IMG/VR virus record: IMGVR_UViG_3300021956_000014
DNA length: 64,000 nt
Direction: 5' to 3' (one strand)
From: a virus
Both the position numbers and the translations under genes were made by a program. Positions within the stretch are counted from its first letter, which is position 1; every line of letters begins with the position of its first letter. Positions 1 to 64,000 of the stretch are shown here, piece after piece. The notes under the pieces are model-generated. The model did not search any database, was not told the DNA's origin, and worked only from the letters and a program-made list of their open reading frames with translations.

Positions 1-133
1 GCCAAAAACGCATAAAGTGACTGAGTATGGGGTGGAATATCAATCCGCGATGAGCTTGTCCGCGGTGCAGAAAAACTGTGACACATATGATAGTGATATG
101 TGTCATCACCAGAGTTGCTATAATAGGAGACAT

Positions 134-571
134 TTAGGCCTTTAGGCTTGCACGTAACATCCAACCGTGTTTACGATGTGCATCCATGCGTTCTGCAAGG
201 AAATTACTGAAGCCATGCTCACCTGCTTGTTCAGCTAGGTCATAGGCCATTTTTAATACAACGATCATCTTTTCGTTGTCTTCGTACAATGTGTGTAACA
301 TTAATCCAGGACTTAAAATGTCTGTGGTATCTTCAATTTCGGACAACATGCTAAAGCGGGTGTATGAGCCAGGCATGTAACTACCAATGGCACGAATCTT
401 TTCTGCAAAGTCATCAATGCTACCATATACTTCTTCGTAGATCATGCCAAACAGTTGGTGATGTTCTAAAAAGTCATGTCCTTCTACATTCCAATGAAAG
501 TTGTGTGCTTTTAAATAAAAGCTAAATTCACTGGCGAATGCTACCTTTGCGGCTTCTGCTAATGTTGTCAT
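134..571 (-). CDS. dps: Dps-like ferritin-fold DNA-binding/iron-storage protein
   Basis: 145 aa; ferritin-like Dps pattern (HWNVEG..F..H...E, conserved His/Asp/Glu ferroxidase-type residues), length typical of Dps. Confidence 0.7.
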   Translation of the reverse strand: MTTLAEAAKVAFASEFSFYLKAHNFHWNVEGHDFLEHHQLFGMIYEEVYGSIDDFAEKIRAIGSYMPGSYTRFSMLSEIEDTTDILSPGLMLHTLYEDNEKMIVVLKMAYDLAEQAGEHGFSNFLAERMDAHRKHGWMLRASLKA

Positions 572-3500
572 AGATCGTATCCTGCTTTACGCATCATATT
601 TAAACGAGTTTCCATCATTTCGTTTTCTTTTTCTCGTTGTGCGTGTCGACGTGCATCATTTTCGCCTTGGCGTAATGTTGCTTTAGTAATCTTTTTAAAG
701 TACTCGTGGCCTTTATCGTAGTCACCAGCACGGTCCGCGGCACTGGCACGTACTCCAAGTTCTTTCTTGTAACGTCCTAATAGTTCGTTACTTAGCTCAC
801 TAAGTTCCTCAGACATACCATGTTGTCCTAGTAGCTCTTTGGCTTGTTGTAATTCACGAACTTGTCCCATTAAGCGATCATAATCTGCTTTACCTTGACT
901 ATACGTGTTTCTAGCGCCATATTGATATTCATGATAGGCACGTTGAATCGCTGGTTTTAATTTAGCAATTTCAGCATCAATGTCTACACCGGCGTACTTT
1001 GTTTTAGTTTGTTCTAAATGGTCGGCCGCATCTTTTGCGGCTTTGTCTGCCCAGAATTTATCTGTGCGAACTTTAGCACGATCCAATCCTTGCTGACGTT
1101 TGGCCGCAATAGCAAGGTTCTTTTCACGCTCTTCGGGACTACGAGCAAAACCTGCACCCATTTGTGCTACAGCTTTGGCCATATTTGCTTTGCGATAGTA
1201 GTCACCTAAGGAAACTTCTGTTATACCTTCGTCTACTGTGCCCATGTAATGATGGTCATGTACTTTGTAACCTTTGCGACGGTAGTGTGCAATGGCGGCA
1301 TTGATAGCTTTGGCAGGATCTTCTCCGGGTACACGCACAGTCTTTTGTATAGTCTCGCCACGCTTGCTAACCATTGGGTGGTTGGGGTCAGTTACGGTTA
1401 AACCAATACGGTGTTTAACTGGAGTGTTGCTTTTCCCCATACTTTCGTTCTGTGGCTCATAGTACCAACCCATACCTGGGTCATCACTGCCTGCTCGTTT
1501 AGGATTGTCAAACTTAAAATAGGCAATTTGATCGTCATCCCAATAACCTTTGAATACGCCAGTGGCATCATCAAAGTCTTCGCGATCAAAATGGTCAGCT
1601 TCAAAGCGCCCAAAGAAGTCTATGCTACGACTATAGTGTTCTGGCTGTGGGTGCTTGTATGGATCTTCTCCGCCGTCATCTCTGCCATCGCCGTTACCAT
1701 TTAAAAATTCATTTAGTAATTTACCTAATCTGCTTTCTGTTAGGTCATCACTATTATATTTCATGAGAGCATCTTCTACTTGACTAACTAAATCTTCCAG
1801 GTCTTTATTTTTTATTTCTTCTGGACGATAGTAACCCATGGCTTCTAAATCATATACTACTTCTTCTACTGTGCTTTGACCAAACTCTTTAAATATGTCC
1901 GGGTAATGTGTATGAATGTAGTTTAGAATAACCATAGGCATATCATCACCACTATTACCGCCGCCGGCTGGCGCAAATTCTTTTACAACGCTTTCTGCTG
2001 GTGCTGTTTCTGGTGCTGTTGCTTTTGCTTTGTCTATTGCCATTTGTCTGCTTTTTTCTTGCCCAGCTTGTCTTTGTTTTTGTTTTTCTGCAGGACTTAG
2101 AACAGGCTTTTCAGCAGGTGCAGAACCATTGGCTCTAACAAAGTTATTTGGCGTTGGCATTTCTAGTCTCAGTGGATGATTTAATAATTCTGGATCCTTG
2201 GCCGCGGCCTTCCCAGGAACCAAATAGAATCCCACTAACATACCTTGCCAGGGAATAGTGCCAGTTTGTGTTGGAACCACTTCTTCAAATTCTTTGCCTT
2301 GTTTTCCAGTTTTATAACTATGCGTCAGTTCCTGGTATATATCAGCAACATCGTTTGGTGCTGTCTTAAGTTTGTTGCCAGGGGCCGATATTCCACCGGT
2401 TTGTTGTTGCCAAGCATCTAATTCGTCTTTAGACAACTGGTTATCTTTATTAGCATCAAATTGACTTAGATACTTTAATTGAGTTTGATTGAAATCATTT
2501 CTTTTTGCATTTGCTAGACCTCTGGTATTTTTGCTTTGACTGGTTCCTAAGGTTTTGTATCTTGACTCTAGCGCATTGCGATCAATGACAAATACAACTT
2601 GATAATTTCTGCCGACGTCAGCACCGCTAAGTTGGTATTCTAAACTTCTACCAAAACTTACAGTGGGTAATTTAGTCTGAGCATCAGTAGGAGCCTGCGC
2701 CGCTTGCTTCCCTCCTTTGAATACACCTGATTGTAATATTGCCTTGGCAGTAGCGGCATCTTGTGTAGAATGGTACAGATAGTTTCCACCCACTGCTTCA
2801 TTTACAGCAAATTCTCTTAGGTTTTTCTTTTTGTATTCGATATAGGGCTTCACGAAATCATCGATCCATGTACCTTCTTTGACAGCCCAGGCAAAGTCTA
2901 CAAGTCGTCCACCGCCCCCGCCAATCTCTCCAAACAGTTTTGCAAGATGCATGACTTCTTCTTTGCTGGCGCCGGTGCGGTCTTGAATTAGTCCAATGAT
3001 CCACTCAATGTTGTCATTGTCAATGGAGTCAGAATACTTTTCCCACAGCATTGGATTTTGAACAATCATAGAACCCAACTGACCTAGTTTTTTAACCAAC
3101 TGACGTTCACGATCAAATGGCTCAGCATCTTCCGCCATACCTTTGGCGACACTTTTTCTTTCACTTGCCGCCAATCTTTTGTGTTTTTCGTATGCTTTTT
3201 TGTAATGATCGGCCATCAGTGAATTTCCACTACGAACCGCCGCAATATATGCTTCGTGAGCTAATCTGGCCAGTTCTGAGTGACTTTTGGCACCTTCGGT
3301 CATGCCTTCATGACCAGCAACTTGTTTAAGTTCCTGTTCAATTCTAATTAGATTCTTTGGTGATACTTCAGCAATGATGCTGTCTAGGTCACCTTCGTAT
3401 TGGTCCCAGTATTGTGAGAACAGTGGCGCACTGGTATTCAAATACTCTAGTGCGTCATCACCTTGGTCATAAATCTGTTGATATAATTGACGAATAGTAT

Positions 3501-4608
3501 TACCAATATTTTCTGAGCCTTCCGCCATACCTTGTCTTTTTAGCCTGTCTGTGCCTTGTCTTATTAAAGTGTTTAATGTAAGTAAAGCATCTCCAGCGGC
3601 TCGTTTTTGTATACTTGGGTCTGCATCGACTGTGTCGCGCATGGCGTCATAGGCTTTTTTTAGTTTTGGTAATCCAGACTGCTCAACATCGTCAAAGTAG
3701 TCGCCCAATTCGTCAACGATGGTATCAGTCATGTCGCTACCAGCTTTTGCGCCGTCGTAGATTTCTTTGGCCACATAAAAAACTGCTTTAACTAAATCAA
3801 CATCAATGTGAATTGCCTCTGTAACACCTTGTGTACCTTTTTTCAAATAACTGGCCGCGCTGTCTATGGCATCTTGCTTGTCATCTGTGTGGTAGTCGGC
3901 TTCGGGGTTGCGGTGCCCACCTTCATAAAACTGTACCACATATTCGTTCCACTCGACATTTTTGTATACTTTAACAGCACGTTGCCCTTCTTCGTATTTG
4001 GCCAGTAGGCGCATGCCGTTGGCTGAGCCCTCTGCTACACTCGGTTCTTTTTTCTTTTGCTCATCAGCATAGGCCATTAGGCGTTCCCAGGCCGCATCGC
4101 TATCGGATTTGGCCTTATCTTGTTCTGCAGGGCTTAGTCCAGGCTTACGTGGACGATTGCTAAACTCTGCACGAGCCGATGCTGTATTTGCTCGGCGTGC
4201 TTCAGCAACACCGCGTAGTTCATCTGCAGGCCAACTCATATAACTGTCGCCATGGACATCACCGGCACGTACTACAAACACCCCAGGCTCGTCTTCATAT
4301 CCTTCGTCTTGACCAATTTCCCAACCAGCCGCCATCAGTGTTTGTTCAATTCGAGGATCTTCATTGCCGTTGTACCATTGGGCGGCAAGAAGCTTGAGCG
4401 TGTCATCGCTGAAACCATCATCGCCGCCGTCACCATCACCTGCGGGTGCAAATTCAGCCAATTGACTTTCTTTGATCAGCTGTGGCTTTTTTCTTTTGTT
4501 TTGTTGTGATAAGTCGTATAAGTTCATATTACTTTTGTCCCGGAACTGGTGCGCCAACAGCGCCAGCGGCCGTCTGTTGCATTTGTTGTTGTTTCTTTTG
4601 CTCGGCAC
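568..4608 (-). CDS. very large (1346 aa) multidomain protein, likely virion-associated/ejected; function unknown
   Basis: Single uninterrupted ORF with coiled-coil-rich C-terminal third. N-terminal 27 codons overlap the upstream gene, whose TAA stop lies 1 nt before internal Met28 (ATG 4527..4525); true start probably there. Confidence 0.5.
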   Translation of the reverse strand: MPSKRNNNKCNRRPLALLAHQFRDKSNMNLYDLSQQNKRKKPQLIKESQLAEFAPAGDGDGGDDGFSDDTLKLLAAQWYNGNEDPRIEQTLMAAGWEIGQDEGYEDEPGVFVVRAGDVHGDSYMSWPADELRGVAEARRANTASARAEFSNRPRKPGLSPAEQDKAKSDSDAAWERLMAYADEQKKKEPSVAEGSANGMRLLAKYEEGQRAVKVYKNVEWNEYVVQFYEGGHRNPEADYHTDDKQDAIDSAASYLKKGTQGVTEAIHIDVDLVKAVFYVAKEIYDGAKAGSDMTDTIVDELGDYFDDVEQSGLPKLKKAYDAMRDTVDADPSIQKRAAGDALLTLNTLIRQGTDRLKRQGMAEGSENIGNTIRQLYQQIYDQGDDALEYLNTSAPLFSQYWDQYEGDLDSIIAEVSPKNLIRIEQELKQVAGHEGMTEGAKSHSELARLAHEAYIAAVRSGNSLMADHYKKAYEKHKRLAASERKSVAKGMAEDAEPFDRERQLVKKLGQLGSMIVQNPMLWEKYSDSIDNDNIEWIIGLIQDRTGASKEEVMHLAKLFGEIGGGGGRLVDFAWAVKEGTWIDDFVKPYIEYKKKNLREFAVNEAVGGNYLYHSTQDAATAKAILQSGVFKGGKQAAQAPTDAQTKLPTVSFGRSLEYQLSGADVGRNYQVVFVIDRNALESRYKTLGTSQSKNTRGLANAKRNDFNQTQLKYLSQFDANKDNQLSKDELDAWQQQTGGISAPGNKLKTAPNDVADIYQELTHSYKTGKQGKEFEEVVPTQTGTIPWQGMLVGFYLVPGKAAAKDPELLNHPLRLEMPTPNNFVRANGSAPAEKPVLSPAEKQKQRQAGQEKSRQMAIDKAKATAPETAPAESVVKEFAPAGGGNSGDDMPMVILNYIHTHYPDIFKEFGQSTVEEVVYDLEAMGYYRPEEIKNKDLEDLVSQVEDALMKYNSDDLTESRLGKLLNEFLNGNGDGRDDGGEDPYKHPQPEHYSRSIDFFGRFEADHFDREDFDDATGVFKGYWDDDQIAYFKFDNPKRAGSDDPGMGWYYEPQNESMGKSNTPVKHRIGLTVTDPNHPMVSKRGETIQKTVRVPGEDPAKAINAAIAHYRRKGYKVHDHHYMGTVDEGITEVSLGDYYRKANMAKAVAQMGAGFARSPEEREKNLAIAAKRQQGLDRAKVRTDKFWADKAAKDAADHLEQTKTKYAGVDIDAEIAKLKPAIQRAYHEYQYGARNTYSQGKADYDRLMGQVRELQQAKELLGQHGMSEELSELSNELLGRYKKELGVRASAADRAGDYDKGHEYFKKITKATLRQGENDARRHAQREKENEMMETRLNMMRKAGYDL

Positions 4609-5227
4609 TGGCCTGCGTAACTAAATCTTTAAATTTGCCTTGTAGCTGGGGATTGGCCATGATAGGTGCTAATACTGTACCCGCAGTGGCAACTGCGCCT
4701 TTATCTCCGGGTGTCAATGGTTGCTGGTCATCTACTTTATCAAATGCTTTGACAACTTGTGCAGGATTGCTGACAGCGGCTCCGGCCGCTTTTAAACTGG
4801 CTACACCTTTTTGTAAGTTGGCTTGATCCATTTTTTCTTGTTGCGCCAACTTTTGTTGTGCGGCCTGTTGAGCAGGGTCTGGTTTTTGCTGTTGTTGTGG
4901 TGTACCGGGTTTGGTCAAATCTGTGCCCAGTGTGGGCTTGTTGGGTTGCGGCTGTTGTTGCTGTTGCGGTTGGTTGGGCTGTACCGGAGCTTCTTTAATA
5001 AAGTCTCTGTATTCACGCATCAAGTCTCTTGCGGGCGATTCCTGTAGCGCAGATTCTAAATCACGTAGAATACTTTCACCGCCAACATATTTGTCTTTGG
5101 CCGCACTGGCTGGATCTGTACCTCGCCACTTGCCTGTGTGTTTTGGACCTGTAGGTTTTTTCTTGGCGTCGGCCATTGTGCCTTCGTCAAGTGTATCTAA
5201 CTTACCTAGTAGGCCTCGCATGTCCAT
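4529..5227 (-). CDS. low-complexity Gln/Pro-rich protein
   Basis: 232 aa with PQQQQQPQPN, QQQQKPDPAQQAAQQ tracts; stop 1 nt upstream of Met28 of the giant ORF (translational coupling). Confidence 0.45.
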   Translation of the reverse strand: MDMRGLLGKLDTLDEGTMADAKKKPTGPKHTGKWRGTDPASAAKDKYVGGESILRDLESALQESPARDLMREYRDFIKEAPVQPNQPQQQQQPQPNKPTLGTDLTKPGTPQQQQKPDPAQQAAQQKLAQQEKMDQANLQKGVASLKAAGAAVSNPAQVVKAFDKVDDQQPLTPGDKGAVATAGTVLAPIMANPQLQGKFKDLVTQASAEQKKQQQMQQTAAGAVGAPVPGQK

Positions 5228-5715
5228 TAATATACGCCTTTACCAATCTTGGGCTGTTTTGTTTTCATTGCGTTACCATACTTTTTAGTGGCGGCTGATT
5301 CTTGCTTGACACGGCGTTGTGTTGGAACTGCTTCTTCCACCGGCCCAGTCGCAAATCCAGCTGATACACTGGCTCCAACACTAGCAGACTCTGCCACTAT
5401 ATCTTCAAAGCGGCGCTCTGCATCTTCAAAGGCAAACGCAGGCATTGAGCTTTTTTCTTGTTCAATGTTTTCGTAGCTTAGATACTCGTAAACAGTACGT
5501 AGATAATCGTTAGCTAACGTGATCTTCTCGCTAACCCAACCTTCTAAGTTTCCAGTTTCTTTTACACCTTGTAAAATCTTGTGTAACTTAATAGCATAAT
5601 CTGCGGCATTGTAACAATCGGCGCGGGCCATTTGCACTTCGTGGTCGCTGTGCATTTCATCGGCATCTTGTGCAATAAATGGGTTGTGTTCTACGATAAA
5701 TTCTGTTGGTTTCAT
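5227..5715 (-). CDS. hypothetical protein
   Basis: 162 aa ORF, ATG start, coding strand consistent with neighbours. Confidence 0.45.
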   Translation of the reverse strand: MKPTEFIVEHNPFIAQDADEMHSDHEVQMARADCYNAADYAIKLHKILQGVKETGNLEGWVSEKITLANDYLRTVYEYLSYENIEQEKSSMPAFAFEDAERRFEDIVAESASVGASVSAGFATGPVEEAVPTQRRVKQESAATKKYGNAMKTKQPKIGKGVY

Positions 5716-5744
5716 GTCAAAAATCCTGTTATTCTATATTTATG

Positions 5745-6023
5745 TTACACTATATTGAATACTGTATTACCAGCTGGGGGTATTCCATCTAGCTTTATTT
5801 GTTCTACAGTAAATGTGCCCAATGCTGGATCTACATTTTCTACTCTTAATCGATGCTGTCCCACCGGAGCTTCTAATATAACTGTTTCTTCAATGTAATG
5901 ACTAGAGCCCCACGTAAATGTGCGCTCCGTGATTAAGTCATTATCAACATACACACGATATCTAGGTGGATCTCCATCATAGTAACAGTAAACATCAAAT
6001 TTTAATTCTGCGTGGCGTAGCAT
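5745..6023 (-). CDS. hypothetical protein
   Basis: 92 aa ORF tightly packed between neighbours. Confidence 0.4.
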   Translation of the reverse strand: MLRHAELKFDVYCYYDGDPPRYRVYVDNDLITERTFTWGSSHYIEETVILEAPVGQHRLRVENVDPALGTFTVEQIKLDGIPPAGNTVFNIV

Positions 6024-6026
6024 ACA

Positions 6027-7004
6027 TTATCCTCTGTGTTTGAAGTACTGTACTTGACGCTCTCTTTTCTCGGCGCCGCTTCGGCTTGGGTAAGTACCTA
6101 GATTTTTTCCTGTGTGACTGACTAATCTGTAGCCACCTTTGACTTTGCGTATTGTTTCAGCAACACCACCCACCGGGCTGGTGCTGTCTACGCTATTGAT
6201 GCCATTGTAAGCATTGGCATCTTCGCTGAGGTATTTGTCTAATATTTGCTGTGCGCCACGTGGATTCTTGGGATATAAATCGCCAACAATCTCGGCTTTT
6301 TGTTTTGGGCTGGCTTTTGGCCACATGTTGCGTATTTGTGTAGCACTAGTGACGCCACTAGGCCCTGCAGGAAACTCTACAGTAGGCAAATAAGCCATGT
6401 AACCATTTTGGCTCATTGGTTGTGGATTTTTGCTGTATGGTTGTAGGTACGACGGACTTCCATCTTTCTTGACGCCGCCGGCATGCGGCGGTTCATCTCG
6501 ATCTTTCTCACTGCGAGCAAAAACCAGAACAGTTGAGTTGGGGTCGTAGTTGGCTGTGATTTCTTTGGCTTGAAATGGGCTTTTAACTTGTACAAAATGC
6601 CCCGGTGGTACACCGGCAATTTGTGCTAGGCGTGCTTTGTCAGCAATATCAAATGGTCTATTGGCCTTGTCGTTTGTGGCCGCATAGTAAATATCGGCGC
6701 CGGGAAAGGCTTTTTGTGCTGAATTGTATAGGCTAAGGTGCCCTGGGTGGAAAGGGTGAAAACCGCCAGGTAGTATGACCACAGTTTTCTGTGCTGGTTT
6801 AGCTTCAAACAATTCAAAAATAAACATAGTATTGTATTTAGCTATAAACAAAAAAGGCCCTTGCGGGCCCTTTTTAGATATTTTCCAGTAACCACAAGTA
6901 AAACGGGCTGTTAAATTTAAGCTCGTATGTACCATTGAACCCAAAATTAATACAATGTGGCAATTCTGTTGCACCCGGACTTGGAAAGTCTTGTGGAGCA
7001 TCAT
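6027..7004 (-). CDS. nucleotidyltransferase, NMN/NaMN adenylyltransferase- or cytidylyltransferase-like
   Basis: GGFHPFHPGH (GxFxPxHxGH, HxGH motif) plus C-terminal VTSATQIR (ISSTxxR-type motif); N-terminal 59 codons of the maximal ORF overlap the upstream gene and look non-coding, likely start Met60 (ATG 6827). Confidence 0.55.
   Translation of the reverse strand: MMLHKTFQVRVQQNCHIVLILGSMVHTSLNLTARFTCGYWKISKKGPQGPFLFIAKYNTMFIFELFEAKPAQKTVVILPGGFHPFHPGHLSLYNSAQKAFPGADIYYAATNDKANRPFDIADKARLAQIAGVPPGHFVQVKSPFQAKEITANYDPNSTVLVFARSEKDRDEPPHAGGVKKDGSPSYLQPYSKNPQPMSQNGYMAYLPTVEFPAGPSGVTSATQIRNMWPKASPKQKAEIVGDLYPKNPRGAQQILDKYLSEDANAYNGINSVDSTSPVGGVAETIRKVKGGYRLVSHTGKNLGTYPSRSGAEKRERQVQYFKHRG
6850..6880. 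terminator. bidirectional intrinsic terminator hairpin
   Basis: AAAAAAGGCCCttgcGGGCCCTTTTT: GC stem flanked by A-run and T-run, at the 3' end of gene 6874..7347. Confidence 0.55.
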
Positions 7005-7347
7005 ATTTGAACACGCTTAACATCTGAGTTAGTGTACCTAGTTCAATATCGTCAACTTCAATATCAATAAGATTTAACAGCATATCTTTAACAATCACAT
7101 GATTGTCTGGATCAGTGACGTCTGTAACAGTATCTTCTACTGCTTTGTTATCTAATCGAATTTTTAACACATGCTCTGCATCTTCTTCCACAGAGCAGTC
7201 AAACTCAACATATTCAACTTCATCAGAATCCTTGGTAATGTATGCATTGACACACTCTTTATCGTCAACGCTGATTATATAGTGGGGTTTCTTGTCCCAA
7301 TATGTACCGCTTAGTTTGATTTTAAAGTGTATCTTTTCCATTGACAT
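6874..7347 (-). CDS. hypothetical protein
   Basis: 157 aa ORF followed by terminator hairpin. Confidence 0.45.
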   Translation of the reverse strand: MSMEKIHFKIKLSGTYWDKKPHYIISVDDKECVNAYITKDSDEVEYVEFDCSVEEDAEHVLKIRLDNKAVEDTVTDVTDPDNHVIVKDMLLNLIDIEVDDIELGTLTQMLSVFKYDAPQDFPSPGATELPHCINFGFNGTYELKFNSPFYLWLLENI

Positions 7348-7350
7348 AAT

Positions 7351-8232
7351 TTATGCCTCCTGGGGTGCGGCCTTGGTGGCCATATTAATAGCATCACGCA
7401 ATGCGGCAGGAGCAGTTTCCGGGACTCCAGCAACTTCATTGCCAAATTTTGGCATCTTACTAAGGTCTCCGGCAAACTCGTAGTGACCGATATGGTTCAA
7501 CAGAACCTTACCATGTGCCCAAATCTCGCCGCCGATTTTAGCCCAGCGTCGGCAGAACAACCAATCCTCACTAAGATAATGTCCGCGCTCGTCAATATTG
7601 CAATCAAAGATGGAATACATCATTGGCTCGTACTGTTTACCCAATCCCACATCATCAACATACTTGCATTCTGGGTGTGCTTGGATTAGTTTTTCATATA
7701 CATGACGCTTGAACATCAAAAAGCCTGTGCCCATAGTGTCAACTGTAAAGATGTCACCTTGAATCTTTGTTTCTGGACGCAAGTTAATCACATAGTTAAC
7801 TGGCAATGCTTTTTTAGGATACAAACCACCGATTACATCTTTGTCACAGGCCATCATTTTAAGAATAGCATCCGGCTCAAAGCGAATGTCAGCATCAATA
7901 AACATAAAGTGAGTGGCTTCTTTGTTGGTCATCATTTTAGCCATTAAGTTATTGCGAGCGCGAGTAACCAAGCTCTCATTGACCATGGTATCTAGACTCC
8001 AGTTTAACCCCGCTTGTTGCGCCAATAGAATAAAACGCAAGAAGCTAGTCATGGTTGGTTCACTGACCATGCCACCATAGCAAGGAATACCAATATGTAA
8101 ATGATATTTACGGAAATCAAACGGTACACCTTGTTGTTGTGCTGGTGCTTGTGCTTGTTGTGCTCTCGCGGCCGCGGCTTTTTTTATCAAATCTACAGCG
8201 GCAGATTGATTAATCTTTTTATCTTTGCTCAT
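7351..8232 (-). CDS. putative GT-A fold glycosyltransferase
   Basis: 293 aa; HIGIPCYGG...ARNNL...FIDADIRF with DxD-type motif (IDAD), resembling family-2-like glycosyltransferases. Confidence 0.45.
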   Translation of the reverse strand: MSKDKKINQSAAVDLIKKAAAARAQQAQAPAQQQGVPFDFRKYHLHIGIPCYGGMVSEPTMTSFLRFILLAQQAGLNWSLDTMVNESLVTRARNNLMAKMMTNKEATHFMFIDADIRFEPDAILKMMACDKDVIGGLYPKKALPVNYVINLRPETKIQGDIFTVDTMGTGFLMFKRHVYEKLIQAHPECKYVDDVGLGKQYEPMMYSIFDCNIDERGHYLSEDWLFCRRWAKIGGEIWAHGKVLLNHIGHYEFAGDLSKMPKFGNEVAGVPETAPAALRDAINMATKAAPQEA

Positions 8233-8252
8233 TGATTACTTTCTTTGGTTAA

Positions 8253-8417
8253 TTATGCTTTACTAACTTCAACAACTACGCCCTGTCCTAGTAGCTCTTC
8301 GGCTACTGATGCTAGTGCAGTTAAAGTGTCAGTGCTGGCAATGTCGTGTCCGGGGTCGTCATTTTTAACTAGTTTACTAATAGTGATGACAATCACCTCT
8401 TCTTGAATCTTAGCCAT
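8253..8417 (-). CDS. small hypothetical protein (54 aa)
   Basis: Sub-threshold ORF with RBS AAGGAGAAG 5 nt before ATG; MAKIQEEVIVITISKLVKNDDPGH...; fills an otherwise empty 215-nt gap. Confidence 0.35.
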   Translation of the reverse strand: MAKIQEEVIVITISKLVKNDDPGHDIASTDTLTALASVAEELLGQGVVVEVSKA

Positions 8418-8447
8418 TGGCTTCTCCTTGAATATACAAGTATTTAT

Positions 8448-9167
8448 TTAGGTGACAACCACTGGATGAATATTTAATATACAGCCCGGATGTATTAGCT
8501 CTAAAAAGGTTGTGACTTTTTCGTCGTTGGCGTAAAACCAAATATTCCAAAAACCATCAAATTTTGAACTTAGCATTCGTTTGACACCCCCAGACACCTT
8601 GACTTCGTCTGTACCAAGTCCTTCTAAGTAGTTGAGCATCTGCTGTTTAGTAATAACATTACATCGCCCGTCACGCAATACAACCTTGTATTTGTAGGAA
8701 AAGTTTTTTTTGCGTATAATTACTCCGCTCTTAAGCAGGTTTTGTGTCTGCTGGTTGGCAGGACCGGATATGCCCAGGACAATGTGTCGGTATTTTGGGC
8801 CCAGCTGATCAACGATTGTTTTTAATTCGTTTTCAGTTTCGGCATAGAACTGTATTTCGGGTTCTTCAACACGAATCTTTACATTTGGATTATTGTCTTT
8901 TACAGCACGAATAACATGTAGAAGAGCCACATCAATCTTATCTAGGTTATGTGTGGATGCTCTGCCCCAATAGCCACCGGGATTAATCTGCCTAAAGTGG
9001 CGCCTTGCTGTAATAGCGGTTTCGTAGTCGGTGCTTTCCTGTACAATTCGGCCACCATAGACTTCTAGCCTCATACGGTACAGGTATTTTCCAAAAAATT
9101 GTTTTGTAGTCTCTTCGAATTTAACCGAATAATTTTTACTTTTCCAGTACGATATATCCATGCTCAT
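8448..9167 (-). CDS. hypothetical protein
   Basis: 239 aa ORF immediately downstream of clpA, 32-nt overlap. Confidence 0.45.
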   Translation of the reverse strand: MSMDISYWKSKNYSVKFEETTKQFFGKYLYRMRLEVYGGRIVQESTDYETAITARRHFRQINPGGYWGRASTHNLDKIDVALLHVIRAVKDNNPNVKIRVEEPEIQFYAETENELKTIVDQLGPKYRHIVLGISGPANQQTQNLLKSGVIIRKKNFSYKYKVVLRDGRCNVITKQQMLNYLEGLGTDEVKVSGGVKRMLSSKFDGFWNIWFYANDEKVTTFLELIHPGCILNIHPVVVT

Positions 9168-11415
9168 CTACAGTAGGGGGTGCTTCAATGCTAATGCGAC
9201 TGTCAAACGTAAATTCTGTTCCTGTCCAGTCAACAGTAATTGAACTATTAGGAGGTACACGCTCAAACAATATCTTTTTACTTAGCGGAACCTTAATTAA
9301 ATCGTTGATTTTACGACCCAGCGGCCTTGCGCCCATTTTGCTATCATAGCCAACTTCAGCTAAATGATCAACTGCGGCTTCAGTTAGTCTAATCTTAATA
9401 GATTTTTCACTTAGCAATTCGTTAACTTCGTTAATAAACTTGGCAACAACCTTCTTAATACTCAATTGATCGAGTTTATTAAATTTACAAATGCCATCTA
9501 GGCGGTTACGGAACTCAGGTCTGAAAAATTCCTTAACAGCCTTGTCGTCTTCACCAGTTTTTTCCTGTGTACCGAAGCCAATACTGTTGCGCTCGTTGTC
9601 GGCCGCTCCCAGGTTACTGGTTAGGATAATAATGGCATTACGTGCATCAGCTTTTTTGCCATTGCTGGATGTAACAGTACCTTCATCCATTAGCTGTAAC
9701 AAGACATTGCTGACATCTGGGTGTGCTTTTTCAATTTCGTCAAACAAGATAACAGCATTACTGTTCTTTTCTAAATCACTGATTAGTAATCCGCCACCAA
9801 GATTGCTGTCTTCGTAGCCTACATACCCCGGGGGCGCACCAATCAGCTTACTAGCTGAGTGCTTTTCTTGGTATTCACTCATATCATAACGTAATAGTTT
9901 CATCCCAAGGTTTTCGGCTAATAGTTTAGCCAATTCAGTTTTACCTGTACCAGTTGGTCCTAGGAACAAGAAACTGCCAATTGGCTTGTTAATACCTTTA
10001 AGTCCGGCACGACTAACATAGATGCGCTCAAGGATAGTATCAACAACTTGTTCTTGTCCATACAACTTAGCTTTAATGTTACCTTCTAGGTTGTCCAGAC
10101 TGCGTACAGTTTCAGCACCAATTTGATCTGCGGGTATTTTAGTAAACTTGCTCAGTGTATCAATGATATGGCTCTTGTTAACCACCCAATCTTTTTCTAC
10201 TAGTTTAGTTCTAGCACATGCGCTGTCAATTAAATCAATGGCCTTGTCGGGTAAACGCTTGTCTGTTTGATATCGTACACTGAGATCAACAGCACTATCA
10301 ATCGCTGAATCATCAATGACGCCGCCGTGAAACTCTTCAAAGTAGCCACGTAGGCCACGCAAAATGTCTTTGGCCACAGAAGGTGTTGGTTCTTCTACCG
10401 GTAGCCTATGGAAACGGCGCATTAGCGCACGATCCTTTTCAAAACTCTGTGTGTATTCTTCCCAAGTAGTTGATGCAATGACTTTAATCTGACCTTTGCT
10501 GAGTGCAGGTTTGATCATATTGCTAAAGTCCACACTACTTTGACTACCTGATCCGGCGCCCTGCATTTGATGTGCTTCATCAATGAACAAGATACACTTG
10601 CCACGTGCTATTAATGCTTCAATTACATCCTTGACCTTTTCTTCAAACTCACCGCGATATTTACTGCCTGCTAGGATACTACCAATGTCTAAGTTAAACA
10701 CAGTATAATCTAACAAATACTCAGGAACTTCTTTATTAAAGATATTTCTGGCCAGCCCCTCAGCAATGGCGGTCTTACCTACACCCGGATCGCCTACTAA
10801 CAAGATATTGCTTTTGTTGCGTTTGGCCAATACTTGTGCAATTTCATTAATTTCAAACTCTCGACCAATTACGGGATCGATGTTGCCTGCGGCGGCCGAC
10901 TCGCTAAGATTAGTACAATACTCGTCAAGGATATCGTGTCCTCGCATTTTCCTTGCGGCTCTAGCCTGTTTGGCTTCTTGATAGTTTTCGTTATAGAACT
11001 CAATTAGTTTTTGTCTATCAAGTCCGTACTTGAGCATGAAGTATGCGGCGTGGCTGTTAGTTTCGTTTGTGATACTCAAGAAGATATCAATAACTTGAAT
11101 GTGTGTACGCCCACTAAACAATACTTGAGTAAATGCACGATTAAACATACGCTCAAGAGCATGTGTTTTCTTTGGTTCACAACCATTTTCTTTGCTGACT
11201 AGATAAGTCTGCGACATTAAAAATGTGTGCAATTCAATGACCATGCTGTCAACATCAGCGCCAAAATTCTGGCAAAGCTCGTAAAATGGTTTATACAACA
11301 TAACCGCTTTGAGCAAGTGCTCTAAAGTCACATACTCGTGGTTAAGCTCTTTAGCTGACTTAATAGCCGAACTAACAATTACTTCAATTTCGGGATTTGG
11401 TTGTATAGTCATCAT
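9136..11415 (-). CDS. clpA: ClpA-type AAA+ unfoldase (ATP-dependent Clp protease ATP-binding subunit)
   Basis: 759 aa; Clp N-domain; two Walker A boxes (GDPGVGKTAIAEGLA, GPTGTGKTELAKLLA); KLIGAPPGYVGY; ERNSIGFG aligning with the ClpA IGL ClpP-docking loop; no ClpB middle domain. Confidence 0.9.
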   Translation of the reverse strand: MMTIQPNPEIEVIVSSAIKSAKELNHEYVTLEHLLKAVMLYKPFYELCQNFGADVDSMVIELHTFLMSQTYLVSKENGCEPKKTHALERMFNRAFTQVLFSGRTHIQVIDIFLSITNETNSHAAYFMLKYGLDRQKLIEFYNENYQEAKQARAARKMRGHDILDEYCTNLSESAAAGNIDPVIGREFEINEIAQVLAKRNKSNILLVGDPGVGKTAIAEGLARNIFNKEVPEYLLDYTVFNLDIGSILAGSKYRGEFEEKVKDVIEALIARGKCILFIDEAHQMQGAGSGSQSSVDFSNMIKPALSKGQIKVIASTTWEEYTQSFEKDRALMRRFHRLPVEEPTPSVAKDILRGLRGYFEEFHGGVIDDSAIDSAVDLSVRYQTDKRLPDKAIDLIDSACARTKLVEKDWVVNKSHIIDTLSKFTKIPADQIGAETVRSLDNLEGNIKAKLYGQEQVVDTILERIYVSRAGLKGINKPIGSFLFLGPTGTGKTELAKLLAENLGMKLLRYDMSEYQEKHSASKLIGAPPGYVGYEDSNLGGGLLISDLEKNSNAVILFDEIEKAHPDVSNVLLQLMDEGTVTSSNGKKADARNAIIILTSNLGAADNERNSIGFGTQEKTGEDDKAVKEFFRPEFRNRLDGICKFNKLDQLSIKKVVAKFINEVNELLSEKSIKIRLTEAAVDHLAEVGYDSKMGARPLGRKINDLIKVPLSKKILFERVPPNSSITVDWTGTEFTFDSRISIEAPPTVDEHGYIVLEK

Positions 11416-11438
11416 GTTTAAGGTATTGTTGTTCTATA

Positions 11439-11467
11439 AGTATACAGTAAAACCAGTATACCTGCAA
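11439..11467 (-). promoter_or_regulatory. sigma70-like promoter upstream of clpA
   Basis: Minus strand TTGCAG-17 nt-TATACT, about 25 nt upstream of the clpA ATG. Confidence 0.4.
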
Positions 11468-11479
11468 CCTTTAAAATAT

Positions 11480-12334
11480 TTATTGGTTAGATTGGATTTG
11501 ACGTATTAATTCTAACTGCTGTTCAGTTAAGTGTTTAGGTACACTGACTGCGATTTCAACTAACAAGTTACCGCGAACGTTATGATTCAAATGATATAGG
11601 CCTTCGCCACGCACACGCATCATGGTTCCGGGTTGTGTACCGGGTGGTACTTGCAATTCAAACATTCGACCATCTAGTCCTGTAATTTCTGTAACGCCAC
11701 CAGTGATTGCGTCAAGACAATTTATAGAGACTTTAGAGATTAAGTCAACTCCGTCTATTCTAAATCTATGGTCTGGAGTAACATTAAAAACAATATACAA
11801 ATCACCGCGAGGTAATGTGTTGAACATATTGTCCCCTAGACCTGGATACTTTATCTGTGCTCCTGCGTGTATTCCTCTTGGTACAGTTACTTCTACAGTT
11901 TCTCTATGTCCTGTTGTTGTTTGTACACTTAATGTTTTCTTTTGTTCTTGTAGTGTTTCTGCTAACGGCATTACAACTTCAACTCTAAGATCTTTGTTTT
12001 TTCTAGGATGACGCTGTCCAAAAGGACTGCCATGACCAAATGGGCCTCCAGGAAAACCAAAGCCTCTAAGAATGTCTTCCATACCCGGCGGCATTTGGTC
12101 GAAGTCGTTACCGTTTACAGTAAAACGGAACCCACCAGGATTGCGACGTTCGTTGTCATACTGTGCTCGTTTGTTTGGGTCTTCTAGTACAGCGTATGCG
12201 GCCTGTATTTCTTGAAACTTCTGTGTGTCACCACCTTTGTCCGGGTGATGTTTGCTCGCGAGACTACGATATGCTTTTTTAATTTCGTCGGCCGTTGCAT
12301 TTTCGGCAACACCTAGTGTAGCATAATGAGTCAT
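11480..12334 (-). CDS. DnaJ/CbpA-type J-domain co-chaperone
   Basis: 284 aa; N-terminal J domain (YATLGV...KKAYRSLASKHHPDKGGD, HPD motif), no Cys-rich zinc finger, C-terminal DnaJ_C-like domains: CbpA-like architecture. Confidence 0.8.
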   Translation of the reverse strand: MTHYATLGVAENATADEIKKAYRSLASKHHPDKGGDTQKFQEIQAAYAVLEDPNKRAQYDNERRNPGGFRFTVNGNDFDQMPPGMEDILRGFGFPGGPFGHGSPFGQRHPRKNKDLRVEVVMPLAETLQEQKKTLSVQTTTGHRETVEVTVPRGIHAGAQIKYPGLGDNMFNTLPRGDLYIVFNVTPDHRFRIDGVDLISKVSINCLDAITGGVTEITGLDGRMFELQVPPGTQPGTMMRVRGEGLYHLNHNVRGNLLVEIAVSVPKHLTEQQLELIRQIQSNQ

Positions 12335-12342
12335 ATTCTCTT

Positions 12343-12383
12343 ATTATAAATGAGAAACCGGATAGTGTCAAGCTATCCGGTTT
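12343..12383 (-). promoter_or_regulatory. perfect-consensus sigma70-like promoter overlapping a terminator-like hairpin
   Basis: Minus strand TTGACA-17-TATAAT ending 8 nt before the dnaJ-like ATG; -35 and spacer lie inside hairpin AAACCGGATAG(N7)CTATCCGGTTT that follows the upstream gene. Confidence 0.5.
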
Positions 12384-12398
12384 GTGAGTAATTTCTAA

Positions 12399-12614
12399 TT
12401 ACTTCTTTTTAGTACCGTCTGGTACTTTTTCACCTTCAACTTTTTTGTGGACTTTGATGGTCTTACATACCTGTTGTGGCTTTCCATCTTTACCGTTTAC
12501 TACCTTGCCGGCTTTGTCTTTTTTATCTTCACAGACTTCTTTTTTCTCACCACCGGCATAAGCAGTTGACGCAACTGCTAAACATAGTCCTGCTACAAAT
12601 ATATAATTTTTCAT
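12399..12614 (-). CDS. small secreted Lys-rich protein
   Basis: 71 aa; signal peptide MKNYIFVAGLCLAVASTAYA; mature part K/E/G-rich. Confidence 0.45.
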   Translation of the reverse strand: MKNYIFVAGLCLAVASTAYAGGEKKEVCEDKKDKAGKVVNGKDGKPQQVCKTIKVHKKVEGEKVPDGTKKK

Positions 12615-12623
12615 TTTGTTTCC

Positions 12624-13154
12624 TTAAATCAATGGTTGTGGTGTATCGGGAACTATTTTCTTTCCTGATGCAGTTGTTGCAGGTACGCTTCCAAATCCGC
12701 TTGAATCAAAGCCTGTTGATGCTGGTTGTGCTGTTTGCGTAAATCCAGTCGATCCCGCTCCAAAGCCTGAACCACTGTTAAAGCCTCCCGCTGTTGCCCC
12801 GAATCCTCCTGTTGGTGCAGGGCTAGGTGCTGTAAACCCGCTTGGTGCAGGGGTTGATGTTTGTGCTCCGCCATTGTTTGCTCCGTTAAGTTTTTCTTGT
12901 GTACGACCAAATGCCGCAATACCAAGAACTGCACCCATTGCGATATGGAATAAGCCGGCACCTTGTAAGGTTAATGGATTCCATTGTGTAATAGGACTGT
13001 GTGTTAGGGTTTGTAATAAACTCCACAAGATCGGAAATACTACCATGTCCATCATACAGACGACCATGTACATCCAACCCATCATTGGACGCCATTTACT
13101 GTTCATCCAATCTTCTTTTTTCTGTTCGCTTGCGCTTTTTCTTTCTTCTGACAT
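12624..13154 (-). CDS. membrane protein with Gly/Ser/Thr-rich FG-repeat tail
   Basis: 176 aa; two predicted TM segments then disordered tail with repeated GFG/GF motifs (SGFGAGSTGF, GFDSSGFG). Confidence 0.45.
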   Translation of the reverse strand: MSEERKSASEQKKEDWMNSKWRPMMGWMYMVVCMMDMVVFPILWSLLQTLTHSPITQWNPLTLQGAGLFHIAMGAVLGIAAFGRTQEKLNGANNGGAQTSTPAPSGFTAPSPAPTGGFGATAGGFNSGSGFGAGSTGFTQTAQPASTGFDSSGFGSVPATTASGKKIVPDTPQPLI

Positions 13155-13189
13155 GTATGGCTCCTAATCGAATTATTTTTAATATTTAG

Positions 13190-13774
13190 TTAAAACCACA
13201 GTAATAAGCCTTGGCTACTTAATAAGACCCCAATGCCTGCTACTGCAAAACTGCCCCAGAATAACGGCATGCTAACAGCAAGAATACTAGCCGATAGTAG
13301 CACGATGCTTAACTGATAGGCAGTACTTGCATATCCAATCCACGGGCTACGCAATTTAGCTTGATCACGTTCAGCTTCTAATGCACGAGCTTTGGCTAAT
13401 AAATCTTTTTTACCATCCTTGGGTTCGTTTTCGTAACGATCAATCTTTGCGGCTAACTCTTCGGCACGTTTTTTATCGCCTGCTCGCAGAGCATCATCGC
13501 GGGCATATTCAGCCATTGTTTGTTTTAAACTCTTGGCTTGATAAAAGCTGTAAGTATCGTTGGCTTTAATTGTATTGTTAAGTATAGTAGAACTTAACCC
13601 GCCGCCATACCAAGCATTAATAGCAAGCAATAATGCAAACACGTTAATAACCATACCGGCTTTGTCTTTGATCTTTGCTTCACGTTCGCTACGTGAGCCC
13701 ACCGGTGGCTTGGGTGCGTCTGGATCTTTTGGGGTTTTGTTTACTAACCCTAATACTGAATCTATTAATGCCAT
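13190..13774 (-). CDS. membrane protein (holin candidate)
   Basis: 194 aa; hydrophobic segments near residues 40-60 and two at the C-terminus; charged coiled-coil middle; position next to lysis genes. Confidence 0.35.
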   Translation of the reverse strand: MALIDSVLGLVNKTPKDPDAPKPPVGSRSEREAKIKDKAGMVINVFALLLAINAWYGGGLSSTILNNTIKANDTYSFYQAKSLKQTMAEYARDDALRAGDKKRAEELAAKIDRYENEPKDGKKDLLAKARALEAERDQAKLRSPWIGYASTAYQLSIVLLSASILAVSMPLFWGSFAVAGIGVLLSSQGLLLWF

Positions 13775-13797
13775 TTACTTCTTCCTTCTAAAAATTG

Positions 13798-13986
13798 TTA
13801 TGCTAGTTTCATTGCTATGTTGCACGCCTGTACAACATATCTGAATAATTGTTCATTGCCGGCACATTCATTTGCGGCTCTAACATCTCGTATCTCTGTC
13901 AACAGATAATCTCTCTCTTCTGCACTGATGTTACCTAGTTGACATTGTTCATTGATTGCTTGGATTTCTTGCTCTAGTGGATGCAT
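13798..13986 (-). CDS. hypothetical small protein
   Basis: 62 aa ORF in the lysis region. Confidence 0.3.
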   Translation of the reverse strand: MHPLEQEIQAINEQCQLGNISAEERDYLLTEIRDVRAANECAGNEQLFRYVVQACNIAMKLA

Positions 13987-13987
13987 A

Positions 13988-14347
13988 TTATCTTCCTTGC
14001 CATGCCGACCGTGCGGCTTCTATTCTTTGTTGGGCTGTTTTTTTGCCTAGTTCACAAAATGTTTTACTGCCGCCTTTGGCCATACGTTCAGTATGTGCCA
14101 ATAGGCCCTTCATGTTAGCGGTCTGCGGATCCTTACGCCATTCGGCATATTGTGCTAAAACTTCGGCATTGCTGTGTGCCTGAGACCAATCTGGTCGTTC
14201 ACAATCAACATGCTTGATTGCAATGTCTGTAGTTATCAAGTGGTTAAACATAACAGGATCGTGGTCACGCGGCCAATACTGTTTTAAATCTTGTATGGTT
14301 GAACAACCCGACAACAACACAACAGCAATACAGGCAAGTTTTTTCAT
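13988..14347 (-). CDS. lipoprotein
   Basis: 119 aa; lipobox LLSGC after signal peptide MKKLACIAVVLLSG-C. Confidence 0.5.
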   Translation of the reverse strand: MKKLACIAVVLLSGCSTIQDLKQYWPRDHDPVMFNHLITTDIAIKHVDCERPDWSQAHSNAEVLAQYAEWRKDPQTANMKGLLAHTERMAKGGSKTFCELGKKTAQQRIEAARSAWQGR

Positions 14348-14613
14348 TTCTTTAGATCCTCATGTATTTTCTTTTGTATTTGATACCATTCCTGCCAAGC
14401 ATCTGCTTTTACAGCACATTCATAATAGGTGCTGTAGTTTATTGTGATTGTTTTTGCTATGTCGCTTAACTTAGCTTCTTCGGATATTTTTTCTAAGTTA
14501 GGGCAACGTACTGTAGCCGCATTACTGGGAGGCTCGGGGAACTTGGTCACTACAGGCACAGAAGATGCACAGGCAGTTAACATGATAGACAATGCAATTA
14601 TCGAATATTTCAT
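14344..14613 (-). CDS. outer-membrane lipoprotein, o-spanin (Rz1-like) candidate
   Basis: 89 aa; lipobox MLTAC; Pro-rich mature N-terminus (PVVTKFPEPP); extra Cys; directly follows i-spanin-like gene with 4-nt overlap. Confidence 0.5.
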   Translation of the reverse strand: MKYSIIALSIMLTACASSVPVVTKFPEPPSNAATVRCPNLEKISEEAKLSDIAKTITINYSTYYECAVKADAWQEWYQIQKKIHEDLKK

Positions 14614-15092
14614 TTCGGTGGCTCCGCCGCATCATTTAATGCTTTGATAAATTCCTTAGGAATTTCACATTGACCGCCAGGGGCAAATTTAACATCATAC
14701 TTGACTACCTCACGGTCAACGTACTGTTTAATATATTCGGTACGTCCTTTGATATATTTGATTTTTCCGTCCATGGCCTTGGCTAGTTTGGCATTGGCTT
14801 CTTGCGACTCTGCTTCTGCTTTAGCTACTCGTGATTCTGCTTCTGCTACCCGGGCTCGCCAGTCTGCTTCTGTCTGGTAACTGCCTTTAAAATAAACTCC
14901 AGCCAACAACACAGCCGCACTTAGTAATTGTATAAAAGTTATATAAGGAGCCAACGGAGGGAACCAGCGCAATATTCTGTTGATTACAAAATAACTTAAG
15001 AATGTTGCAACCGCACCCAATATCAAAATAGCATTAACTACATGTACCAGTATTGAGTCTGGAACAAAACTTAGTAGCCACATGTTAGACAC
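14610..15092 (-). CDS. i-spanin (Rz-like) candidate with two N-terminal TM helices
   Basis: 160 aa; N-terminal hydrophobic segments then long Ala/Glu/Lys coiled coil (ARVAEAESRVAKAEAESQEANAKLAKA); overlaps endolysin 3' end. Confidence 0.45.
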   Translation of the reverse strand: MSNMWLLSFVPDSILVHVVNAILILGAVATFLSYFVINRILRWFPPLAPYITFIQLLSAAVLLAGVYFKGSYQTEADWRARVAEAESRVAKAEAESQEANAKLAKAMDGKIKYIKGRTEYIKQYVDREVVKYDVKFAPGGQCEIPKEFIKALNDAAEPPK

Positions 15093-15717
15093 CTAGTACA
15101 TGGCAAGCATGGTTGTAATGTTTGATGCGATCTTCTAAGCCAATCGTACCACCGTTGATGCGTTTGGTCAGTGTTAAGATGTCACCTTTGTCTGCCCACT
15201 GGTTTAAGTTGTTGGCTTCCCAGAACCAACAGGCTGATTGTACGCAACCTTCAAATGTAGTCAAGTGCTCGCTGGCTTCTTCTACGCTGATCTCAAGACT
15301 CTGTGCATAGCGAGTATAGTTGTCTTTGCCAGTTAACTGTATTAGGCCGCGACCGCAATATCGATATCCATCGCCGGACTCTTCTGGGCCGTTGCCCATA
15401 CGGTTGGAATAGATGCGATTTGCAATAGCCTCTTGTTTGTTGGGCATAGAGCAATAGCGTTCTGCTGTAGGCAAATCAAAATACTTTTTAAACAACTGCA
15501 CCAGTGTTGCTGGTCTGTAGTTTAAGTTTTCTTTAATGGCTTTGAAGCCACCCGACTCATGAGCACATTGTGCCAAGAAGGCCGCTAGTCGTTGTGGTGT
15601 GTTTATATCATAATCTGGGCATATTTCGCATATTGCTTCATGCCAATGCTCGATATAAGGATTACCGGGTACTATTTGTTTTAATTGGTCGACTGTAAAG
15701 TCAAAATCGAATGCCAT
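15085..15717 (-). CDS. endolysin, glycoside hydrolase family 19 (chitinase-like lysozyme)
   Basis: 210 aa; FLAQCAHESGGF...YRYCGRGLIQLTGKDNY, the GH19 catalytic Glu-containing signature found in phage endolysins. Confidence 0.85.
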   Translation of the reverse strand: MAFDFDFTVDQLKQIVPGNPYIEHWHEAICEICPDYDINTPQRLAAFLAQCAHESGGFKAIKENLNYRPATLVQLFKKYFDLPTAERYCSMPNKQEAIANRIYSNRMGNGPEESGDGYRYCGRGLIQLTGKDNYTRYAQSLEISVEEASEHLTTFEGCVQSACWFWEANNLNQWADKGDILTLTKRINGGTIGLEDRIKHYNHACHVLGV

Positions 15718-16565
15718 TGCTTGTCTCCTAGGATAGCTTCAGTATTTAGCCTTCTTTGGATTAAGAATTGTTGCCACTTTATTAATTGGTCTGGTGTTAG
15801 TAAACTGTAAGCTCGACGATGTATGCTGGCTGTTAATAATTTTTTATCAGTTAACATCCTATTGTAATGTTCGTCAAAATTATCAACATCAGAATCTGCA
15901 ATGTTACAACAACTATAATATTGGGTTTTATTATACAACCGCTCGTACGTGCCGTGCCTAGACAATACAAAACTAGAATATAGATGAAACTCTGTAATTA
16001 GGTGTGGGTACCTGACATTGGTTTGAAAAAATTCTATAAAATCGCCGTAACTGTTTATTAGTTCTTTAACTGTTGCAGTATGGAACACAAAAGGAACACC
16101 TTGTGGTCCTATAACCACTGGCATTTCTACACTATAATATTTTTCAAGGAATTCTCTGCTACTGTCAAATACAGGGAACACTGGCACAGTACCGGCGGTA
16201 ACACGTTCTTGGTCGTCAAATAGTTTTGTTAAATCTAGCGGTTGTATAAACCAAGTTTTAGCATCTAGACTTATGCTCCATGGACTTTCGGCTTGCCCGG
16301 CCGCAAGCAATTTACAAAGCTGTTGGTTTTCCCATCCATTGATTCTACTTACGTAGTTCCAGTAACTATAAGGGATGATTTTAACTTTTGATTGGTGCGT
16401 ACCCCACCAGGCGGTGTCTATGAGATCTACAACATCATCCCAATCATTGACAACAACGTAAATGTTGCCAATGTCTGACTGCTGTGTATATAGTTCTATA
16501 GATCTTGCTTGAACTTGTAAGAAGTTTAATTCTTCTTGAAATACAATAGTAACTAAGTCAATCAT
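15681..16565 (-). CDS. hypothetical protein
   Basis: 294 aa ORF; no motif I can assign. Confidence 0.45.
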   Translation of the reverse strand: MIDLVTIVFQEELNFLQVQARSIELYTQQSDIGNIYVVVNDWDDVVDLIDTAWWGTHQSKVKIIPYSYWNYVSRINGWENQQLCKLLAAGQAESPWSISLDAKTWFIQPLDLTKLFDDQERVTAGTVPVFPVFDSSREFLEKYYSVEMPVVIGPQGVPFVFHTATVKELINSYGDFIEFFQTNVRYPHLITEFHLYSSFVLSRHGTYERLYNKTQYYSCCNIADSDVDNFDEHYNRMLTDKKLLTASIHRRAYSLLTPDQLIKWQQFLIQRRLNTEAILGDKQWHSILTLQSTN

Positions 16566-16570
16566 TGAGA

Positions 16571-17152
16571 TTAACGAATACCAGCCGCAATCCTTAGACT
16601 TTCTGTATATTCGTTTTTAGGAGCTTTGGTTTTAACTTTAATACCGGCCGCATTACGCATTGCGTCTAGGTCTCGATCATCACCTTTTTCTTTGTCTTCT
16701 TCTTTGTCCTTGTGCCCGAACTTTTGATTGTATTCTTCGGGGGTACTGGGAATTAAACTACGTAAACTGTCGACGTCCAGTTTATGATCTTCTTGGCTGG
16801 TATAGTAACGAACACGCCATTCTTCGGGCTCTTGTTCAGTGACATTCATAATGTCACCCATCATTTCATACAGATCTCGAGCCAAGTTAGGTGTGCGGTC
16901 TGCTTCTATAAAAACAATGTAATCACCGTCATCCATTTCGCCTGAACTGACGTCAGCATCAATAACCCACTCATAACCCTTTTCAATAAAGTTAACTAGG
17001 TCTTGTGCTGGTTCTTTGCCTTTGACTTTAAAACTAATAACCACGGTATCTTCGTCTGCACCCAACTTGCTTTTAAACTCGTCAATGTGCAATTCGTTGT
17101 GAATTAGTCTTTTTAAATCGCCGTGTTCTAGGCCTTCAAATAGTTGTTTCAT
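16571..17152 (-). CDS. acidic hypothetical protein
   Basis: 193 aa, strongly acidic (DKEEDKEKGDDRDLD). Confidence 0.45.
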   Translation of the reverse strand: MKQLFEGLEHGDLKRLIHNELHIDEFKSKLGADEDTVVISFKVKGKEPAQDLVNFIEKGYEWVIDADVSSGEMDDGDYIVFIEADRTPNLARDLYEMMGDIMNVTEQEPEEWRVRYYTSQEDHKLDVDSLRSLIPSTPEEYNQKFGHKDKEEDKEKGDDRDLDAMRNAAGIKVKTKAPKNEYTESLRIAAGIR

Positions 17153-17154
17153 AG

Positions 17155-17730
17155 TTATGCCGCCGGTGCTGGTGCAGGTGCTCCTGCGGGTGCTGGTGCA
17201 GGTGCGGCAGGTGCTGGTGCTCCTGCGGCCTGACCTTGTGTTTCAATTTCGTCGGCGCCAGTTTCGTAAGCTGATTCAACGTCTTCGGCTTCTACGCTTT
17301 CGCTTTCTAATTCTAAAGATCCACGTTCAATTTCAAACATTAATTTCTTGGGCATAGTAATTTCTACTAGCCATACAGGAACTTTACCAAGTCTTGGAAC
17401 TTTGGTTCCGGGCTTGAAGTCTGTGGGCTCTTTAACTTTAACGGGATATTCTAATACGTCTTTGGTCCACTTAATTTCGCAGTCGTATTCCATTAAACGC
17501 TCTGCGCCACGTGGATCGGGCATTAGTTTGTGTGGCCACATAAATGTACAAGTAACAAAATATTTTTCGTATTTTGGTCCTACAACTAATTCACCTGCTT
17601 TCCAATTTTTAAACACATACATGTCTAGTTCGTCAAGCACACGCTCAAAATCCATGAGGGTGCTTAAAGCACTATCGCTCATATAGATATCTTTGGTGTT
17701 TTGTATTACATCTTTAATATGATTGGCCAT
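17155..17730 (-). CDS. hypothetical protein with Ala/Pro-repeat C-terminal tail
   Basis: 191 aa ending AAGAPAPAAPAPAPAGAPAPAPAA, encoded by tandem GGTGCTGGTGCAGGTGC-like DNA repeats at 17157-17230. Confidence 0.45.
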   Translation of the reverse strand: MANHIKDVIQNTKDIYMSDSALSTLMDFERVLDELDMYVFKNWKAGELVVGPKYEKYFVTCTFMWPHKLMPDPRGAERLMEYDCEIKWTKDVLEYPVKVKEPTDFKPGTKVPRLGKVPVWLVEITMPKKLMFEIERGSLELESESVEAEDVESAYETGADEIETQGQAAGAPAPAAPAPAPAGAPAPAPAA

Positions 17731-17770
17731 AATTCATTCCGCTTTTGTATTATTTAGCCTAATAATACAT

Positions 17771-17980
17771 CTACGGTTGTTGTCTTTGCCATGAAATTTT
17801 GTTCCATACACGCTCATGTATCCAAAATAGGAATATTTTAGTCATTATTTCAGTAAGCGCGATTCCACTGGCTAACAACGCTTGTCCGGTGATAAGCCAA
17901 CTAATAAGAAATGTGTCAATAGTCCCAGTTACCCGCCAACTAACCGCTTTTGCTAAACTGCGTAAAGGTGTATCAACCAT
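17771..17980 (-). CDS. small membrane protein
   Basis: 69 aa with two hydrophobic helices. Confidence 0.3.
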   Translation of the reverse strand: MVDTPLRSLAKAVSWRVTGTIDTFLISWLITGQALLASGIALTEIMTKIFLFWIHERVWNKISWQRQQP

Positions 17981-18668
17981 GCTGTAATTTATTCAAAGTA
18001 GTCTGAGTTTTTTCTGTTACTACTCCAGTAATCTGAAATGTAACCCTAGGATGAAACCCAGCATTAGCGGTACAATGAGGAATGTTAGCCCAATCAAACG
18101 TAGTTATATCCCCGGCCCGCCACTGATAATAGTGATAATTACCATATTCCCAAAATTGTCCAGGAGCCCAATCAGTTAACTGTATCATTATACGCATAAC
18201 GCTTGCGGGATTGTTAGGAGCCCATTTTTGTAGTTTGTCTAAATGCAAATTCCAAACTTCACCGGGCATTTGTACATGAATACGATTCATACAATCTTCG
18301 AGGCCGAATTCGTCGCTTAACTTTTGTAGACTGCTAGGTATGCGCCAATTAAGATGCGTAATTGGTAAATCTTTACTCATACCATGTCTGATCAAATCGT
18401 ATTCTTCCATAGCAAGATCTTCTCTAGGAGCTTCTATACCCTCTCCCTTGTAACCGCGTGTAGCCCATGTTGCAGGCCTAGCATTGTCAACAATAGCACT
18501 TAAATCATCAATCCAAGTCGGTTCTACATAGCCTAAGTATTGCATGACGTCGTTGGGATTATCTTGACGCTTTGAGTCAAAATGATAATTACTTTTTGCT
18601 TTTGATGTTTCCCAGTTGCTTAACATATTACTTCTACCCTTACATCGCTTACGCCATAATTTTGCCAA
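17973..18668 (-). CDS. cupin-fold oxygenase, aspartyl/asparaginyl beta-hydroxylase (LpxO)-like
   Basis: 231 aa; PGEVWNLHLD ... DITTFDWANIPH ... spacing resembling the HxD...H iron-binding facial triad of Asp/Asn beta-hydroxylase-family 2OG oxygenases. Confidence 0.35.
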   Translation of the reverse strand: MAKLWRKRCKGRSNMLSNWETSKAKSNYHFDSKRQDNPNDVMQYLGYVEPTWIDDLSAIVDNARPATWATRGYKGEGIEAPREDLAMEEYDLIRHGMSKDLPITHLNWRIPSSLQKLSDEFGLEDCMNRIHVQMPGEVWNLHLDKLQKWAPNNPASVMRIMIQLTDWAPGQFWEYGNYHYYQWRAGDITTFDWANIPHCTANAGFHPRVTFQITGVVTEKTQTTLNKLQHG

Positions 18669-19279
18669 TATTCGTCTGACGGTATTGATATACCCAACAG
18701 TCTTGCTAGTTGACGATTTGTGTTGGCGATTTGAGTTGGGTAGTTTAACATAGCCCCGGTTATACCATCATTTTGTTTTTTAATAATCTCTGCCATAGTC
18801 CTAAGATTTTTATAGTAGAGAGCATAGTCGGGGTAGGTAATATCAAAGTGCCCACATTTAACCCACCAACCTAAACAGCTATCGTTGTCTCTATATACTA
18901 ACACCACAGGACATTCGGGCCATAGTTCTTTCAAATAATCTATGTTGTCTCGATAGCTAAAAATATGACTTTTAATAATTCGAACACCATTGCCATTGAA
19001 TGGTCTGTCAAATAATTCCTCTGCCTGTTTTCTAGTCAAAGTCGACATACTTTCGGGTAAGTCGAATTCCATGCCCGGGTCAAAGTACGCACCTAAGTGC
19101 ATTAAATCCATAGTACCACCGGCATCGTGGTAATAGGTTCTAGCATCACTGTAGTCACTGCGATCAATGTCGGAGCTATAGTAAATGTTTTTAACAACCG
19201 AGCTCCACTTAGATCCTGGTGCACCAGCTACAAAAATGTATTTCATTCTGGTTTGATCCTTTTGGCAATGGGTTGCCAA
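18620..19279 (-). CDS. P-loop-like protein, possible sulfotransferase/kinase fold
   Basis: 219 aa; KYIFVAGAPGSKWSS resembling a 5'-PSB/P-loop and VLVYRDNDSCLGWW resembling a sulfotransferase 3'-PB (RDxxxS) element; weak. Confidence 0.3.
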   Translation of the reverse strand: MATHCQKDQTRMKYIFVAGAPGSKWSSVVKNIYYSSDIDRSDYSDARTYYHDAGGTMDLMHLGAYFDPGMEFDLPESMSTLTRKQAEELFDRPFNGNGVRIIKSHIFSYRDNIDYLKELWPECPVVLVYRDNDSCLGWWVKCGHFDITYPDYALYYKNLRTMAEIIKKQNDGITGAMLNYPTQIANTNRQLARLLGISIPSDEYWQNYGVSDVRVEVIC

Positions 19280-20199
19280 GTTTGTTGCAATCTCATCATT
19301 GAGGCACGCACACCAGCTGGAGTGTGCTCATCGGGTGTGGTGTACATCATGTTTTCACGAAACTTTTCTGCCGCTTCAGCTGAGCGTATAGCGGGTACAA
19401 AACGGTCAGCATACCATTTTTGTATGTCTTGTGGCGTGCCTGGCGGTAATACTATGTTCCAACATCCGTGTATGCTAAGTCCGGGGGCGGCCTTGCTCAT
19501 TAGCGGCGCAGATTCTAATCCTGGTAAAGGCTTTGTGTCGGCAATACCAATTAGTTTTAATTTGCCGGTTAACACATGCGGATAACCCACGGCCACTGGA
19601 GTAACTCCAAATTCTACATGCCCGCCCATAACATCTAGTAACGCTTGTGCTGGTCCTTTGTACATAACGGTTTCAACCCGGTCCCCTCCGGGTACTCGTA
19701 GTTTATCCACTAGATATTCTACTGCTAATCTATGCCCACCGCCACCGATGGCAAATGTTACAGACCGTTCCTTTTTACGAATGGCCGCAATTAATTCATC
19801 GGGGGTATTGATTGTGCTCTTAGGATTTGCCCAAAATGCCAGCGGGCTTCTAGCAATATTAGCTACAGGTTCTAGGTCCATGGGATTATATTTTACCATG
19901 TTACTGTACCATATTTCGGGTGTGACCCAGTTGCTTTGACAAGCGGGTACACTTATGGTATGTCCATCTGCAGGCATAGTTACAAAGTGATTAAGAGCGA
20001 TGTTGCCATCTGCACCCGGACGATATTCGGGATTGAATTTGGCTCCAGTCTCACGCTCTACTATACTGGCTACAATGCGAAACGATATTTCGTTTCCTGC
20101 TCCGGGACCATTGGGAAATATAACGGTCACTGGCCGTGTGGGTTGCCACGCAAAAGCCAAAGCGGGAAGTAATGCCAGCAGGGCGAGAAGTTTTTTCAT
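19243..20199 (-). CDS. TctC/Bug-family periplasmic solute-binding protein (tripartite tricarboxylate transporter receptor)
   Basis: 318 aa; signal peptide MKKLLALLALLPALAFA; EYRPGADGNIA, FAIGGGGHRLAVEYL, LLDVMGGHVEFGV matching the Bug-domain pattern. Confidence 0.65.
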   Translation of the reverse strand: MKKLLALLALLPALAFAWQPTRPVTVIFPNGPGAGNEISFRIVASIVERETGAKFNPEYRPGADGNIALNHFVTMPADGHTISVPACQSNWVTPEIWYSNMVKYNPMDLEPVANIARSPLAFWANPKSTINTPDELIAAIRKKERSVTFAIGGGGHRLAVEYLVDKLRVPGGDRVETVMYKGPAQALLDVMGGHVEFGVTPVAVGYPHVLTGKLKLIGIADTKPLPGLESAPLMSKAAPGLSIHGCWNIVLPPGTPQDIQKWYADRFVPAIRSAEAAEKFRENMMYTTPDEHTPAGVRASMMRLQQTWQPIAKRIKPE

Positions 20200-20278
20200 G
20201 TAGATTTCCTTTGATTAAATACTTATAGAAAAAATTGCACTTGGTGCAAATTTATTTATCAAATAGGAAAAATTTTTA

Positions 20279-21001
20279 ATGAATACTAAAATTTTTGCAC
20301 TCTTAACAAAAAATTTGTCTGAGGCATTTAATTTACCCAAGTACGCCAACATAGTCATAGACGAAACAACTGTAGTGGATAAACTACCCTGGACTCCTGC
20401 TCGCTATCGCAAATTTAAAGATGCGGTTGAAGCAGAATTAAGTCTACCCTGCGACTACATTGGTACTCTTAAAGATATAACACATGATTTAAGTGAGCGT
20501 TATACACATCGTTTCTTTGCAGAAATCTGGAAGCCTAGAACCAACGACTACGATTATACAGGCTGGCAATTGGTTGAAGAAGTTAATCAATTGAATCCAA
20601 AATCTGTATTAGATGTAGGCTGTGGCTACCATCCTTTTAAGGGACGTATCAACAATCTAGTAGGAATCGATCCCTACAACAACTGTGCAGACTATATGGT
20701 TGACATTTTAGAATATGTTGGCAAGCACGACGTTATCATTGCCTTGGGCAGTATTAACTTTAACAGCCGCGATGAAATTGAAGCTCGTTTTGCTCGTTGT
20801 GTTAGTATACTAGAGGAAGGTGGGACATTTTTTCTAAGAGCCAATCCAGGTATTCCTCACAAAACTGGACCATACGTTGATATATTTCCATGGACATTTG
20901 AAGTAGTTAAAGAGTTTGGTGACAAGTACAACCTTAAATTGGAAACTTTTAAGAAAGATGCCAACGATAGGTTGTACTTTGTATACTCTAAATTAGTTTA
21001 A
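20279..21001 (+). CDS. class I SAM-dependent methyltransferase
   Basis: 240 aa; motif I VLDVGCGYHPF and acidic post-I residue (GIDPY); plus strand between two minus-strand tctC-like genes. Confidence 0.55.
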   Translation: MNTKIFALLTKNLSEAFNLPKYANIVIDETTVVDKLPWTPARYRKFKDAVEAELSLPCDYIGTLKDITHDLSERYTHRFFAEIWKPRTNDYDYTGWQLVEEVNQLNPKSVLDVGCGYHPFKGRINNLVGIDPYNNCADYMVDILEYVGKHDVIIALGSINFNSRDEIEARFARCVSILEEGGTFFLRANPGIPHKTGPYVDIFPWTFEVVKEFGDKYNLKLETFKKDANDRLYFVYSKLV

Positions 21002-21003
21002 GA

Positions 21004-21924
21004 TTACTTAACTTCTATGCCTTTGGTATAATATTCAAATCGTTTAGAAGTATCTGCATACCACTTAGTAAGATCTCCTGGGTTCGACATATACGCTTCC
21101 TTGCTGGCAAAATCGGTGCGATACAAAGTTTGCACAGCTTCAGCTTTCTCGGCCTTTAAGAAAATTTGTTGCAATTCATCAACCGTTGCTTGTGGTGTAT
21201 CTTTAGGAACATAAAAAGCAAAAATACCTTGCAGTTCTATCAAGTCACTGTAACCTTGCGAAGCCAGTGTAGGAATACCTAAGAATGAGGTTTTACCAGT
21301 TAAACCAATCAATGTTGTGTCCGGCATTGCTTTAGCCTTGGCATCACCTAAGAATTCAAATGTTGCATCTGTATGCCCACCCATCACACTTAAGAAGGCT
21401 TCATTAGTGCTGGCAAAGTGAACCATTTGGACATCCTTAGTAGGATATTTTTTCTTGATATCTCTGGCTAGAGCCTCTAACATTAAATGAATGGTTGATC
21501 CTGTGCCTGCGGTGGCAAAATTAATTCGATCTTGCTTGATCAATTGGTCTAATGTTTTACCTTTGGTGATCAATGCGGCTGGGCTAATAGCCATAACCAT
21601 TACAGGTTTAAACTCCGACAACTTAAAAGTTGACTCTGGATACAAGTAAGGTCGAATAAACTGTGCCGTGCTGTTAGCATATACAACAGGACCATTTTTA
21701 TATGCTAGTGCATAACGTGCGGCAATAGATCCCCCGGCACCTGGACGGTTTTCAAAGATGAATTCATATTTGGATTGATTCTTATTTGCTTCTTCAAGGA
21801 TAGCTCGTATGTAAGTTCCTTGAGTGCTAGTAGGAATCCACCCCCAAATTGCTGGTGTTTTGATTGTTTGAGCTTGCGCTACAAAACTCGCGGCGGCAAA
21901 TAAAAGCGCCAATAGCTTTTTCAT
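21004..21924 (-). CDS. TctC/Bug-family periplasmic solute-binding protein, second copy
   Basis: 306 aa; signal peptide MKKLLALLFAAASFVAQA; ENRPGAGGSIAA, ATAGTGSTIHLMLEALA, SVMGGHTDATFE (Bug-domain pattern); RBS AAGGAAAA. Confidence 0.7.
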   Translation of the reverse strand: MKKLLALLFAAASFVAQAQTIKTPAIWGWIPTSTQGTYIRAILEEANKNQSKYEFIFENRPGAGGSIAARYALAYKNGPVVYANSTAQFIRPYLYPESTFKLSEFKPVMVMAISPAALITKGKTLDQLIKQDRINFATAGTGSTIHLMLEALARDIKKKYPTKDVQMVHFASTNEAFLSVMGGHTDATFEFLGDAKAKAMPDTTLIGLTGKTSFLGIPTLASQGYSDLIELQGIFAFYVPKDTPQATVDELQQIFLKAEKAEAVQTLYRTDFASKEAYMSNPGDLTKWYADTSKRFEYYTKGIEVK

Positions 21925-22106
21925 GTGATTTTCCTTAAATTTAATAAAGTTTGTTTTCGAACTGGAATGTATGCCCCTTTGGCATCAGTGCTGGCCTAAC
22001 TGAACAGCTAGGCAGACTAATATTTAGTCAAGTTGTAAAAAGAAAAACACATAGTTAATTCAGAATGTGACCTCTCGTTAAATACCTTTGTAAACAACAT
22101 TAAATT

Positions 22107-22919
22107 TTGGTTTACACAAAAATGCAAAGTTCAAACATTTTCAGCGTTAACAATAAGGAGAAACATTTGTCCAAACGGCGCAACAACCGAGCATTGGCTC
22201 AACAATTTCAAGACCCAACGCCAACTGTAATAAACAAACCACTTCAACTAGATCATTACAGAAAGCAACCGCGCAAAGTTCACTTAGTACCTAGAACTCG
22301 TTCTCAAGAAAGTTATTTAGAGTTACTAGACAATCCCGATAAATTAATAGTTTTTGCCACTGGCCCAGCTGGTACAGGTAAAACAATGATGGCTGTATTG
22401 GCCGCATTGCGAGCTTACCAAACAGGCGAGTGCAGTAAAATTGTCATCACACGTCCTGCCGTCGGCGTTGATGATGAAGAGCATGGATTCCTTCCTGGGG
22501 ATCTTAATGCAAAAATGGCACCATGGACTAGACCTATAATGGACTACATTGCAGAATATTATAGACCTCAGGACATTAATGCTATGCTAGAAGACCAGTT
22601 GATCGAGATTTCTCCACTAGCATACATGCGTGGACGGACATTTAAAAATGCGTGGATCATTGCAGACGAGATGCAAAACGCTACGCCAAACCAAATGAAA
22701 ATGCTGTTAACACGACTTGGTGAAGGAAGCAAACTGATTGTTACAGGCGATACTCAACAAACCGACCGCCGTGAGAGCGAAAACGGATTACTAGATTTTA
22801 AGAGGCTAGTAAAAGAGTACGAAGCCTGTCGATATGTTGCAGGTATAGAGTTTGGGGGTCGAGATATCCAGCGCCATCCTGCTGTACTAGAAATTTTAAA
22901 GATTTACAAGGAGATCTAA
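22107..22919 (+). CDS. phoH: PhoH-like ATPase
   Basis: GPAGTGKTMMAV Walker A, ...AYMRGRTF..., IIADEMQN (Walker B-like), GDTQQTD: classic PhoH; likely start TTG at 22164 preceded by AAGGAG 6 nt upstream. Confidence 0.85.
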   Translation: MVYTKMQSSNIFSVNNKEKHLSKRRNNRALAQQFQDPTPTVINKPLQLDHYRKQPRKVHLVPRTRSQESYLELLDNPDKLIVFATGPAGTGKTMMAVLAALRAYQTGECSKIVITRPAVGVDDEEHGFLPGDLNAKMAPWTRPIMDYIAEYYRPQDINAMLEDQLIEISPLAYMRGRTFKNAWIIADEMQNATPNQMKMLLTRLGEGSKLIVTGDTQQTDRRESENGLLDFKRLVKEYEACRYVAGIEFGGRDIQRHPAVLEILKIYKEI

Positions 22920-22931
22920 TATAAGTATTGG

Positions 22932-23897
22932 ATGTACAAATATTCTGACATCCGCTATGTTCATTTAGAGATATCAACCAGGTGTAACGCCGCTTGCCCT
23001 GGTTGTCCTAGAAATTTATGCGGCGTTGATGTAATCGATGATTTTCCGCTTCACGACATGACGTTGGCCGAAGCAGAACGAATATTTACTCCCAAATTCC
23101 TTCAGCAAATTAATAGGATGCACATTAATGGCAACCTCGGAGACTTTATCACAGCCCGAGATGGCCTGGCCATTGTGCGTTACTTTAGACAACACAATAA
23201 AGATCTAATAATTGACATCAGCACCAATGCTGGCGTTCGATCTGATATTTGGCCCGAGTTGGCACACTTAGGAGCCATTGTGCGTTTTTGCCTAGACGGA
23301 TTAGCGGACACACACGAACTGTATCGGCAACAAACACGCTGGTCTACTGTTATAGATAATGCCAGTCAATTTATTGCGGCAGGTGGTCATGCTATTTGGA
23401 AGATGATTAAGTTTGACCATAACCAGCATCAAGAAGCCGAGTGCAGGCAACTAAGCAAAGAGCTAGGATTCCGCGGATTTGAATTTGTTGACCATGGGCG
23501 AAATGCTTTCCCGGCATTTGATCAAAAGGGAAGATTTCGACACCACATAGGCTCTCACGATCAACCTATTGCGTTTGAACAGGTGCTATGGATACACTAT
23601 GATGGAATGGACGGACAACGAAGTTTGCCTGTAAAACCAAAAACAATTAGTTGCAAATCCGTCAACGATCGATCTGTTTATATATCAGCAACCGGAGAAG
23701 TATACCCTTGCTGTTGGCTTGGCTTTTATCCCCGCACCATGTATCATTTGGGCAATGACCGCATAGCCGAGATGTTACCTGCTAATAACAATGCATTAGA
23801 TGTTGGTATAGAGCAAGCAATTGGCTGGTTTGATCAAGTCAAAGACAGTTGGTCCGGGGACCAACTGATACAATGCAACACTGAATGTGGTAGTTAA
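22932..23897 (+). CDS. radical SAM protein with Cys-rich C-terminal (SPASM/twitch-like) region
   Basis: 321 aa; CNAACPGC (CxxxCxxC) near N-terminus; additional Cys cluster (YPCCWLG ... QCNTECGS) at C-terminus. Confidence 0.6.
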   Translation: MYKYSDIRYVHLEISTRCNAACPGCPRNLCGVDVIDDFPLHDMTLAEAERIFTPKFLQQINRMHINGNLGDFITARDGLAIVRYFRQHNKDLIIDISTNAGVRSDIWPELAHLGAIVRFCLDGLADTHELYRQQTRWSTVIDNASQFIAAGGHAIWKMIKFDHNQHQEAECRQLSKELGFRGFEFVDHGRNAFPAFDQKGRFRHHIGSHDQPIAFEQVLWIHYDGMDGQRSLPVKPKTISCKSVNDRSVYISATGEVYPCCWLGFYPRTMYHLGNDRIAEMLPANNNALDVGIEQAIGWFDQVKDSWSGDQLIQCNTECGS

Positions 23898-24478
23898 GCA
23901 GTTATAAGCTCGTATACTTGCTTCCAGTTTTTCATCACAGGAACATTCTCATGATAGAAGTGCATGTTATGACCATGTTCTATTAGAATACTACGCAGGC
24001 CCATGTGGTGCCCAACCATGGCATTTTCGGGCTTGTCTTCGACCCACCAGCAACCAGTATTCTCATATGGTTTTAAGGCATTGTTCTTGTCAGCCCCTGT
24101 AGCCAAGCATACAACTTTTTCAAATGCTGTATCTCCAAATAATTTGGCAAGGTTCATTTCACGCAATTTACCTGCGGCTGGATCTAGACTCAAACTGGTG
24201 ATGCAGTGAAACACATATCCGTGTTCTTCATGCAGTCGTTTAACATAATACATGGCATCACGCAGTGGCGGGAGGAATCCAATAGCGGCTGACTCATTGA
24301 AGATCTTAATTAACTTACGTCCTTGTTCATGATCAATGCCGTAACGTTCACCGATGTCGTAATTGAACTCACTACCGGGCACCTTACTAAAACCGTGTGT
24401 GTCCATCCAGATAGCAAATGCATATTCCCAATTAAGCAATACACCATCTGCATCTACTAGAATAACTGAATCTTTCAT
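23894..24478 (-). CDS. HAD-superfamily hydrolase, 5'(3')-deoxyribonucleotidase-like
   Basis: 194 aa; N-terminal LVDADGVLLNWE (DxDGV nucleophile motif) and WVEDKPEN resembling NT5C-family phage nucleotidases. Confidence 0.5.
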   Translation of the reverse strand: MKDSVILVDADGVLLNWEYAFAIWMDTHGFSKVPGSEFNYDIGERYGIDHEQGRKLIKIFNESAAIGFLPPLRDAMYYVKRLHEEHGYVFHCITSLSLDPAAGKLREMNLAKLFGDTAFEKVVCLATGADKNNALKPYENTGCWWVEDKPENAMVGHHMGLRSILIEHGHNMHFYHENVPVMKNWKQVYELITA

Positions 24479-24502
24479 TTTATTAAATCCTTTTCATCCA
24501 TG

Positions 24503-24901
24503 TTAGACTTTTTCAAATACTGTTATAGTTTCGAGATTGTGAATAACAAAATTGCCGCAGTTAACATGAAACTGATCAAAACTTGTAATAAGCTCCGGCT
24601 CAATGGGAAGTTGGTATGCAGTTAACCAAGTTTTAATAACACGACAAGTATCTATGTGACTAAATCGATTTAGCATGTACGATATATAATCATCTGCTAA
24701 TGCGTTCATTGCTTTAGCATCAGACTTGCACCCCACCATTTCTTCGGCCCAGCGATGGCACAATTTTTGTGGGTCTGACTTTAACATGGCCCACATGTAT
24801 TCTTGATCTTCAGTCATCCATGACCTCCAGTCGTTTAATATCTTTGAGCTTAGGCGAAATAATGTTGTGTACTGTGCCTTCGTATTTAACAGGCAAGTCA
24901 A
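24503..24901 (-). CDS. hypothetical protein
   Basis: 132 aa ORF. Confidence 0.4.
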   Translation of the reverse strand: MTCLLNTKAQYTTLFRLSSKILNDWRSWMTEDQEYMWAMLKSDPQKLCHRWAEEMVGCKSDAKAMNALADDYISYMLNRFSHIDTCRVIKTWLTAYQLPIEPELITSFDQFHVNCGNFVIHNLETITVFEKV

Positions 24902-25052
24902 CTTGGATCATAACCAATGGTGCAATTTCGCGTACAACTGATCCAATAAAAGGAATCCGATTCCAGTGACCAAATACTCTATCGCCCGAATTATACTTGG
25001 GCCGGGGCAAATCTGCGTCCCTGCGAGCAAAGTAGTCTGCTAAATTACTCAT
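24810..25052 (-). CDS. hypothetical small protein
   Basis: 80 aa ORF; overlaps the downstream gene by 92 nt in another frame, start uncertain. Confidence 0.3.
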   Translation of the reverse strand: MSNLADYFARRDADLPRPKYNSGDRVFGHWNRIPFIGSVVREIAPLVMIQVDLPVKYEGTVHNIISPKLKDIKRLEVMDD

Positions 25053-25272
25053 CTGGGTCTATCCCGCCGGCAAAGTATGCTTCTGCCAATTCTCGGGCTT
25101 CTTGCACACTTGACGCCGGCACCGTTACCAGTGCAGTTCGGTTAACAATGTGCATGGTGTAAGGTACAGTACCATAAAAGGTGAAGTTTTCGGGTACATC
25201 AATTTGAACTTCAAATTCACGTAGGCCTTTCATCCCAATTTCGATATCTTCAATAAAGTCTTTAGCATCCAT
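25045..25272 (-). CDS. hypothetical small protein
   Basis: 75 aa ORF. Confidence 0.35.
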   Translation of the reverse strand: MDAKDFIEDIEIGMKGLREFEVQIDVPENFTFYGTVPYTMHIVNRTALVTVPASSVQEARELAEAYFAGGIDPDE

Positions 25273-25273
25273 A

Positions 25274-25534
25274 TTAGATCCTTTTCAAATAAACAAAAAA
25301 GTTGTTTTTACTGCGCGGTTGCCAGCTCTTACCGCTCTTGCCACATACTTCTTCTCGCACACGGGCAACATTGCAACCTTCATAGTGACCCTTGCTGGTT
25401 GTTCCAGTAACTGGATTATACTCGGGCTCTTTCCAAGTTAGTTTACAGTTCCAAAAATAGTAATTGGTGTTAAGCATTCGGTCCAACCAGCTGGCTGTGT
25501 TGTGAACGCAATCTCTACAAGTTACTTCAGTCAT
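25274..25534 (-). CDS. Cys-rich small protein (possible zinc-binding)
   Basis: 86 aa; CRDC ... C ... C spacing. Confidence 0.35.
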   Translation of the reverse strand: MTEVTCRDCVHNTASWLDRMLNTNYYFWNCKLTWKEPEYNPVTGTTSKGHYEGCNVARVREEVCGKSGKSWQPRSKNNFFVYLKRI

Positions 25535-25994
25535 TGTTTCGTTCCATTTCTCGAGTTAATTCTGCTACCATTAAAAAATGATCGTATGCCAACCGAACCG
25601 CTGGGTTAGTTAGCAATTGATCTGCTTCCGCTATCATAGCCTTGACCGCTTCTTCGGCAACTTCTCTGGCACTGGGCAAGGTCAACATCCGTGCATCTTC
25701 ACCAAATTCTTTTACCAGATTTTCCCATGCCCGTTGTTGACCCGCTGTAATGGGTGCTCGTTTAGGACGCAAGTCGCTGGCTTTTCTTATAGCTTCACTA
25801 ATCTTATCTTCTGCTACACGACCGGCCGCAATCATTGGTGCATAAGCAGGATCAACATTGTAGCGAGTGCTTTGTCCACCCGGATAGCAAATCACAAGAT
25901 GACTACCTTTGGGGAAACTATCCATGAGTGTTTGGTCGTACTCATTCACAGGCACATACCTGCGTCCACGTTTTTCATAATAGATTTTTTTCAA
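25527..25994 (-). CDS. hypothetical protein
   Basis: 155 aa ORF. Confidence 0.4.
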   Translation of the reverse strand: MKKIYYEKRGRRYVPVNEYDQTLMDSFPKGSHLVICYPGGQSTRYNVDPAYAPMIAAGRVAEDKISEAIRKASDLRPKRAPITAGQQRAWENLVKEFGEDARMLTLPSAREVAEEAVKAMIAEADQLLTNPAVRLAYDHFLMVAELTREMERNND

Positions 25995-26212
25995 AGTACT
26001 TTACCAATCGCTGTATAAATCAACTCGTCTAATTCTCGTTGATAGTCTTGTCCCAGTCTACGCTTTTCGTAGATTTGTGTAACAAGTTCGGTGGGAGTTT
26101 CGCTTGCAACCTCAAAGCCCTTGCCCCTACGTTCAAGTTCTTCAATAAGATCATCGTCGTCGAAGTCTTCCAAATCTACATCAACTTCTACTTCTACATA
26201 AGCTGTCGGCAT
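25991..26212 (-). CDS. acidic small protein
   Basis: 73 aa; DLEDFDDDDLIEELE. Confidence 0.35.
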   Translation of the reverse strand: MPTAYVEVEVDVDLEDFDDDDLIEELERRGKGFEVASETPTELVTQIYEKRRLGQDYQRELDELIYTAIGKVL

Positions 26213-26221
26213 GTTATCTCC

Positions 26222-26578
26222 TTACCATGAACTATTATAAAACACTCGCAAGCCAGTAAACAATTCTGCTCGAGCTCTGCGAATAAATTCGAGATCTTGA
26301 TCTCGGTAGTAATCATCTGCACCGTCACCAAAGAAAAATCCCTGTGTGGCGGGCAATCGATTTTGTTCAATATCACGTTCGAGAATGTCGAGGTCTTCCC
26401 ATACCAGCTCTAGTTCAACACCGTTGAATGTTCTGTATGAGAGACCTTTCGCCTCCGCCAACTTCTCCATCCAACCATGCAGGTTAGGATGTTTGCGCCA
26501 ATAAGCGATTTCGCGTTGTTCTGTTTCCCAGTCTGCACCTGCTTTGGTGGCAGTATATGCATACATATCGAGTCCCAT
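26222..26578 (-). CDS. hypothetical protein
   Basis: 118 aa ORF. Confidence 0.4.
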   Translation of the reverse strand: MGLDMYAYTATKAGADWETEQREIAYWRKHPNLHGWMEKLAEAKGLSYRTFNGVELELVWEDLDILERDIEQNRLPATQGFFFGDGADDYYRDQDLEFIRRARAELFTGLRVFYNSSW

Positions 26579-26671
26579 GCTCTTACTCCAATAACAATGT
26601 TAACAATGACAAAATTAATGCCCAGAACATGTGTCCTGTGACTACTAAAATTATAACAGCGATCCAAGGTA

Positions 26672-27340
26672 TCATGCTACCTCCTTGACATAATTTAGGT
26701 AAGTGACTTTGCCATTGTTGTTGTAATGACTGACACTTTGTGATTTAACACGACCTTGGATGCGTCCAGTTTCGATTTTTTTCTTATTAAGGAAACCGAT
26801 CAAGTTTCCGTTGCCGTCGTGTCCCAGATGTCGAAAGCAATTATACTCGCGAACAAATCTAACAGAAATTGGGAAATAATCTAGCTCAATTTTTTCTTTG
26901 ATCCGCCCCACATACACACTGGTAATGGCATGGTGTGCAATGTTTTCTTTGTTGTCACTTTGTTGAACCATGTCAACATACAATTTTGGAGCCCAGACAA
27001 CACGACCCAAATCAAATTGATGTACATGCTCTCGGCTAACAATGGTGTTGATGTCTGCAATAAAATCGCTGGTCTCTTTACCAACCAGGGTATTCATAAT
27101 TACTTGTTGCTGAATGTACTCGGGAATAAGTTTTCCAATTTCGCGATCGGCATCCGTTACTTCAATAGGCACGGTGTTGTTGAAATGTGCAACAATTCTT
27201 TCTTTGCTAGACACCTGCTGAACCTTGGCCACAAAATCAAAATCACCGCGATTAATTCGGTTGCCCTCAAGTCTGAAAATGGCCTGTGCCACAGCCAGCA
27301 CTTCGGCGGTGTCGAATTTTGGAAAATCTTTCTTGGCCAT
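26672..27340 (-). CDS. hypothetical protein (first long gene downstream of promoter cassette P1)
   Basis: 222 aa ORF. Confidence 0.5.
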   Translation of the reverse strand: MAKKDFPKFDTAEVLAVAQAIFRLEGNRINRGDFDFVAKVQQVSSKERIVAHFNNTVPIEVTDADREIGKLIPEYIQQQVIMNTLVGKETSDFIADINTIVSREHVHQFDLGRVVWAPKLYVDMVQQSDNKENIAHHAITSVYVGRIKEKIELDYFPISVRFVREYNCFRHLGHDGNGNLIGFLNKKKIETGRIQGRVKSQSVSHYNNNGKVTYLNYVKEVA

Positions 27341-27349
27341 ATTCAGTCC

Positions 27350-27487
27350 TTAGTAATGCAACGGGTTACGACGACGAAGGTGTGCCAGGGCGGCCTCTTT
27401 AGTGTCAAAGCGACCCGAAATCGGGGTTTGGTGTGCGCCACGCACAATGAACCAACCTGACAATAAACTATTGTAAATGACTTTCAT
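27350..27487 (-). CDS. small protein (45 aa) directly downstream of promoter cassette P1
   Basis: MKVIYNSLLSGWFIVRGAHQTPISGRFDTKEAALAHLRRRNPLHY; RBS GGAGCC 7 nt upstream of ATG. Confidence 0.4.
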   Translation of the reverse strand: MKVIYNSLLSGWFIVRGAHQTPISGRFDTKEAALAHLRRRNPLHY

Positions 27488-27517
27488 TGCGGGCTCCTTT
27501 TAACTTACTATGCCACT

Positions 27518-27546
27518 ATTATACAAAAGATTCCATTTAGTGTCAA
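27518..27546 (-). promoter_or_regulatory. promoter cassette P1: perfect sigma70 consensus
   Basis: Minus strand TTGACA-17-TATAAT then AGTGGC ... AAAGGAGCC RBS ... ATG; same cassette repeated at 27889-27917 and 62786-62814. Confidence 0.55.
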
Positions 27547-27583
27547 ATGAGAAAAGTAGTACTTTTGTAGTACTACTTTAGTA

Positions 27584-27862
27584 TTACTCGCGCTGGGCGA
27601 GCTTGTTGTACACGGGACGTGGTATAGACACTTTGACAGTGAGTGCATTGGCACGGACACGCAGAGTTTCTACGACAGCGTCTACTTGCGTTAAAGTGGC
27701 GTCCTCGGGGTTTAAATCTACTAGAAACAAGGCTTTGTTTGCAGTAAATTCTGCGAAGGTGTGTGCTACAATACGCAGGGCTGTTATGGTGTTTGAGTAG
27801 GGCTTGCGTTTAAAATTTACTTTTAAATACAAAGTACTACTGGGTGCGGAATTAAACAACAT
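27584..27862 (-). CDS. hypothetical protein downstream of promoter cassette P2
   Basis: 92 aa; RBS AAAGGAGCC. Confidence 0.45.
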   Translation of the reverse strand: MLFNSAPSSTLYLKVNFKRKPYSNTITALRIVAHTFAEFTANKALFLVDLNPEDATLTQVDAVVETLRVRANALTVKVSIPRPVYNKLAQRE

Positions 27863-27888
27863 AGTGGCTCCTTTATTGTTAAGCCACT

Positions 27889-27917
27889 ATTGTACTAAAG
27901 ATTCCTTTTTGGGTCAA
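27889..27917 (-). promoter_or_regulatory. promoter cassette P2
   Basis: Minus strand TTGACC-17-TACAAT then AGTGGC ... AAAGGAGCC ... ATG; spacer conserved with P1 (GGAATCTTT). Confidence 0.5.
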
Positions 27918-28153
27918 CGGCGTCTGGCGACGCTATCGTGCAGGGCCTGCAGGTATTGAGTTTGATTGCGTAGTTTGGCTTCTAGAGCTTCAACCCGGGC
28001 TGTCATCATCTGAACTTGTTGCTCCATGGCTTCGATGGTTTGTTGTGCTGTACGAAGTTTGACTTCGTGTGTCATTAAGTTTGGGCGTGGTGGAGCATTT
28101 GGGTCCACCGGACGCTTCTTCTTAATTTTATACATGTCTTGAATGTAGCTCAT
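27914..28153 (-). CDS. small coiled-coil protein
   Basis: 79 aa, heptad-like EALEAKLRNQTQYLQAL. Confidence 0.4.
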   Translation of the reverse strand: MSYIQDMYKIKKKRPVDPNAPPRPNLMTHEVKLRTAQQTIEAMEQQVQMMTARVEALEAKLRNQTQYLQALHDSVARRR

Positions 28154-28473
28154 ACTAGATATTTATCGTTTAGCACCCCGGGTACTTTTACTACCAGAGT
28201 GTCGGTATCTTCAAAGTATTCACATTCAGCAACTTCGCCTGGGTGAAAAATTACACCTTGTCCTGCGGTGTACAGTTCTCCATTGATCTTGACCAAACCG
28301 CGTGTGACCAAATTGACTTCTGTGGCAATTTTGTGATAGTGTGGCTCGCTGATCTCACCTTTGTAGTTGGTTTGAAATGCCACTTCGCAGGCATCAGTTT
28401 TAAGAACAGCACGTTCAAACTGTCCCACAAACCAGCCCCTTTCCCCTGCTTCTCTCATATGAAAACGTTTCAT
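28150..28473 (-). CDS. cupin-domain protein
   Basis: 107 aa; EPHYHKIATEVNLVTRG and GVIFHPGEV cupin motifs. Confidence 0.5.
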   Translation of the reverse strand: MKRFHMREAGERGWFVGQFERAVLKTDACEVAFQTNYKGEISEPHYHKIATEVNLVTRGLVKINGELYTAGQGVIFHPGEVAECEYFEDTDTLVVKVPGVLNDKYLV

Positions 28474-28474
28474 G

Positions 28475-29659
28475 TTACCTCCAATACTGCTTGAATTCTG
28501 GAACCACTTCCAGTACGCTTTCGTTTCTAAGTTGATCTAATTTATCGGTAAACCGACAGGTTTCGTGCCACGAACCAATTGGTGCCTCTGACATGTAACT
28601 GATAATACCATCCGCTCTTGTTTGTTGTTCTTTGTAACGACTGCAAGACAGTAATCGTTGACCAGCTAGATCTTTTAATTCCTGTGGTAAGTTTTTAATG
28701 TTTAACTGTGCTGGAAAATGGCAAACAGTCAAGTCAATGGGATCGAATGTGTTTCCATTGGCGTAGGCAAAATCCAGCATCTTGTCAAGGTACAGTACAT
28801 TGTAAACGCTGACCACACAATTGAACTTGATCTTTACTCCGGGAAATTGTCGGACTGTTTCGATGTTGCGTAATAGCAAGCTCCAGTCTAAACCCGAGCG
28901 TATGTATTCTCCCAGTTGTTCCGTAGCATCTACACTGACAATGAACAACACATTGGAAAAATGCTGTAAGTAATCTTCTAGTCGGTGCTGACCAAACTGT
29001 AGCTTGGTCAGGTTGGTTGTGTAGGTTAGGCGTATGTCTGTTAGTCCCAACTCTATTAGGCGATCCAATAACTCCCAGTGTTCTTGCTGGAATAAACTTT
29101 CGCCGCCGGCAAAGTAAACTTCTTTTAGTTGACTGAGATCTCCATAGCGCAACATATCAACTTGTTCGTTGAGTGCATGGATAACATAGTTGGTCCGTGG
29201 CTCGCGGTTATAGACTGCTACAGAGTCTGTACCCCAACTATGGCTATAGTCTGGACCGCACATACGACATTTTAAGTTACAGATGTTTGAAAAACGAATG
29301 TCCCAATACTGTAGTGCAAAGTCTTGTAAATAACCGTCGGCTGAAGTTTTGGCCAACAGTCCGTCGACATCAATATTTAAATGATCTATGTCTTGATTTT
29401 TAGCAGTACGGAAACTAGGAAGTCCGTGGGACTCTTCTTTATAACAACCTGCACAGGCCCGCGGCTGGTTACCGGCTAACATTTCTGTACGCACACGGCG
29501 CATGGCCTCTGTGTTTGCTACAGAGCCAGCATCGGTAAAGTCTTGTATGTTACCAAAGTTGCCTTGAGCCGCACAGCAAGGTTTTATTTTGCCCGTTGGA
29601 TCATGGAAGAAATGTATCCAAGGTAAAATACAAAACGTCTTACTGGGCAGGTTGCTCAT
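28475..29659 (-). CDS. radical SAM protein with extra N- and C-terminal Cys clusters
   Basis: 394 aa; CNLKCRMCGP (CxxxCxxC); additional N-terminal Cys cluster (residues 10, 28, 29, 68, 71) and C-terminal Cys residues; 1-nt gap to the cupin gene. Confidence 0.6.
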   Translation of the reverse strand: MSNLPSKTFCILPWIHFFHDPTGKIKPCCAAQGNFGNIQDFTDAGSVANTEAMRRVRTEMLAGNQPRACAGCYKEESHGLPSFRTAKNQDIDHLNIDVDGLLAKTSADGYLQDFALQYWDIRFSNICNLKCRMCGPDYSHSWGTDSVAVYNREPRTNYVIHALNEQVDMLRYGDLSQLKEVYFAGGESLFQQEHWELLDRLIELGLTDIRLTYTTNLTKLQFGQHRLEDYLQHFSNVLFIVSVDATEQLGEYIRSGLDWSLLLRNIETVRQFPGVKIKFNCVVSVYNVLYLDKMLDFAYANGNTFDPIDLTVCHFPAQLNIKNLPQELKDLAGQRLLSCSRYKEQQTRADGIISYMSEAPIGSWHETCRFTDKLDQLRNESVLEVVPEFKQYWR

Positions 29660-30017
29660 TGGCTTGAGCTTCTTTCATTTCTGCTTCTAACTCATCCAAT
29701 ATTGCTGTTAGGTAAGTAGGATCCAATTGTTTCATTACTGCGGTAATGTATTGGTCGTATCCACCAAAGTAATACTTGAAGAAACTTTTAAAGTCTCGGT
29801 CATCGTTGAATGTGTTGCGTTGTACAGATTTTTGGCTTAGGTTTAGTATTACATTGGCCATTGAACTACTTTTCTTTTGGCCTCGAGTAATTTCGACTTT
29901 TTCGTCATACTGAAGATTGTTTTTATCGTTCATCCAGCCCTTAACTGAGGTATTAACACCTTTGCGTGGTTTCATTCCGTAGAATGCCACAAGATAAATG
30001 TCGTGTTTATTTGTCAA
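29640..30017 (-). CDS. hypothetical protein (position compatible with a gp62-like clamp-loader small subunit)
   Basis: 125 aa, immediately 3' of the gp44-like gene with 11-nt overlap; no motif support. Confidence 0.3.
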   Translation of the reverse strand: MTNKHDIYLVAFYGMKPRKGVNTSVKGWMNDKNNLQYDEKVEITRGQKKSSSMANVILNLSQKSVQRNTFNDDRDFKSFFKYYFGGYDQYITAVMKQLDPTYLTAILDELEAEMKEAQANEQPAQ

Positions 30018-30930
30018 TTTGGCATAACTCCACTAGTGTTGCTGAAAGATTAATTTCGGGGTCGGCAACCATTGAGTGATTTACCATGCCCTTGCGTATT
30101 GCTAGAATTGCTTCGTCCTGACCTTCGGGAGTCTTGCTCCACATCTCAAGGTTGTCGTACATCCAGCGGAACATTTCGTTGATGTCTTCCACAGCGGCCT
30201 GTGTGCAGATTACGCTACGAGCTTGGCGGATAGCACCCATCTTCATAAAGTTAACTGCTTCTAGTTTCCAATCCTTAACACCACGATCATTTTCACTAGG
30301 CTTAGATAGTGTGCCTGTGGTTGTATTACTCTGCAATAAATTTAAGCACTTACGCAGATCTGGATAAGTGGCTTTGACGTAACTGTCTAGAGTGTCTAAA
30401 TCAAATTCTATATTTTCATTAACCAAGACTGTTGCCGCACGAGCAGTAAACTCTGTGACATCACTTTTATCAATATGGAAACTCTGACACCGACTGTGTA
30501 AGGCATCCATGATCTTGTGTGGCATATTGCAAGTAAAGATAAAGCGAGCTTGGCTGGCGTAAGTCTCTAGTAAGCCACGCATAATACCCTGTGCTGGGGG
30601 ACTCAAATAGTCGGCCTCATCCATCAGCACGACTTTGAATTGGCCAAAAGGCATGGTCTGCACAAAGCCTTCCACCGACTTCTTGATAAAGTCTACACCG
30701 TTGTCACGACTGGCGTTAATCTGTAGCACATCATAATCGTCTACACCCAGTTCGTTAATCAGTATCTTGGCCAGGGTGGTCTTACCTGTGCCGGGACTGC
30801 CACTGAGTAAGATATGCGGAATAGTACCTTCTTTGACCCATGACTCAACAATTTGTCTTTGATTGGTGTCAGTAAACACATAGTCACTGACTGTGCGTGG
30901 TCTATACTTTTCTGTCCAAAGTTCTTTCAT
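30007..30930 (-). CDS. clamp-loader ATPase subunit (T4 gp44 / RFC small-subunit-like)
   Basis: 307 aa; EKYRP box, Walker A GSPGTGKTT, Walker B MDEAD, SRC arginine-finger motif (LHSRC). Confidence 0.7.
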   Translation of the reverse strand: MKELWTEKYRPRTVSDYVFTDTNQRQIVESWVKEGTIPHILLSGSPGTGKTTLAKILINELGVDDYDVLQINASRDNGVDFIKKSVEGFVQTMPFGQFKVVLMDEADYLSPPAQGIMRGLLETYASQARFIFTCNMPHKIMDALHSRCQSFHIDKSDVTEFTARAATVLVNENIEFDLDTLDSYVKATYPDLRKCLNLLQSNTTTGTLSKPSENDRGVKDWKLEAVNFMKMGAIRQARSVICTQAAVEDINEMFRWMYDNLEMWSKTPEGQDEAILAIRKGMVNHSMVADPEINLSATLVELCQIDK

Positions 30931-31256
30931 ACGTTTCCTAATCCTATTCTACTGTAACCTAATTTACTGATTGTTTCTTTATCTAAAACTCTTGGGGTTT
31001 TAAAAATCTTTGGTTTAGTTGGCCAATACCTTGTATCCACAGTTTCTCCAGTTAGTTCATAACGAAAGTCTGGATCATATACCATAGCGCCATCAGAACG
31101 ATATGCTGGCTTACCGTCTCGGTATCTAAATGTTACACCACGACACATACAGAATGAACTACCTTTGTTTGTCCATACTTCACCGTTTACGGTACCAACA
31201 TATTTGACTACATTACCTTTGTGCATTTCTATTAGTGCTTGGTGATGATCAATCAT
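30927..31256 (-). CDS. hypothetical protein
   Basis: 109 aa ORF. Confidence 0.4.
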   Translation of the reverse strand: MIDHHQALIEMHKGNVVKYVGTVNGEVWTNKGSSFCMCRGVTFRYRDGKPAYRSDGAMVYDPDFRYELTGETVDTRYWPTKPKIFKTPRVLDKETISKLGYSRIGLGNV

Positions 31257-31555
31257 TAGTATCTGCTTCCTGGTTGGCCTGGATCATTGCTGTTGGTACA
31301 GGCTAGGTTGTGGTCTGTTGAATGTGGGCAACGTTTGTTTCCGCAGACAGGACAAAGAATCATACGACTTGCAACGTATGGCAATACATGTCCTGGTTCT
31401 GTGTAATCTTTGTTGCAATTATAACACCAACAGTTGAGTTTCGCTACGGTATCTTGGTTTTTCTTTTTACCAAATATACGATCAAAGTTCGTGCCAAATT
31501 CCTCTTGGCTTACGCTAAATGGTCTTGGGCTACTGCCCTTTCCTCCGTCACTCAT
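31256..31555 (-). CDS. Cys-rich zinc-finger-like protein
   Basis: 99 aa; CWCYNC ... CPVCGNKRCPH. Confidence 0.4.
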   Translation of the reverse strand: MSDGGKGSSPRPFSVSQEEFGTNFDRIFGKKKNQDTVAKLNCWCYNCNKDYTEPGHVLPYVASRMILCPVCGNKRCPHSTDHNLACTNSNDPGQPGSRY

Positions 31556-31790
31556 CTTCTGTTACTTCCTCTAATTCATCTAGTCCCGAACCGGTGTGGT
31601 GGTTGTATGTGATGTCGCCTACTACCCAGGTGTTGGTCCAAAATCGTTGATTATTACTGCTGGTATGTGGTACAAGTCGTAGCATTGTTTCAACTTGTTT
31701 GCGCTCTTGTCCTTTGAGTATGCGGTGTTTTTTTAGTAGACCGGCCCTTTTTAAAAAAGCCCGAGCTTCTTCAGGTGTCATGTTGTTCAC
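31548..31790 (-). CDS. hypothetical small protein
   Basis: 80 aa ORF. Confidence 0.35.
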   Translation of the reverse strand: MNNMTPEEARAFLKRAGLLKKHRILKGQERKQVETMLRLVPHTSSNNQRFWTNTWVVGDITYNHHTGSGLDELEEVTEDE

Positions 31791-31925
31791 ACCAGCTCTT
31801 CCGCAATGCCCAATAGTTCGGCAAAAATTAACAAGAAGCCGGCAAAGAACAAGTTACCTTGTATCAAGCATCCGCCTGCTCCGATTCGGATAATACTTTT
31901 TACAAGGCTAATATAAAAATGGCCT

Positions 31926-32180
31926 TTACTTGTGTCTTTTGGTTGAATTTCCACGTTTAAGTATCCTCATTACTTTTTCTTGCTCTTGTTCTTTGAGCCA
32001 TTCTTCTTCGCCGGCAAATGTGCTAGTAGTTTCAAGCATTTCATCTATGGCAAATTTTACACGATATAGATCTTGTTTGCAAGGCCAGTTGTTGTATCCG
32101 GTTACATACGGATCATTGGCACCTGCCCACATTCTACTGCACTCACCAATAACCCGTTCAACATTCCAATCGATTATCAT
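31926..32180 (-). CDS. hypothetical protein (start trimmed to Met50)
   Basis: Maximal ORF 31926..32327 overlaps the GroES-like gene by 143 nt; an ATG 4 nt after the upstream TAA gives an 84-aa product. Confidence 0.3.
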   Translation of the reverse strand: MIIDWNVERVIGECSRMWAGANDPYVTGYNNWPCKQDLYRVKFAIDEMLETTSTFAGEEEWLKEQEQEKVMRILKRGNSTKRHK

Positions 32181-32184
32181 GCGC

Positions 32185-32607
32185 TTAGTCAAACTGAGTT
32201 CTTGACTTACGTTCAGCTTGAACTGCACTACTAATAGTGTCATCCTCGTTAGGTTCTTCGTCGCTGACAAAAATAATACAAGCAGGATCGGCCTTGCGTA
32301 CAGTAAACGTTTCTCCGTCAATCTCAACTTCTAAACCACGACTCCAACGCCCGTGTTCGATGAACACCCACTGACCAACCTTGACATCTTGTTGGTCGGG
32401 TCCGACAGCATACACCTTGGCCCAACGTGGGCGGATACCATCAGTTTTGCCATCATCGTTAAGCAAGTAGATTCCACTGCTAAGTTTACGTCCACCAAAG
32501 TTCATGTCACGTACAATCACATGATCATATAATGCCTTTAGTCCGGCAATTTGATTGATTTGTTTGAGTTTATTACTTGCTTGAAATAACGGTTCTTCTT
32601 TGGGCAT
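32185..32607 (-). CDS. GroES/gp31-like co-chaperonin
   Basis: 140 aa; DHVIVRD...SGIYL...AKVYAVGPD...VKVGQWVF...IDGETFTVRKADPACIIFVS matches the Cpn10 pattern. Confidence 0.5.
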   Translation of the reverse strand: MPKEEPLFQASNKLKQINQIAGLKALYDHVIVRDMNFGGRKLSSGIYLLNDDGKTDGIRPRWAKVYAVGPDQQDVKVGQWVFIEHGRWSRGLEVEIDGETFTVRKADPACIIFVSDEEPNEDDTISSAVQAERKSRTQFD

Positions 32608-32608
32608 A

Positions 32609-33073
32609 TTAAATCCTTGTTGGGCCTGTGGGCTTACGTGGGTCTTTGATTAATTCTTGTTTGTGTACGGTGGGTGCGGCCATTGACGAAGCTAGAGATC
32701 CGCGCAACTTTGGAACCGGATCTTCCTTCGTAGTTGGTTCGATAATTTCTTCTTGGGCTTCTACCACTGGTGGTTCGGGCACTGGCTCAGGCATTGGAGT
32801 GCCTTGTGTTACTTTTGCTCCAGATCTCGCTTGTTGTCTAATGGCAATTTCTGCATCAGGATTGGCAATCTCTTGAGGTACCTGTGTATTCAAACGGTAG
32901 TATGCGTCTTGTGTTTGATTTCGCGTTTCGGCAATTCTTCCGCCAGCACCAAGTTTGTCTCCCCGGGCATTGACTTTCATATTACCTACTGCAATAGTTT
33001 CTTCGTTGGCAATACGCAGACCTTCGATGTCGATTTGCTTGCCCTGTGCTGTGGTATAAATGTGTTTACTCAT
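32609..33073 (-). CDS. hypothetical protein
   Basis: 154 aa; Pro/Glu-rich middle (PMPEPVPEPPVVEAQEE). Confidence 0.4.
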   Translation of the reverse strand: MSKHIYTTAQGKQIDIEGLRIANEETIAVGNMKVNARGDKLGAGGRIAETRNQTQDAYYRLNTQVPQEIANPDAEIAIRQQARSGAKVTQGTPMPEPVPEPPVVEAQEEIIEPTTKEDPVPKLRGSLASSMAAPTVHKQELIKDPRKPTGPTRI

Positions 33074-33096
33074 AATGTTCTCCGTTATATGTGTAC

Positions 33097-33621
33097 TTAT
33101 CGTAAAAATTCATGGATGTCTAAATCATAGTACATGCTGTCAATCTTATGTACACCAATCAAATATAGTACATAACTGGCTACACTACTGCCTCTTCCCA
33201 ATCCCCAAACAACCCCATTTGATCGCATGGTATCTACAAAATACTTTAAGTAACGCAACAAATCAAACATATCACGTTCTTGGTATAATAGCAACTCTTC
33301 GCCTACCCGTTGTAACTTTGGATCAGTGTCGCATTGATCCAATAGCCATTGTGCAATATCTAAAGTTTTATATTCTTCGGGCATGTACCAGTTTTGTTGT
33401 TGTACATTGTCAAACAATTCTACAGGCACATCTTCTTTGTAGTCAATGGGCACATATCTTTTTAGAATAGGGAAATCGCTGAATGTGATTTCCCGTGCTT
33501 GGTTATACTGCCCAGGATCCTCAACTTGAAATCTACTGATGTCTAAATCGGGATTGCTGTACAATAACTCAAACAACTCTTCGGCGTCGGTATAGGCTTG
33601 CCCAAACTTGTTATACTTCAT
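33097..33621 (-). CDS. hypothetical protein
   Basis: 174 aa ORF. Confidence 0.4.
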   Translation of the reverse strand: MKYNKFGQAYTDAEELFELLYSNPDLDISRFQVEDPGQYNQAREITFSDFPILKRYVPIDYKEDVPVELFDNVQQQNWYMPEEYKTLDIAQWLLDQCDTDPKLQRVGEELLLYQERDMFDLLRYLKYFVDTMRSNGVVWGLGRGSSVASYVLYLIGVHKIDSMYYDLDIHEFLR

Positions 33622-33866
33622 GAAATGTCAATAATGCCTTTAAAGCCCTTGCCATTTTTGCTGGCACGTTCTTCCATATCCTTCATTAGCTTTTCTTGTC
33701 TGCGAGACAGTTCTGCTTGATAATCTTGCATCAGCATTTGAATTTGCGGAATAACTTGGCTGGGCCCTGACCGATATGCCTGCCCCAGTCTTTTGCTCAG
33801 TTCGTTGAATTTGTTGGCAACTTCTTCGTCAGTGAGTTTAGATAGGTCTGGGGCAAGTGGATGCAT
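33618..33866 (-). CDS. hypothetical small protein
   Basis: 82 aa ORF. Confidence 0.35.
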   Translation of the reverse strand: MHPLAPDLSKLTDEEVANKFNELSKRLGQAYRSGPSQVIPQIQMLMQDYQAELSRRQEKLMKDMEERASKNGKGFKGIIDIS

Positions 33867-34279
33867 TAAAGGTCTCCGTCTTTTCGATTTTCGCTATAGT
33901 ATGGATCAAATGCTCCACCGGGGTAGCGACTTTGTAACTTATTTACATTTTCTGCGATGACCTCGTTTGGATCTAGGTTCAAAGCGCGACAAGCATTGAC
34001 CCAATACCACATGATATCGCCCAACTCCCGTTTCATATGGAAACGAGCTTCTTCATTGTAGGGTTTGCCTTGAAAGAAAATTTTCTTGGGAATTTCAGCG
34101 AACTCACCTGCTTCTGCCGCCAACCCGATTACAGCGGTCAATAACAAACTGGGATTCATTGCAGGATCTTCTTGATATCGTAAGTTGTTTACTACACGCT
34201 CGAGATGATCGTAGTTGTTGGACTCTTTGCTGGTCACTGCATCGACAAAATTAGAATAGCGGTTTAAATCAATTTGCAT
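33866..34279 (-). CDS. mazG: MazG-like nucleoside triphosphate pyrophosphohydrolase
   Basis: 137 aa; AAEAGEFAE ... KRELGDIMWYW: EExxE/D metal-binding helix pattern of MazG/NTP-PPase. Confidence 0.75.
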   Translation of the reverse strand: MQIDLNRYSNFVDAVTSKESNNYDHLERVVNNLRYQEDPAMNPSLLLTAVIGLAAEAGEFAEIPKKIFFQGKPYNEEARFHMKRELGDIMWYWVNACRALNLDPNEVIAENVNKLQSRYPGGAFDPYYSENRKDGDL

Positions 34280-34283
34280 AAAA

Positions 34284-34327
34284 GAAAACTCCTAGTAGCA
34301 CATAGTATATACTATAGCACACTAGGA
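34284..34327 (-). terminator. long hairpin between the fibre module and mazG, enclosing the mazG RBS
   Basis: GACTCCTAGT ... ACTAGGAGTT stem with inner palindrome ATAGTATATACTAT; 3' arm contains AGGAG 9 nt before the mazG ATG, followed by TTTCTTTT. Confidence 0.45.
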
Positions 34328-34347
34328 GTCAAACTCAGTATAACCAA

Positions 34348-35046
34348 TTAACCGATTTTATACCATTTGTTTTCGGATTTGTGGAAGAAGTACTGAACTC
34401 CGGTTCCGCCAGTTAGCGTTACGTTGGCGCCGGGGGTTAACGTACAGCCCGAATTTGGGTTAACTTGCAAGTTGGTAACTGTTGCAGTAGATGAAAGGGT
34501 AACAACCATTCCGTCAATGTTAGCACTAGGTAGTGTAACAGCCATGTTGGTAATTGTACCAGTTGGGTCTAGGATAAATCTACTTATGTTACTCCACATT
34601 GTGTAAGTAGCATTGGTTGTTGGTGCATAGTACTGATAACCTGTGGTAACTGTAGTGCCAGTTGTATACAAGTTGGCTATGTTGGCATTACCATTGACAA
34701 CAACGTTGTTAAGATACGCACTGGTATTGTACAAGTTACCAGTTAAGTTTGTACTGCCTGAAACATTTAAGTTGGCATCTAGTGTAGCCGCACCAATTAA
34801 GTGCGTAGTTTTATTTACAGTCAATCCCTGGGCAATGTTACCGTAATAGGCTTCTACGTTGCCGTTGCTTTGTACAACAGTTTGAATAGCGGTTGTTGAG
34901 TTTTGCAAGTCGCTGATTTCTGTAGCCGCAAAGCTGAAATTGTTTAAAATATTGGTAAAGTTGTCACGAAAACCCTGACTATCATTGTCCTGGCCTGCAA
35001 CGGGAAAATTACCGTTAATATTGTTTGGGTTTATGTTTGATGACAT
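34348..35046 (-). CDS. tail fibre / receptor-binding-like protein
   Basis: 232 aa, Asn/Thr/Gly-rich beta-rich composition, in fibre gene cluster. Confidence 0.45.
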   Translation of the reverse strand: MSSNINPNNINGNFPVAGQDNDSQGFRDNFTNILNNFSFAATEISDLQNSTTAIQTVVQSNGNVEAYYGNIAQGLTVNKTTHLIGAATLDANLNVSGSTNLTGNLYNTSAYLNNVVVNGNANIANLYTTGTTVTTGYQYYAPTTNATYTMWSNISRFILDPTGTITNMAVTLPSANIDGMVVTLSSTATVTNLQVNPNSGCTLTPGANVTLTGGTGVQYFFHKSENKWYKIG

Positions 35047-35080
35047 TAAATGGGTGCTCCGATATTAGCTATATTTATAT

Positions 35081-38000
35081 TTAGTTGAATACGTTAAGTC
35101 GCGGAAACTTCAAATACTTCTCGCCTGTAATCATTAAAGGATCAATTCTTTCCCATTTTCCAGTCTGGAACACCAGAGATCCTGGCACATTTGTAGTGGC
35201 TCTGTAATATTGATTCTGATATTTTACCTTACTGCTTACTGGGTAATAGGTATTAACAGCCCAGCTGGCTATAACGTCAGTATCGATGTCAAGCGGTCTG
35301 TCTCTGTTGTCAAAGAACTTAGTTCCGTTGCCGTCAAAGCTAGTGCGGCCACCATCGGCTCCGTTATAAGTAATGACGTTTGGTACTTTATTAAAGTCTG
35401 GAACTGTGTGCCCAGTTTCTATACTATGGCTGTACTGAACAAAACTTTGACCGTGGCTTCTGCCATCCAGTACTTTCACTACAGATCCTTGGCTTAGTTC
35501 TTTTACAAATTGCAATCTAATAGTTGAAGTGTCTTCATTAATTTGTACTTCCCATATCCCGGCTCGCTGATTCTCAATGTAATAACCCATTAAATCCCCA
35601 ACACGAATGCTGGTGGTAAAATCTGGGTCATAGTTTTCTAGTGTAATTACATTGTCAACAATGTTAGCAATTCTAGTGCCAGTGGCAATGCCATATCCTG
35701 AAACAGCATTTTCGATTAGTGCTAGTTTGTCTCCTATAGCTGGCGGGAACGATGCAGAATCAACAGTTATAGTATTGCCATCAACTGCGGTAACAATTAA
35801 ATATGATTCAACTTTGATTGTGGCCCCCACAGCCGCAGTTCCAACAGTTGTTTTGTTTAACGTCAATTTCCAGCTTAATGTACCTGTGCTGTTGTCGGCA
35901 ACTTGATTTGTAATTACAGTATTGTCATCAACAAAGCTACTGGCTTTGATCATTTTGCCAACATAGTTTACACTAACAATATAAGGAACGTATAGGTATT
36001 GGTCACCAACTGTCACGGCTCCTGTTAAACCAGGCTCTTGTGTCTTGGCGGCTTTTTCTGTATAACCCGGTATGATATAAGAACTGTCAAAGCCAGCAGA
36101 GTCATAGTATGCTGTGTCAACTGAATCGGTTGCGTCTGAATAGTTACCTACAAATAGATCTCTGTAATAAATCCAACCATCGTTTGGAAAATTAGTAGTA
36201 AAGTTTTCTTGTTTGGCAAATATTATTCGGTCGCCGGTTCTGAAAGAAGTAACGCCATCAATGCCACCGCGATCGTTTACATAGGTAACAAGTTGGTTGT
36301 TAATGCTGGCAAATGTTTGCTCAGCCGCGTAGTTCACAACATCAAAGGATGTTGAATCTACTAGACTTAAATAGTCAAATGTTGTTTGTCTACTAGAGGC
36401 AAACTCGTCGGCAGTGATATTAAAGTTTTCGCTGAGTACGTTATCTAATAAGTAACGGTCGGCAGTGAAGTTAAAGGAATCTAAAGATATTCCTTTGTTT
36501 TGTATACGCCAAGCAATCTTCTTAGCCTGACCGGGTTTGGTATAGGCCAGTACCACAGCACGTTTAAATCCCAATACTGTTTTATCTTCCTGTACGCTAG
36601 TCATCCAATCAGGAATAACACCCTGTGCGCTGTAACCTAAATTTTGACTGATACGAGTTTCCATATTGTCAAATGTATTTGGGTTTAAGATATAATGTTC
36701 TTGCCCGGTGGTGTCATAGTATGGATTCTTTATGGTGTTTATACCTGAGTACAAGTTGGTCTCAATGGCCACGTCGGCATTGTCTGGGTTAAACGGATCT
36801 ACTATATCAGCATAAACTACTTCATACTTAACAGCATAGTTGTTGTTGGGGTCTGTAGCAATGGCTGTTTTAATTTCCGAAAACTTGATTGTTTTATTTT
36901 GGAAATTCTTTTGCATGGCGGCCATATAGTCAGATAGACTGCTTGGAGCTACGCCGGGCACCGCTAAGAATTTTATCTCTTTAGCTTTGCCAAAGTTTGG
37001 GTCATCAAGTCTGTAAATCAAATCGTCTGGGAACAAGCCACCATCGGTTGGATCTTTGAGTATATCGTTAAACAATCTACGTTGCTCTATAGTAGTCAAT
37101 GCCTTCATGTATAAGTTTTCATAAGGCACTTCATACAAATTGCTGACTTTGATAGTAAAGGTTTTTTCGTCAGATACTGTTTGATCTATAGATTCTGCTT
37201 GTACAGTAAATGTGTAGATAGTGTCGAAGTTTGTTCTACTACCATCAATGGTAGTTGCACCAGTATCCAATTGGAAATGTCTAAATGACGCACGACCCAC
37301 AATGTGACCAGACGGCAACAATTCTAGTCCTTGCGGTAAACTAACTTCTATCGGGGTGTTGTATCCTTCGTCAGTTAGTGCTGATCCGTCCTCTGCTGTA
37401 CCATGTACAATTTTGTAGATCATCTTCTTACCGGGCGTGGTCTCGTCGTCTACATATAGGGTGCTGTGGGCATTAATAGTTAATTCGCTAACTGAACCAT
37501 TGACAATAGTTCCAACTAAACTGTCAGTGTCCCAGACAATCTTGTTATTAACGTCACCAAGCACAGTCAACTGGTATTGCACTGGAGTACTGGTTAAAGT
37601 GCCATCAAATGTTATATTTCCTGCAGGAGTACTTGATGCGGTATCGGAAATTTCTAATGTGTTATTGGCACTAAAAACACGCAAGACCTGCTGACTATTT
37701 GTAAACACATTAGACTGTACATACATGCCAGCTCTAATTCCAGCTGTGCTGTTGACAATTAAATTTGTGTTGCTGTAACCTCCAGCAACATACGTGGCTG
37801 TAACAATGCTGGTGCCCGGAGTATTATTTGCGGCTGTTATATAAAATGTGTAGGTTTGTTTGTAGTCGCTTTGATTACCGATGTGCCCAGACAGCCACCC
37901 TGTGTTTGAGTTGAGTGTTAAACCAGGAATTAAGTTAGCAATATTTGTATTTCCGCTGATGTCGGGACTAGACCAATACAGCGGGCTAGTATTATAATAA

Positions 38001-38947
38001 TCAACGGCGCTGAATTTAAAAGCAAAATTACTGTTTTCGCGAACGTCGGGCAAACTAGTAATAGCCGTAGTTATAATAGGAACATACAGTTGATCGGCGT
38101 CGGTTGTAATAACGTCGTCATCAACAGTATTAAGATCGTTATCCGTAGTCCACGAACCTTTAGAAACAACTTTAATTGTGTATATTTGTGTGTCATATTT
38201 GGCACCATCAAATACCTGTACTGTAAAAGTATAATTCTTGTTAGTAGATAGGGATACGCTGTAATCGTATGGTAGTTCTTCATACAACTGTGTACTACCA
38301 AACGGTGTTTGTGTTTCTAATCTATACGGTTGTGCGTTACCAGTAAAGTACTGGTTGTCGGGCACAGTAACATTGGCTGTTGGCGAAAACAGTATTTGAA
38401 TCTGTGATGGTTTACCTTCGTATCCAAGTCTGTCGCTGGTTGTAACAGATTCTGCTTGACCAACAAATCCTACTAGTCGGCCATCGGTGGTCAATTCAAT
38501 TCCTGGTGGAAGTTCTCCGTCTTTGATGGTCCATGTTAACACAGCAGATGGGTTGGCTTCAATGGCATCCAATGCTATATCAATCTGTGTGCCATCAAAG
38601 AACTCACCCAGTAGTGTTTCTTCTGGGACAATAACCGGTGGTTGTATGTTGCTGACTGTAAAACTAAATGTACGGTCTACTACCACCACAGGTGTTTGGC
38701 AACTGGCTCGTATTGTAAATTTGTATGTACGTGTCTCAGCGTCAGGCTTTGGATCTAATACAACCGGCACGCCTTGTAGTATACCCGATCGCACTACTTG
38801 TAGACCGGGTGGCAATTCGCCTGACAAGAAAGTAAAAGTAACAGGTGTACTGGTTGGGTTATTGACTTCCAATGGTAGTGAATAAAATTCCAACTCAGGA
38901 AATGTCCCTAGGTTACCTCCGGGAGTGATCCATACTGGTCTTGACAT
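35081..38947 (-). CDS. large structural protein with repeated Ig-like domains (fibre/baseplate/adhesin)
   Basis: 1288 aa; recurring LPPGL/LPPGIEL ...G.I.G.P Ig-like (He_PIG-type) repeats at N-terminus; Thr/Asn/Val-rich. Confidence 0.55.
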   Translation of the reverse strand: MSRPVWITPGGNLGTFPELEFYSLPLEVNNPTSTPVTFTFLSGELPPGLQVVRSGILQGVPVVLDPKPDAETRTYKFTIRASCQTPVVVVDRTFSFTVSNIQPPVIVPEETLLGEFFDGTQIDIALDAIEANPSAVLTWTIKDGELPPGIELTTDGRLVGFVGQAESVTTSDRLGYEGKPSQIQILFSPTANVTVPDNQYFTGNAQPYRLETQTPFGSTQLYEELPYDYSVSLSTNKNYTFTVQVFDGAKYDTQIYTIKVVSKGSWTTDNDLNTVDDDVITTDADQLYVPIITTAITSLPDVRENSNFAFKFSAVDYYNTSPLYWSSPDISGNTNIANLIPGLTLNSNTGWLSGHIGNQSDYKQTYTFYITAANNTPGTSIVTATYVAGGYSNTNLIVNSTAGIRAGMYVQSNVFTNSQQVLRVFSANNTLEISDTASSTPAGNITFDGTLTSTPVQYQLTVLGDVNNKIVWDTDSLVGTIVNGSVSELTINAHSTLYVDDETTPGKKMIYKIVHGTAEDGSALTDEGYNTPIEVSLPQGLELLPSGHIVGRASFRHFQLDTGATTIDGSRTNFDTIYTFTVQAESIDQTVSDEKTFTIKVSNLYEVPYENLYMKALTTIEQRRLFNDILKDPTDGGLFPDDLIYRLDDPNFGKAKEIKFLAVPGVAPSSLSDYMAAMQKNFQNKTIKFSEIKTAIATDPNNNYAVKYEVVYADIVDPFNPDNADVAIETNLYSGINTIKNPYYDTTGQEHYILNPNTFDNMETRISQNLGYSAQGVIPDWMTSVQEDKTVLGFKRAVVLAYTKPGQAKKIAWRIQNKGISLDSFNFTADRYLLDNVLSENFNITADEFASSRQTTFDYLSLVDSTSFDVVNYAAEQTFASINNQLVTYVNDRGGIDGVTSFRTGDRIIFAKQENFTTNFPNDGWIYYRDLFVGNYSDATDSVDTAYYDSAGFDSSYIIPGYTEKAAKTQEPGLTGAVTVGDQYLYVPYIVSVNYVGKMIKASSFVDDNTVITNQVADNSTGTLSWKLTLNKTTVGTAAVGATIKVESYLIVTAVDGNTITVDSASFPPAIGDKLALIENAVSGYGIATGTRIANIVDNVITLENYDPDFTTSIRVGDLMGYYIENQRAGIWEVQINEDTSTIRLQFVKELSQGSVVKVLDGRSHGQSFVQYSHSIETGHTVPDFNKVPNVITYNGADGGRTSFDGNGTKFFDNRDRPLDIDTDVIASWAVNTYYPVSSKVKYQNQYYRATTNVPGSLVFQTGKWERIDPLMITGEKYLKFPRLNVFN

Positions 38948-38950
38948 ACG

Positions 38951-40489
38951 TTATACTCTGCCTACAACAATTTCTATTACGCCAACTTCACTGCTATTAT
39001 AGTTTTGCAAGGCTTTACCTATAACAGTACCGATGTGTGGGCCAAAAGGTGGCATACAAGAGGTTGCTACACCCGCGATATCACTGGTGATCATCATGTC
39101 TCCTCGGCGTATCAATCCAACCACCTTACATGGCACACGACCTTGTAGTGCAATGGCTACGCCTTCGGCTTCACTGTTCATTAAGTAAGCAGGATTAGTA
39201 GTTACAACCCCGGCTACACGGTTGTCTTCTCGTCTGGAACTGATGGTAACTTCTGTGTCTGTGCCGAATATTAAAACTGTGCCAGGCTCGTAGTTGGCAT
39301 CTGATTCATAAACCTCAGCCAAGTCGGCGTATTTGGCTGTGGTACTGGTACCATAGAAATTAACACCGTAAATATTGGCAAAATATGCAGTAGTAGATCC
39401 AATGTTTACTGCGGCATTAGAGTTTGGCAATATAGCACTGGCCTGTACAGTCCCACCATAAGTTGGTAAGTAAGCCGCCACGTTGGAGTTTCCGTATGTG
39501 GTAGGTATAGATAATGTTGTTGCATAATTGGTACCGTTGGCCCAGAAAAGTCCACTGGTGGTAACTAAATTACCAGAGCTGGTTACGTTGCTGGCCAATA
39601 GTGTTGTAAACACACCCGAGCCTGGAGTGACATTACCGATTGCTGTAGATTGAATTCCGCCTGCTGTAAGTGTAGTGAAGGTTGCCGCACCGGTGTGTGT
39701 GCTAGTACCAGTTACACTAAATGTTCCGCTGGCTGATATGTTGGTAAACGCACCTGTACCCGGAGTAACATTACCGATTGCTGTAGCTTGTAAACTAGCA
39801 CCTGTGATGGTATTTAAAGTACTGGCTCCAGCAACGGCTAAACTAGGTAGTGTTCCTAGTGTTAAGTTTGTTGCTGTTAAATTTGTAAATTGTGCTGTAT
39901 TAGCAGTGATAGTTCCAGAAACTGCAACATTGCCTGCGGCCGCATTGCCGATTAAGTTTGTAGCCCCAGCAACAGTTAGCGATGCAACAGTTGTAGCACC
40001 CGATGCACTTAAAGTTCCAACACTAGCATTGCCTGATGAAAATACACCACCAACTGATAAGTTGCCGGCAATGCTGTTGACAGTACCACCGACGTTGATA
40101 TTACCACGGATACCTACACCGCCATATGCCTGTAGCATACCAGTTGTTGTGCTGGTGCTGACGTCGGTGTTAGAGAAAATACCATACAAGCTAACATTAC
40201 CGCCGTTCCAACTACCCGAACTTGATGTTAAAACTTCAGAACCGCGAGAGAAAACAATACCGCCATAGACGTTTAATCCGTAAACTGCCCCGGAATTCGC
40301 GCTGATGTCACCAGATGCACTTATGTTGGTAACCGGATAAGCCTCGGCCTGTGCGGCTGTGCCATTTAGCTGATTGTTAAGTTTGTTGGTGTTTGAGTTA
40401 ACAATGGTAAAAGCATCTCTGATGGTTGAACCATCACCAGAGTTGGCTGTACTACCGGTGTTTACACTATCTAAATGAACAGTTGTCAT
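38951..40489 (-). CDS. tail fibre protein
   Basis: 512 aa; N-terminal NTGSTANSGDGSTIRDAFTIVNSN motif shared with the 42138..45527 fibre; Ala/Thr/Gly beta-helix-like repeats; distinct C-terminal globular domain. Confidence 0.6.
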   Translation of the reverse strand: MTTVHLDSVNTGSTANSGDGSTIRDAFTIVNSNTNKLNNQLNGTAAQAEAYPVTNISASGDISANSGAVYGLNVYGGIVFSRGSEVLTSSSGSWNGGNVSLYGIFSNTDVSTSTTTGMLQAYGGVGIRGNINVGGTVNSIAGNLSVGGVFSSGNASVGTLSASGATTVASLTVAGATNLIGNAAAGNVAVSGTITANTAQFTNLTATNLTLGTLPSLAVAGASTLNTITGASLQATAIGNVTPGTGAFTNISASGTFSVTGTSTHTGAATFTTLTAGGIQSTAIGNVTPGSGVFTTLLASNVTSSGNLVTTSGLFWANGTNYATTLSIPTTYGNSNVAAYLPTYGGTVQASAILPNSNAAVNIGSTTAYFANIYGVNFYGTSTTAKYADLAEVYESDANYEPGTVLIFGTDTEVTISSRREDNRVAGVVTTNPAYLMNSEAEGVAIALQGRVPCKVVGLIRRGDMMITSDIAGVATSCMPPFGPHIGTVIGKALQNYNSSEVGVIEIVVGRV

Positions 40490-40577
40490 AGAGCGAAAAT
40501 TCCATTATTATATGTTATTTATCGCTCTGGGAAAGTATGCTGTGTTTGGGTTATGTGCGTATATTATTGATAGACAA

Positions 40578-41318
40578 TTATATCAATCGCTCAATACAGA
40601 TAAAGTTCTTTGTATAACCGGGTCCAATCATCAGTGTGACTCTGTAGAAACGCTGATTTGTAGTATCATTAACTAGATATGTTGAACCGTCGCCTGCGTT
40701 AGGGAAACTCCAACCAAACCACGATCCACTTGGGGTTGTTGTGTAAGTAACAGGTGCGGTAGTTGCCGAGCCACCAACACCGTTGACATATCCAAATGTT
40801 CCAGAGATACTAAGAGCCGCTGTGCCGCTAACTGTAGCACAGCTCAAGCCTCTTTGCCCTCCTGTTGTTACAGTAAACTTGAGATTATCTAGTGTTACAA
40901 ACTGTCCAGCATCTACGTACCCTGAGGCTTTCCATACCAATTCGCCAGCAACACCAGTGGGCGCCTTACTTAAATCAATGTGAACACCTCGAGCAGATCC
41001 GCCTTGTTCAAAGATACGCAGACGATTTTGATAGGCATCAATGGTAATGCCACCATTTAAAGTACCGTTAGGTGGTTTTGCTAATTGTATTTCACCACCT
41101 TCATCGCCCGAAGCATTGGTTGAAACCAAGTAAGGTCCGGAAGCATTACCGTCTTTTCCTGCTGGACCTGGCTCTCCAGGATCACCTTTGATGCCAATGC
41201 CCTTTTCGCCTTGTGGACCGGGAATGCCTCGTACATTGCCTGCGTCGATTACTGTACCCTCGTCTGTTACAAATATAAGGTGTCCATTGTCGTTTAATGT
41301 TGCGTTGATAATAGCCAT
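40578..41318 (-). CDS. collagen-like repeat fibre protein
   Basis: 246 aa; GIPGPQGEKGIGIKGDPGEPGPAGKDG = nine G-X-Y triplets. Confidence 0.6.
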   Translation of the reverse strand: MAIINATLNDNGHLIFVTDEGTVIDAGNVRGIPGPQGEKGIGIKGDPGEPGPAGKDGNASGPYLVSTNASGDEGGEIQLAKPPNGTLNGGITIDAYQNRLRIFEQGGSARGVHIDLSKAPTGVAGELVWKASGYVDAGQFVTLDNLKFTVTTGGQRGLSCATVSGTAALSISGTFGYVNGVGGSATTAPVTYTTTPSGSWFGWSFPNAGDGSTYLVNDTTNQRFYRVTLMIGPGYTKNFICIERLI

Positions 41319-41319
41319 G

Positions 41320-42168
41320 TTATGTTAATCCTAATCTCCATTTTGTATTCAAATACTGCTCAACAGCCGTTTGCTCCGACGGAGTTAATGCTCGAGTCCA
41401 GATCATAATTTCGCCAATGTAACCATCCATGTACTGCCCAGTAAATGTTGGATTAACTGCCGAACCTCTATTGTCGCCACCAAAGAACCAATAGCTTGGT
41501 GTGCCGGTGGTTGTACCAACTGTGCCAGTAAACGTCAATGCTTTTTCGTACAAGTCGTAGATAAATGTCAATTTACCTGCGTTGGTGCTTTGTGTGCCAT
41601 CGTATACTAGACCGTATATATGGAACTTGCTAGTATCGTCTGTGAGTGATACGGTACCGTAATTGCTAACCGAATGTCCAACGGTCCAATTTGATCCATT
41701 CCACCAAATGCCAAAGTTAGTATCTGTAACCACCAAGGGAAACAAAGTACCGGGCAAGCTAGTAGGACGAGCAACAATATAAACTGTAAGTCCCGACAAG
41801 TTTTGTGACCACGATGTTGGGTTAATGTCGAGATTATTACCACTGGCGCTAGAGTACAATACTGCGCCAAGGCCTTGTTGTACAGGTATAGCATACGTGG
41901 GTTGCTTGCCAGTACCACCGTTGACGTTAGCAGGATGTCCTGCACCGGACAAGTCAGACCATGATGATATGGTAGTACCATTGGTTACTGCCCCGGAAAA
42001 GTTATTGATGCTAACACCGTTGACCACTGTGGCACTTGCAGAAGCATTGTACCACAGATTTAAGCTAGGAACACTCGATGGCCGCACATCGCCGTATTGG
42101 CCAGCGGCACCCATACATGGCATGATAATACCTGACATTATGCTAGTCCCACACCCGACACAAACCAA
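41320..42168 (-). CDS. structural protein (fibre-associated)
   Basis: 282 aa, Thr/Gly/Asn-rich, 31-nt overlap with the upstream fibre gene. Confidence 0.4.
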   Translation of the reverse strand: MVCVGCGTSIMSGIIMPCMGAAGQYGDVRPSSVPSLNLWYNASASATVVNGVSINNFSGAVTNGTTISSWSDLSGAGHPANVNGGTGKQPTYAIPVQQGLGAVLYSSASGNNLDINPTSWSQNLSGLTVYIVARPTSLPGTLFPLVVTDTNFGIWWNGSNWTVGHSVSNYGTVSLTDDTSKFHIYGLVYDGTQSTNAGKLTFIYDLYEKALTFTGTVGTTTGTPSYWFFGGDNRGSAVNPTFTGQYMDGYIGEIMIWTRALTPSEQTAVEQYLNTKWRLGLT

Positions 42169-45100
42169 GTATCTGTTGCTACTTTTTGCATCGTGGCCAT
42201 ACCATAGCTGGCTAACGTTCTAGTACTTGACGTTGAATTACCAGCCATGTACATAGTAACACCCACGCCAGGGGCTATTGTAATTGTGCCTGTGCCTTGA
42301 TTGATAATATTGATTGCCGCCCCGGTACTAAATGCCACAGATGCATTGTTAGCCACAGTCAATGTATAGTTAGTTGCAGATGTTGAGTAGTAGTGTTTGC
42401 CGGCATCACTGAGTGCAATAGTTGTGTTGCCTGTAAACGATATCTGTGGAATATCTCTGTAGCCAATGGCAAATCCATTGGTACTGCCCTGCACGTTACC
42501 GTATAATTGTGTTATACCACTTGCGTTGCCGATATAAGTCCCAATGGTAGCACCACCTGCTAGATAAACTGTAGTAGGTGTTGTATTAACAATATAGGCG
42601 GTTCCGGCACTAGTTCTGAAGTATCCGCCCTGTGCCCATACGTTACCTGTAGCCACAACACTACCAGCGACGTTAACGTTACCGTTAGCGGCACCAATGT
42701 TAACTGTCGTGGCCGCACCAGCAAAGTTTACAGTTGTGGCAGTTGTATTAACTAACGGGAATGTAGATTGGTTGGTAGTGACACCACCGCTGGCATTTAG
42801 TGCCAATGGAACATATGAAGTGAGTGCGGAAGTTGAAATAGACCCATATTGGCTCATTGTTGCTGAGCCATTGGCAGTAGTAGATGCCAGCAAGTTAAAG
42901 TATATTACACCACCTTGCAGAGTGATTTGAGAAACACCACCAGTTCTATATGCAATCGGGCTTCCGGCAGAGTTATAGTTAATGTTATAACTCAACGATG
43001 TAGCAGTACTCAACGGATCTGTTCTTAGCGAAGATACGCTACCTACTTGTAGTGTTGGAGCATTAGATGTATATAAAACAGGAACAGCATTACCAATAAC
43101 AATATTGTTAGATGTCGTTAGGTACGCAGTTACATTAGAATTACTGTATGTTGTACCACTGTTATACGTAGCATTGGCGTAGGTATAAAAACTGCCAATA
43201 TTGGCCTGTAATGTTGTGATGGTTGGATCGGTTGATAAGTAAGCCGCAACGTTGGTGTTGCTATAAGTTCCCGATCCACCTGTTACAGTAGATAGGATGT
43301 TTACACCGTTGGGGAACAAGAAGTTTGGAGAAATTACATTAGCTAATGTAGTAATGTTGCCTGCGGTGTATATACTGCCCGATACACCAATGCCACCTTT
43401 GACTGTTAATGCACCGGTGGCCGCGCTTGTACTATCTGTGGTGGTGGTAACAACAACGTTACCACTAGAATCAAGTTTGACATAAGGCACCGACGAAATT
43501 GCCCCAACAGGAGTCGCTTCTAATATCAGTGCAGTACCTTGTGCTGAATCTGTAAAGTTTTCAGTGGCTACAATGTACATGCCTGGAGCATCGCCTGTTG
43601 CGGTGTAACCAGTAGCACCATAACCTCTAAAGTAAATGGCACCGATTGTGTCGCCTGACTGTACTGCTGTTGGTGTTGCGTTAGTTCCTCTTGCATGACG
43701 ACCAAAGAAACTTGATACACCAGTGCCATACGAATCGGCTAAGAATGTGGCATTGTAGTTTACGCCGGCACTATAGTGTACACCAGCGCGACCAATAATT
43801 GGTGTATCTGTTACACCATAACCCAAAATTGTCAATACACTATCGCCCGACGCAGATACAGAGTTGGCTGTACCCAACACCAAGTTACCGCGAATATTGT
43901 GATAATTTGTTCCCGGTGTGGTACCTGCAATTAAATTACCAACAACAGTTAAGGCCTGTACATTACCTGAATAGGTTGGCAAGTACGAGGCCACATTGGC
44001 ATTGGCATAACTGCTAGTACCAAATGTTGTATTGGCATAAGTGTAGAAACCGCCGATGTTGGCATTAATACTGTTAATTGAGGTCTGTTGAGAAGCCGCA
44101 TTGGCGTTGGCACCGAGTATACTGTTATACAAGCCAGCTACGTTAGCATTGGCCCAAGTATAATAGCTACCAATGTTGGCCTGCAATGTTTGCACTACAG
44201 TATTGGCACCAGTGATCTGACTCAGTTGAGTTGCGGCATTTGCAGTCCATGCAGTAGTAATAGCACTATCTTGTGCATCAACATAGGCCTTCATTGCTGT
44301 GTTGGCTGTAACAATAGCCGCATTAGCACCAGCAATCTGGTTTGCTTGTGCGCCAGCATTTGCAGTCCATGCAGTAGTAATAGCACTATCTTGTGCATCA
44401 ACATAGGCCTTCATTGCTGTGTTGGCTGTAACAATGGCAGTATTAGCTCCTGTTACGTTTGCGTTAATAGCATCTATAGTAACACTGGTGATGGCACCAA
44501 CTTGCAACGGGTCATATACAGCATTAGTGAAATCTATAGTATTACCGGGTTCAGGAGCAATGTTGCTAAACAATTTCCATTGTCCAGTGGTGGCTTGACG
44601 TACTAAACCAGTATGCTGATATGTGCCATTGTTAAAATGTCCAGCAAAACCAATGTCTAAACTGTTGGCTGGATTGGCATTGGCAACATAAATGATGTTG
44701 TCGTTAATTACCAACGTATTAGCACTGACTGTAGTTGTTGTACCATTAACAATCAAGTTGCCACCAACTGTTAGGTTACCGCTGGTAGTTAAACTGCCAA
44801 TTGTGCTAGTAGACAAATAAGTGTTAACATTGGTGTTGGAGTATACTTGTCCTTGTAGGGTGGTTATTAAGCCTTGCTGAGTTGCCGCGTTAGCTGTCCA
44901 TGCAGTAGTTACCGCATCAACGTAGCCTTTCATTGCTGTGTTGGCTGTAACAATGGCCGCATTGGCGCCAGCAATAGCATCAGCCTGCACACCAGCATTA
45001 CTTTGTAGTGTATCAATTAAGCCTTGCTGAGTTGCCGCGTTAGCTGTCCATGCTGTAGTAATAGCACTATCTTGTGCATCAACATAGCTCTTCATTGCTG

Positions 45101-45527
45101 TGTTAGCACTGATAATCTGATCAGACTGTGTGGCCGCATTAGCTGTCCAGGCCGCAGTAACGGCCGCATCTTGGCTATCTACATAAACTTGACTAGCACC
45201 ACTTGTTGATGCAAATTTTGTGTCAACATAAGTGGTTGTTGCATAACTAGAGTCGTTAGTGAATAAGCTAATATTCGATCCAGTTATGGCCGCATCAACT
45301 AAAGAATCTAATTCGCCCGAACTTACTGCACCGGTAATGTCGTCTACAGTCAGTACAATATTTCCGGTACGACCAGCTACTGCGGTAACGGGTGCGTTAA
45401 CTGTAATATCTACTTCCCCTGTGGAGATTTTGTAGAAGTTTTGATTAATTTTGTTAAATGCCGTGCGTAGCGGATCACCTGCGTGATCTCCGGCTCTGTT
45501 GCCAATGTTTACATTACTAAAGCTCAT
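42138..45527 (-). CDS. giant tail fibre with tandem internal repeats
   Basis: 1129 aa; N-terminal NIGNRAGDHAGDPLRTAFNKINQNF motif; at least four copies of TANTAMKAYVDAQDSAITTAWTANA. Confidence 0.65.
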   Translation of the reverse strand: MSFSNVNIGNRAGDHAGDPLRTAFNKINQNFYKISTGEVDITVNAPVTAVAGRTGNIVLTVDDITGAVSSGELDSLVDAAITGSNISLFTNDSSYATTTYVDTKFASTSGASQVYVDSQDAAVTAAWTANAATQSDQIISANTAMKSYVDAQDSAITTAWTANAATQQGLIDTLQSNAGVQADAIAGANAAIVTANTAMKGYVDAVTTAWTANAATQQGLITTLQGQVYSNTNVNTYLSTSTIGSLTTSGNLTVGGNLIVNGTTTTVSANTLVINDNIIYVANANPANSLDIGFAGHFNNGTYQHTGLVRQATTGQWKLFSNIAPEPGNTIDFTNAVYDPLQVGAITSVTIDAINANVTGANTAIVTANTAMKAYVDAQDSAITTAWTANAGAQANQIAGANAAIVTANTAMKAYVDAQDSAITTAWTANAATQLSQITGANTVVQTLQANIGSYYTWANANVAGLYNSILGANANAASQQTSINSINANIGGFYTYANTTFGTSSYANANVASYLPTYSGNVQALTVVGNLIAGTTPGTNYHNIRGNLVLGTANSVSASGDSVLTILGYGVTDTPIIGRAGVHYSAGVNYNATFLADSYGTGVSSFFGRHARGTNATPTAVQSGDTIGAIYFRGYGATGYTATGDAPGMYIVATENFTDSAQGTALILEATPVGAISSVPYVKLDSSGNVVVTTTTDSTSAATGALTVKGGIGVSGSIYTAGNITTLANVISPNFLFPNGVNILSTVTGGSGTYSNTNVAAYLSTDPTITTLQANIGSFYTYANATYNSGTTYSNSNVTAYLTTSNNIVIGNAVPVLYTSNAPTLQVGSVSSLRTDPLSTATSLSYNINYNSAGSPIAYRTGGVSQITLQGGVIYFNLLASTTANGSATMSQYGSISTSALTSYVPLALNASGGVTTNQSTFPLVNTTATTVNFAGAATTVNIGAANGNVNVAGSVVATGNVWAQGGYFRTSAGTAYIVNTTPTTVYLAGGATIGTYIGNASGITQLYGNVQGSTNGFAIGYRDIPQISFTGNTTIALSDAGKHYYSTSATNYTLTVANNASVAFSTGAAINIINQGTGTITIAPGVGVTMYMAGNSTSSTRTLASYGMATMQKVATDTWFVSGVGLA
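44237..44436 (-). repeat. tandem coding repeat (80-nt identical core, 120-nt period) inside the giant fibre gene
   Basis: Identical 80-mer at 44237-44316 and 44357-44436; diverged copies near 44880-44950 and 45030-45110. Confidence 0.8.
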
Positions 45528-45591
45528 GTGAGGTGACCTATCGTTTATGCTGTATTTAGCAAAAACGGGTAGGTTACTCTACTGGGCTTAT

Positions 45592-45918
45592 TTAGGCAGG
45601 GCTAAAACTGCTTCCGCAACCACAAGTTGTTTGTGCGTTGGGATTTTCAATTGAAAAACTAGACCCCATGAGGTCTTCTTTGTAGTTGATTTTGGCTCCC
45701 TGCAGGTATTGACTGCTCATTGAGTCTACCAGCAGGTGTACGCCATCGAGTTCTAGATCAAAATCATCTTCGTTGACCATTTCGTCAAACGTAAATCCAT
45801 ATTGCATACCCGAACACCCACCCCCTTGCACAAATATGCGTAGTTTAATATTGGGGTTGTTTTCTTCGGCAATTAAATCGCGTACCTTGTCTGCGGCCGC
45901 TTCGCTTAGTGTAATCAT
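45592..45918 (-). CDS. iscA: A-type Fe-S cluster carrier (IscA/ErpA/HesB family)
   Basis: 108 aa; aligns with E. coli IscA: GGGCSG ... C-terminal TCGCGSSF (the three conserved Cys). Confidence 0.85.
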
Positions 45919-46466
45919 TCTGATCCTGATAGTCTGTGGTTAACGACGTTCCAATCTATGATTCGCCATAGATTGTCTAGATATTTGCCTTTGTTTGATC
46001 CATAATCGTTGACCCAGGCGTGTTCCCACCAGTCAACAAGTAAAGCAATATCTGTACGTTTAGCATGGTTGCTGATTGTTTTGATAACGCCAGACTTATT
46101 CAAATAAATCCAATTGCTACCTTGCAGTTTCATGGCTTGGTCTTTGAATTCTTTTTTAAACGCATCAAAAGATCCAAACTTTCTAGTGATCAAGCTGTCG
46201 ATGGTTCCTGTGGGCTTGTTGCCAGTGCGCGGTGCACGGAATTGTGTAAACCAAATACGGTGTAAGAAAGCACCAGCTTCGTTAAACGTGCGGTCACCTT
46301 CTTTGTTGTTGTAACGGTCAACATAAGATTTGTAAAGTTTACCATAGTGCAGGTCCACAGTAGTCTTACTAGTCACTGGACTTAACGCACCTGCGCTGTA
46401 GGGCAGTTTAACCTGCTCTAGATCTTGGTCGCTTTTTGCTTCAATTAAGTCAATTATGTCACGCAT
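45915..46466 (-). CDS. sod: Fe/Mn superoxide dismutase homologue
   Basis: 183 aa; aligns along full length with E. coli SodB (LPY..AL.P..S..T...[19 protein letters not shown]); all four metal ligands present (His in LHYGK, His in FLHRIW, Asp+His in DWWEH); second-sphere HH of the HHxKHH motif replaced (LY). Confidence 0.7.
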
Positions 46467-46473
46467 GTAGTAT

Positions 46474-46692
46474 TTATTTGTTTCTATATACTACTCGCCC
46501 GCGAGTTAAATCGTAAGGGCTCATTTCTACTTCGACGCTGTCACCTAGCAATATGCGTATATTATTTTGACGCAGTCTGCCGCTAATGGTGGCAGTGATG
46601 GTATGGTTTTCGTTAATCTTAACTCTAAACATAGCATTGGGCAATACATCTTCTACTTTGCCCTCGAGACGAATTAGATCTTCTTTAGCCAT
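46474..46692 (-). CDS. infA: translation initiation factor IF-1
   Basis: 72 aa; near-colinear with bacterial IF-1 (MAKED.I...G.V...LPN.MFRV...N.H...A.ISG..R.N.IRIL.GD.V.VE.SPYDL..GR.V.R). Confidence 0.9.
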
Positions 46693-47341
46693 GATACTTC
46701 AACATGATTCCATGCCTTTCTTTCAATTTTAAAAACTCCTCTGCTGAAAATCCTATGCTTAATTGCACCCTACTGTGCTCTATACCCACTACAGCGTGAA
46801 TAACTTTTCCAAATATTGCAGTCCACGACTTTTCGGGAATTACTGTAGACTTGATTAGTGTTAAGTTTTCCCCTTCGGGAAACTGTAAAGCAGGACCTTC
46901 CCTAATTAGGTCATAATTTTGTTCTTGAAACCATTGGGTCATTACCTCGGGTCCGCCCGCATCTATCAAATAATTTAATATGTATCGTCTTGGTCCACCA
47001 TCAGAGTGCGGGGTGAATGCTTGTCCTGCAAACATTAACTGACTACCCACTTGCCCAAATTCTCCAATGTTTTCTTTGACCCATTCAGCCACACGGTCTG
47101 GTAAGTTATATCTGCGATAAGTGGCACGTTTATATGTATGGCCATTCAAATGAAATTCTTTTGTACTCTTAAATTTTTTCAACAGCTCAGGAGACAATTC
47201 TCCGGTCTTAGGATCGTAGGTTGGTCTAGTTACAAATTGAATATCATTACCGAGATGTATTGATTTTCTTACTTCGTTAACTACCCACTTAGGAGGTTCG
47301 GGTAAATCACACAAACAATAAAAATCTAAATCATCCACCAT
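46685..47341 (-). CDS. putative 2OG-Fe(II) oxygenase
   Basis: 218 aa; FTPHSDGG (HxD) and downstream His ([13 protein letters not shown]) consistent with the facial triad. Confidence 0.4.
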
Positions 47342-47342
47342 A

Positions 47343-47750
47343 TTATCTACGCATATTACTTATGGCCACAGCGTCTTCTTGTGCAAATACCGGCACAGCA
47401 TTAGATTTGTGCATAGTAGCAATGCCCAGGACTTTGGTGCCAGTATACACTTTAGCTGGAGCAAGAGTAGCAGTACCACCAGTGTCTCTGCTAGGGATAT
47501 CTTTAGTAGTTGCACGACCTGGGGGTGGGGCCAACTTATAGGTCAGTGTTTCGGCCTTCATAGCACGACGACGTTTTTTGTCGTCAGCTTCAACTGCCCA
47601 TTTCTTTTGCAGTTCTTTCCAGCTGGCATCAAGCTCACGTGCCTTGCGAGCTTCTTCGGCATTGCGGAATTTGACCCGGCCTTTCTTTTTACCGTTAAGG
47701 CTAAGGCTGGGGTGATGTAGGTGCATGGTCATGATTGCAGTTTCTCCCAA
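47343..47750 (-). CDS. basic hypothetical protein
   Basis: 135 aa, Lys/Arg-rich. Confidence 0.4.
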   Translation of the reverse strand: MGETAIMTMHLHHPSLSLNGKKKGRVKFRNAEEARKARELDASWKELQKKWAVEADDKKRRRAMKAETLTYKLAPPPGRATTKDIPSRDTGGTATLAPAKVYTGTKVLGIATMHKSNAVPVFAQEDAVAISNMRR

Positions 47751-47959
47751 GTGTATTCGATGTCACGCATGTGGGCAACAGGATTGAGCCAACCATTGTT
47801 GATACATTCTGCAATGATCAGTCGATACTCGCGTGGGCACTGATTGTTGATTTCAAATGCCGCTCGGGGCACCAGTCTCAAACCGTCGGGTGAGAATGTA
47901 AAATCAGCATCACTGGGACGCAAAGTTTTGTGGGGTTGACCGGCAGAAATCTTAATCAT
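47729..47959 (-). CDS. hypothetical small protein
   Basis: 76 aa ORF. Confidence 0.35.
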   Translation of the reverse strand: MIKISAGQPHKTLRPSDADFTFSPDGLRLVPRAAFEINNQCPREYRLIIAECINNGWLNPVAHMRDIEYTWEKLQS

Positions 47960-47975
47960 GCTTTATTATAGCAAA

Positions 47976-48302
47976 TTAGCCTTTTTTAGTCAAATCCGCA
48001 ACTGCTTTTTTTAGCGTCTCTGCGTAATTTAGGGCTTGCTGTTGAGTCATAATAATAGTGGATTCGTACTCAATATACCCTCGGGTCAAAAGTGTCCAAA
48101 TGGTCCGCCAACGGCTTTGTTCCCACCATTTTGATTTTTGCTGTGTGTAGGTAGTAACAATGACTCTTTCTGTGTCGTCTGCTTCAATCCATACATTATG
48201 ATCGTGGTTGCTGTCACCACATTCGCAGACTACTTGATAAGTTACCGTATCACCCCAATCATTGCGTTTTAGAATACCTTCTGCTGGTTTTTCTGCTTTC
48301 AT
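47976..48302 (-). CDS. hypothetical protein
   Basis: 108 aa ORF. Confidence 0.4.
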   Translation of the reverse strand: MKAEKPAEGILKRNDWGDTVTYQVVCECGDSNHDHNVWIEADDTERVIVTTYTQQKSKWWEQSRWRTIWTLLTRGYIEYESTIIMTQQQALNYAETLKKAVADLTKKG

Positions 48303-48676
48303 TGAATTTCTTTAATAGTATATTTGAGCTCGTGGAATCCTTGATATTTCACCAACTTCCAATCGGTGTTTGCTGTAACAACTTCTTCAGTAGGCAACAA
48401 GAATACATGGTTAGGAAATCTTTGGCGGATAACTGAAATAACTTCATCTACTGTTTGCCCCTGTCCTAAAAATGCATGATTATCTTTGTCAAACCAATAT
48501 GTAACACCGTTGACAACTTCAACGTCAACTCTGTGAATAATTTTATCAAGATAGGCTTTTATCTTGCTTACTTCTTGTTCACGCTGTTCTGCCCAGGACT
48601 TGGCAAACAAATTGGCAACTTTAAAAATGAAATAGTAAAATAAAGCCCAGCCCAGCAATTCCATAAAATTGTCCAT
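48299..48676 (-). CDS. N-terminally membrane-anchored hypothetical protein
   Basis: 125 aa with N-terminal TM helix. Confidence 0.4.
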   Translation of the reverse strand: MDNFMELLGWALFYYFIFKVANLFAKSWAEQREQEVSKIKAYLDKIIHRVDVEVVNGVTYWFDKDNHAFLGQGQTVDEVISVIRQRFPNHVFLLPTEEVVTANTDWKLVKYQGFHELKYTIKEIQ

Positions 48677-48704
48677 TTAGATCTCCACTACAGTTATTTA
48701 CACA

Positions 48705-49532
48705 TTATGTCCAAAGACCACGCCGGATCTTAACCAGTCGAATCATCATTTCTTCGTCTTCGAGAAAATGCGCTTCTTCAATTTCATGAACACGATCAAA
48801 GATGCCGCTTCTTTGCTTACGTTCTTGTGGCGTAAGTTGTTTATCATCAGGGTCAAACTCTGTGATACTATACTTGGTTTCCATTTGGGCATTAAAGGCG
48901 TTATAGCCGGCTTCTTCATATGGATCCAACCGATTTGGTCTGATGTCTTTCCACCAAGTATACAATGTCAGTGTTTCACGAGCATGTTCTGCTTGACTGG
49001 GGTTGCGATCCTGTGCAGGTAAAGCTGGATCATCTAAGGTCATGCACCATTTTAGGTAATCAATGCCGGCTTCGGGACAGCGCCACTCACGCCAGTAAAA
49101 CAACCAATTTCGACGCCACCAAGGCATCATGTATTTTTTACGAGCTTCTTCATCCCAAACGCAGGTGTGCCATGCCTGTTCAACTTCCACAAAGTTCACA
49201 AGCTCGGTAAACATTCCATGCAAAATGCGAGATTCGTATTCGTGCCATTTACCGAGTTCAAGGTCGGTATGCACCATGTGCGTTTGTCTAAGAAAACGAT
49301 TACGCAGGTAATAGCTAAGATTGTAAAAAGGATCAACAGACCATTCGGCTGGTTTTTCTAACCAGTCTGGCAATGTTTCTGTTACAAAGTAAGCAACAGG
49401 TCGTTGAGCTTTTAATTCTTTTTCCCACTTAGCCCATCCGCCCCAAGGCAAGGCATAGGGTTTTTCAACTCGGAAAACAGAGTTTCTTAGCCAGTTAAAC
49501 AACCAACTGTCTTGATAGTGTCTTGAGGGCAT
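48705..49532 (-). CDS. Trp-rich hypothetical protein
   Basis: 275 aa, unusually Trp-rich (WLFNWLRN, PWGGWAKWEK, MMPWWRRNWLFYWREWR). Confidence 0.45.
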   Translation of the reverse strand: MPSRHYQDSWLFNWLRNSVFRVEKPYALPWGGWAKWEKELKAQRPVAYFVTETLPDWLEKPAEWSVDPFYNLSYYLRNRFLRQTHMVHTDLELGKWHEYESRILHGMFTELVNFVEVEQAWHTCVWDEEARKKYMMPWWRRNWLFYWREWRCPEAGIDYLKWCMTLDDPALPAQDRNPSQAEHARETLTLYTWWKDIRPNRLDPYEEAGYNAFNAQMETKYSITEFDPDDKQLTPQERKQRSGIFDRVHEIEEAHFLEDEEMMIRLVKIRRGLWT

Positions 49533-49807
49533 TATGTGTTCTTTAGTATATCCATTACACTACCAATTTTAAACTCCATTTGAGTTTCTGTCAAATGTTT
49601 TGGTTGGAAATGAACATGTTCTCTGAGATGGAATGTGGCAAAAACATCAAATCCGCCCCACAAGTCTTTCCATTTTTCGGGATTGTGATAAGTTTTGGTT
49701 CCGTCGACTATAAGGAAATATTCATCCTCTCGCAGTTCAACGGTCAATTTTACTCGCATAGGAGCAACTCGTTTTTGCACAACATCAACAAATGGTATTT
49801 CAATCAC
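49532..49807 (-). CDS. hypothetical small protein
   Basis: 91 aa ORF. Confidence 0.4.
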   Translation of the reverse strand: MIEIPFVDVVQKRVAPMRVKLTVELREDEYFLIVDGTKTYHNPEKWKDLWGGFDVFATFHLREHVHFQPKHLTETQMEFKIGSVMDILKNT

Positions 49808-50802
49808 TTTAAATTGGGGTTTACTTCAATTACAATTTTACCAGTCACTGATCTAGTAGAGGCAAACTTCAGTGCTTCCACAGCATCGTCGAGGCTATAT
49901 CTAGCAGTGATGTTGGGTTTAATTTTTCCGTTCTTGACCCAATTTAGCAGTATGCCCAAATTGGTCATGGCTTCTTGTCCTCGCTTCTGAGACCAAATAC
50001 CAGTGTAAACACCAATTATACTACGTTCTTTCAATAACGCCAAATTTAATGGTATATTTGGTATATCACCGGCCGCAAAACCAATTACCAAATAGCGTCC
50101 TCTAAATCCCAAACTACGCATAGCTGGTTCTGCGTACTTGTCGCCTACCGGATCAAATACTACATCAACACCTTCGCCGAGAGTTTGATTGACAATAAAT
50201 TTTCGCAGATCTTCTTCGTCGTAGTTAATAACTTGGTCTTCTCTGAGGTTAAATGTTTTTCTACAGTAGTCTAGTTTTTCTTCAGTGCTACAGGCCACTA
50301 GTATTTTAGCTTTCATAGCCTGTGCAATTTCAATGGCCGCACTACCGGTGCCGCCCGAACCACCAAGGATTAATACAGTTTCGCCTTCTTGTAGCTGTGC
50401 CATGTCTTTGAGGGCATGTAGAGAAGTGGCATAAGCAGTACTCAGTGTAGATGCAACGTCTAATGCAACTTCATCGGGCAACGGTCTAACTCGGAACTGG
50501 TTAACAACAATTTGTTCTGCCATACCACCGGTACCGGAACTGACTATAACTCGATCACCAGCTTTTACAGTAGTAACACCGGGACCTATACTTCTAACAA
50601 TACCTGAACATTCGTGCCCGGGTACAAATGGAAGTTTAGGTTTAACTTGATACAGTCCTTGCACAATTAATGTATCAGGAAAGTTAACAGCCGCATACGC
50701 AACATCAACCAACACTTCACCGCGGTTTAACTGAAGTGTAGGCCACGGACGAACACGCATGGTGTCCACTGGACCAAATTTGTGACAAACTAACGCTTTC
50801 AT
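49804..50802 (-). CDS. zinc-binding dehydrogenase / NADPH:quinone oxidoreductase (MDR superfamily)
   Basis: 332 aa; GroES-like N-domain (PGHECSGIV...GDRV), Rossmann motif ILGGSGGTGSAAIEIA. Confidence 0.8.
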   Translation of the reverse strand: MKALVCHKFGPVDTMRVRPWPTLQLNRGEVLVDVAYAAVNFPDTLIVQGLYQVKPKLPFVPGHECSGIVRSIGPGVTTVKAGDRVIVSSGTGGMAEQIVVNQFRVRPLPDEVALDVASTLSTAYATSLHALKDMAQLQEGETVLILGGSGGTGSAAIEIAQAMKAKILVACSTEEKLDYCRKTFNLREDQVINYDEEDLRKFIVNQTLGEGVDVVFDPVGDKYAEPAMRSLGFRGRYLVIGFAAGDIPNIPLNLALLKERSIIGVYTGIWSQKRGQEAMTNLGILLNWVKNGKIKPNITARYSLDDAVEALKFASTRSVTGKIVIEVNPNLK

Positions 50803-51173
50803 AAGTATTTCATCCTAAAAAATGTTTCGGCGGCATCATCGTAAAAGTCTAGACATACAGACTCTCTATATCCCGGTCCCAAGTCACTGTCGTCAATCCA
50901 GTGCTGATGGTATCTTGTAGTAAATCCCAGTTCACGCCGCATGGTTTCCCTGATTAGCAATACACTGGGTTTCCAGCTGTATTCTTCTTTCAGCTGTTTA
51001 CGAATACGAGTCCATTCTGATACGGTTAATACGATCATTTGCTGTACTTCAATTTCCAAAAAGTATAATCTTTTTCGCCCAATTCGCCTACTACAGTTAT
51101 TCGATATCCGTAGTTGTTGGGATCGGTGTTGACATAAAAGGTTGGCTCGGTAACGCAATGCTCCATACACCAT
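50799..51173 (-). CDS. small paralog-family protein (member 1)
   Basis: C-terminus DDAAETFFRMKYL matches the family motif. Confidence 0.4.
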   Translation of the reverse strand: MVYGALRYRANLLCQHRSQQLRISNNCSRRIGRKRLYFLEIEVQQMIVLTVSEWTRIRKQLKEEYSWKPSVLLIRETMRRELGFTTRYHQHWIDDSDLGPGYRESVCLDFYDDAAETFFRMKYL

Positions 51174-51283
51174 CGACCTGACTCAGTCTGTTGCCAAGCC
51201 CACAGGGGCTCAGCCGCATACAGTTCGGGGTCTTCAACATCACCCATTTTAAATTCGTGCAATAAGGTTTTGATTAAAGCCAT
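51035..51283 (-). CDS. small paralog-family protein (member 2)
   Basis: C-terminus KDYTFWKLKYSK; conserved Trp pattern. Confidence 0.4.
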   Translation of the reverse strand: MALIKTLLHEFKMGDVEDPELYAAEPLWAWQQTESGRWCMEHCVTEPTFYVNTDPNNYGYRITVVGELGEKDYTFWKLKYSK

Positions 51284-51528
51284 TGAGTCATTTTTGCCAT
51301 GTGTTCTACTGTTATTTCGTCTTCAGTACGTCGGTGTCCTGCTGATTTTAATTGAAACATCAGTGCATCCTGCTCATTATCAAACGTAAAATCCATATAT
51401 GACTGAGTGGGGTGAAATTGCATACGGTCGCTGGGCAAGCCAAATGTTTCCACGGTCCATGCTAGTAACTCATTCCATGCATCACCGTGATTATACGGAT
51501 CTGACCAGGGTACTCTAATAGTTATCAT
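51274..51528 (-). CDS. small paralog-family protein (member 3, C-terminally extended)
   Basis: Internal NEQDALMFQLKS motif followed by a 25-aa extension. Confidence 0.4.
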   Translation of the reverse strand: MITIRVPWSDPYNHGDAWNELLAWTVETFGLPSDRMQFHPTQSYMDFTFDNEQDALMFQLKSAGHRRTEDEITVEHMAKMTQWL

Positions 51529-51529
51529 G

Positions 51530-51760
51530 CTAACTCCATTTTAATGCAAAAAGTGTTTTGGCTTCATCGTTGCAAAATTTTATAATCATTCCAGTTCTTT
51601 TACAACCATGTACATCCAACCAATCATCGATGATCTCTGCGTAGTCCGCGTAGTAGTTGTAGTCTTCAATTATAGCACCATCATCAAAAAAGATAAATCT
51701 GTTTTTCATGCCCAACGTAATGCAAATAAGGTTGCATCTTCTTCGTACCGAAAATACCAA
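51530..51760 (-). CDS. small paralog-family protein (member 4)
   Basis: C-terminus NDEAKTLFALKWS. Confidence 0.45.
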   Translation of the reverse strand: MVFSVRRRCNLICITLGMKNRFIFFDDGAIIEDYNYYADYAEIIDDWLDVHGCKRTGMIIKFCNDEAKTLFALKWS

Positions 51761-51984
51761 ACGCTTTCGACTTGTTTATTAAACAAACTGTCAACTGGGT
51801 CAATGCCCAGTTTGTACCAAGTATGATTAAATTCTCCAATGTTTTGTTCACACCATTCTTGAGCCAACGGCCAATCGTTGTTGTGTATGATTACTTGATA
51901 TTTTAAATCCAAATTCATACTATGACCACCGCAATGCAAATAAGGTTGCATCTTCTCCGCGTTTGAATGCAAAGTAAGACCCAA
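51706..51984 (-). CDS. small paralog-family protein (member 5)
   Basis: C-terminus YEEDATLFALRWA. Confidence 0.45.
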   Translation of the reverse strand: MGLTLHSNAEKMQPYLHCGGHSMNLDLKYQVIIHNNDWPLAQEWCEQNIGEFNHTWYKLGIDPVDSLFNKQVESVWYFRYEEDATLFALRWA

Positions 51985-52094
51985 CGTTGCGCCAATCCCG
52001 ACTACGCAAGTTTTCGTAGCACCAACGTTCTTTGGCTTCTACATCATCGCCGGTGGTAATCTGATGGGGCCAATATCGTTTATTTAGAATTCTC
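51918..52094 (-). CDS. small paralog-family protein (member 6, 58 aa, below ORF-track threshold)
   Basis: Hand translation MRILNKRYWPHQITTGDDVEAKERWCYENLRSRDWRNVGSYFAFKRGEDATLFALRWS; the DNA stretch GCAAATAAGGTTGCATCTTC recurs in the member 5 gene. Confidence 0.4.
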
Positions 52095-52095
52095 A

Positions 52096-52404
52096 TTATT
52101 GACTTACCAAATCAAAAGCTGTTGCATATTGTATTTCTGGTTCCATATGAAAGCCTGTACCCCACACTACCCATACCTTACGTTTGAATATTTTTTCCCA
52201 CCAAACATATCTACCTGCAATGGTCTTAACAGGCCAATAGGCAAATACTTCACGCCACGGATAACAGTCTGCTCCATCGGTAATAATCTGTGTAATAGTC
52301 AAAGTCCAATACTCCCCTGTACCTGGGTTCTTGGGAATGTACTTAACACGCTTGAGCCACTTAATGTTGTCATTGACGCTTCTGCTCCACAATATCATGA
52401 CCAT
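52096..52404 (-). CDS. Trp-rich small protein, possibly a distant family member
   Basis: 102 aa; C-terminus EIQYATAFDLVSQ loosely matches. Confidence 0.35.
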   Translation of the reverse strand: MVMILWSRSVNDNIKWLKRVKYIPKNPGTGEYWTLTITQIITDGADCYPWREVFAYWPVKTIAGRYVWWEKIFKRKVWVVWGTGFHMEPEIQYATAFDLVSQ

Positions 52405-52613
52405 CTCAACAAAAATGCTGTGATATCTTCTTCTCTAGTGAATCTAAATGTATCAAAACTTGTGCGCCTTGCTGTAGGTATATATTCCCAACACCAATGC
52501 TGTATAGGATCCATTAAGGCTTCATTTAAGATATAACCGGGATTGCTATAATCAGAAAATGTCATGTTGGCCACAGTCAAGTCCATGTCTTGTCTAGTCC
52601 ACTTCATGCCCAC
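52395..52613 (-). CDS. small paralog-family protein (member 8)
   Basis: C-terminus REEDITAFLLRWS. Confidence 0.45.
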   Translation of the reverse strand: MGMKWTRQDMDLTVANMTFSDYSNPGYILNEALMDPIQHWCWEYIPTARRTSFDTFRFTREEDITAFLLRWS

Positions 52614-52831
52614 CTCAATGCAAATGCAGTGGCATCTTCGGGATTCTTAAAAGAAAAGGTTGTGTTGCCAAACATACTGTGCATAACCCAAATCTTGTCT
52701 TCCATGCCTTCCCATTTAACGGGACTGCTGTAGGTCCACCCACCTTCACCGATGAACTCTCTGCACCAACGCTCCATTTCGCCGTTTAGGTGGTACTGGC
52801 GTTTAGTAAGGGTAATTTCGTTCATCGCCAC
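52604..52831 (-). CDS. small paralog-family protein (member 9)
   Basis: C-terminus NPEDATAFALRWA. Confidence 0.45.
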   Translation of the reverse strand: MAMNEITLTKRQYHLNGEMERWCREFIGEGGWTYSSPVKWEGMEDKIWVMHSMFGNTTFSFKNPEDATAFALRWA

Positions 52832-53052
52832 CTCAGACGAAATAGCGTTGCTTGCTCTGGTGAAGGGAAATCAAAAGACCATGTGTCGCTGGGGAACTGG
52901 CTTCTAAAAGTCCATGAGTCTGTGCCGATTTCACGATCACACCAATCGATGATGTCAAAGACATCTTTGTTTGAACAATCTAAGGTTACACTAGTCATAC
53001 TATATTGTAACATTGATGTCTTTATAGGTCTTGCTTTTTGAGTGTTTCCCAA
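52822..53052 (-). CDS. small paralog-family protein (member 10)
   Basis: C-terminus SPEQATLFRLRWR. Confidence 0.45.
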   Translation of the reverse strand: MGNTQKARPIKTSMLQYSMTSVTLDCSNKDVFDIIDWCDREIGTDSWTFRSQFPSDTWSFDFPSPEQATLFRLRWR

Positions 53053-53405
53053 ACTTCTTTTTGTTCCCGAAACTTGTCACGTAGTTGTCTATATCGAATG
53101 CCGGCTTCTTTGAGTTCATCAAACTCTTTTTCTAGTGCTGAATCCATCTTCATAACCCCCAACATTTCTTGAATGCCTTCTAGAGTTTCTGTTAGGCTGA
53201 CTCCGTTTATTTTAAGGTCTGCGTTTTTGCCTTTTAATTCCAATGTGCCACTTTGTTGTAGTGTGGCCGCAGTATCGAGGACGGGGCTGACCCAATTTGT
53301 TCCGTTGGTGCCTGTTGAGGTATAAATGTATCCGGGGTTTGTTATACCCGGGGTAGTAATAGTTACATTGCCATATGTATATGGCGAACTGATCATGTAT
53401 GACAT
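53022..53405 (-). CDS. hypothetical protein (Thr/Gly-rich N-terminus, coiled-coil C-terminus)
   Basis: 127 aa; start ATG only 6 nt downstream of a consensus -10 element. Confidence 0.45.
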   Translation of the reverse strand: MSYMISSPYTYGNVTITTPGITNPGYIYTSTGTNGTNWVSPVLDTAATLQQSGTLELKGKNADLKINGVSLTETLEGIQEMLGVMKMDSALEKEFDELKEAGIRYRQLRDKFREQKEVWETLKKQDL

Positions 53406-53411
53406 AGTAAC

Positions 53412-53440
53412 ATTATATATCTTTGTACGCCGGCCGTCAA
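53412..53440 (-). promoter_or_regulatory. consensus sigma70-like promoter implying a leaderless transcript
   Basis: Minus strand TTGACG-17-TATAAT-gttact-ATG: start codon lies at the predicted +1. Confidence 0.45.
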
Positions 53441-53467
53441 CTATAAATATCTCAAAGGACTGTCAAA

Positions 53468-53839
53468 TTGTTAGTTATTCGAAACGACTGTACTAGACCC
53501 GACATCAATATACCTTGGAGTTTTGATTACATCAAAGCAACCAATGATCACACTCTCAAGTCAGTGGCAGATTCGTATGCAAAGTTTGAAACGCTGACCG
53601 CGGATCTTACACACGGCTGGCAACAAAAGATAATTAGAAGCGATGATCTATCGCATATCTACTACTTAGATATATTTGGTCCACATGTAACTATGGAAAG
53701 CATAGAACATGTGAACCATTTATATCGGGTAAAATACGAACGGGAGTTCGCTAAACCCTGGTACGACTGGGCAGTAGCTTATCGTATGCGTCACGGAATA
53801 ACACTTGAACGCAGTATCGTTCAAATATCAAATCCGTAA
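53468..53839 (+). CDS. hypothetical protein (plus-strand, TTG start)
   Basis: 123 aa ORF, AAAGGA 9 nt upstream of TTG; converges on the phosphoesterase gene with 19-nt overlap; fills an otherwise 415-nt gap. Confidence 0.3.
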   Translation: MLVIRNDCTRPDINIPWSFDYIKATNDHTLKSVADSYAKFETLTADLTHGWQQKIIRSDDLSHIYYLDIFGPHVTMESIEHVNHLYRVKYEREFAKPWYDWAVAYRMRHGITLERSIVQISNP

Positions 53840-54663
53840 GTAGGATCAAAGTCGTCAGCCCGACCTTCATATCCTTTGTAACCACGCGGGTTGCAAATAA
53901 TACGAGTTTCACCAATCATGTAGTCAAACACATCATGCGTGTGTCCGTGTGTCCAAACCTTGATTTCGGGGTTGTCCAAAATCAACTCGCTCAGATCACT
54001 GCTGTATGCTCCATTCATGATGGTGTCATTTAAGTAGCGTGGCTTGATAGAAGCCTTGCTAGGTGCATGATGCGTCATTACTACTACCGGCAACCGGCGA
54101 CCGTTGGCACGATTTTCTTCCAGTATCTGCTTGATGTAAGCACGACTCCGGTAGTGATCTGCCATAGTCTTTTCGGGCTGTAATCTATGGTAAACGTTCT
54201 TAGTCTCATTAAACATAGTAACTTGACGGTAGTCGTTCATCATTGACTTCATATGAAACAGGGTAAGCTCATCACCTTTGTTCATGTCGGTCCACAATGT
54301 TGCACCAACGAACAGCACACCATCTAGCTCATAGCACTCGTTTTCCAACAGATGCACATTGGCGGGCAGTTGTGATTTGATGTGATCGTAGGTCTTATGG
54401 TATTGGAAACCATAATGCTCGTGATTACCCATGACCATAAACACTTCACGATACTTGCTACATTCTTCTTCGAAGAATCGATTGAAACGATCGGGACGTT
54501 GATCCTTGCGTTCGTGCTCAAGCAAGACCATGTTGGGATTGTACATATCTGGTTTCATGCGCTTGGCTTCGCAGATATCCCCAGACAGGATCAACACATC
54601 ACCGCCGGGCAACTCAAGGTCTGCAAAATCCAAATGCAAATCGCTCATAACACTAACACGCAT
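53821..54663 (-). CDS. calcineurin-like metallophosphoesterase
   Basis: 280 aa; DLHLD, GDxxE/D-like (SGDICEA), GNHE (MGNHEHY), later HH and GHTH motifs; RBS AGGAG. Confidence 0.7.
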   Translation of the reverse strand: MRVSVMSDLHLDFADLELPGGDVLILSGDICEAKRMKPDMYNPNMVLLEHERKDQRPDRFNRFFEEECSKYREVFMVMGNHEHYGFQYHKTYDHIKSQLPANVHLLENECYELDGVLFVGATLWTDMNKGDELTLFHMKSMMNDYRQVTMFNETKNVYHRLQPEKTMADHYRSRAYIKQILEENRANGRRLPVVVMTHHAPSKASIKPRYLNDTIMNGAYSSDLSELILDNPEIKVWTHGHTHDVFDYMIGETRIICNPRGYKGYEGRADDFDPTYGFDI

Positions 54664-54712
54664 AATTTTCTCCTATAATAGTAATTATACTATCAATTCC
54701 GTTGCTGGACAA

Positions 54713-54748
54713 ATAAAAAAAGGCCCCGGGGGGCCTTTTGGGTCACGC
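54713..54748. terminator. bidirectional intrinsic terminator
   Basis: AAAAAAAAGGCCCCGGGGGGCCTTTTGGG: perfect GC hairpin with A- and T-runs. Confidence 0.6.
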
Positions 54749-54754
54749 CAGGGA

Positions 54755-55026
54755 TTAGACCAAACCCATTGCCAAGGCTTTGTAACCAGCGGCCACAACC
54801 TTACGGCTTGGCTTACCATGCACATACTCAGTAACATGGACACCGTTACCGGCTTTACGTCCATTTGCATGGATAGCAAAACCAGCTTGGCGGATACGCG
54901 AAACTTCGGCAGACAAATTGCCAATGCCAAAACGCTTGCGAGCTTCAGCCGCGGTCAAAGTTTGACCTTCGAGGACCATGGCTTTAAAAGCCTTACCGGT
55001 CTTAGTTTCTAGATTAATCATCATTT
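54755..55026 (-). CDS. small putative HTH DNA-binding protein
   Basis: About 90 aa from ATG 55026 (RBS AAAGGA); LTAAEARKRFGIGNLSAEVSRIRQAGFAI resembles a helix-turn-helix; maximal ORF 54755..55096 has an N-terminal extension I do not favour. Confidence 0.35.
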
Positions 55027-55105
55027 TTCCTTTAAAAGTATTTGCAGTAATCTCAACTGCTGATGCTAGTATAGCAGGTGCTAACTTAAAAATCAACGAT
55101 TATTT

Positions 55106-55315
55106 TTACCGTTTGTAATAAGTTTGTCCATAATATATCTTACGGCAAACTTCTTGACCTTGGAGAAGTCGGGTTGTATTGCAATCTTGGTGGTAATGGT
55201 CGCTTAGGGCATGACTGGCTACTGTTTTTCCGGTTGTAGCAGTCACACCCAAATCAACTACGGTCATAGCACAACCTTGAATAACTACAAACAATAATAT
55301 GAGTAGTTTATTCAT
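55106..55315 (-). CDS. small lipoprotein
   Basis: 69 aa; signal + lipobox VIQGC. Confidence 0.4.
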   Translation of the reverse strand: MNKLLILLFVVIQGCAMTVVDLGVTATTGKTVASHALSDHYHQDCNTTRLLQGQEVCRKIYYGQTYYKR

Positions 55316-55847
55316 CTCGATACTCTACTGGTTGCCATCCTAGTTGTTTTAGGTCCGCTTCGATTTCTTCAGTAACCACGCCTTCGGCGACATAGCCCTC
55401 GCCTGATGCTTTACCTAGCCCAAAGCCTTGTTCAGCCGATCCAATGCCCGAACAATACCAATCAATGTAGTCCCCGGACTCGCGCATGTCAGCAATGATG
55501 CCACCGGCATAACGCCAGCTACAACCCCAGCGTTGGTCTTGGAGAATGGGCATGACATCCAGTCGTTGCCATTCCATATTGCACATAGCCGCATAGAGAT
55601 TTTGTGCGTAAGCATCACTGGCCCTAACCTTAGCTAGGATCCAATCGGTGCTACGCAGGTCGTATTCCAAATTATCTTTTTGCCATTCGGGGTTGGCTTC
55701 ATTGGCCCTTTTCTGTTCGTCAATGGTTTTGAACATTTCAATATATTCTTCGCTAGGAGCTTCACCGGCTTCTGCTTTGCGAGCGAGATATCGTTCCTTT
55801 TGGAAACTATTGCGTTTTGGGCTATTAGAAAGTTTGGTCATATGCAA
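55308..55847 (-). CDS. hypothetical protein
   Basis: 179 aa ORF. Confidence 0.45.
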   Translation of the reverse strand: MHMTKLSNSPKRNSFQKERYLARKAEAGEAPSEEYIEMFKTIDEQKRANEANPEWQKDNLEYDLRSTDWILAKVRASDAYAQNLYAAMCNMEWQRLDVMPILQDQRWGCSWRYAGGIIADMRESGDYIDWYCSGIGSAEQGFGLGKASGEGYVAEGVVTEEIEADLKQLGWQPVEYRDE

Positions 55848-55959
55848 TTATAAACTATTTTGAGTTTTGTGTCAACTAAATTGTCTGCCGTGGCGTTGTA
55901 TATATGTAACAAGAAAAACCTTGTTATAGTTTCAAAACTAACCCGAATGGAGAAACAAA

Positions 55960-56183
55960 TGAAACAACTTATCACTCTTATTGCTACCATTGCCACTGCT
56001 TCTGCTTTTGCGGCTGAACCTGCTAAAGCTCCTGCAACCGCTCCTGCCGCTAGTGCCCCGGCTGTAACTGCACCAGCGCCTGCTAAGAAGGACGAAAAGA
56101 AAGCCAAACAGGAGGCAGTTAAGACTGACGCCACCAAAAGTGCGCCGGCCCCTGCCCCCAAAGCCGAAGCTACTAAGAAGTAA
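55960..56183 (+). CDS. secreted Ala/Pro/Lys-rich (histone-H1-tail-like) small protein
   Basis: Start at internal Met (RBS GGAGAAACAA); signal peptide MKQLITLIATIATASAFA then AEPAKAPATAPAASAPAVTAPAPAKKDEKKAKQE...; one of few plus-strand genes. Confidence 0.45.
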
Positions 56184-56388
56184 TCCATTAAGGTTTGGTC
56201 TTATCCGGTTGCGTGGTACTGACCCGTACGATGCACCGGATGACGAATACTTATGTGCCAGTAGCATCCGTAAACCGAAGATTGTAAACTCCGAGCCTGC
56301 CAACGCAGATGACGATGAAGAGCTTTCGGATTATGTGAAAATTAGATTACTTATAGCTCGCACAAGAGCTATGCAAAAATACAAAGAA

Positions 56389-56420
56389 GTCTGGGGATAA
56401 AATTTTCCCCAGGCTTTTTT
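56389..56420 (+). terminator. intrinsic terminator
   Basis: CTGGGGAtaaaattTCCCCAG + GCTTTTTTT. Confidence 0.5.
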
Positions 56421-56490
56421 TGTGACTAAGTATTATTGTGACAACAGTCACAGCTCGTGTTTAACACACATACACACAAAGGAGAAAAAT

Positions 56491-56718
56491 ATGAGCAAAA
56501 CACCTTACGAGATCCGTCTCGAACTACTCAAGATGGCCAACGAAATACTCGTGACGCCAATCTTCCAAAAGCGCGATGCCCTGATGCAGGAATATCATTC
56601 CAAGCTAACAGACGCCAACCGCGGAACCCTTCCGTTCCCAACCTTACCTGATTTTCCATCCAGCACGGATGTGGTCAGCAAGGCCGAAGAACTGAAAAAG
56701 TTTGTAGATCAGGCGTAA
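56491..56718 (+). CDS. small hypothetical protein
   Basis: 75 aa from ATG 56491 with RBS AAGGAGAAAAAT; followed by terminator. Confidence 0.45.
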   Translation: MSKTPYEIRLELLKMANEILVTPIFQKRDALMQEYHSKLTDANRGTLPFPTLPDFPSSTDVVSKAEELKKFVDQA

Positions 56719-56746
56719 AAAAAGGCCCTACGGGGCCTTTTTAGTT
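56717..56746. terminator. bidirectional intrinsic terminator
   Basis: AAAAAAAGGCCCtacGGGGCCTTTTT. Confidence 0.6.
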
Positions 56747-56973
56747 AGTGTAACTTCTTGGGTTTTTTCGTCAATGCCCCAAGTTAGTTCATCACCAATC
56801 TTCCACCCGTTGGCCTCCAACGCCTCCATTGGCAAGGGCATAACAACATCACCAGTCTCTGGATCCTCTTCCAACTCAACTATCCAAGTTGTTTCGGTTT
56901 GACGGGTAATCTTAGGTTCTAGCACACTTGGCTCAATCTTGCTTTTCATCCAAAATCCTAATGTCTGTGACAT
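56728..56973 (-). CDS. hypothetical small protein
   Basis: 81 aa ORF. Confidence 0.35.
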   Translation of the reverse strand: MSQTLGFWMKSKIEPSVLEPKITRQTETTWIVELEEDPETGDVVMPLPMEALEANGWKIGDELTWGIDEKTQEVTLTKKAP

Positions 56974-57238
56974 TCATCACACGAAAAGCTCTCCATTTGC
57001 TTTTATCTAAACACCACACACTTAATGATTCGGGTTTGTACAAACGAGTTTGGTGATGCTCGTTCACAGCACGTTGGGGCATGGCTTCTGCCCGCAAGGT
57101 GCAAGGCATGGTGCGTACTGTTCCGTCCACTTTGGTAAAAGTGATTTCGCAGTCGTGCTTGCCCAGCAGGTTACGGATGTAGCGATTGCGACTGTCGGCA
57201 TCGCCGGCTAATTCTAGCAACATTTCAGCTGATGTCAT
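56933..57238 (-). CDS. hypothetical protein
   Basis: 101 aa ORF. Confidence 0.4.
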   Translation of the reverse strand: MTSAEMLLELAGDADSRNRYIRNLLGKHDCEITFTKVDGTVRTMPCTLRAEAMPQRAVNEHHQTRLYKPESLSVWCLDKSKWRAFRVMNVTDIRILDEKQD

Positions 57239-57401
57239 TTTTCGCCTTTGTTACGACTAGTGCGTTGACGTGAGTTCTCTTGTTCAATGGCAACAAAACT
57301 ACGAATAAAGGCACCACGTTGATGGTTGTCCTGGATCAATGCGGCCGCACGTTTTACACTCTTGCTGATTTTAACAGCCTTTGGATCATATCCTCTACAG
57401 G

Positions 57402-57656
57402 TCATTTGTTTTCCTTTTTAAATTGTTCAACTTGTTTTCTACGGCATTCTTCTCTTACTTTGATTGGAACGTCGGGAGTAATTTCAACCCATGTGCAATT
57501 ATACACTACAGTTCTATTGTCGGACAAGAGCATTTGGCTACTGATTATTCCAATCCAAAGAATAGCAACCGAAGAAAAAAGAATAACAAAATCCAACGCC
57601 AATACCGCTCGACGATGCCAACGTTCGCGGTCTAGGTCGATGGGAATATATTTCAT
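57402..57656 (-). CDS. small membrane protein
   Basis: 84 aa with one strong TM segment. Confidence 0.35.
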   Translation of the reverse strand: MKYIPIDLDRERWHRRAVLALDFVILFSSVAILWIGIISSQMLLSDNRTVVYNCTWVEITPDVPIKVREECRRKQVEQFKKENK

Positions 57657-57853
57657 GCTATGCGGTCCACGTTTTGTCCAGGTCGATTCATTCGACGATT
57701 CATTTCAATACGTTTTTCTTCGTTGTCTTTTAATTGTTCTTTGACACGTTGTTCTTCCAGTAGAAGTTCTTCGTGCCGCTTGTCCAGTTGTTTAATTTCA
57801 ACTTGTCGATAAATTTCTGCATTTTGTACAGTTACTCTACTAACATCTGTCAT
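57653..57853 (-). CDS. small coiled-coil protein
   Basis: 66 aa, charged heptads. Confidence 0.35.
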   Translation of the reverse strand: MTDVSRVTVQNAEIYRQVEIKQLDKRHEELLLEEQRVKEQLKDNEEKRIEMNRRMNRPGQNVDRIA

Positions 57854-59145
57854 ATTTTTTCTCCGGGTTCAAAGCCCCGGAAACGCAAAAATCGTGGAAA
57901 GCGCAAACTGTATGTGCCATCTTGGTTCTGTGTAATAGCGTCGGCACGTACTTCAACTACATGCCCATCAACACGACAGTTCCAAAAGTCTTCGCGTTGT
58001 TGATCGCTAAAACCAGATCCAACATTAACGCGAATCTCACGCTCGTCGTCAACGCCTTCGCAGACCAATGCGCCCAGCTTACCCACATTTCGCCCGGTGC
58101 CTTCTTCTGTATTTACGACAGTAAGGCTAACTTCAATAAAGGGTTTTTGTTTGAGCCAAGCGGTACTGCGTTTGCACTCGTACACAGCATTAGGGTCTTT
58201 GATCATAATGCCTTCGTAACCACCGGCTATTGCCTGGGTATTAATCATTTTAAAACGAGCCGCGCCTTGATGGGTGTCGAGGTCAACCAGTTCTTGTCCC
58301 ACAATAGTAACATTGGGCATATGATCCATTAAGGGCAAGTACCAGCCACGCAAGCGAGCACTACGCTGATGTTGCACTTCGGTGCTTACGCCTGCTTGGA
58401 ATTCGCGCAGGGGCAGAATATCAAACAAGTTGAGCACAGCATCATCAGCTTTAGCATCACTTTTACGATGGATCTGCTTCATCAAGTCTTGGAAATTGCC
58501 TGACATGATTTCACCATCCAGCACCATCGGTTCCTTAAAGAACACGGCGTGCTTGGCAATTTGACGTTTCACTTCTTCAAAGTTAACCAGCTCTTTGCCA
58601 TTGCGACTGTACTGATCAACTTGACCCGACGGGTACACAATAGTAATTACACGCACACCATCCAGTTTTACTTCAATGAGTTTTTCACCAGAGACCTTGC
58701 TTTCGTGTTTGGCACCGTCGTGTGCCAGTTGGCATTCAAACACAGGCACATGAAACTTGGGGTCAGCATGTTTGTTGATAGTACTGTCGCTGGTGCCGCA
58801 TCGCATGTCCTTGATCAGGATGCGTCGGTACCACTGATTCCATTCTGCTTCTTTAGCATTCATACGCAGATAGTTAACTGCGGTAATGGCCGCATTGCCA
58901 GTGACACGACGCTCGGCTAGGTCTTGTGCAGTTTTCCAAAAAGCATCGGCGGTAATACCTTTACCGTCGCCCGACTTCTCTTCGACTTTCTTGACACCAA
59001 ACGTGATCATAGCATCGTATGCCGCACGGAATCCACGAAACAATTCAGTATTGTCTGCCGCACTTTCGCGACGGATGATAGCTTCTTTTGCCAGTCGACT
59101 ATTATCAGCTTCTAGCTCTGCAACAACGTCCCATGGTTTATTCAT
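57850..59145 (-). CDS. ATP-dependent DNA ligase
   Basis: 431 aa; adenylation motif I KLDGVR (EVKLDGVRVI); size and order typical of T4/T7-type phage ligases. Confidence 0.8.
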   Translation of the reverse strand: MNKPWDVVAELEADNSRLAKEAIIRRESAADNTELFRGFRAAYDAMITFGVKKVEEKSGDGKGITADAFWKTAQDLAERRVTGNAAITAVNYLRMNAKEAEWNQWYRRILIKDMRCGTSDSTINKHADPKFHVPVFECQLAHDGAKHESKVSGEKLIEVKLDGVRVITIVYPSGQVDQYSRNGKELVNFEEVKRQIAKHAVFFKEPMVLDGEIMSGNFQDLMKQIHRKSDAKADDAVLNLFDILPLREFQAGVSTEVQHQRSARLRGWYLPLMDHMPNVTIVGQELVDLDTHQGAARFKMINTQAIAGGYEGIMIKDPNAVYECKRSTAWLKQKPFIEVSLTVVNTEEGTGRNVGKLGALVCEGVDDEREIRVNVGSGFSDQQREDFWNCRVDGHVVEVRADAITQNQDGTYSLRFPRFLRFRGFEPGEKI

Positions 59146-59961
59146 TTATTTTCCTACGGGCAAGTTAGGCACAACGCCTGCACCAAGTACCAGCGTACCA
59201 CCTTTGAAGTTGCGAATACCTTCGGCAAGAATAATCTGTGCTTCGGCCTGCTTCATACGAGCTTGTGCATCCATGTATTGGATAGCGCCAGCATTGGAGT
59301 TCAGCGCGGCAATGCGTCGAGCTTCAGCCTGTGCAGTTGCCACTTCAACTTCTTTCTGTTTCAGTTCGTTCTTGGCCTTGACCAGTTCATTGGCGCTGGC
59401 AACGATAGCATCAGCAGGCACAATATTACGGATCAACACTTGGCTGACATTGATCATACCATCCAGCTTTTCGTCTGCTAGAGTGCGAATAACAATTTCT
59501 CGAATGTCTGCTTCCATGGCTTGACGGTTGTCAGCCATGTCCAAGGCTTCGTATTTGCGCGATGCTTTGTAGATAGCGTTACGAGTTGCATTGAACACAT
59601 AGTTGTACATCAAGTAAACATCGCCGCCATGATTGGCGTGGAATGATTTGTTCTTGGTGTTGTACAAGTCGCTGACATTGGCTTGATTGATGTTGTACAC
59701 AACCACAGCATCAAAGTCTTTCATTGTGCTGTTATCCTTGGCCAACGGAGTCATGTCCTCAACTTTGACCGTGACATCCTTGATAGGAAAAGTTAGTACA
59801 CTACCAACAATAGTTTGGTTGAACGAGCCGGGCAAAAGTTCATTACCGCTGACTTGTTTGTCAAAGCCCACACGCAGACCAACTTCGCCAGTTTCAATTC
59901 GAGTACAACCAGTTGCCAGGATGGCGGCGGCAACAATACCAGTAAGAGCAAAACGTTTCAT
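59146..59961 (-). CDS. SPFH/band-7 (HflK/HflC, prohibitin-like) lipoprotein
   Basis: 271 aa; lipobox LATGC; SPFH-domain pattern (GEVGLRVGF..., DAVVVYNI) then Ala/Gln/Glu coiled coil. Confidence 0.7.
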   Translation of the reverse strand: MKRFALTGIVAAAILATGCTRIETGEVGLRVGFDKQVSGNELLPGSFNQTIVGSVLTFPIKDVTVKVEDMTPLAKDNSTMKDFDAVVVYNINQANVSDLYNTKNKSFHANHGGDVYLMYNYVFNATRNAIYKASRKYEALDMADNRQAMEADIREIVIRTLADEKLDGMINVSQVLIRNIVPADAIVASANELVKAKNELKQKEVEVATAQAEARRIAALNSNAGAIQYMDAQARMKQAEAQIILAEGIRNFKGGTLVLGAGVVPNLPVGK

Positions 59962-60057
59962 TTAAATAACTCCAGTTGAAAAAAGATAAAAACACACAAC
60001 GAACCCGAAGGCAAAATACAAAGGCCGGAGCCAGAAATCATTGATCATATCAATTCC

Positions 60058-60234
60058 TTAAAAAAGAACTACAAGGGCGATTAAAAATCCCATTGTAAGT
60101 ATAGCACAAAACGCACTATAAGTCAAGAGCTTGGTTAGTTCCCAACGCTCTTTTCCAGTCATGGCTCTTACAGCACGAATGCCAACAAAGAACAAACCAA
60201 AAACAATAGCAAAAGCAAAGATGACCCGGATCAT
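60058..60234 (-). CDS. small membrane protein (58 aa)
   Basis: Hand-found ORF MIRVIFAFAIVFGLFFVGIRAV... with two hydrophobic helices; ATGA start/stop overlap with the upstream gene; preferred over the overlapping 60116..60322 ORF. Confidence 0.3.
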   Translation of the reverse strand: MIRVIFAFAIVFGLFFVGIRAVRAMTGKERWELTKLLTYSAFCAILTMGFLIALVVLF

Positions 60235-60467
60235 TTTGAATTCTCCAAATAAAACATTCCAACTCTAACCATTGCCTCTGCATGTTCGCGATCACGCGGA
60301 ATAACCACAGACTCACCAGCACACAATTTTCTGTATTCTTCTGCGTATTCTGCTAATAGCAATTCAGCAAACTCTTCCATATTGTGAGGAAAAACTTGCC
60401 ACGGTGATATACCAACTTGCTCCATGTATTGTAAAATATTTTTTTTCATACACTCAGCAAAGCCCAA
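60231..60467 (-). CDS. hypothetical small protein
   Basis: 78 aa ORF. Confidence 0.4.
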   Translation of the reverse strand: MGFAECMKKNILQYMEQVGISPWQVFPHNMEEFAELLLAEYAEEYRKLCAGESVVIPRDREHAEAMVRVGMFYLENSK

Positions 60468-60769
60468 ACAGTTGTTGATTGTAAATCATTTTCAAACTCG
60501 GGATACACTTCATCTAGCTGAGTCAAGTTGATTGTTTTGTATCCACGGTTCTCTTTCTTATCACAGAGCTTGCTGGCTTCCCATTGACCGAAATTGCGAT
60601 GTATCTTGGTTTGAAGCTTTGCTCCTCGGCGGCCCCAGAACGCTACATAGTCGTTATCCCATGTACTGTCGGTGAGTTTGATAAGACCCCACACTTTGTC
60701 CGAGGTTCCTTCCTTACAATGTCCAATCCAGTAATAGTTCATAGTTTTTCCTCTTGTAGTGTTTCCCAC
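60446..60769 (-). CDS. hypothetical protein
   Basis: 107 aa ORF. Confidence 0.4.
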   Translation of the reverse strand: MGNTTRGKTMNYYWIGHCKEGTSDKVWGLIKLTDSTWDNDYVAFWGRRGAKLQTKIHRNFGQWEASKLCDKKENRGYKTINLTQLDEVYPEFENDLQSTTVWALLSV

Positions 60770-61110
60770 ATCATTTTCTTTTCACATTCTTCGCGAAACT
60801 GTTTGCGAAGTTCCTTATTGTTGCACCAAGCCCGGATGTTGTCATAACTGCCCTGCGCGGCCTCAGGTAAATTTTCTCGTACCCACATGGCAGTGGCCCA
60901 AAATACCGTACGGCTGTGCGTGTCTGCGTTGAACAATGCACGTTCATAGTCACGTGCCAACATGGCCTCCATGTGCCCACCGGGCATAAGGCCGTCAAAC
61001 AAGTAACGATCCATTGCGGCTTTTTGATCATCACTCCACCGCATGCCAACATATTTGCCGTTATGATACATGCTCTGATCGTAATCGATTGATTGTGGTC
61101 GGTAAATCAT
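60739..61110 (-). CDS. hypothetical protein
   Basis: 123 aa ORF. Confidence 0.4.
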   Translation of the reverse strand: MIYRPQSIDYDQSMYHNGKYVGMRWSDDQKAAMDRYLFDGLMPGGHMEAMLARDYERALFNADTHSRTVFWATAMWVRENLPEAAQGSYDNIRAWCNNKELRKQFREECEKKMMWETLQEEKL

Positions 61111-61364
61111 TAATACTCTCCGCTGATAAGATACATGGTCAAGTCTGGACCCTCGACCCTAACACATTGATTACTGTAGCGACTTGTGTCACTGTAGCCA
61201 ATGCCACTACGAGGCGATTTGTATGCCCACTCTACACGAATTTGTTTGGGCGAAAATCTAATAATCTTGCCCAGTTTCATACCACCATAGGGTGCAGGAA
61301 AAACCACATAGTCACCAATGGCAAGCTCGCGATTAAGAAAGTCTTTGTGAGCTATGTCTGTCAT
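61110..61364 (-). CDS. hypothetical small protein
   Basis: 84 aa ORF. Confidence 0.4.
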   Translation of the reverse strand: MTDIAHKDFLNRELAIGDYVVFPAPYGGMKLGKIIRFSPKQIRVEWAYKSPRSGIGYSDTSRYSNQCVRVEGPDLTMYLISGEY

Positions 61365-61846
61365 TTTGCACCTTCAAATTCTTTAACATGTTTACAAGCA
61401 CCACGGAATCGGAATCCGCTACAAGTGCAATTATACTGACCTTCTTCCAACGTCACAATATATACGTCACCCTTACTGCCAGTGACTTCCCAACGGTTGG
61501 GATTTGTAGTCTCTTCAATTTCAAATTTGGGTTGCTCTTTGGCCACTTCAAACTTACGACCACGGGTATCAATGCGAATGGGGTTTTTAAATTTAAATAC
61601 CGCTTTGTCTCCGGGCTTGATGTAAGCATACATTTTGGTTTTGGCATCATCCAACAAGTAAATACCGTTAGGCATTGAGTCGGGCCATACAGTAGTTTCT
61701 TGGTAGAATTTCATTGCGTCTCCATCATTCGCATAAAGGCCCGCATCATTGCTTGAGCTTGGGCTAAATTTTGTTCTGGCGTTTGTTGTTGAACACAGGC
61801 CGCAGTCACATTCTGACGATGAAACTGTGCCAGGTGCGACTGGCAA
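61361..61846 (-). CDS. SWIM zinc-finger protein
   Basis: C-terminal CTCSGFRFRGACKH = CxCx8CxH SWIM signature; likely start at internal Met (MKFYQETT...). Confidence 0.45.
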   Translation of the reverse strand: MPVAPGTVSSSECDCGLCSTTNARTKFSPSSSNDAGLYANDGDAMKFYQETTVWPDSMPNGIYLLDDAKTKMYAYIKPGDKAVFKFKNPIRIDTRGRKFEVAKEQPKFEIEETTNPNRWEVTGSKGDVYIVTLEEGQYNCTCSGFRFRGACKHVKEFEGAK

Positions 61847-61938
61847 GTGTTCTGATCTGCATAGGTGCCAACTGTAGTGACACCTGTGGCAAGTACAAGG
61901 ATTAGATTGTACATGTTAGTCGGCACGTGAACAAGCAT
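61711..61938 (-). CDS. small secreted protein (uncertain)
   Basis: Signal-like MYNLILVLATGVTTVGTYA; overlaps neighbours. Confidence 0.25.
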   Translation of the reverse strand: MLVHVPTNMYNLILVLATGVTTVGTYADQNTCQSHLAQFHRQNVTAACVQQQTPEQNLAQAQAMMRAFMRMMETQ

Positions 61939-62347
61939 AAGCCTTCAAGCCTGCTTTACGCAAAACTTCAGCAAACGCATGAGCACCGGCTTCTTTGATG
62001 TCCATGCTCTGCGTGAACGAACCGCCGGGGTTCCAAACCGTCAGGCATTTTGGTTTGTAATCTTTCTTGAAACCTGCCGCAATCAATTCCTTAGCAATTT
62101 TAGAATTGGTGCGATCAACATAAACTTCGACCCAACCAAAACCACAGTAGCCAGGCTCACCGTGCTGGGCACGAAAATCTGCTTCGGCTTGACGGGCGGC
62201 AGTAAAAGCTTCTTCAACGATTTGACTCAACATGTCTAACTCCTTTTTAACTACAATGAAACAATTATACAATAGAATGGGTAAAACTGTCAACCATTTT
62301 TGACACTGGACCAATGTACTCCAGTTCTTTGGGACTGTACCAAGCAA
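61916..62347 (-). CDS. hypothetical protein
   Basis: 143 aa ORF. Confidence 0.4.
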   Translation of the reverse strand: MLGTVPKNWSTLVQCQKWLTVLPILLYNCFIVVKKELDMLSQIVEEAFTAARQAEADFRAQHGEPGYCGFGWVEVYVDRTNSKIAKELIAAGFKKDYKPKCLTVWNPGGSFTQSMDIKEAGAHAFAEVLRKAGLKAYACSRAD

Positions 62348-62534
62348 CCTTTTGCATGGAGCCCACCGGCAGAACCAAACTTACATCACCGCGGTCGTTA
62401 ACTTCTGCTACCACAGCCAGCGTACCAAATTTGGTCCAAACTGCGTCTAGGGGTTTGAGTTTTTTGGTTTTCATATTACATACTCCAATAAGTTTCAGAG
62501 TCGGGGCGGCAACACCAGGGAGTGTCTGCATCAA
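62265..62534 (-). CDS. hypothetical small protein
   Basis: 89 aa maximal ORF; probable start at MKTKKLKPL. Confidence 0.35.
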   Translation of the reverse strand: MMQTLPGVAAPTLKLIGVCNMKTKKLKPLDAVWTKFGTLAVVAEVNDRGDVSLVLPVGSMQKVAWYSPKELEYIGPVSKMVDSFTHSIV

Positions 62535-62754
62535 TTTCTACGTCCTTACCCGACATCAAATTCTTAACGGTGATTTTGGGAGCCCGGTAAGTGTCGCGAG
62601 CAACAATGGTCAATTCGCTGACGCTCCAACCTGCTTTGTTGCAGAGACGGGTACGAGTGGCCTTAGCGGCACCAAAAGTTTTGTAGGCACGGGTTTTGTT
62701 GGGACCATCGGTAACAATAAGTCCGGTACCTTTTGCAACGATTACATATGACAT
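62476..62754 (-). CDS. hypothetical protein downstream of promoter cassette P3
   Basis: Start ATG 62754 (MSYVIVAKG...) preceded by AAAGGAGCC RBS. Confidence 0.4.
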   Translation of the reverse strand: MSYVIVAKGTGLIVTDGPNKTRAYKTFGAAKATRTRLCNKAGWSVSELTIVARDTYRAPKITVKNLMSGKDVEIDADTPWCCRPDSETYWSM

Positions 62755-62785
62755 TTGGGGCTCCTTTACTAGCTTCAATACATGT

Positions 62786-62814
62786 ATTGTAATATAGATG
62801 CCATTTCTCGTCAA
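62786..62814 (-). promoter_or_regulatory. promoter cassette P3
   Basis: Minus strand TTGACG-17-TACAAT ... AAAGGAGCCCC ... ATG; spacer shares AAATGGCATCT with P1/P2. Confidence 0.5.
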
Positions 62815-62849
62815 ATTTTGGGCAAAATAGTTGTTGCAAAAAAGCCACA

Positions 62850-62890
62850 AAAAAGCCCCAAAAATGGGGCTATTTTTTGTAATACTAGAG
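62850..62890. terminator. intrinsic terminator after the OMP gene
   Basis: AGCCCCAtttttGGGGCT hairpin with T-runs on both sides. Confidence 0.55.
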
Positions 62891-62899
62891 TATTACTTT

Positions 62900-63445
62900 T
62901 TAGAATGCAAACCCAAGTCCCAAGCCCCAAGCATTTTCTTTGATGTCTTGGTAGCTCTTGCTAACATTAAGGTTCAAGCTGACTTTGTTGGCAACAGGGA
63001 TTGAGTAAGTACCAAATGCCACTGTTTGATTTGTCATATTGGCTTCTGTGCTACCAACTCGGGTTTTCACACCAACCAAAGCAAAACCTGGGCCTGCTTT
63101 GAAACCAGTTGTTGCGCCAACCAAACCGTAGTTGTATGCGGCACCTTGGGCACCGTTAGCACCGTTGTCATGACCCCAGCCAATGAATGGAGTGATAGCA
63201 CCAACTGCTTTACCAGCAGTCAATTCCAGGCTGTTGTACATGCCACCCGAGGCAGAAACACTGGTACGGCTTTGTAGACCGGCTTGGATGCCACCAATTT
63301 CTTTACCAGCACGAACATATTGCGCGGTACTGTTGGCGTATCCTTGATTGCTTTTAACATGATCAACATCAACGCTGACATAGTCAGCGGCAGATGCCAA
63401 ACCAGCGGCCAAAGCGATAGCTGTTGCGATTGCGATTTTCTTCAT
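62900..63445 (-). CDS. outer-membrane beta-barrel protein (Lom/OmpX/Ail-like)
   Basis: 181 aa; signal peptide MKKIAIATAIALAAGLASA; alternating amphipathic beta-strand pattern; C-terminal GLGLGFAF with terminal Phe typical of OMP barrels. Confidence 0.55.
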   Translation of the reverse strand: MKKIAIATAIALAAGLASAADYVSVDVDHVKSNQGYANSTAQYVRAGKEIGGIQAGLQSRTSVSASGGMYNSLELTAGKAVGAITPFIGWGHDNGANGAQGAAYNYGLVGATTGFKAGPGFALVGVKTRVGSTEANMTNQTVAFGTYSIPVANKVSLNLNVSKSYQDIKENAWGLGLGFAF

Positions 63446-63494
63446 TTAAACTTCCTTTTTTAAAATCATGGAGCCTTGTTTTTGCCCATGTGTT

Positions 63495-63523
63495 ATTATA
63501 TAGCCTTCACTATTGAAGAGCAA
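63495..63523 (-). promoter_or_regulatory. sigma70-like promoter for the OMP gene
   Basis: Minus strand TTGCTC-17-TATAAT about 50 nt upstream of ATG; RBS AAAAAAGGAAG. Confidence 0.35.
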
Positions 63524-63532
63524 TATATTCAG

Positions 63533-63910
63533 TTAATTTTCGGTAAAAATTTGTTTGATTTTCCGAAATGATGCATTGGTTTTAGTTTCTGGATCTATTA
63601 CCACTAGACAATATGTCCACCGTTCAGCGCCCGGCGTATAGATATTATGGGGGATACCTACTTGCACAATACTAGGGTTTGCTACAGCTGAGGTATAAAT
63701 GAGTTCTACTTCATTTTCGTTATATCTTTTATACGAACTGCCTGTTGCGGCGCCGGTTAGGTGTTCTTTGGGTATTTTGTTCAGCAGTTTGTACCACTTC
63801 ATTACACTACCCTCTCCACCAAATACCCAATTAATTTTTGCCCTATCTCCGTTTTGATTATCTACGTGAATGGGCATATGGTGCTCTATGCCTGCTGGGT
63901 AGTAAAACAA
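63533..63910 (-). CDS. putative cupin/2OG-Fe(II) oxygenase-like protein
   Basis: 125 aa; HMPIHVD (HxD) and later GIPHNIY His. Confidence 0.35.
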   Translation of the reverse strand: MFYYPAGIEHHMPIHVDNQNGDRAKINWVFGGEGSVMKWYKLLNKIPKEHLTGAATGSSYKRYNENEVELIYTSAVANPSIVQVGIPHNIYTPGAERWTYCLVVIDPETKTNASFRKIKQIFTEN

Positions 63911-64000
63911 TTCAGCTCTGTAAGCATATAAGTTCTTAGCTTTTAATTTATCAAGCCAGTAGGGATTTATTGCCGCAAGATCTATGTCGACGTGACAAAT

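Follow-up and report, generated by a model that had tools for sequence, protein, structure and literature searches.

What are genes for a translation initiation factor, a superoxide dismutase (SOD) and an iron–sulfur (Fe-S) carrier doing side by side in the genome of a large phage? The question is raised by IMG/VR virus record IMGVR_UViG_3300021956_000014, of which we analysed a stretch of 64,000 nucleotides, hereafter the window. On the minus strand, the 72-aa initiation factor IF-1 is encoded by infA (positions 46474–46692), followed by the gene for an Fe/Mn-SOD homologue of 183 aa (45915–46466) and by erpA, encoding an A-type Fe-S carrier of the ATC-I class with 108 aa (45592–45918). All three are uninterrupted open reading frames (ORFs); a preliminary description of this DNA had proposed three consecutive minus-strand genes here, and the ORF list matches it exactly. 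The reading that we favour, with a probability of roughly 60%, is that an uncultured jumbo phage carries the trio as a co-expressed accessory operon serving translation and the protection of Fe-S enzymes; we infer its co-transcription, enzymatic activities, metal preference, ErpA clients and benefit to the phage.

Could the trio instead be bacterial DNA, that is, a chimera, a contamination or host genes flanking a prophage? Genes of these three kinds are typical of cells, two close relatives have been deposited in bacterial MAGs, and many of the ‘phage’ database matches to the trio genes resemble bacterial contigs. Nevertheless, a bacterial source is effectively refuted. Independent contigs from three samples have the genes in identical order, the same-strand flanks are phage genes, and the GC content of the trio is 0.41–0.44 as compared to 0.427 for the phage. 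The SOD subfamily, comprising 1,439 protein clusters, is present on no fewer than 517 viral contigs, the largest of those listed measuring 364 kb; among the genomes of 185,579 species it is found in no complete bacterial genome and in two MAG contigs only, which are probably mis-binned. On MAG contig L090 the phage block is the same and is accompanied by tail-fibre homologues. Related contigs reach 354–374 kb, representing an uncultured jumbo-phage lineage. As the region has no megablast match among 50,697 phage records, the phage is not a described isolate.

The first gene of the trio encodes a bona fide member of the IF-1 family. The product matches the Pfam eIF-1a/IF-1 family (PF01176; 1.6e-23, 82.5 bits against a cut-off of 30.2), passes the NCBIfam infA equivalog TIGR00008 (106.3 bits, cut-off 61.15), matches the solved IF-1 structure 4ql5 over its full length (E 1.2e-26) and aligns with E. 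coli IF-1 without gaps, colinear over 72 aa, at 55.6% identity. The proposal of a near-colinear IF-1 of 72 aa was therefore correct, and the ORF list shows an uninterrupted 72-aa frame. The NxMFRV loop and most of the basic residues are kept, a 16-residue stretch and GR..YR are conserved, and His35 and Tyr44 of the E. coli factor are replaced. IF-1 shares the OB fold with cold-shock proteins, and RNA-chaperone activity has been reported for the E. coli factor; the phage protein could, in principle, act mainly outside initiation, for example as a cold-shock-type RNA chaperone with an S1/OB fold, or as a decoy against host translation or defence. The replaced His35 and Tyr44 and a weak match to RsgA_N, which reflects the shared OB fold, are compatible with such a role. 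However, given the equivalog match, the colinearity and identity to the E. coli factor, the retained NxMFRV and basic residues, and a dN/dS of 0.065 against the close relative L004, indicative of strong purifying selection, we consider it very improbable.

A phage-borne infA had also been suggested to be rare. While this is true for cultured phages, as our search retrieved infA from only 36 of the 50,697 phage records (many of these looking like bacterial contigs), the gene has already been reported for huge phages, where IF1 was read as intercepting or redirecting host translation (Al-Shayeb et al. 2020, PMC7162821; infA in huge phages is also reported in PMC11748809), and it is annotated in Sinorhizobium phage Phosso. 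The IF1 (and IF3) genes of huge phages, those of Lak megaphages and that of Phosso resemble our case in that a full-length bacterial-type infA resides in a phage of more than 200 kb, with a tblastn identity of 44–57%. The difference lies in the surroundings: here infA heads a conserved SOD–erpA block, whereas its neighbours in Phosso are a Clp-family gene and MutT. We searched Phosso and the Lak phages for an SOD and found none.

The last gene of the trio had been named IscA. This name does not hold: the carrier (Pfam Fe-S_biosyn, 1.6e-20) passes the ErpA equivalog NF010147 (170.8 bits against a cut-off of 117) and fails both IscA models (TIGR02011, 86.7 vs 150.6 bits; NF007049, 76.1 vs 181 bits) as well as the SufA model (81.7 vs 136.2 bits). 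The protein is 58.9% identical to E. coli ErpA. The three Cys (GGGCSG, CGCGSSF), which the preliminary description had correctly recognised as complete, are conserved in the window carrier and 37 phage homologues, and the dN/dS of erpA is 0.088. The ATC-I class is recognised by a genomic context without isc/suf biosynthesis genes (Vinella et al. 2009, PMC2682760), and our scans of the window detected no IscU, IscS or Suf families; in its 59% identity, three Cys and location away from isc/suf the phage protein resembles E. coli ErpA. This ATC-I protein faces apo-targets and is the sole A-type carrier essential in aerobiosis (PMC2682760, PMC5040110). Viral A-type carriers have been described before in marine viromes, where they are found together with radical-SAM genes of viruses (Nishimura et al. 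2017, PMC5332604). Like the phage ErpA studied here, these carriers are accompanied by a virus-encoded radical-SAM gene; unlike it, they belong to T4-like and other smaller viruses and have no reported linkage to SOD, whereas here erpA lies in a putative operon with SOD and infA.

The SOD-like protein has the domains and the fold of an Fe/Mn SOD, as had been proposed. Both of its Pfam domains, like all Pfam matches of the trio, score above the gathering cut-offs (Sod_Fe_C, PF02777, 4.1e-22; Sod_Fe_N, PF00081, 3.8e-09, covering profile positions 6–41 of 82 only), and the AF2 model (pLDDT 91.8) yields Foldseek TM-scores of 0.81–0.87 to more than 50 solved SODs, with an rmsd of 1.9–2.7 Å to the B. 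fragilis SodFM2, P. gingivalis and E. coli enzymes. The predicted structure contains both the N-terminal helical hairpin and the C-terminal alpha/beta domain. The claim that all four metal ligands are kept was confirmed: His40, His69, Asp145 and His149 align with SodB His26, His73, Asp156 and His160. None of the four varies in 67 distinct phage homologues or in the SODs of phage PA5oct and Vibrio phage 2.275.O, and the same holds for Tyr34, Trp122, Trp158 and Glu159. The SOD gene has a dN/dS of 0.049.

Around this intact metal site, the second coordination sphere has been rebuilt. The HxxxHH motif reads HYGKLY in the window SOD, with Leu44 and Tyr45 at the positions equivalent to His30 and His31, and the reported replacement of the second-sphere histidines, from which altered metal tuning or a divergent active site had been suggested, is correct. 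The trait is fixed family-wide in these phage SODs and not a peculiarity of this gene: the His30 position is Leu in 67/67 members, the His31 position is Ala, Tyr or once His, and HxxxL also extends to the more distant members P0245–P0248. Furthermore, the cross-dimer partner Tyr163 is lost in the subfamily, the site of the N-terminal Gln (Gln69) is occupied by Ala (59 members), Ser (5) or Val (3), the N-terminal hairpin is shortened, the window SOD has Leu at D-2, and a subfamily-specific N-terminal helix carries invariant Arg2, Glu9 and Leu16. In canonical SODs, His30, His31 and Tyr163 are part of the hydrogen-bond network at the active-site funnel, and as all three are missing, catalysis by the phage SOD may be slow or altered. 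The column of the C-terminal Gln contains Lys, Val or Ile in the phage proteins and the adjoining invariant residue is His; this is the second residue of an invariant Asn133-His134 pair, which, according to the aligner used, falls 0–2 positions away from the C-terminal Gln/His site in the alignment. His134 is probably the residue that coordinates the metal-bound water, its position, like the ligand geometry, resting on alignments and whole-fold superposition scores.

How do these proteins relate to the known SODs? SodFM3 and SodFM4 enzymes mostly carry a C-terminal His; SodFM4 enzymes are devoid of the last His of HxxxHH, tetrameric and equipped with long N-terminal helices. The phage SODs combine HxxxL[Y/A] with a probable C-terminal His, as opposed to the HxxxHH of SodFM3 and the HxxxHx of SodFM4, and their N-terminal hairpin is shorter than in dimeric enzymes, not longer. 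There is no conserved Gln in the loop that holds the C-terminal Gln of SodFM1 and SodFM5, and none at the position four residues before the second His ligand, where SodFM2 enzymes have the N-terminal Gln that coordinates the water (Sendra et al. 2023, PMC10172142). Judged by these residue definitions, the phage SODs fit none of SodFM1–5 and appear to form a phage-restricted SodFM-like subfamily; the survey that established the classes makes no mention of phages or viruses (PMC10172142). The closest solved structures are those of B. fragilis SodFM2 (8avl/8avm) and the cambialistic SOD of P. gingivalis (1qnn/1ues), with 34% identity and TM-scores of 0.81–0.84. They share the two-domain fold and the four ligands with the phage protein. 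However, the latter has neither the N-terminal Gln nor the two trailing His of HxxxHH found in SodFM2, its hairpin is about 20–25 residues shorter than in the two enzymes, 12 residues fewer precede the last strand, and the invariant Asn-His pair near the C-terminal water-coordinating site is extra.

The same SOD subfamily is found in described phages, namely the Pseudomonas jumbo phages PA5oct, MIJ3 and Callisto (annotated as sodB or hypothetical) and Vibrio phage 2.275.O._10N.286.54.E11. Their SODs are 42% identical to the window protein, 182–189 aa long, and share HxxxLY, an Asn/Leu-His pair, the shortened hairpin and an aliphatic residue at the Tyr163 position. In none of the four is the SOD gene adjoined by infA or erpA: its neighbours are ClpX, S21, hsp, ClpS and FtsH in PA5oct, and IF-3, S21 and a ClpS-like gene in the Vibrio phage. 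Searching the literature for Fe/Mn SODs of phages, we came across poxvirus homologues of the Cu/Zn type only; among the publications covered, none deals with the SOD gene of these four phages, sodB of PA5oct and MIJ3 included. As for other arrangements, we found no SOD–ErpA fusion, the longer family members (P0241, P0245–P0248 and P0296) carrying unrelated tails with no Fe-S_biosyn domain, and placing the SOD in a translation/proteostasis module, as its neighbours in PA5oct and the Vibrio phage might suggest, was rejected as a general rule: none of S21, IF-3, ClpS, ClpX or FtsH was detected in the window, ClpS and hsp are rare in the related loci, and other clades have UvdE as the neighbour.

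These features raise the possibility that the SOD has changed function, keeping its metal site while no longer being mainly a dismutase and serving instead as a structural or regulatory subunit, possibly bound to the virion or to the gene-expression machinery. The loss of His30, His31, the Tyr163 partner and the N-terminal Gln, the altered hairpin and N-terminal helix, and a score far below every NCBIfam SOD equivalog cut-off (92.8 vs 348) are all in line with this. The gene block adjoins tail-fibre genes downstream, and the PA5oct homologue was detected as a protein by mass spectrometry in purified particle preparations, although the PA5oct set includes acknowledged non-virion enzymes (PMC7318152). 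The sequence and fold matches of the phage SOD, including those in the PDB, contain the plastid proteins PAP4/FSD3 and PAP9/FSD2, FeSOD homologues of the plastid-encoded RNA polymerase. They are a precedent for recruitment of the FeSOD fold beside the gene-expression machinery and bear on a changed function only; the identity is just 23–28%. Similarly, the proximity of the gene to S21, IF-3 and ClpS in PA5oct and Vibrio phage 2.275.O is countered by the absence of the three from the window and their near absence from 80 related loci (ClpS and hsp each occur in 2/80). Against a changed function, the ligands together with Tyr34, Trp122, Trp158 and Glu159 never vary, as one would expect if the enzyme were active, and in sister clades the SOD neighbour is UvdE, a UV-damage endonuclease, which fits a damage-protection role (other neighbours are GP88 and Metallophos). 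We therefore regard a changed function as unlikely. It is similarly doubtful that the phage SODs represent a sixth, virus-evolved branch of Fe/Mn SODs with a rewired proton relay and possibly a function beyond bulk superoxide removal. Such a function might be, for example, that of a redox or metal sensor associated with the particle or coupled to translation, or involve a different substrate or metal, and in that case synthesis of the SOD could be mechanically tied to translation of the phage IF-1.

We next turn to the organisation of the locus, which bears on co-expression in the favoured accessory operon. The infA and SOD genes are separated by a 7-nt spacer (ATACTAC, 46467–46473, minus strand), and the SOD start has no GGAG, GAGG or AGGA upstream, while a Shine-Dalgarno motif is present at 39/79 window genes. 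The lack of a Shine-Dalgarno motif of its own, combined with the 7-nt spacer, suggests that the SOD is translated by termination–reinitiation. The SOD stop and the erpA start overlap by 4 nt (ATGA), with AGGA at -9 to -6 of erpA, and the three genes appear to be translationally coupled. The host, which uses Shine-Dalgarno initiation, is probably a proteobacterium.

Upstream, the start of infA is overlapped by 8 nt by the stop of a 218-aa ORF (46685–47341, minus), which has zero matches in Pfam, NCBIfam and PHROG; only the closest relatives, L001–L004, share it, which marks it as an insertion into the transcription unit that is specific to this lineage. It is preceded by the gene for a conserved basic protein of about 130 aa (47343–47750, minus, with the start probably at 47729) that belongs to phrog_27048, a family of unknown function (3e-27). 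Relatives of this protein make up at least 7,978 protein clusters at about 77–83% identity, and by neighbour clustering it accompanies the block in 33/81 related loci. It has no match in Pfam or among PDB profiles, and its AF2 model is of low confidence (pLDDT 65, pTM 0.29). Further upstream, a sequence scan picked out a promoter-like site, TTGACT-17-TATAAT (47965–47993, minus; TG-extended, 11/12 matches), as a candidate start of a transcription unit reaching through erpA. This site is a lead only, as the region contains 8 promoter-like sites against 8.1 expected; neither promoter nor terminator counts in the region exceed the shuffled expectation. Downstream, a 1,129-aa, repeat-rich tail-fibre-like protein is encoded on the same strand (42138–45527), its gene beginning 64 nt after erpA with no terminator-like site in between. 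Tail-fibre-like homologues come after erpA or SOD in 29 related loci, and the neighbouring ORF 38951–40489 matches the tail-fibre family phrog_19602. The window also contains ClpA-like, DnaJ, PhoH and ligase genes; no RNA family was detected in it by Rfam, and no tRNAs.

Is the arrangement maintained in other phages? We counted 78–81 related loci anchored on the SOD and 59 anchored on IF-1. Among the former, IF-1 is located directly upstream of the SOD in 43/78 and ErpA no more than 400 nt downstream in 33/80; the strict infA–SOD–erpA trio is present in 18/78, and neither partner is found within 6 kb in 20/78. Among the latter, the SOD follows directly downstream in 43/59 and lies within 2.5 kb in 53/59 (90%). 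Of the loci with ErpA at 70% identity or more, 26/33 have the SOD within 2.5 kb. Many related jumbo phages thus conserve the three genes as one block with apparent translational coupling, a point that the preliminary description had missed; none of the gene types is new to phages, and both phage IF-1 and A-type carriers of viruses have been published. The dN/dS of 0.049–0.088 across the trio signifies purifying selection. Adjacency in related phages may also stem from common descent instead of selection for co-expression.

In its strongest form, descent alone would account for the block: the genes would be independent, their juxtaposition a meaningless inherited order within a variable, host-derived accessory island. 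All trio loci come from related phages that share flanks (the 130-aa protein and tail fibres), and in other clades the SOD stands alone or with UvdE, GP88 or Metallophos. ErpA relatives at 50–59% identity have the SOD nearby in 0/26 loci. The longer SOD family members revealed no gene fusions. However, spacers of 3–8 nt between infA and SOD in most related loci and recurring ATGA overlaps have been kept despite turnover around them, such as the insertion of the 218-aa ORF, the SOD has no Shine-Dalgarno motif of its own, and 90% of the IF-1-anchored loci have retained a nearby SOD. On this evidence we consider a meaningless juxtaposition improbable. Within the co-expressed operon, IF-1 is most readily linked to the SOD–ErpA pair by being expressed at the same time and not by acting in a common pathway.

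The trio had been presented as part of an unusually complete toolkit for handling iron and reactive oxygen species (ROS). This is an overstatement: of the two further genes invoked, a Dps gene is conserved and an oxidoreductase is not, and apart from a radical-SAM enzyme the window scans revealed no other redox genes. The Dps-like mini-ferritin of 145 aa (134–571, minus; Pfam Ferritin, 6.9e-18) is indeed located at the window start, and its ferroxidase tetrad is intact, with His51, His63, Asp78 and Glu82 invariant in 54 phage homologues. It begins about 20 residues after the N-terminus of E. coli Dps, the Lys-rich DNA-binding tail is absent, and the NCBIfam Dps models give 33.8–45.5 bits against cut-offs of 114–300. 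Homologues are found on 332 viral contigs, one of which, of 260 kb, has both Dps and the SOD block. Located some 45 kb from the trio, the gene belongs to a wider iron/ROS theme and is not part of the operon. The supposed MDR quinone oxidoreductase (49804–50802) has the MDR fold (Pfam ADH_N and ADH_zinc_N) but scores below the quinone-reductase cut-offs (PIG3 family, 216 vs 296.8 bits; PRK10754, 117 vs 348 bits). As no close relative was found among viral contigs, it was rejected as a conserved toolkit gene. The radical-SAM enzyme has a twitch domain and 394 aa (28475–29659, minus; NCBIfam NF033640, 361.5 bits against a cut-off of 170; phrog_14086), and in loci L033, L046 and L060 homologues are encoded no more than 6 kb from the SOD. 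It is a candidate target of the phage ErpA, as a phage-encoded [4Fe-4S] client.

Taken as a co-expressed accessory operon, the locus could operate as follows. Transcription would begin upstream of the conserved 130-aa gene, and translation would be coupled from infA to the SOD across the 7-nt spacer and on to erpA through the ATGA overlap. The phage IF-1 may provide host 30S subunits with initiation factor 1, or supplement what they have, as host expression declines over a long infection. The SOD, with its four ligands, Tyr34, Trp122, Trp158, Glu159 and the putative water residue His134, would remove superoxide, and the ErpA-type carrier would deliver [4Fe-4S] clusters to apo-proteins, among which the twitch radical-SAM enzyme is a plausible recipient. 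Jointly, SOD and ErpA may protect and reload oxygen-labile Fe-S enzymes, while free Fe(II) would be kept low by the conserved Dps-like ferroxidase, whose gene lies outside the operon.

Fe/Mn SODs have been surveyed over cellular life and sorted into five subfamilies by the second-sphere residues that tune metal preference, and viruses were not included. The phage SODs are a large, strongly conserved lineage almost confined to phages, and as they discard the near-universal His30 and its Tyr partner, they offer a natural experiment on which parts of the second sphere are dispensable and on the metal that such an enzyme prefers. The infA–SOD–erpA genes are also a compact and easily cloned set, with an E. 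coli complementation assay ready for each. The conservation of the block points to large phages in oxic waters investing jointly in translation capacity and in the upkeep of Fe-S enzymes, and the enzymes kept alive during infection would include the phages’ own radical-SAM enzymes.

The three consecutive minus-strand genes at 45592-46692 are uninterrupted open reading frames at exactly the coordinates assigned in the preliminary description, and their Pfam families agree with it, with all scores exceeding the gathering score. They are infA, encoding a 72-aa IF-1 (46474-46692; eIF-1a/IF-1, 1.6e-23), the gene for a 183-aa Fe/Mn superoxide dismutase (SOD) homologue (45915-46466; Sod_Fe_C, 4.1e-22, and Sod_Fe_N, 3.8e-09), and the gene for a 108-aa ErpA-type A-type Fe-S carrier (45592-45918; Fe-S_biosyn, 1.6e-20). 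An upstream 218-aa ORF runs 8 nt into the start of infA, a 7-nt gap lies between infA and the SOD gene, and an ATGA overlap joins the SOD stop to the carrier start. The SOD start lacks a Shine-Dalgarno motif, and erpA is preceded by AGGA at -9 to -6. The GC content of the trio (0.41-0.44) matches that of the window (0.427), which argues that none of the three genes was recently acquired.

The assignment of a near-colinear IF-1 held up: the protein scores 106.3 bits with the NCBIfam infA equivalog model (cut-off 61.15), aligns without gaps to E. coli IF-1 at 55.6% identity, with neither frameshift nor internal stop, and matches solved IF-1 structures over its full length. Phage-borne infA is already known, and in huge phages it has been read as supplementing initiation on host ribosomes (PMC7162821). 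Many of the INPHARED records OR844989-OR851455 ('Staphylococcus phage SA 1306 Kay', 'Listeria phage LM 4-11-1' and others) resemble bacterial chromosomal contigs, as do CAKLQF02/CAKLQH02 ('Acinetobacter phage MD-2021a'), AFYI01 and AGRM01; such records, some of which label themselves Salmonella enterica, match infA, sodA/B, erpA, iscA, nfuA and clpA, and make phage-borne housekeeping genes look more numerous than they are.

The third product is indeed an A-type carrier with all three cysteines, as described earlier, although the name IscA does not stand: it passes the NCBIfam ErpA equivalog model (170.8, cut-off 117), fails the IscA and SufA models and is 58.9% identical to E. coli ErpA. ErpA belongs to the ATC-I class, whose members face apo-targets, are characteristic of Alpha-, Beta- and Gammaproteobacteria and, like the window carrier, are encoded apart from isc/suf genes (PMC2682760); in aerobically grown E. 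coli, ErpA is the sole essential A-type carrier (PMC5040110). A-type carriers, too, are already known in viruses. Proximity of SOD and A-type carrier genes is also found in some bacteria: in Actinomyces genomes (loci L097, L100, L105 and L109) a HesB/IscA-type carrier gene lies ~1.3-1.6 kb from a canonical SOD gene on the opposite strand.

The SOD homologue is the unusual member of the trio. It scores far below every NCBIfam SOD equivalog cut-off (92.8 versus 348), and the structure prediction called for earlier returned an Fe/Mn-SOD fold: the AlphaFold model (pLDDT 91.8) matches over 50 solved Fe/Mn SODs at TM scores of 0.81-0.87, most closely B. fragilis SodFM2 and the cambialistic enzyme of P. 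gingivalis (34% identity). In an alignment of 67 distinct phage homologues that also included E. coli SodB, Salmonella SodA and actinobacterial His-type SODs, the four metal ligands (His40, His69, Asp145 and His149 of the window protein) are invariant across the phage homologues, as are the equivalents of Tyr34, Trp122, Trp158 and Glu159. The second-sphere histidines of the HHxKHH motif are gone, as had been noted for the window protein: the equivalent of His30 is Leu in 67/67 homologues, and His31 is replaced by Tyr or Ala in all but one member, which keeps His. Almost all members carry an aliphatic residue in place of the cross-dimer partner Tyr163, the Gln69 site (the N-terminal Gln of Fe-type enzymes) holds Ala, Ser or Val, and the D-2 residue is Leu. 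A single residue is missing just N-terminal to the second ligand, the N-terminal hairpin is shortened by ~20-25 residues, and a further 12 are absent before the last strand. An invariant Asn133-His134 lies 0-2 alignment positions, depending on the aligner, from the C-terminal water-coordinating Gln/His site. Gln75, six residues past the second His ligand, is also invariant. A family-specific N-terminal helix (residues 1-16, low pLDDT) precedes the canonical SOD start, with Arg2, Glu9 and Leu16 invariant in 49 aligned members. Judged by the published definitions (PMC10172142, a survey that nowhere mentions phages or viruses), the phage SOD appears to match none of SodFM1-5. Among the compared proteins, P0245-P0248 and P0296 are subfamily members or near relatives that bear additional tails of 80-460 residues, Lys-rich or of unknown type; the HxxxL and 'NH' signatures are both retained in P0245-P0248. 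P0313 (391 aa) combines an AhpC/TSA peroxiredoxin and a canonical Fe/Mn SOD in one fusion protein.

The main rival reading, which we consider unlikely, is that this SOD-like protein has an altered function. It draws on the loss of the His30, His31 and Tyr163 residues, on the conserved N-terminal helix and on the precedent of PAP4/PAP9, plastid FeSOD homologues built into the plastid RNA polymerase; detection of a homologue in particle preparations of phage PA5oct (PMC7318152, by mass spectrometry of purified particles) points the same way.

The SOD subfamily is restricted to phages. Relatives occur on at least 517 viral contigs in the IMG/VR scan; counts from such single-protein scans are lower bounds, since they find close relatives only. 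In a large protein database, 1,439 clusters, nearly all metagenomic, match at E <= 1e-10, and ~67 representatives (50% clustering, E <= 1e-30) are counted before the scores merge with those of canonical SODs. Across 185,579 bacterial/archaeal species, one genome scanned for each, close relatives were found only on two MAG contigs. The first, L090 (NZ_JBBAKG010000049.1, 'Haliscomenobacter' MAG), carries homologues of the whole block, the upstream 130-aa protein and the tail fibre, and is thus the same kind of phage; the second, L091 (JAPLPS010000046.1, Lac Pavin 'Polaromonas' MAG), also carries the phage block. Both contigs are probably of phage origin and were binned with bacteria; the two bins differ in phylum. 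Exact copies of the SOD protein are present on five metagenome contigs, with the same gene order in the three listed, each from another sample. Cultured members (PA5oct-like Pseudomonas jumbo phages and Vibrio phage 2.275.O) share 42% identity and the same signature residues; their genes are labelled 'hypothetical' or 'sodB' in GenBank. A few phage records already annotate the homologue. In the literature searched we found neither a discussion of the PA5oct-type gene nor a description of a phage-restricted SOD subfamily with a fixed HxxxL[Y/A] signature.

The gene order is conserved across many related loci. Around the 80 nearest SOD loci (78 for counts involving IF-1), IF-1 is encoded immediately upstream of SOD in 43/78 and ErpA within 60 nt downstream in 23/80 (33/80 within 400 nt); 18/78 have the strict trio, 30/78 have both partners within 6 kb and 20/78 have neither. 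Anchoring on IF-1, SOD is directly downstream in 43 of 59 loci and within 2.5 kb in 53. SOD likewise lies within 2.5 kb of 26/33 ErpA relatives of at least 70% identity, and of 0/26 at 50-59%. Spacers are mostly 3-8 nt, the ATGA overlap recurs in ~20 loci, and comparison with the closest relative gives dN/dS values of 0.065 (infA), 0.049 (SOD) and 0.088 (erpA). As these loci are related by descent, adjacency alone is no proof of functional coupling; the flanks turn over, however (the 218-aa ORF is confined to the nearest relatives), and retention of tight junctions despite this argues for co-expression. No description of a conserved infA-SOD-erpA block was found in the literature searched. In sister clades, where SOD occurs without infA or erpA, the recurrent neighbour (22-23 loci, including L033-L040, L043, L045-L048, L052 and L058-L065) is a UvdE UV-damage endonuclease (cluster c6, ~342 aa, PF03851 5e-35), which fits damage protection and suggests a photo-oxidative theme.

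The complete ROS/iron toolkit proposed earlier stands in part. The Dps-type gene (134-571) is real: the ferritin-like product keeps four invariant ferroxidase residues, has no counterpart of the E. coli Dps N-terminal tail and has relatives on at least 332 viral contigs, and a 260-kb contig carries it together with the SOD block at a spacing close to that of the window. The stop of a gene for a 1,346-aa protein (568-4608, minus strand) overlaps the Dps-like gene start by 4 nt, a tight coupling that may be meaningful. The supposed quinone oxidoreductase (49804-50802) belongs to the medium-chain dehydrogenase/reductase family but fails quinone-reductase cut-offs; no close viral relative was found, and it is a lineage-specific passenger. 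The only further redox/iron gene found in the window encodes a twitch-domain radical-SAM enzyme (28475-29659, minus strand; NF033640, 361 bits), weakly similar to prokaryotic viperins (5.8e-08), with homologues within 6 kb of SOD in L033, L046 and L060; this enzyme is a [4Fe-4S] client encoded by the phage itself.

Coding sequence makes up 93% of the window, 85 of 97 called ORFs lie on the minus strand, and described phages give no match at the DNA level; relatives lie on viral contigs of 354-374 kb. No tRNAs or Rfam families were found in it. Directly downstream of the trio are genes for tail-fibre-like proteins, among them a 1,129-aa protein (42138-45527, minus strand) with several near-identical internal repeats (TAWTANAATQ..., ANTAMKxYVDAQDSAITTAW...), whose repetitive composition explains the long opposite-strand shadow ORFs there. 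Upstream of the block, a basic protein of ~130 aa (47343-47750, minus strand, probable start 47729) has no Pfam or PDB match and a low-confidence AF2 model; its family is so large (at least 7,978 clusters) and so conserved (~77-83% identity, many invariant residues) as to suggest a core gene of an abundant phage group. PhoH, MazG and an ATP-dependent DNA ligase are also encoded. The phage carries its own chaperone pair, a ClpA/ClpB-like AAA+ ATPase (9136-11415, minus strand; phrog_4871, 3e-239), only 40-44% identical to those of the Phosso, Atu_ph07 and PA5oct group jumbo phages, and an adjoining full-length DnaJ (J domain and DnaJ_C; 11480-12334, minus strand). Two TctC-family ('Bug'-like) solute-binding proteins of tripartite tricarboxylate transporters (19243-20199 and 21004-21924, minus strand) are unusual phage cargo and possibly a host clue, the family being expanded in Betaproteobacteria. 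Together with the ErpA-type carrier and Shine-Dalgarno use (core at -20 to -5 in about half of the genes, 6% background), they weakly indicate a proteobacterial host.

The best-supported reading of the trio is a co-expressed accessory operon with two themes. Phage IF-1 would supplement the initiation factor on host ribosomes, and SOD and ErpA would jointly shield oxygen-labile Fe-S enzymes and restore their clusters, with the phage's own radical-SAM enzyme possibly among them; marine viruses with A-type carriers likewise carry radical-SAM genes (PMC5332604). The analysis itself demonstrates the identities of the genes, the SOD fold, conservation, selection, synteny and the phage restriction; co-transcription we infer, as we do the activity, metal preference and clients of the products. 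For metalloenzyme specialists, the universal loss of His30 is of note; for phage biologists, the operon extends the known accessory genes of jumbo phages neatly but without surprise.
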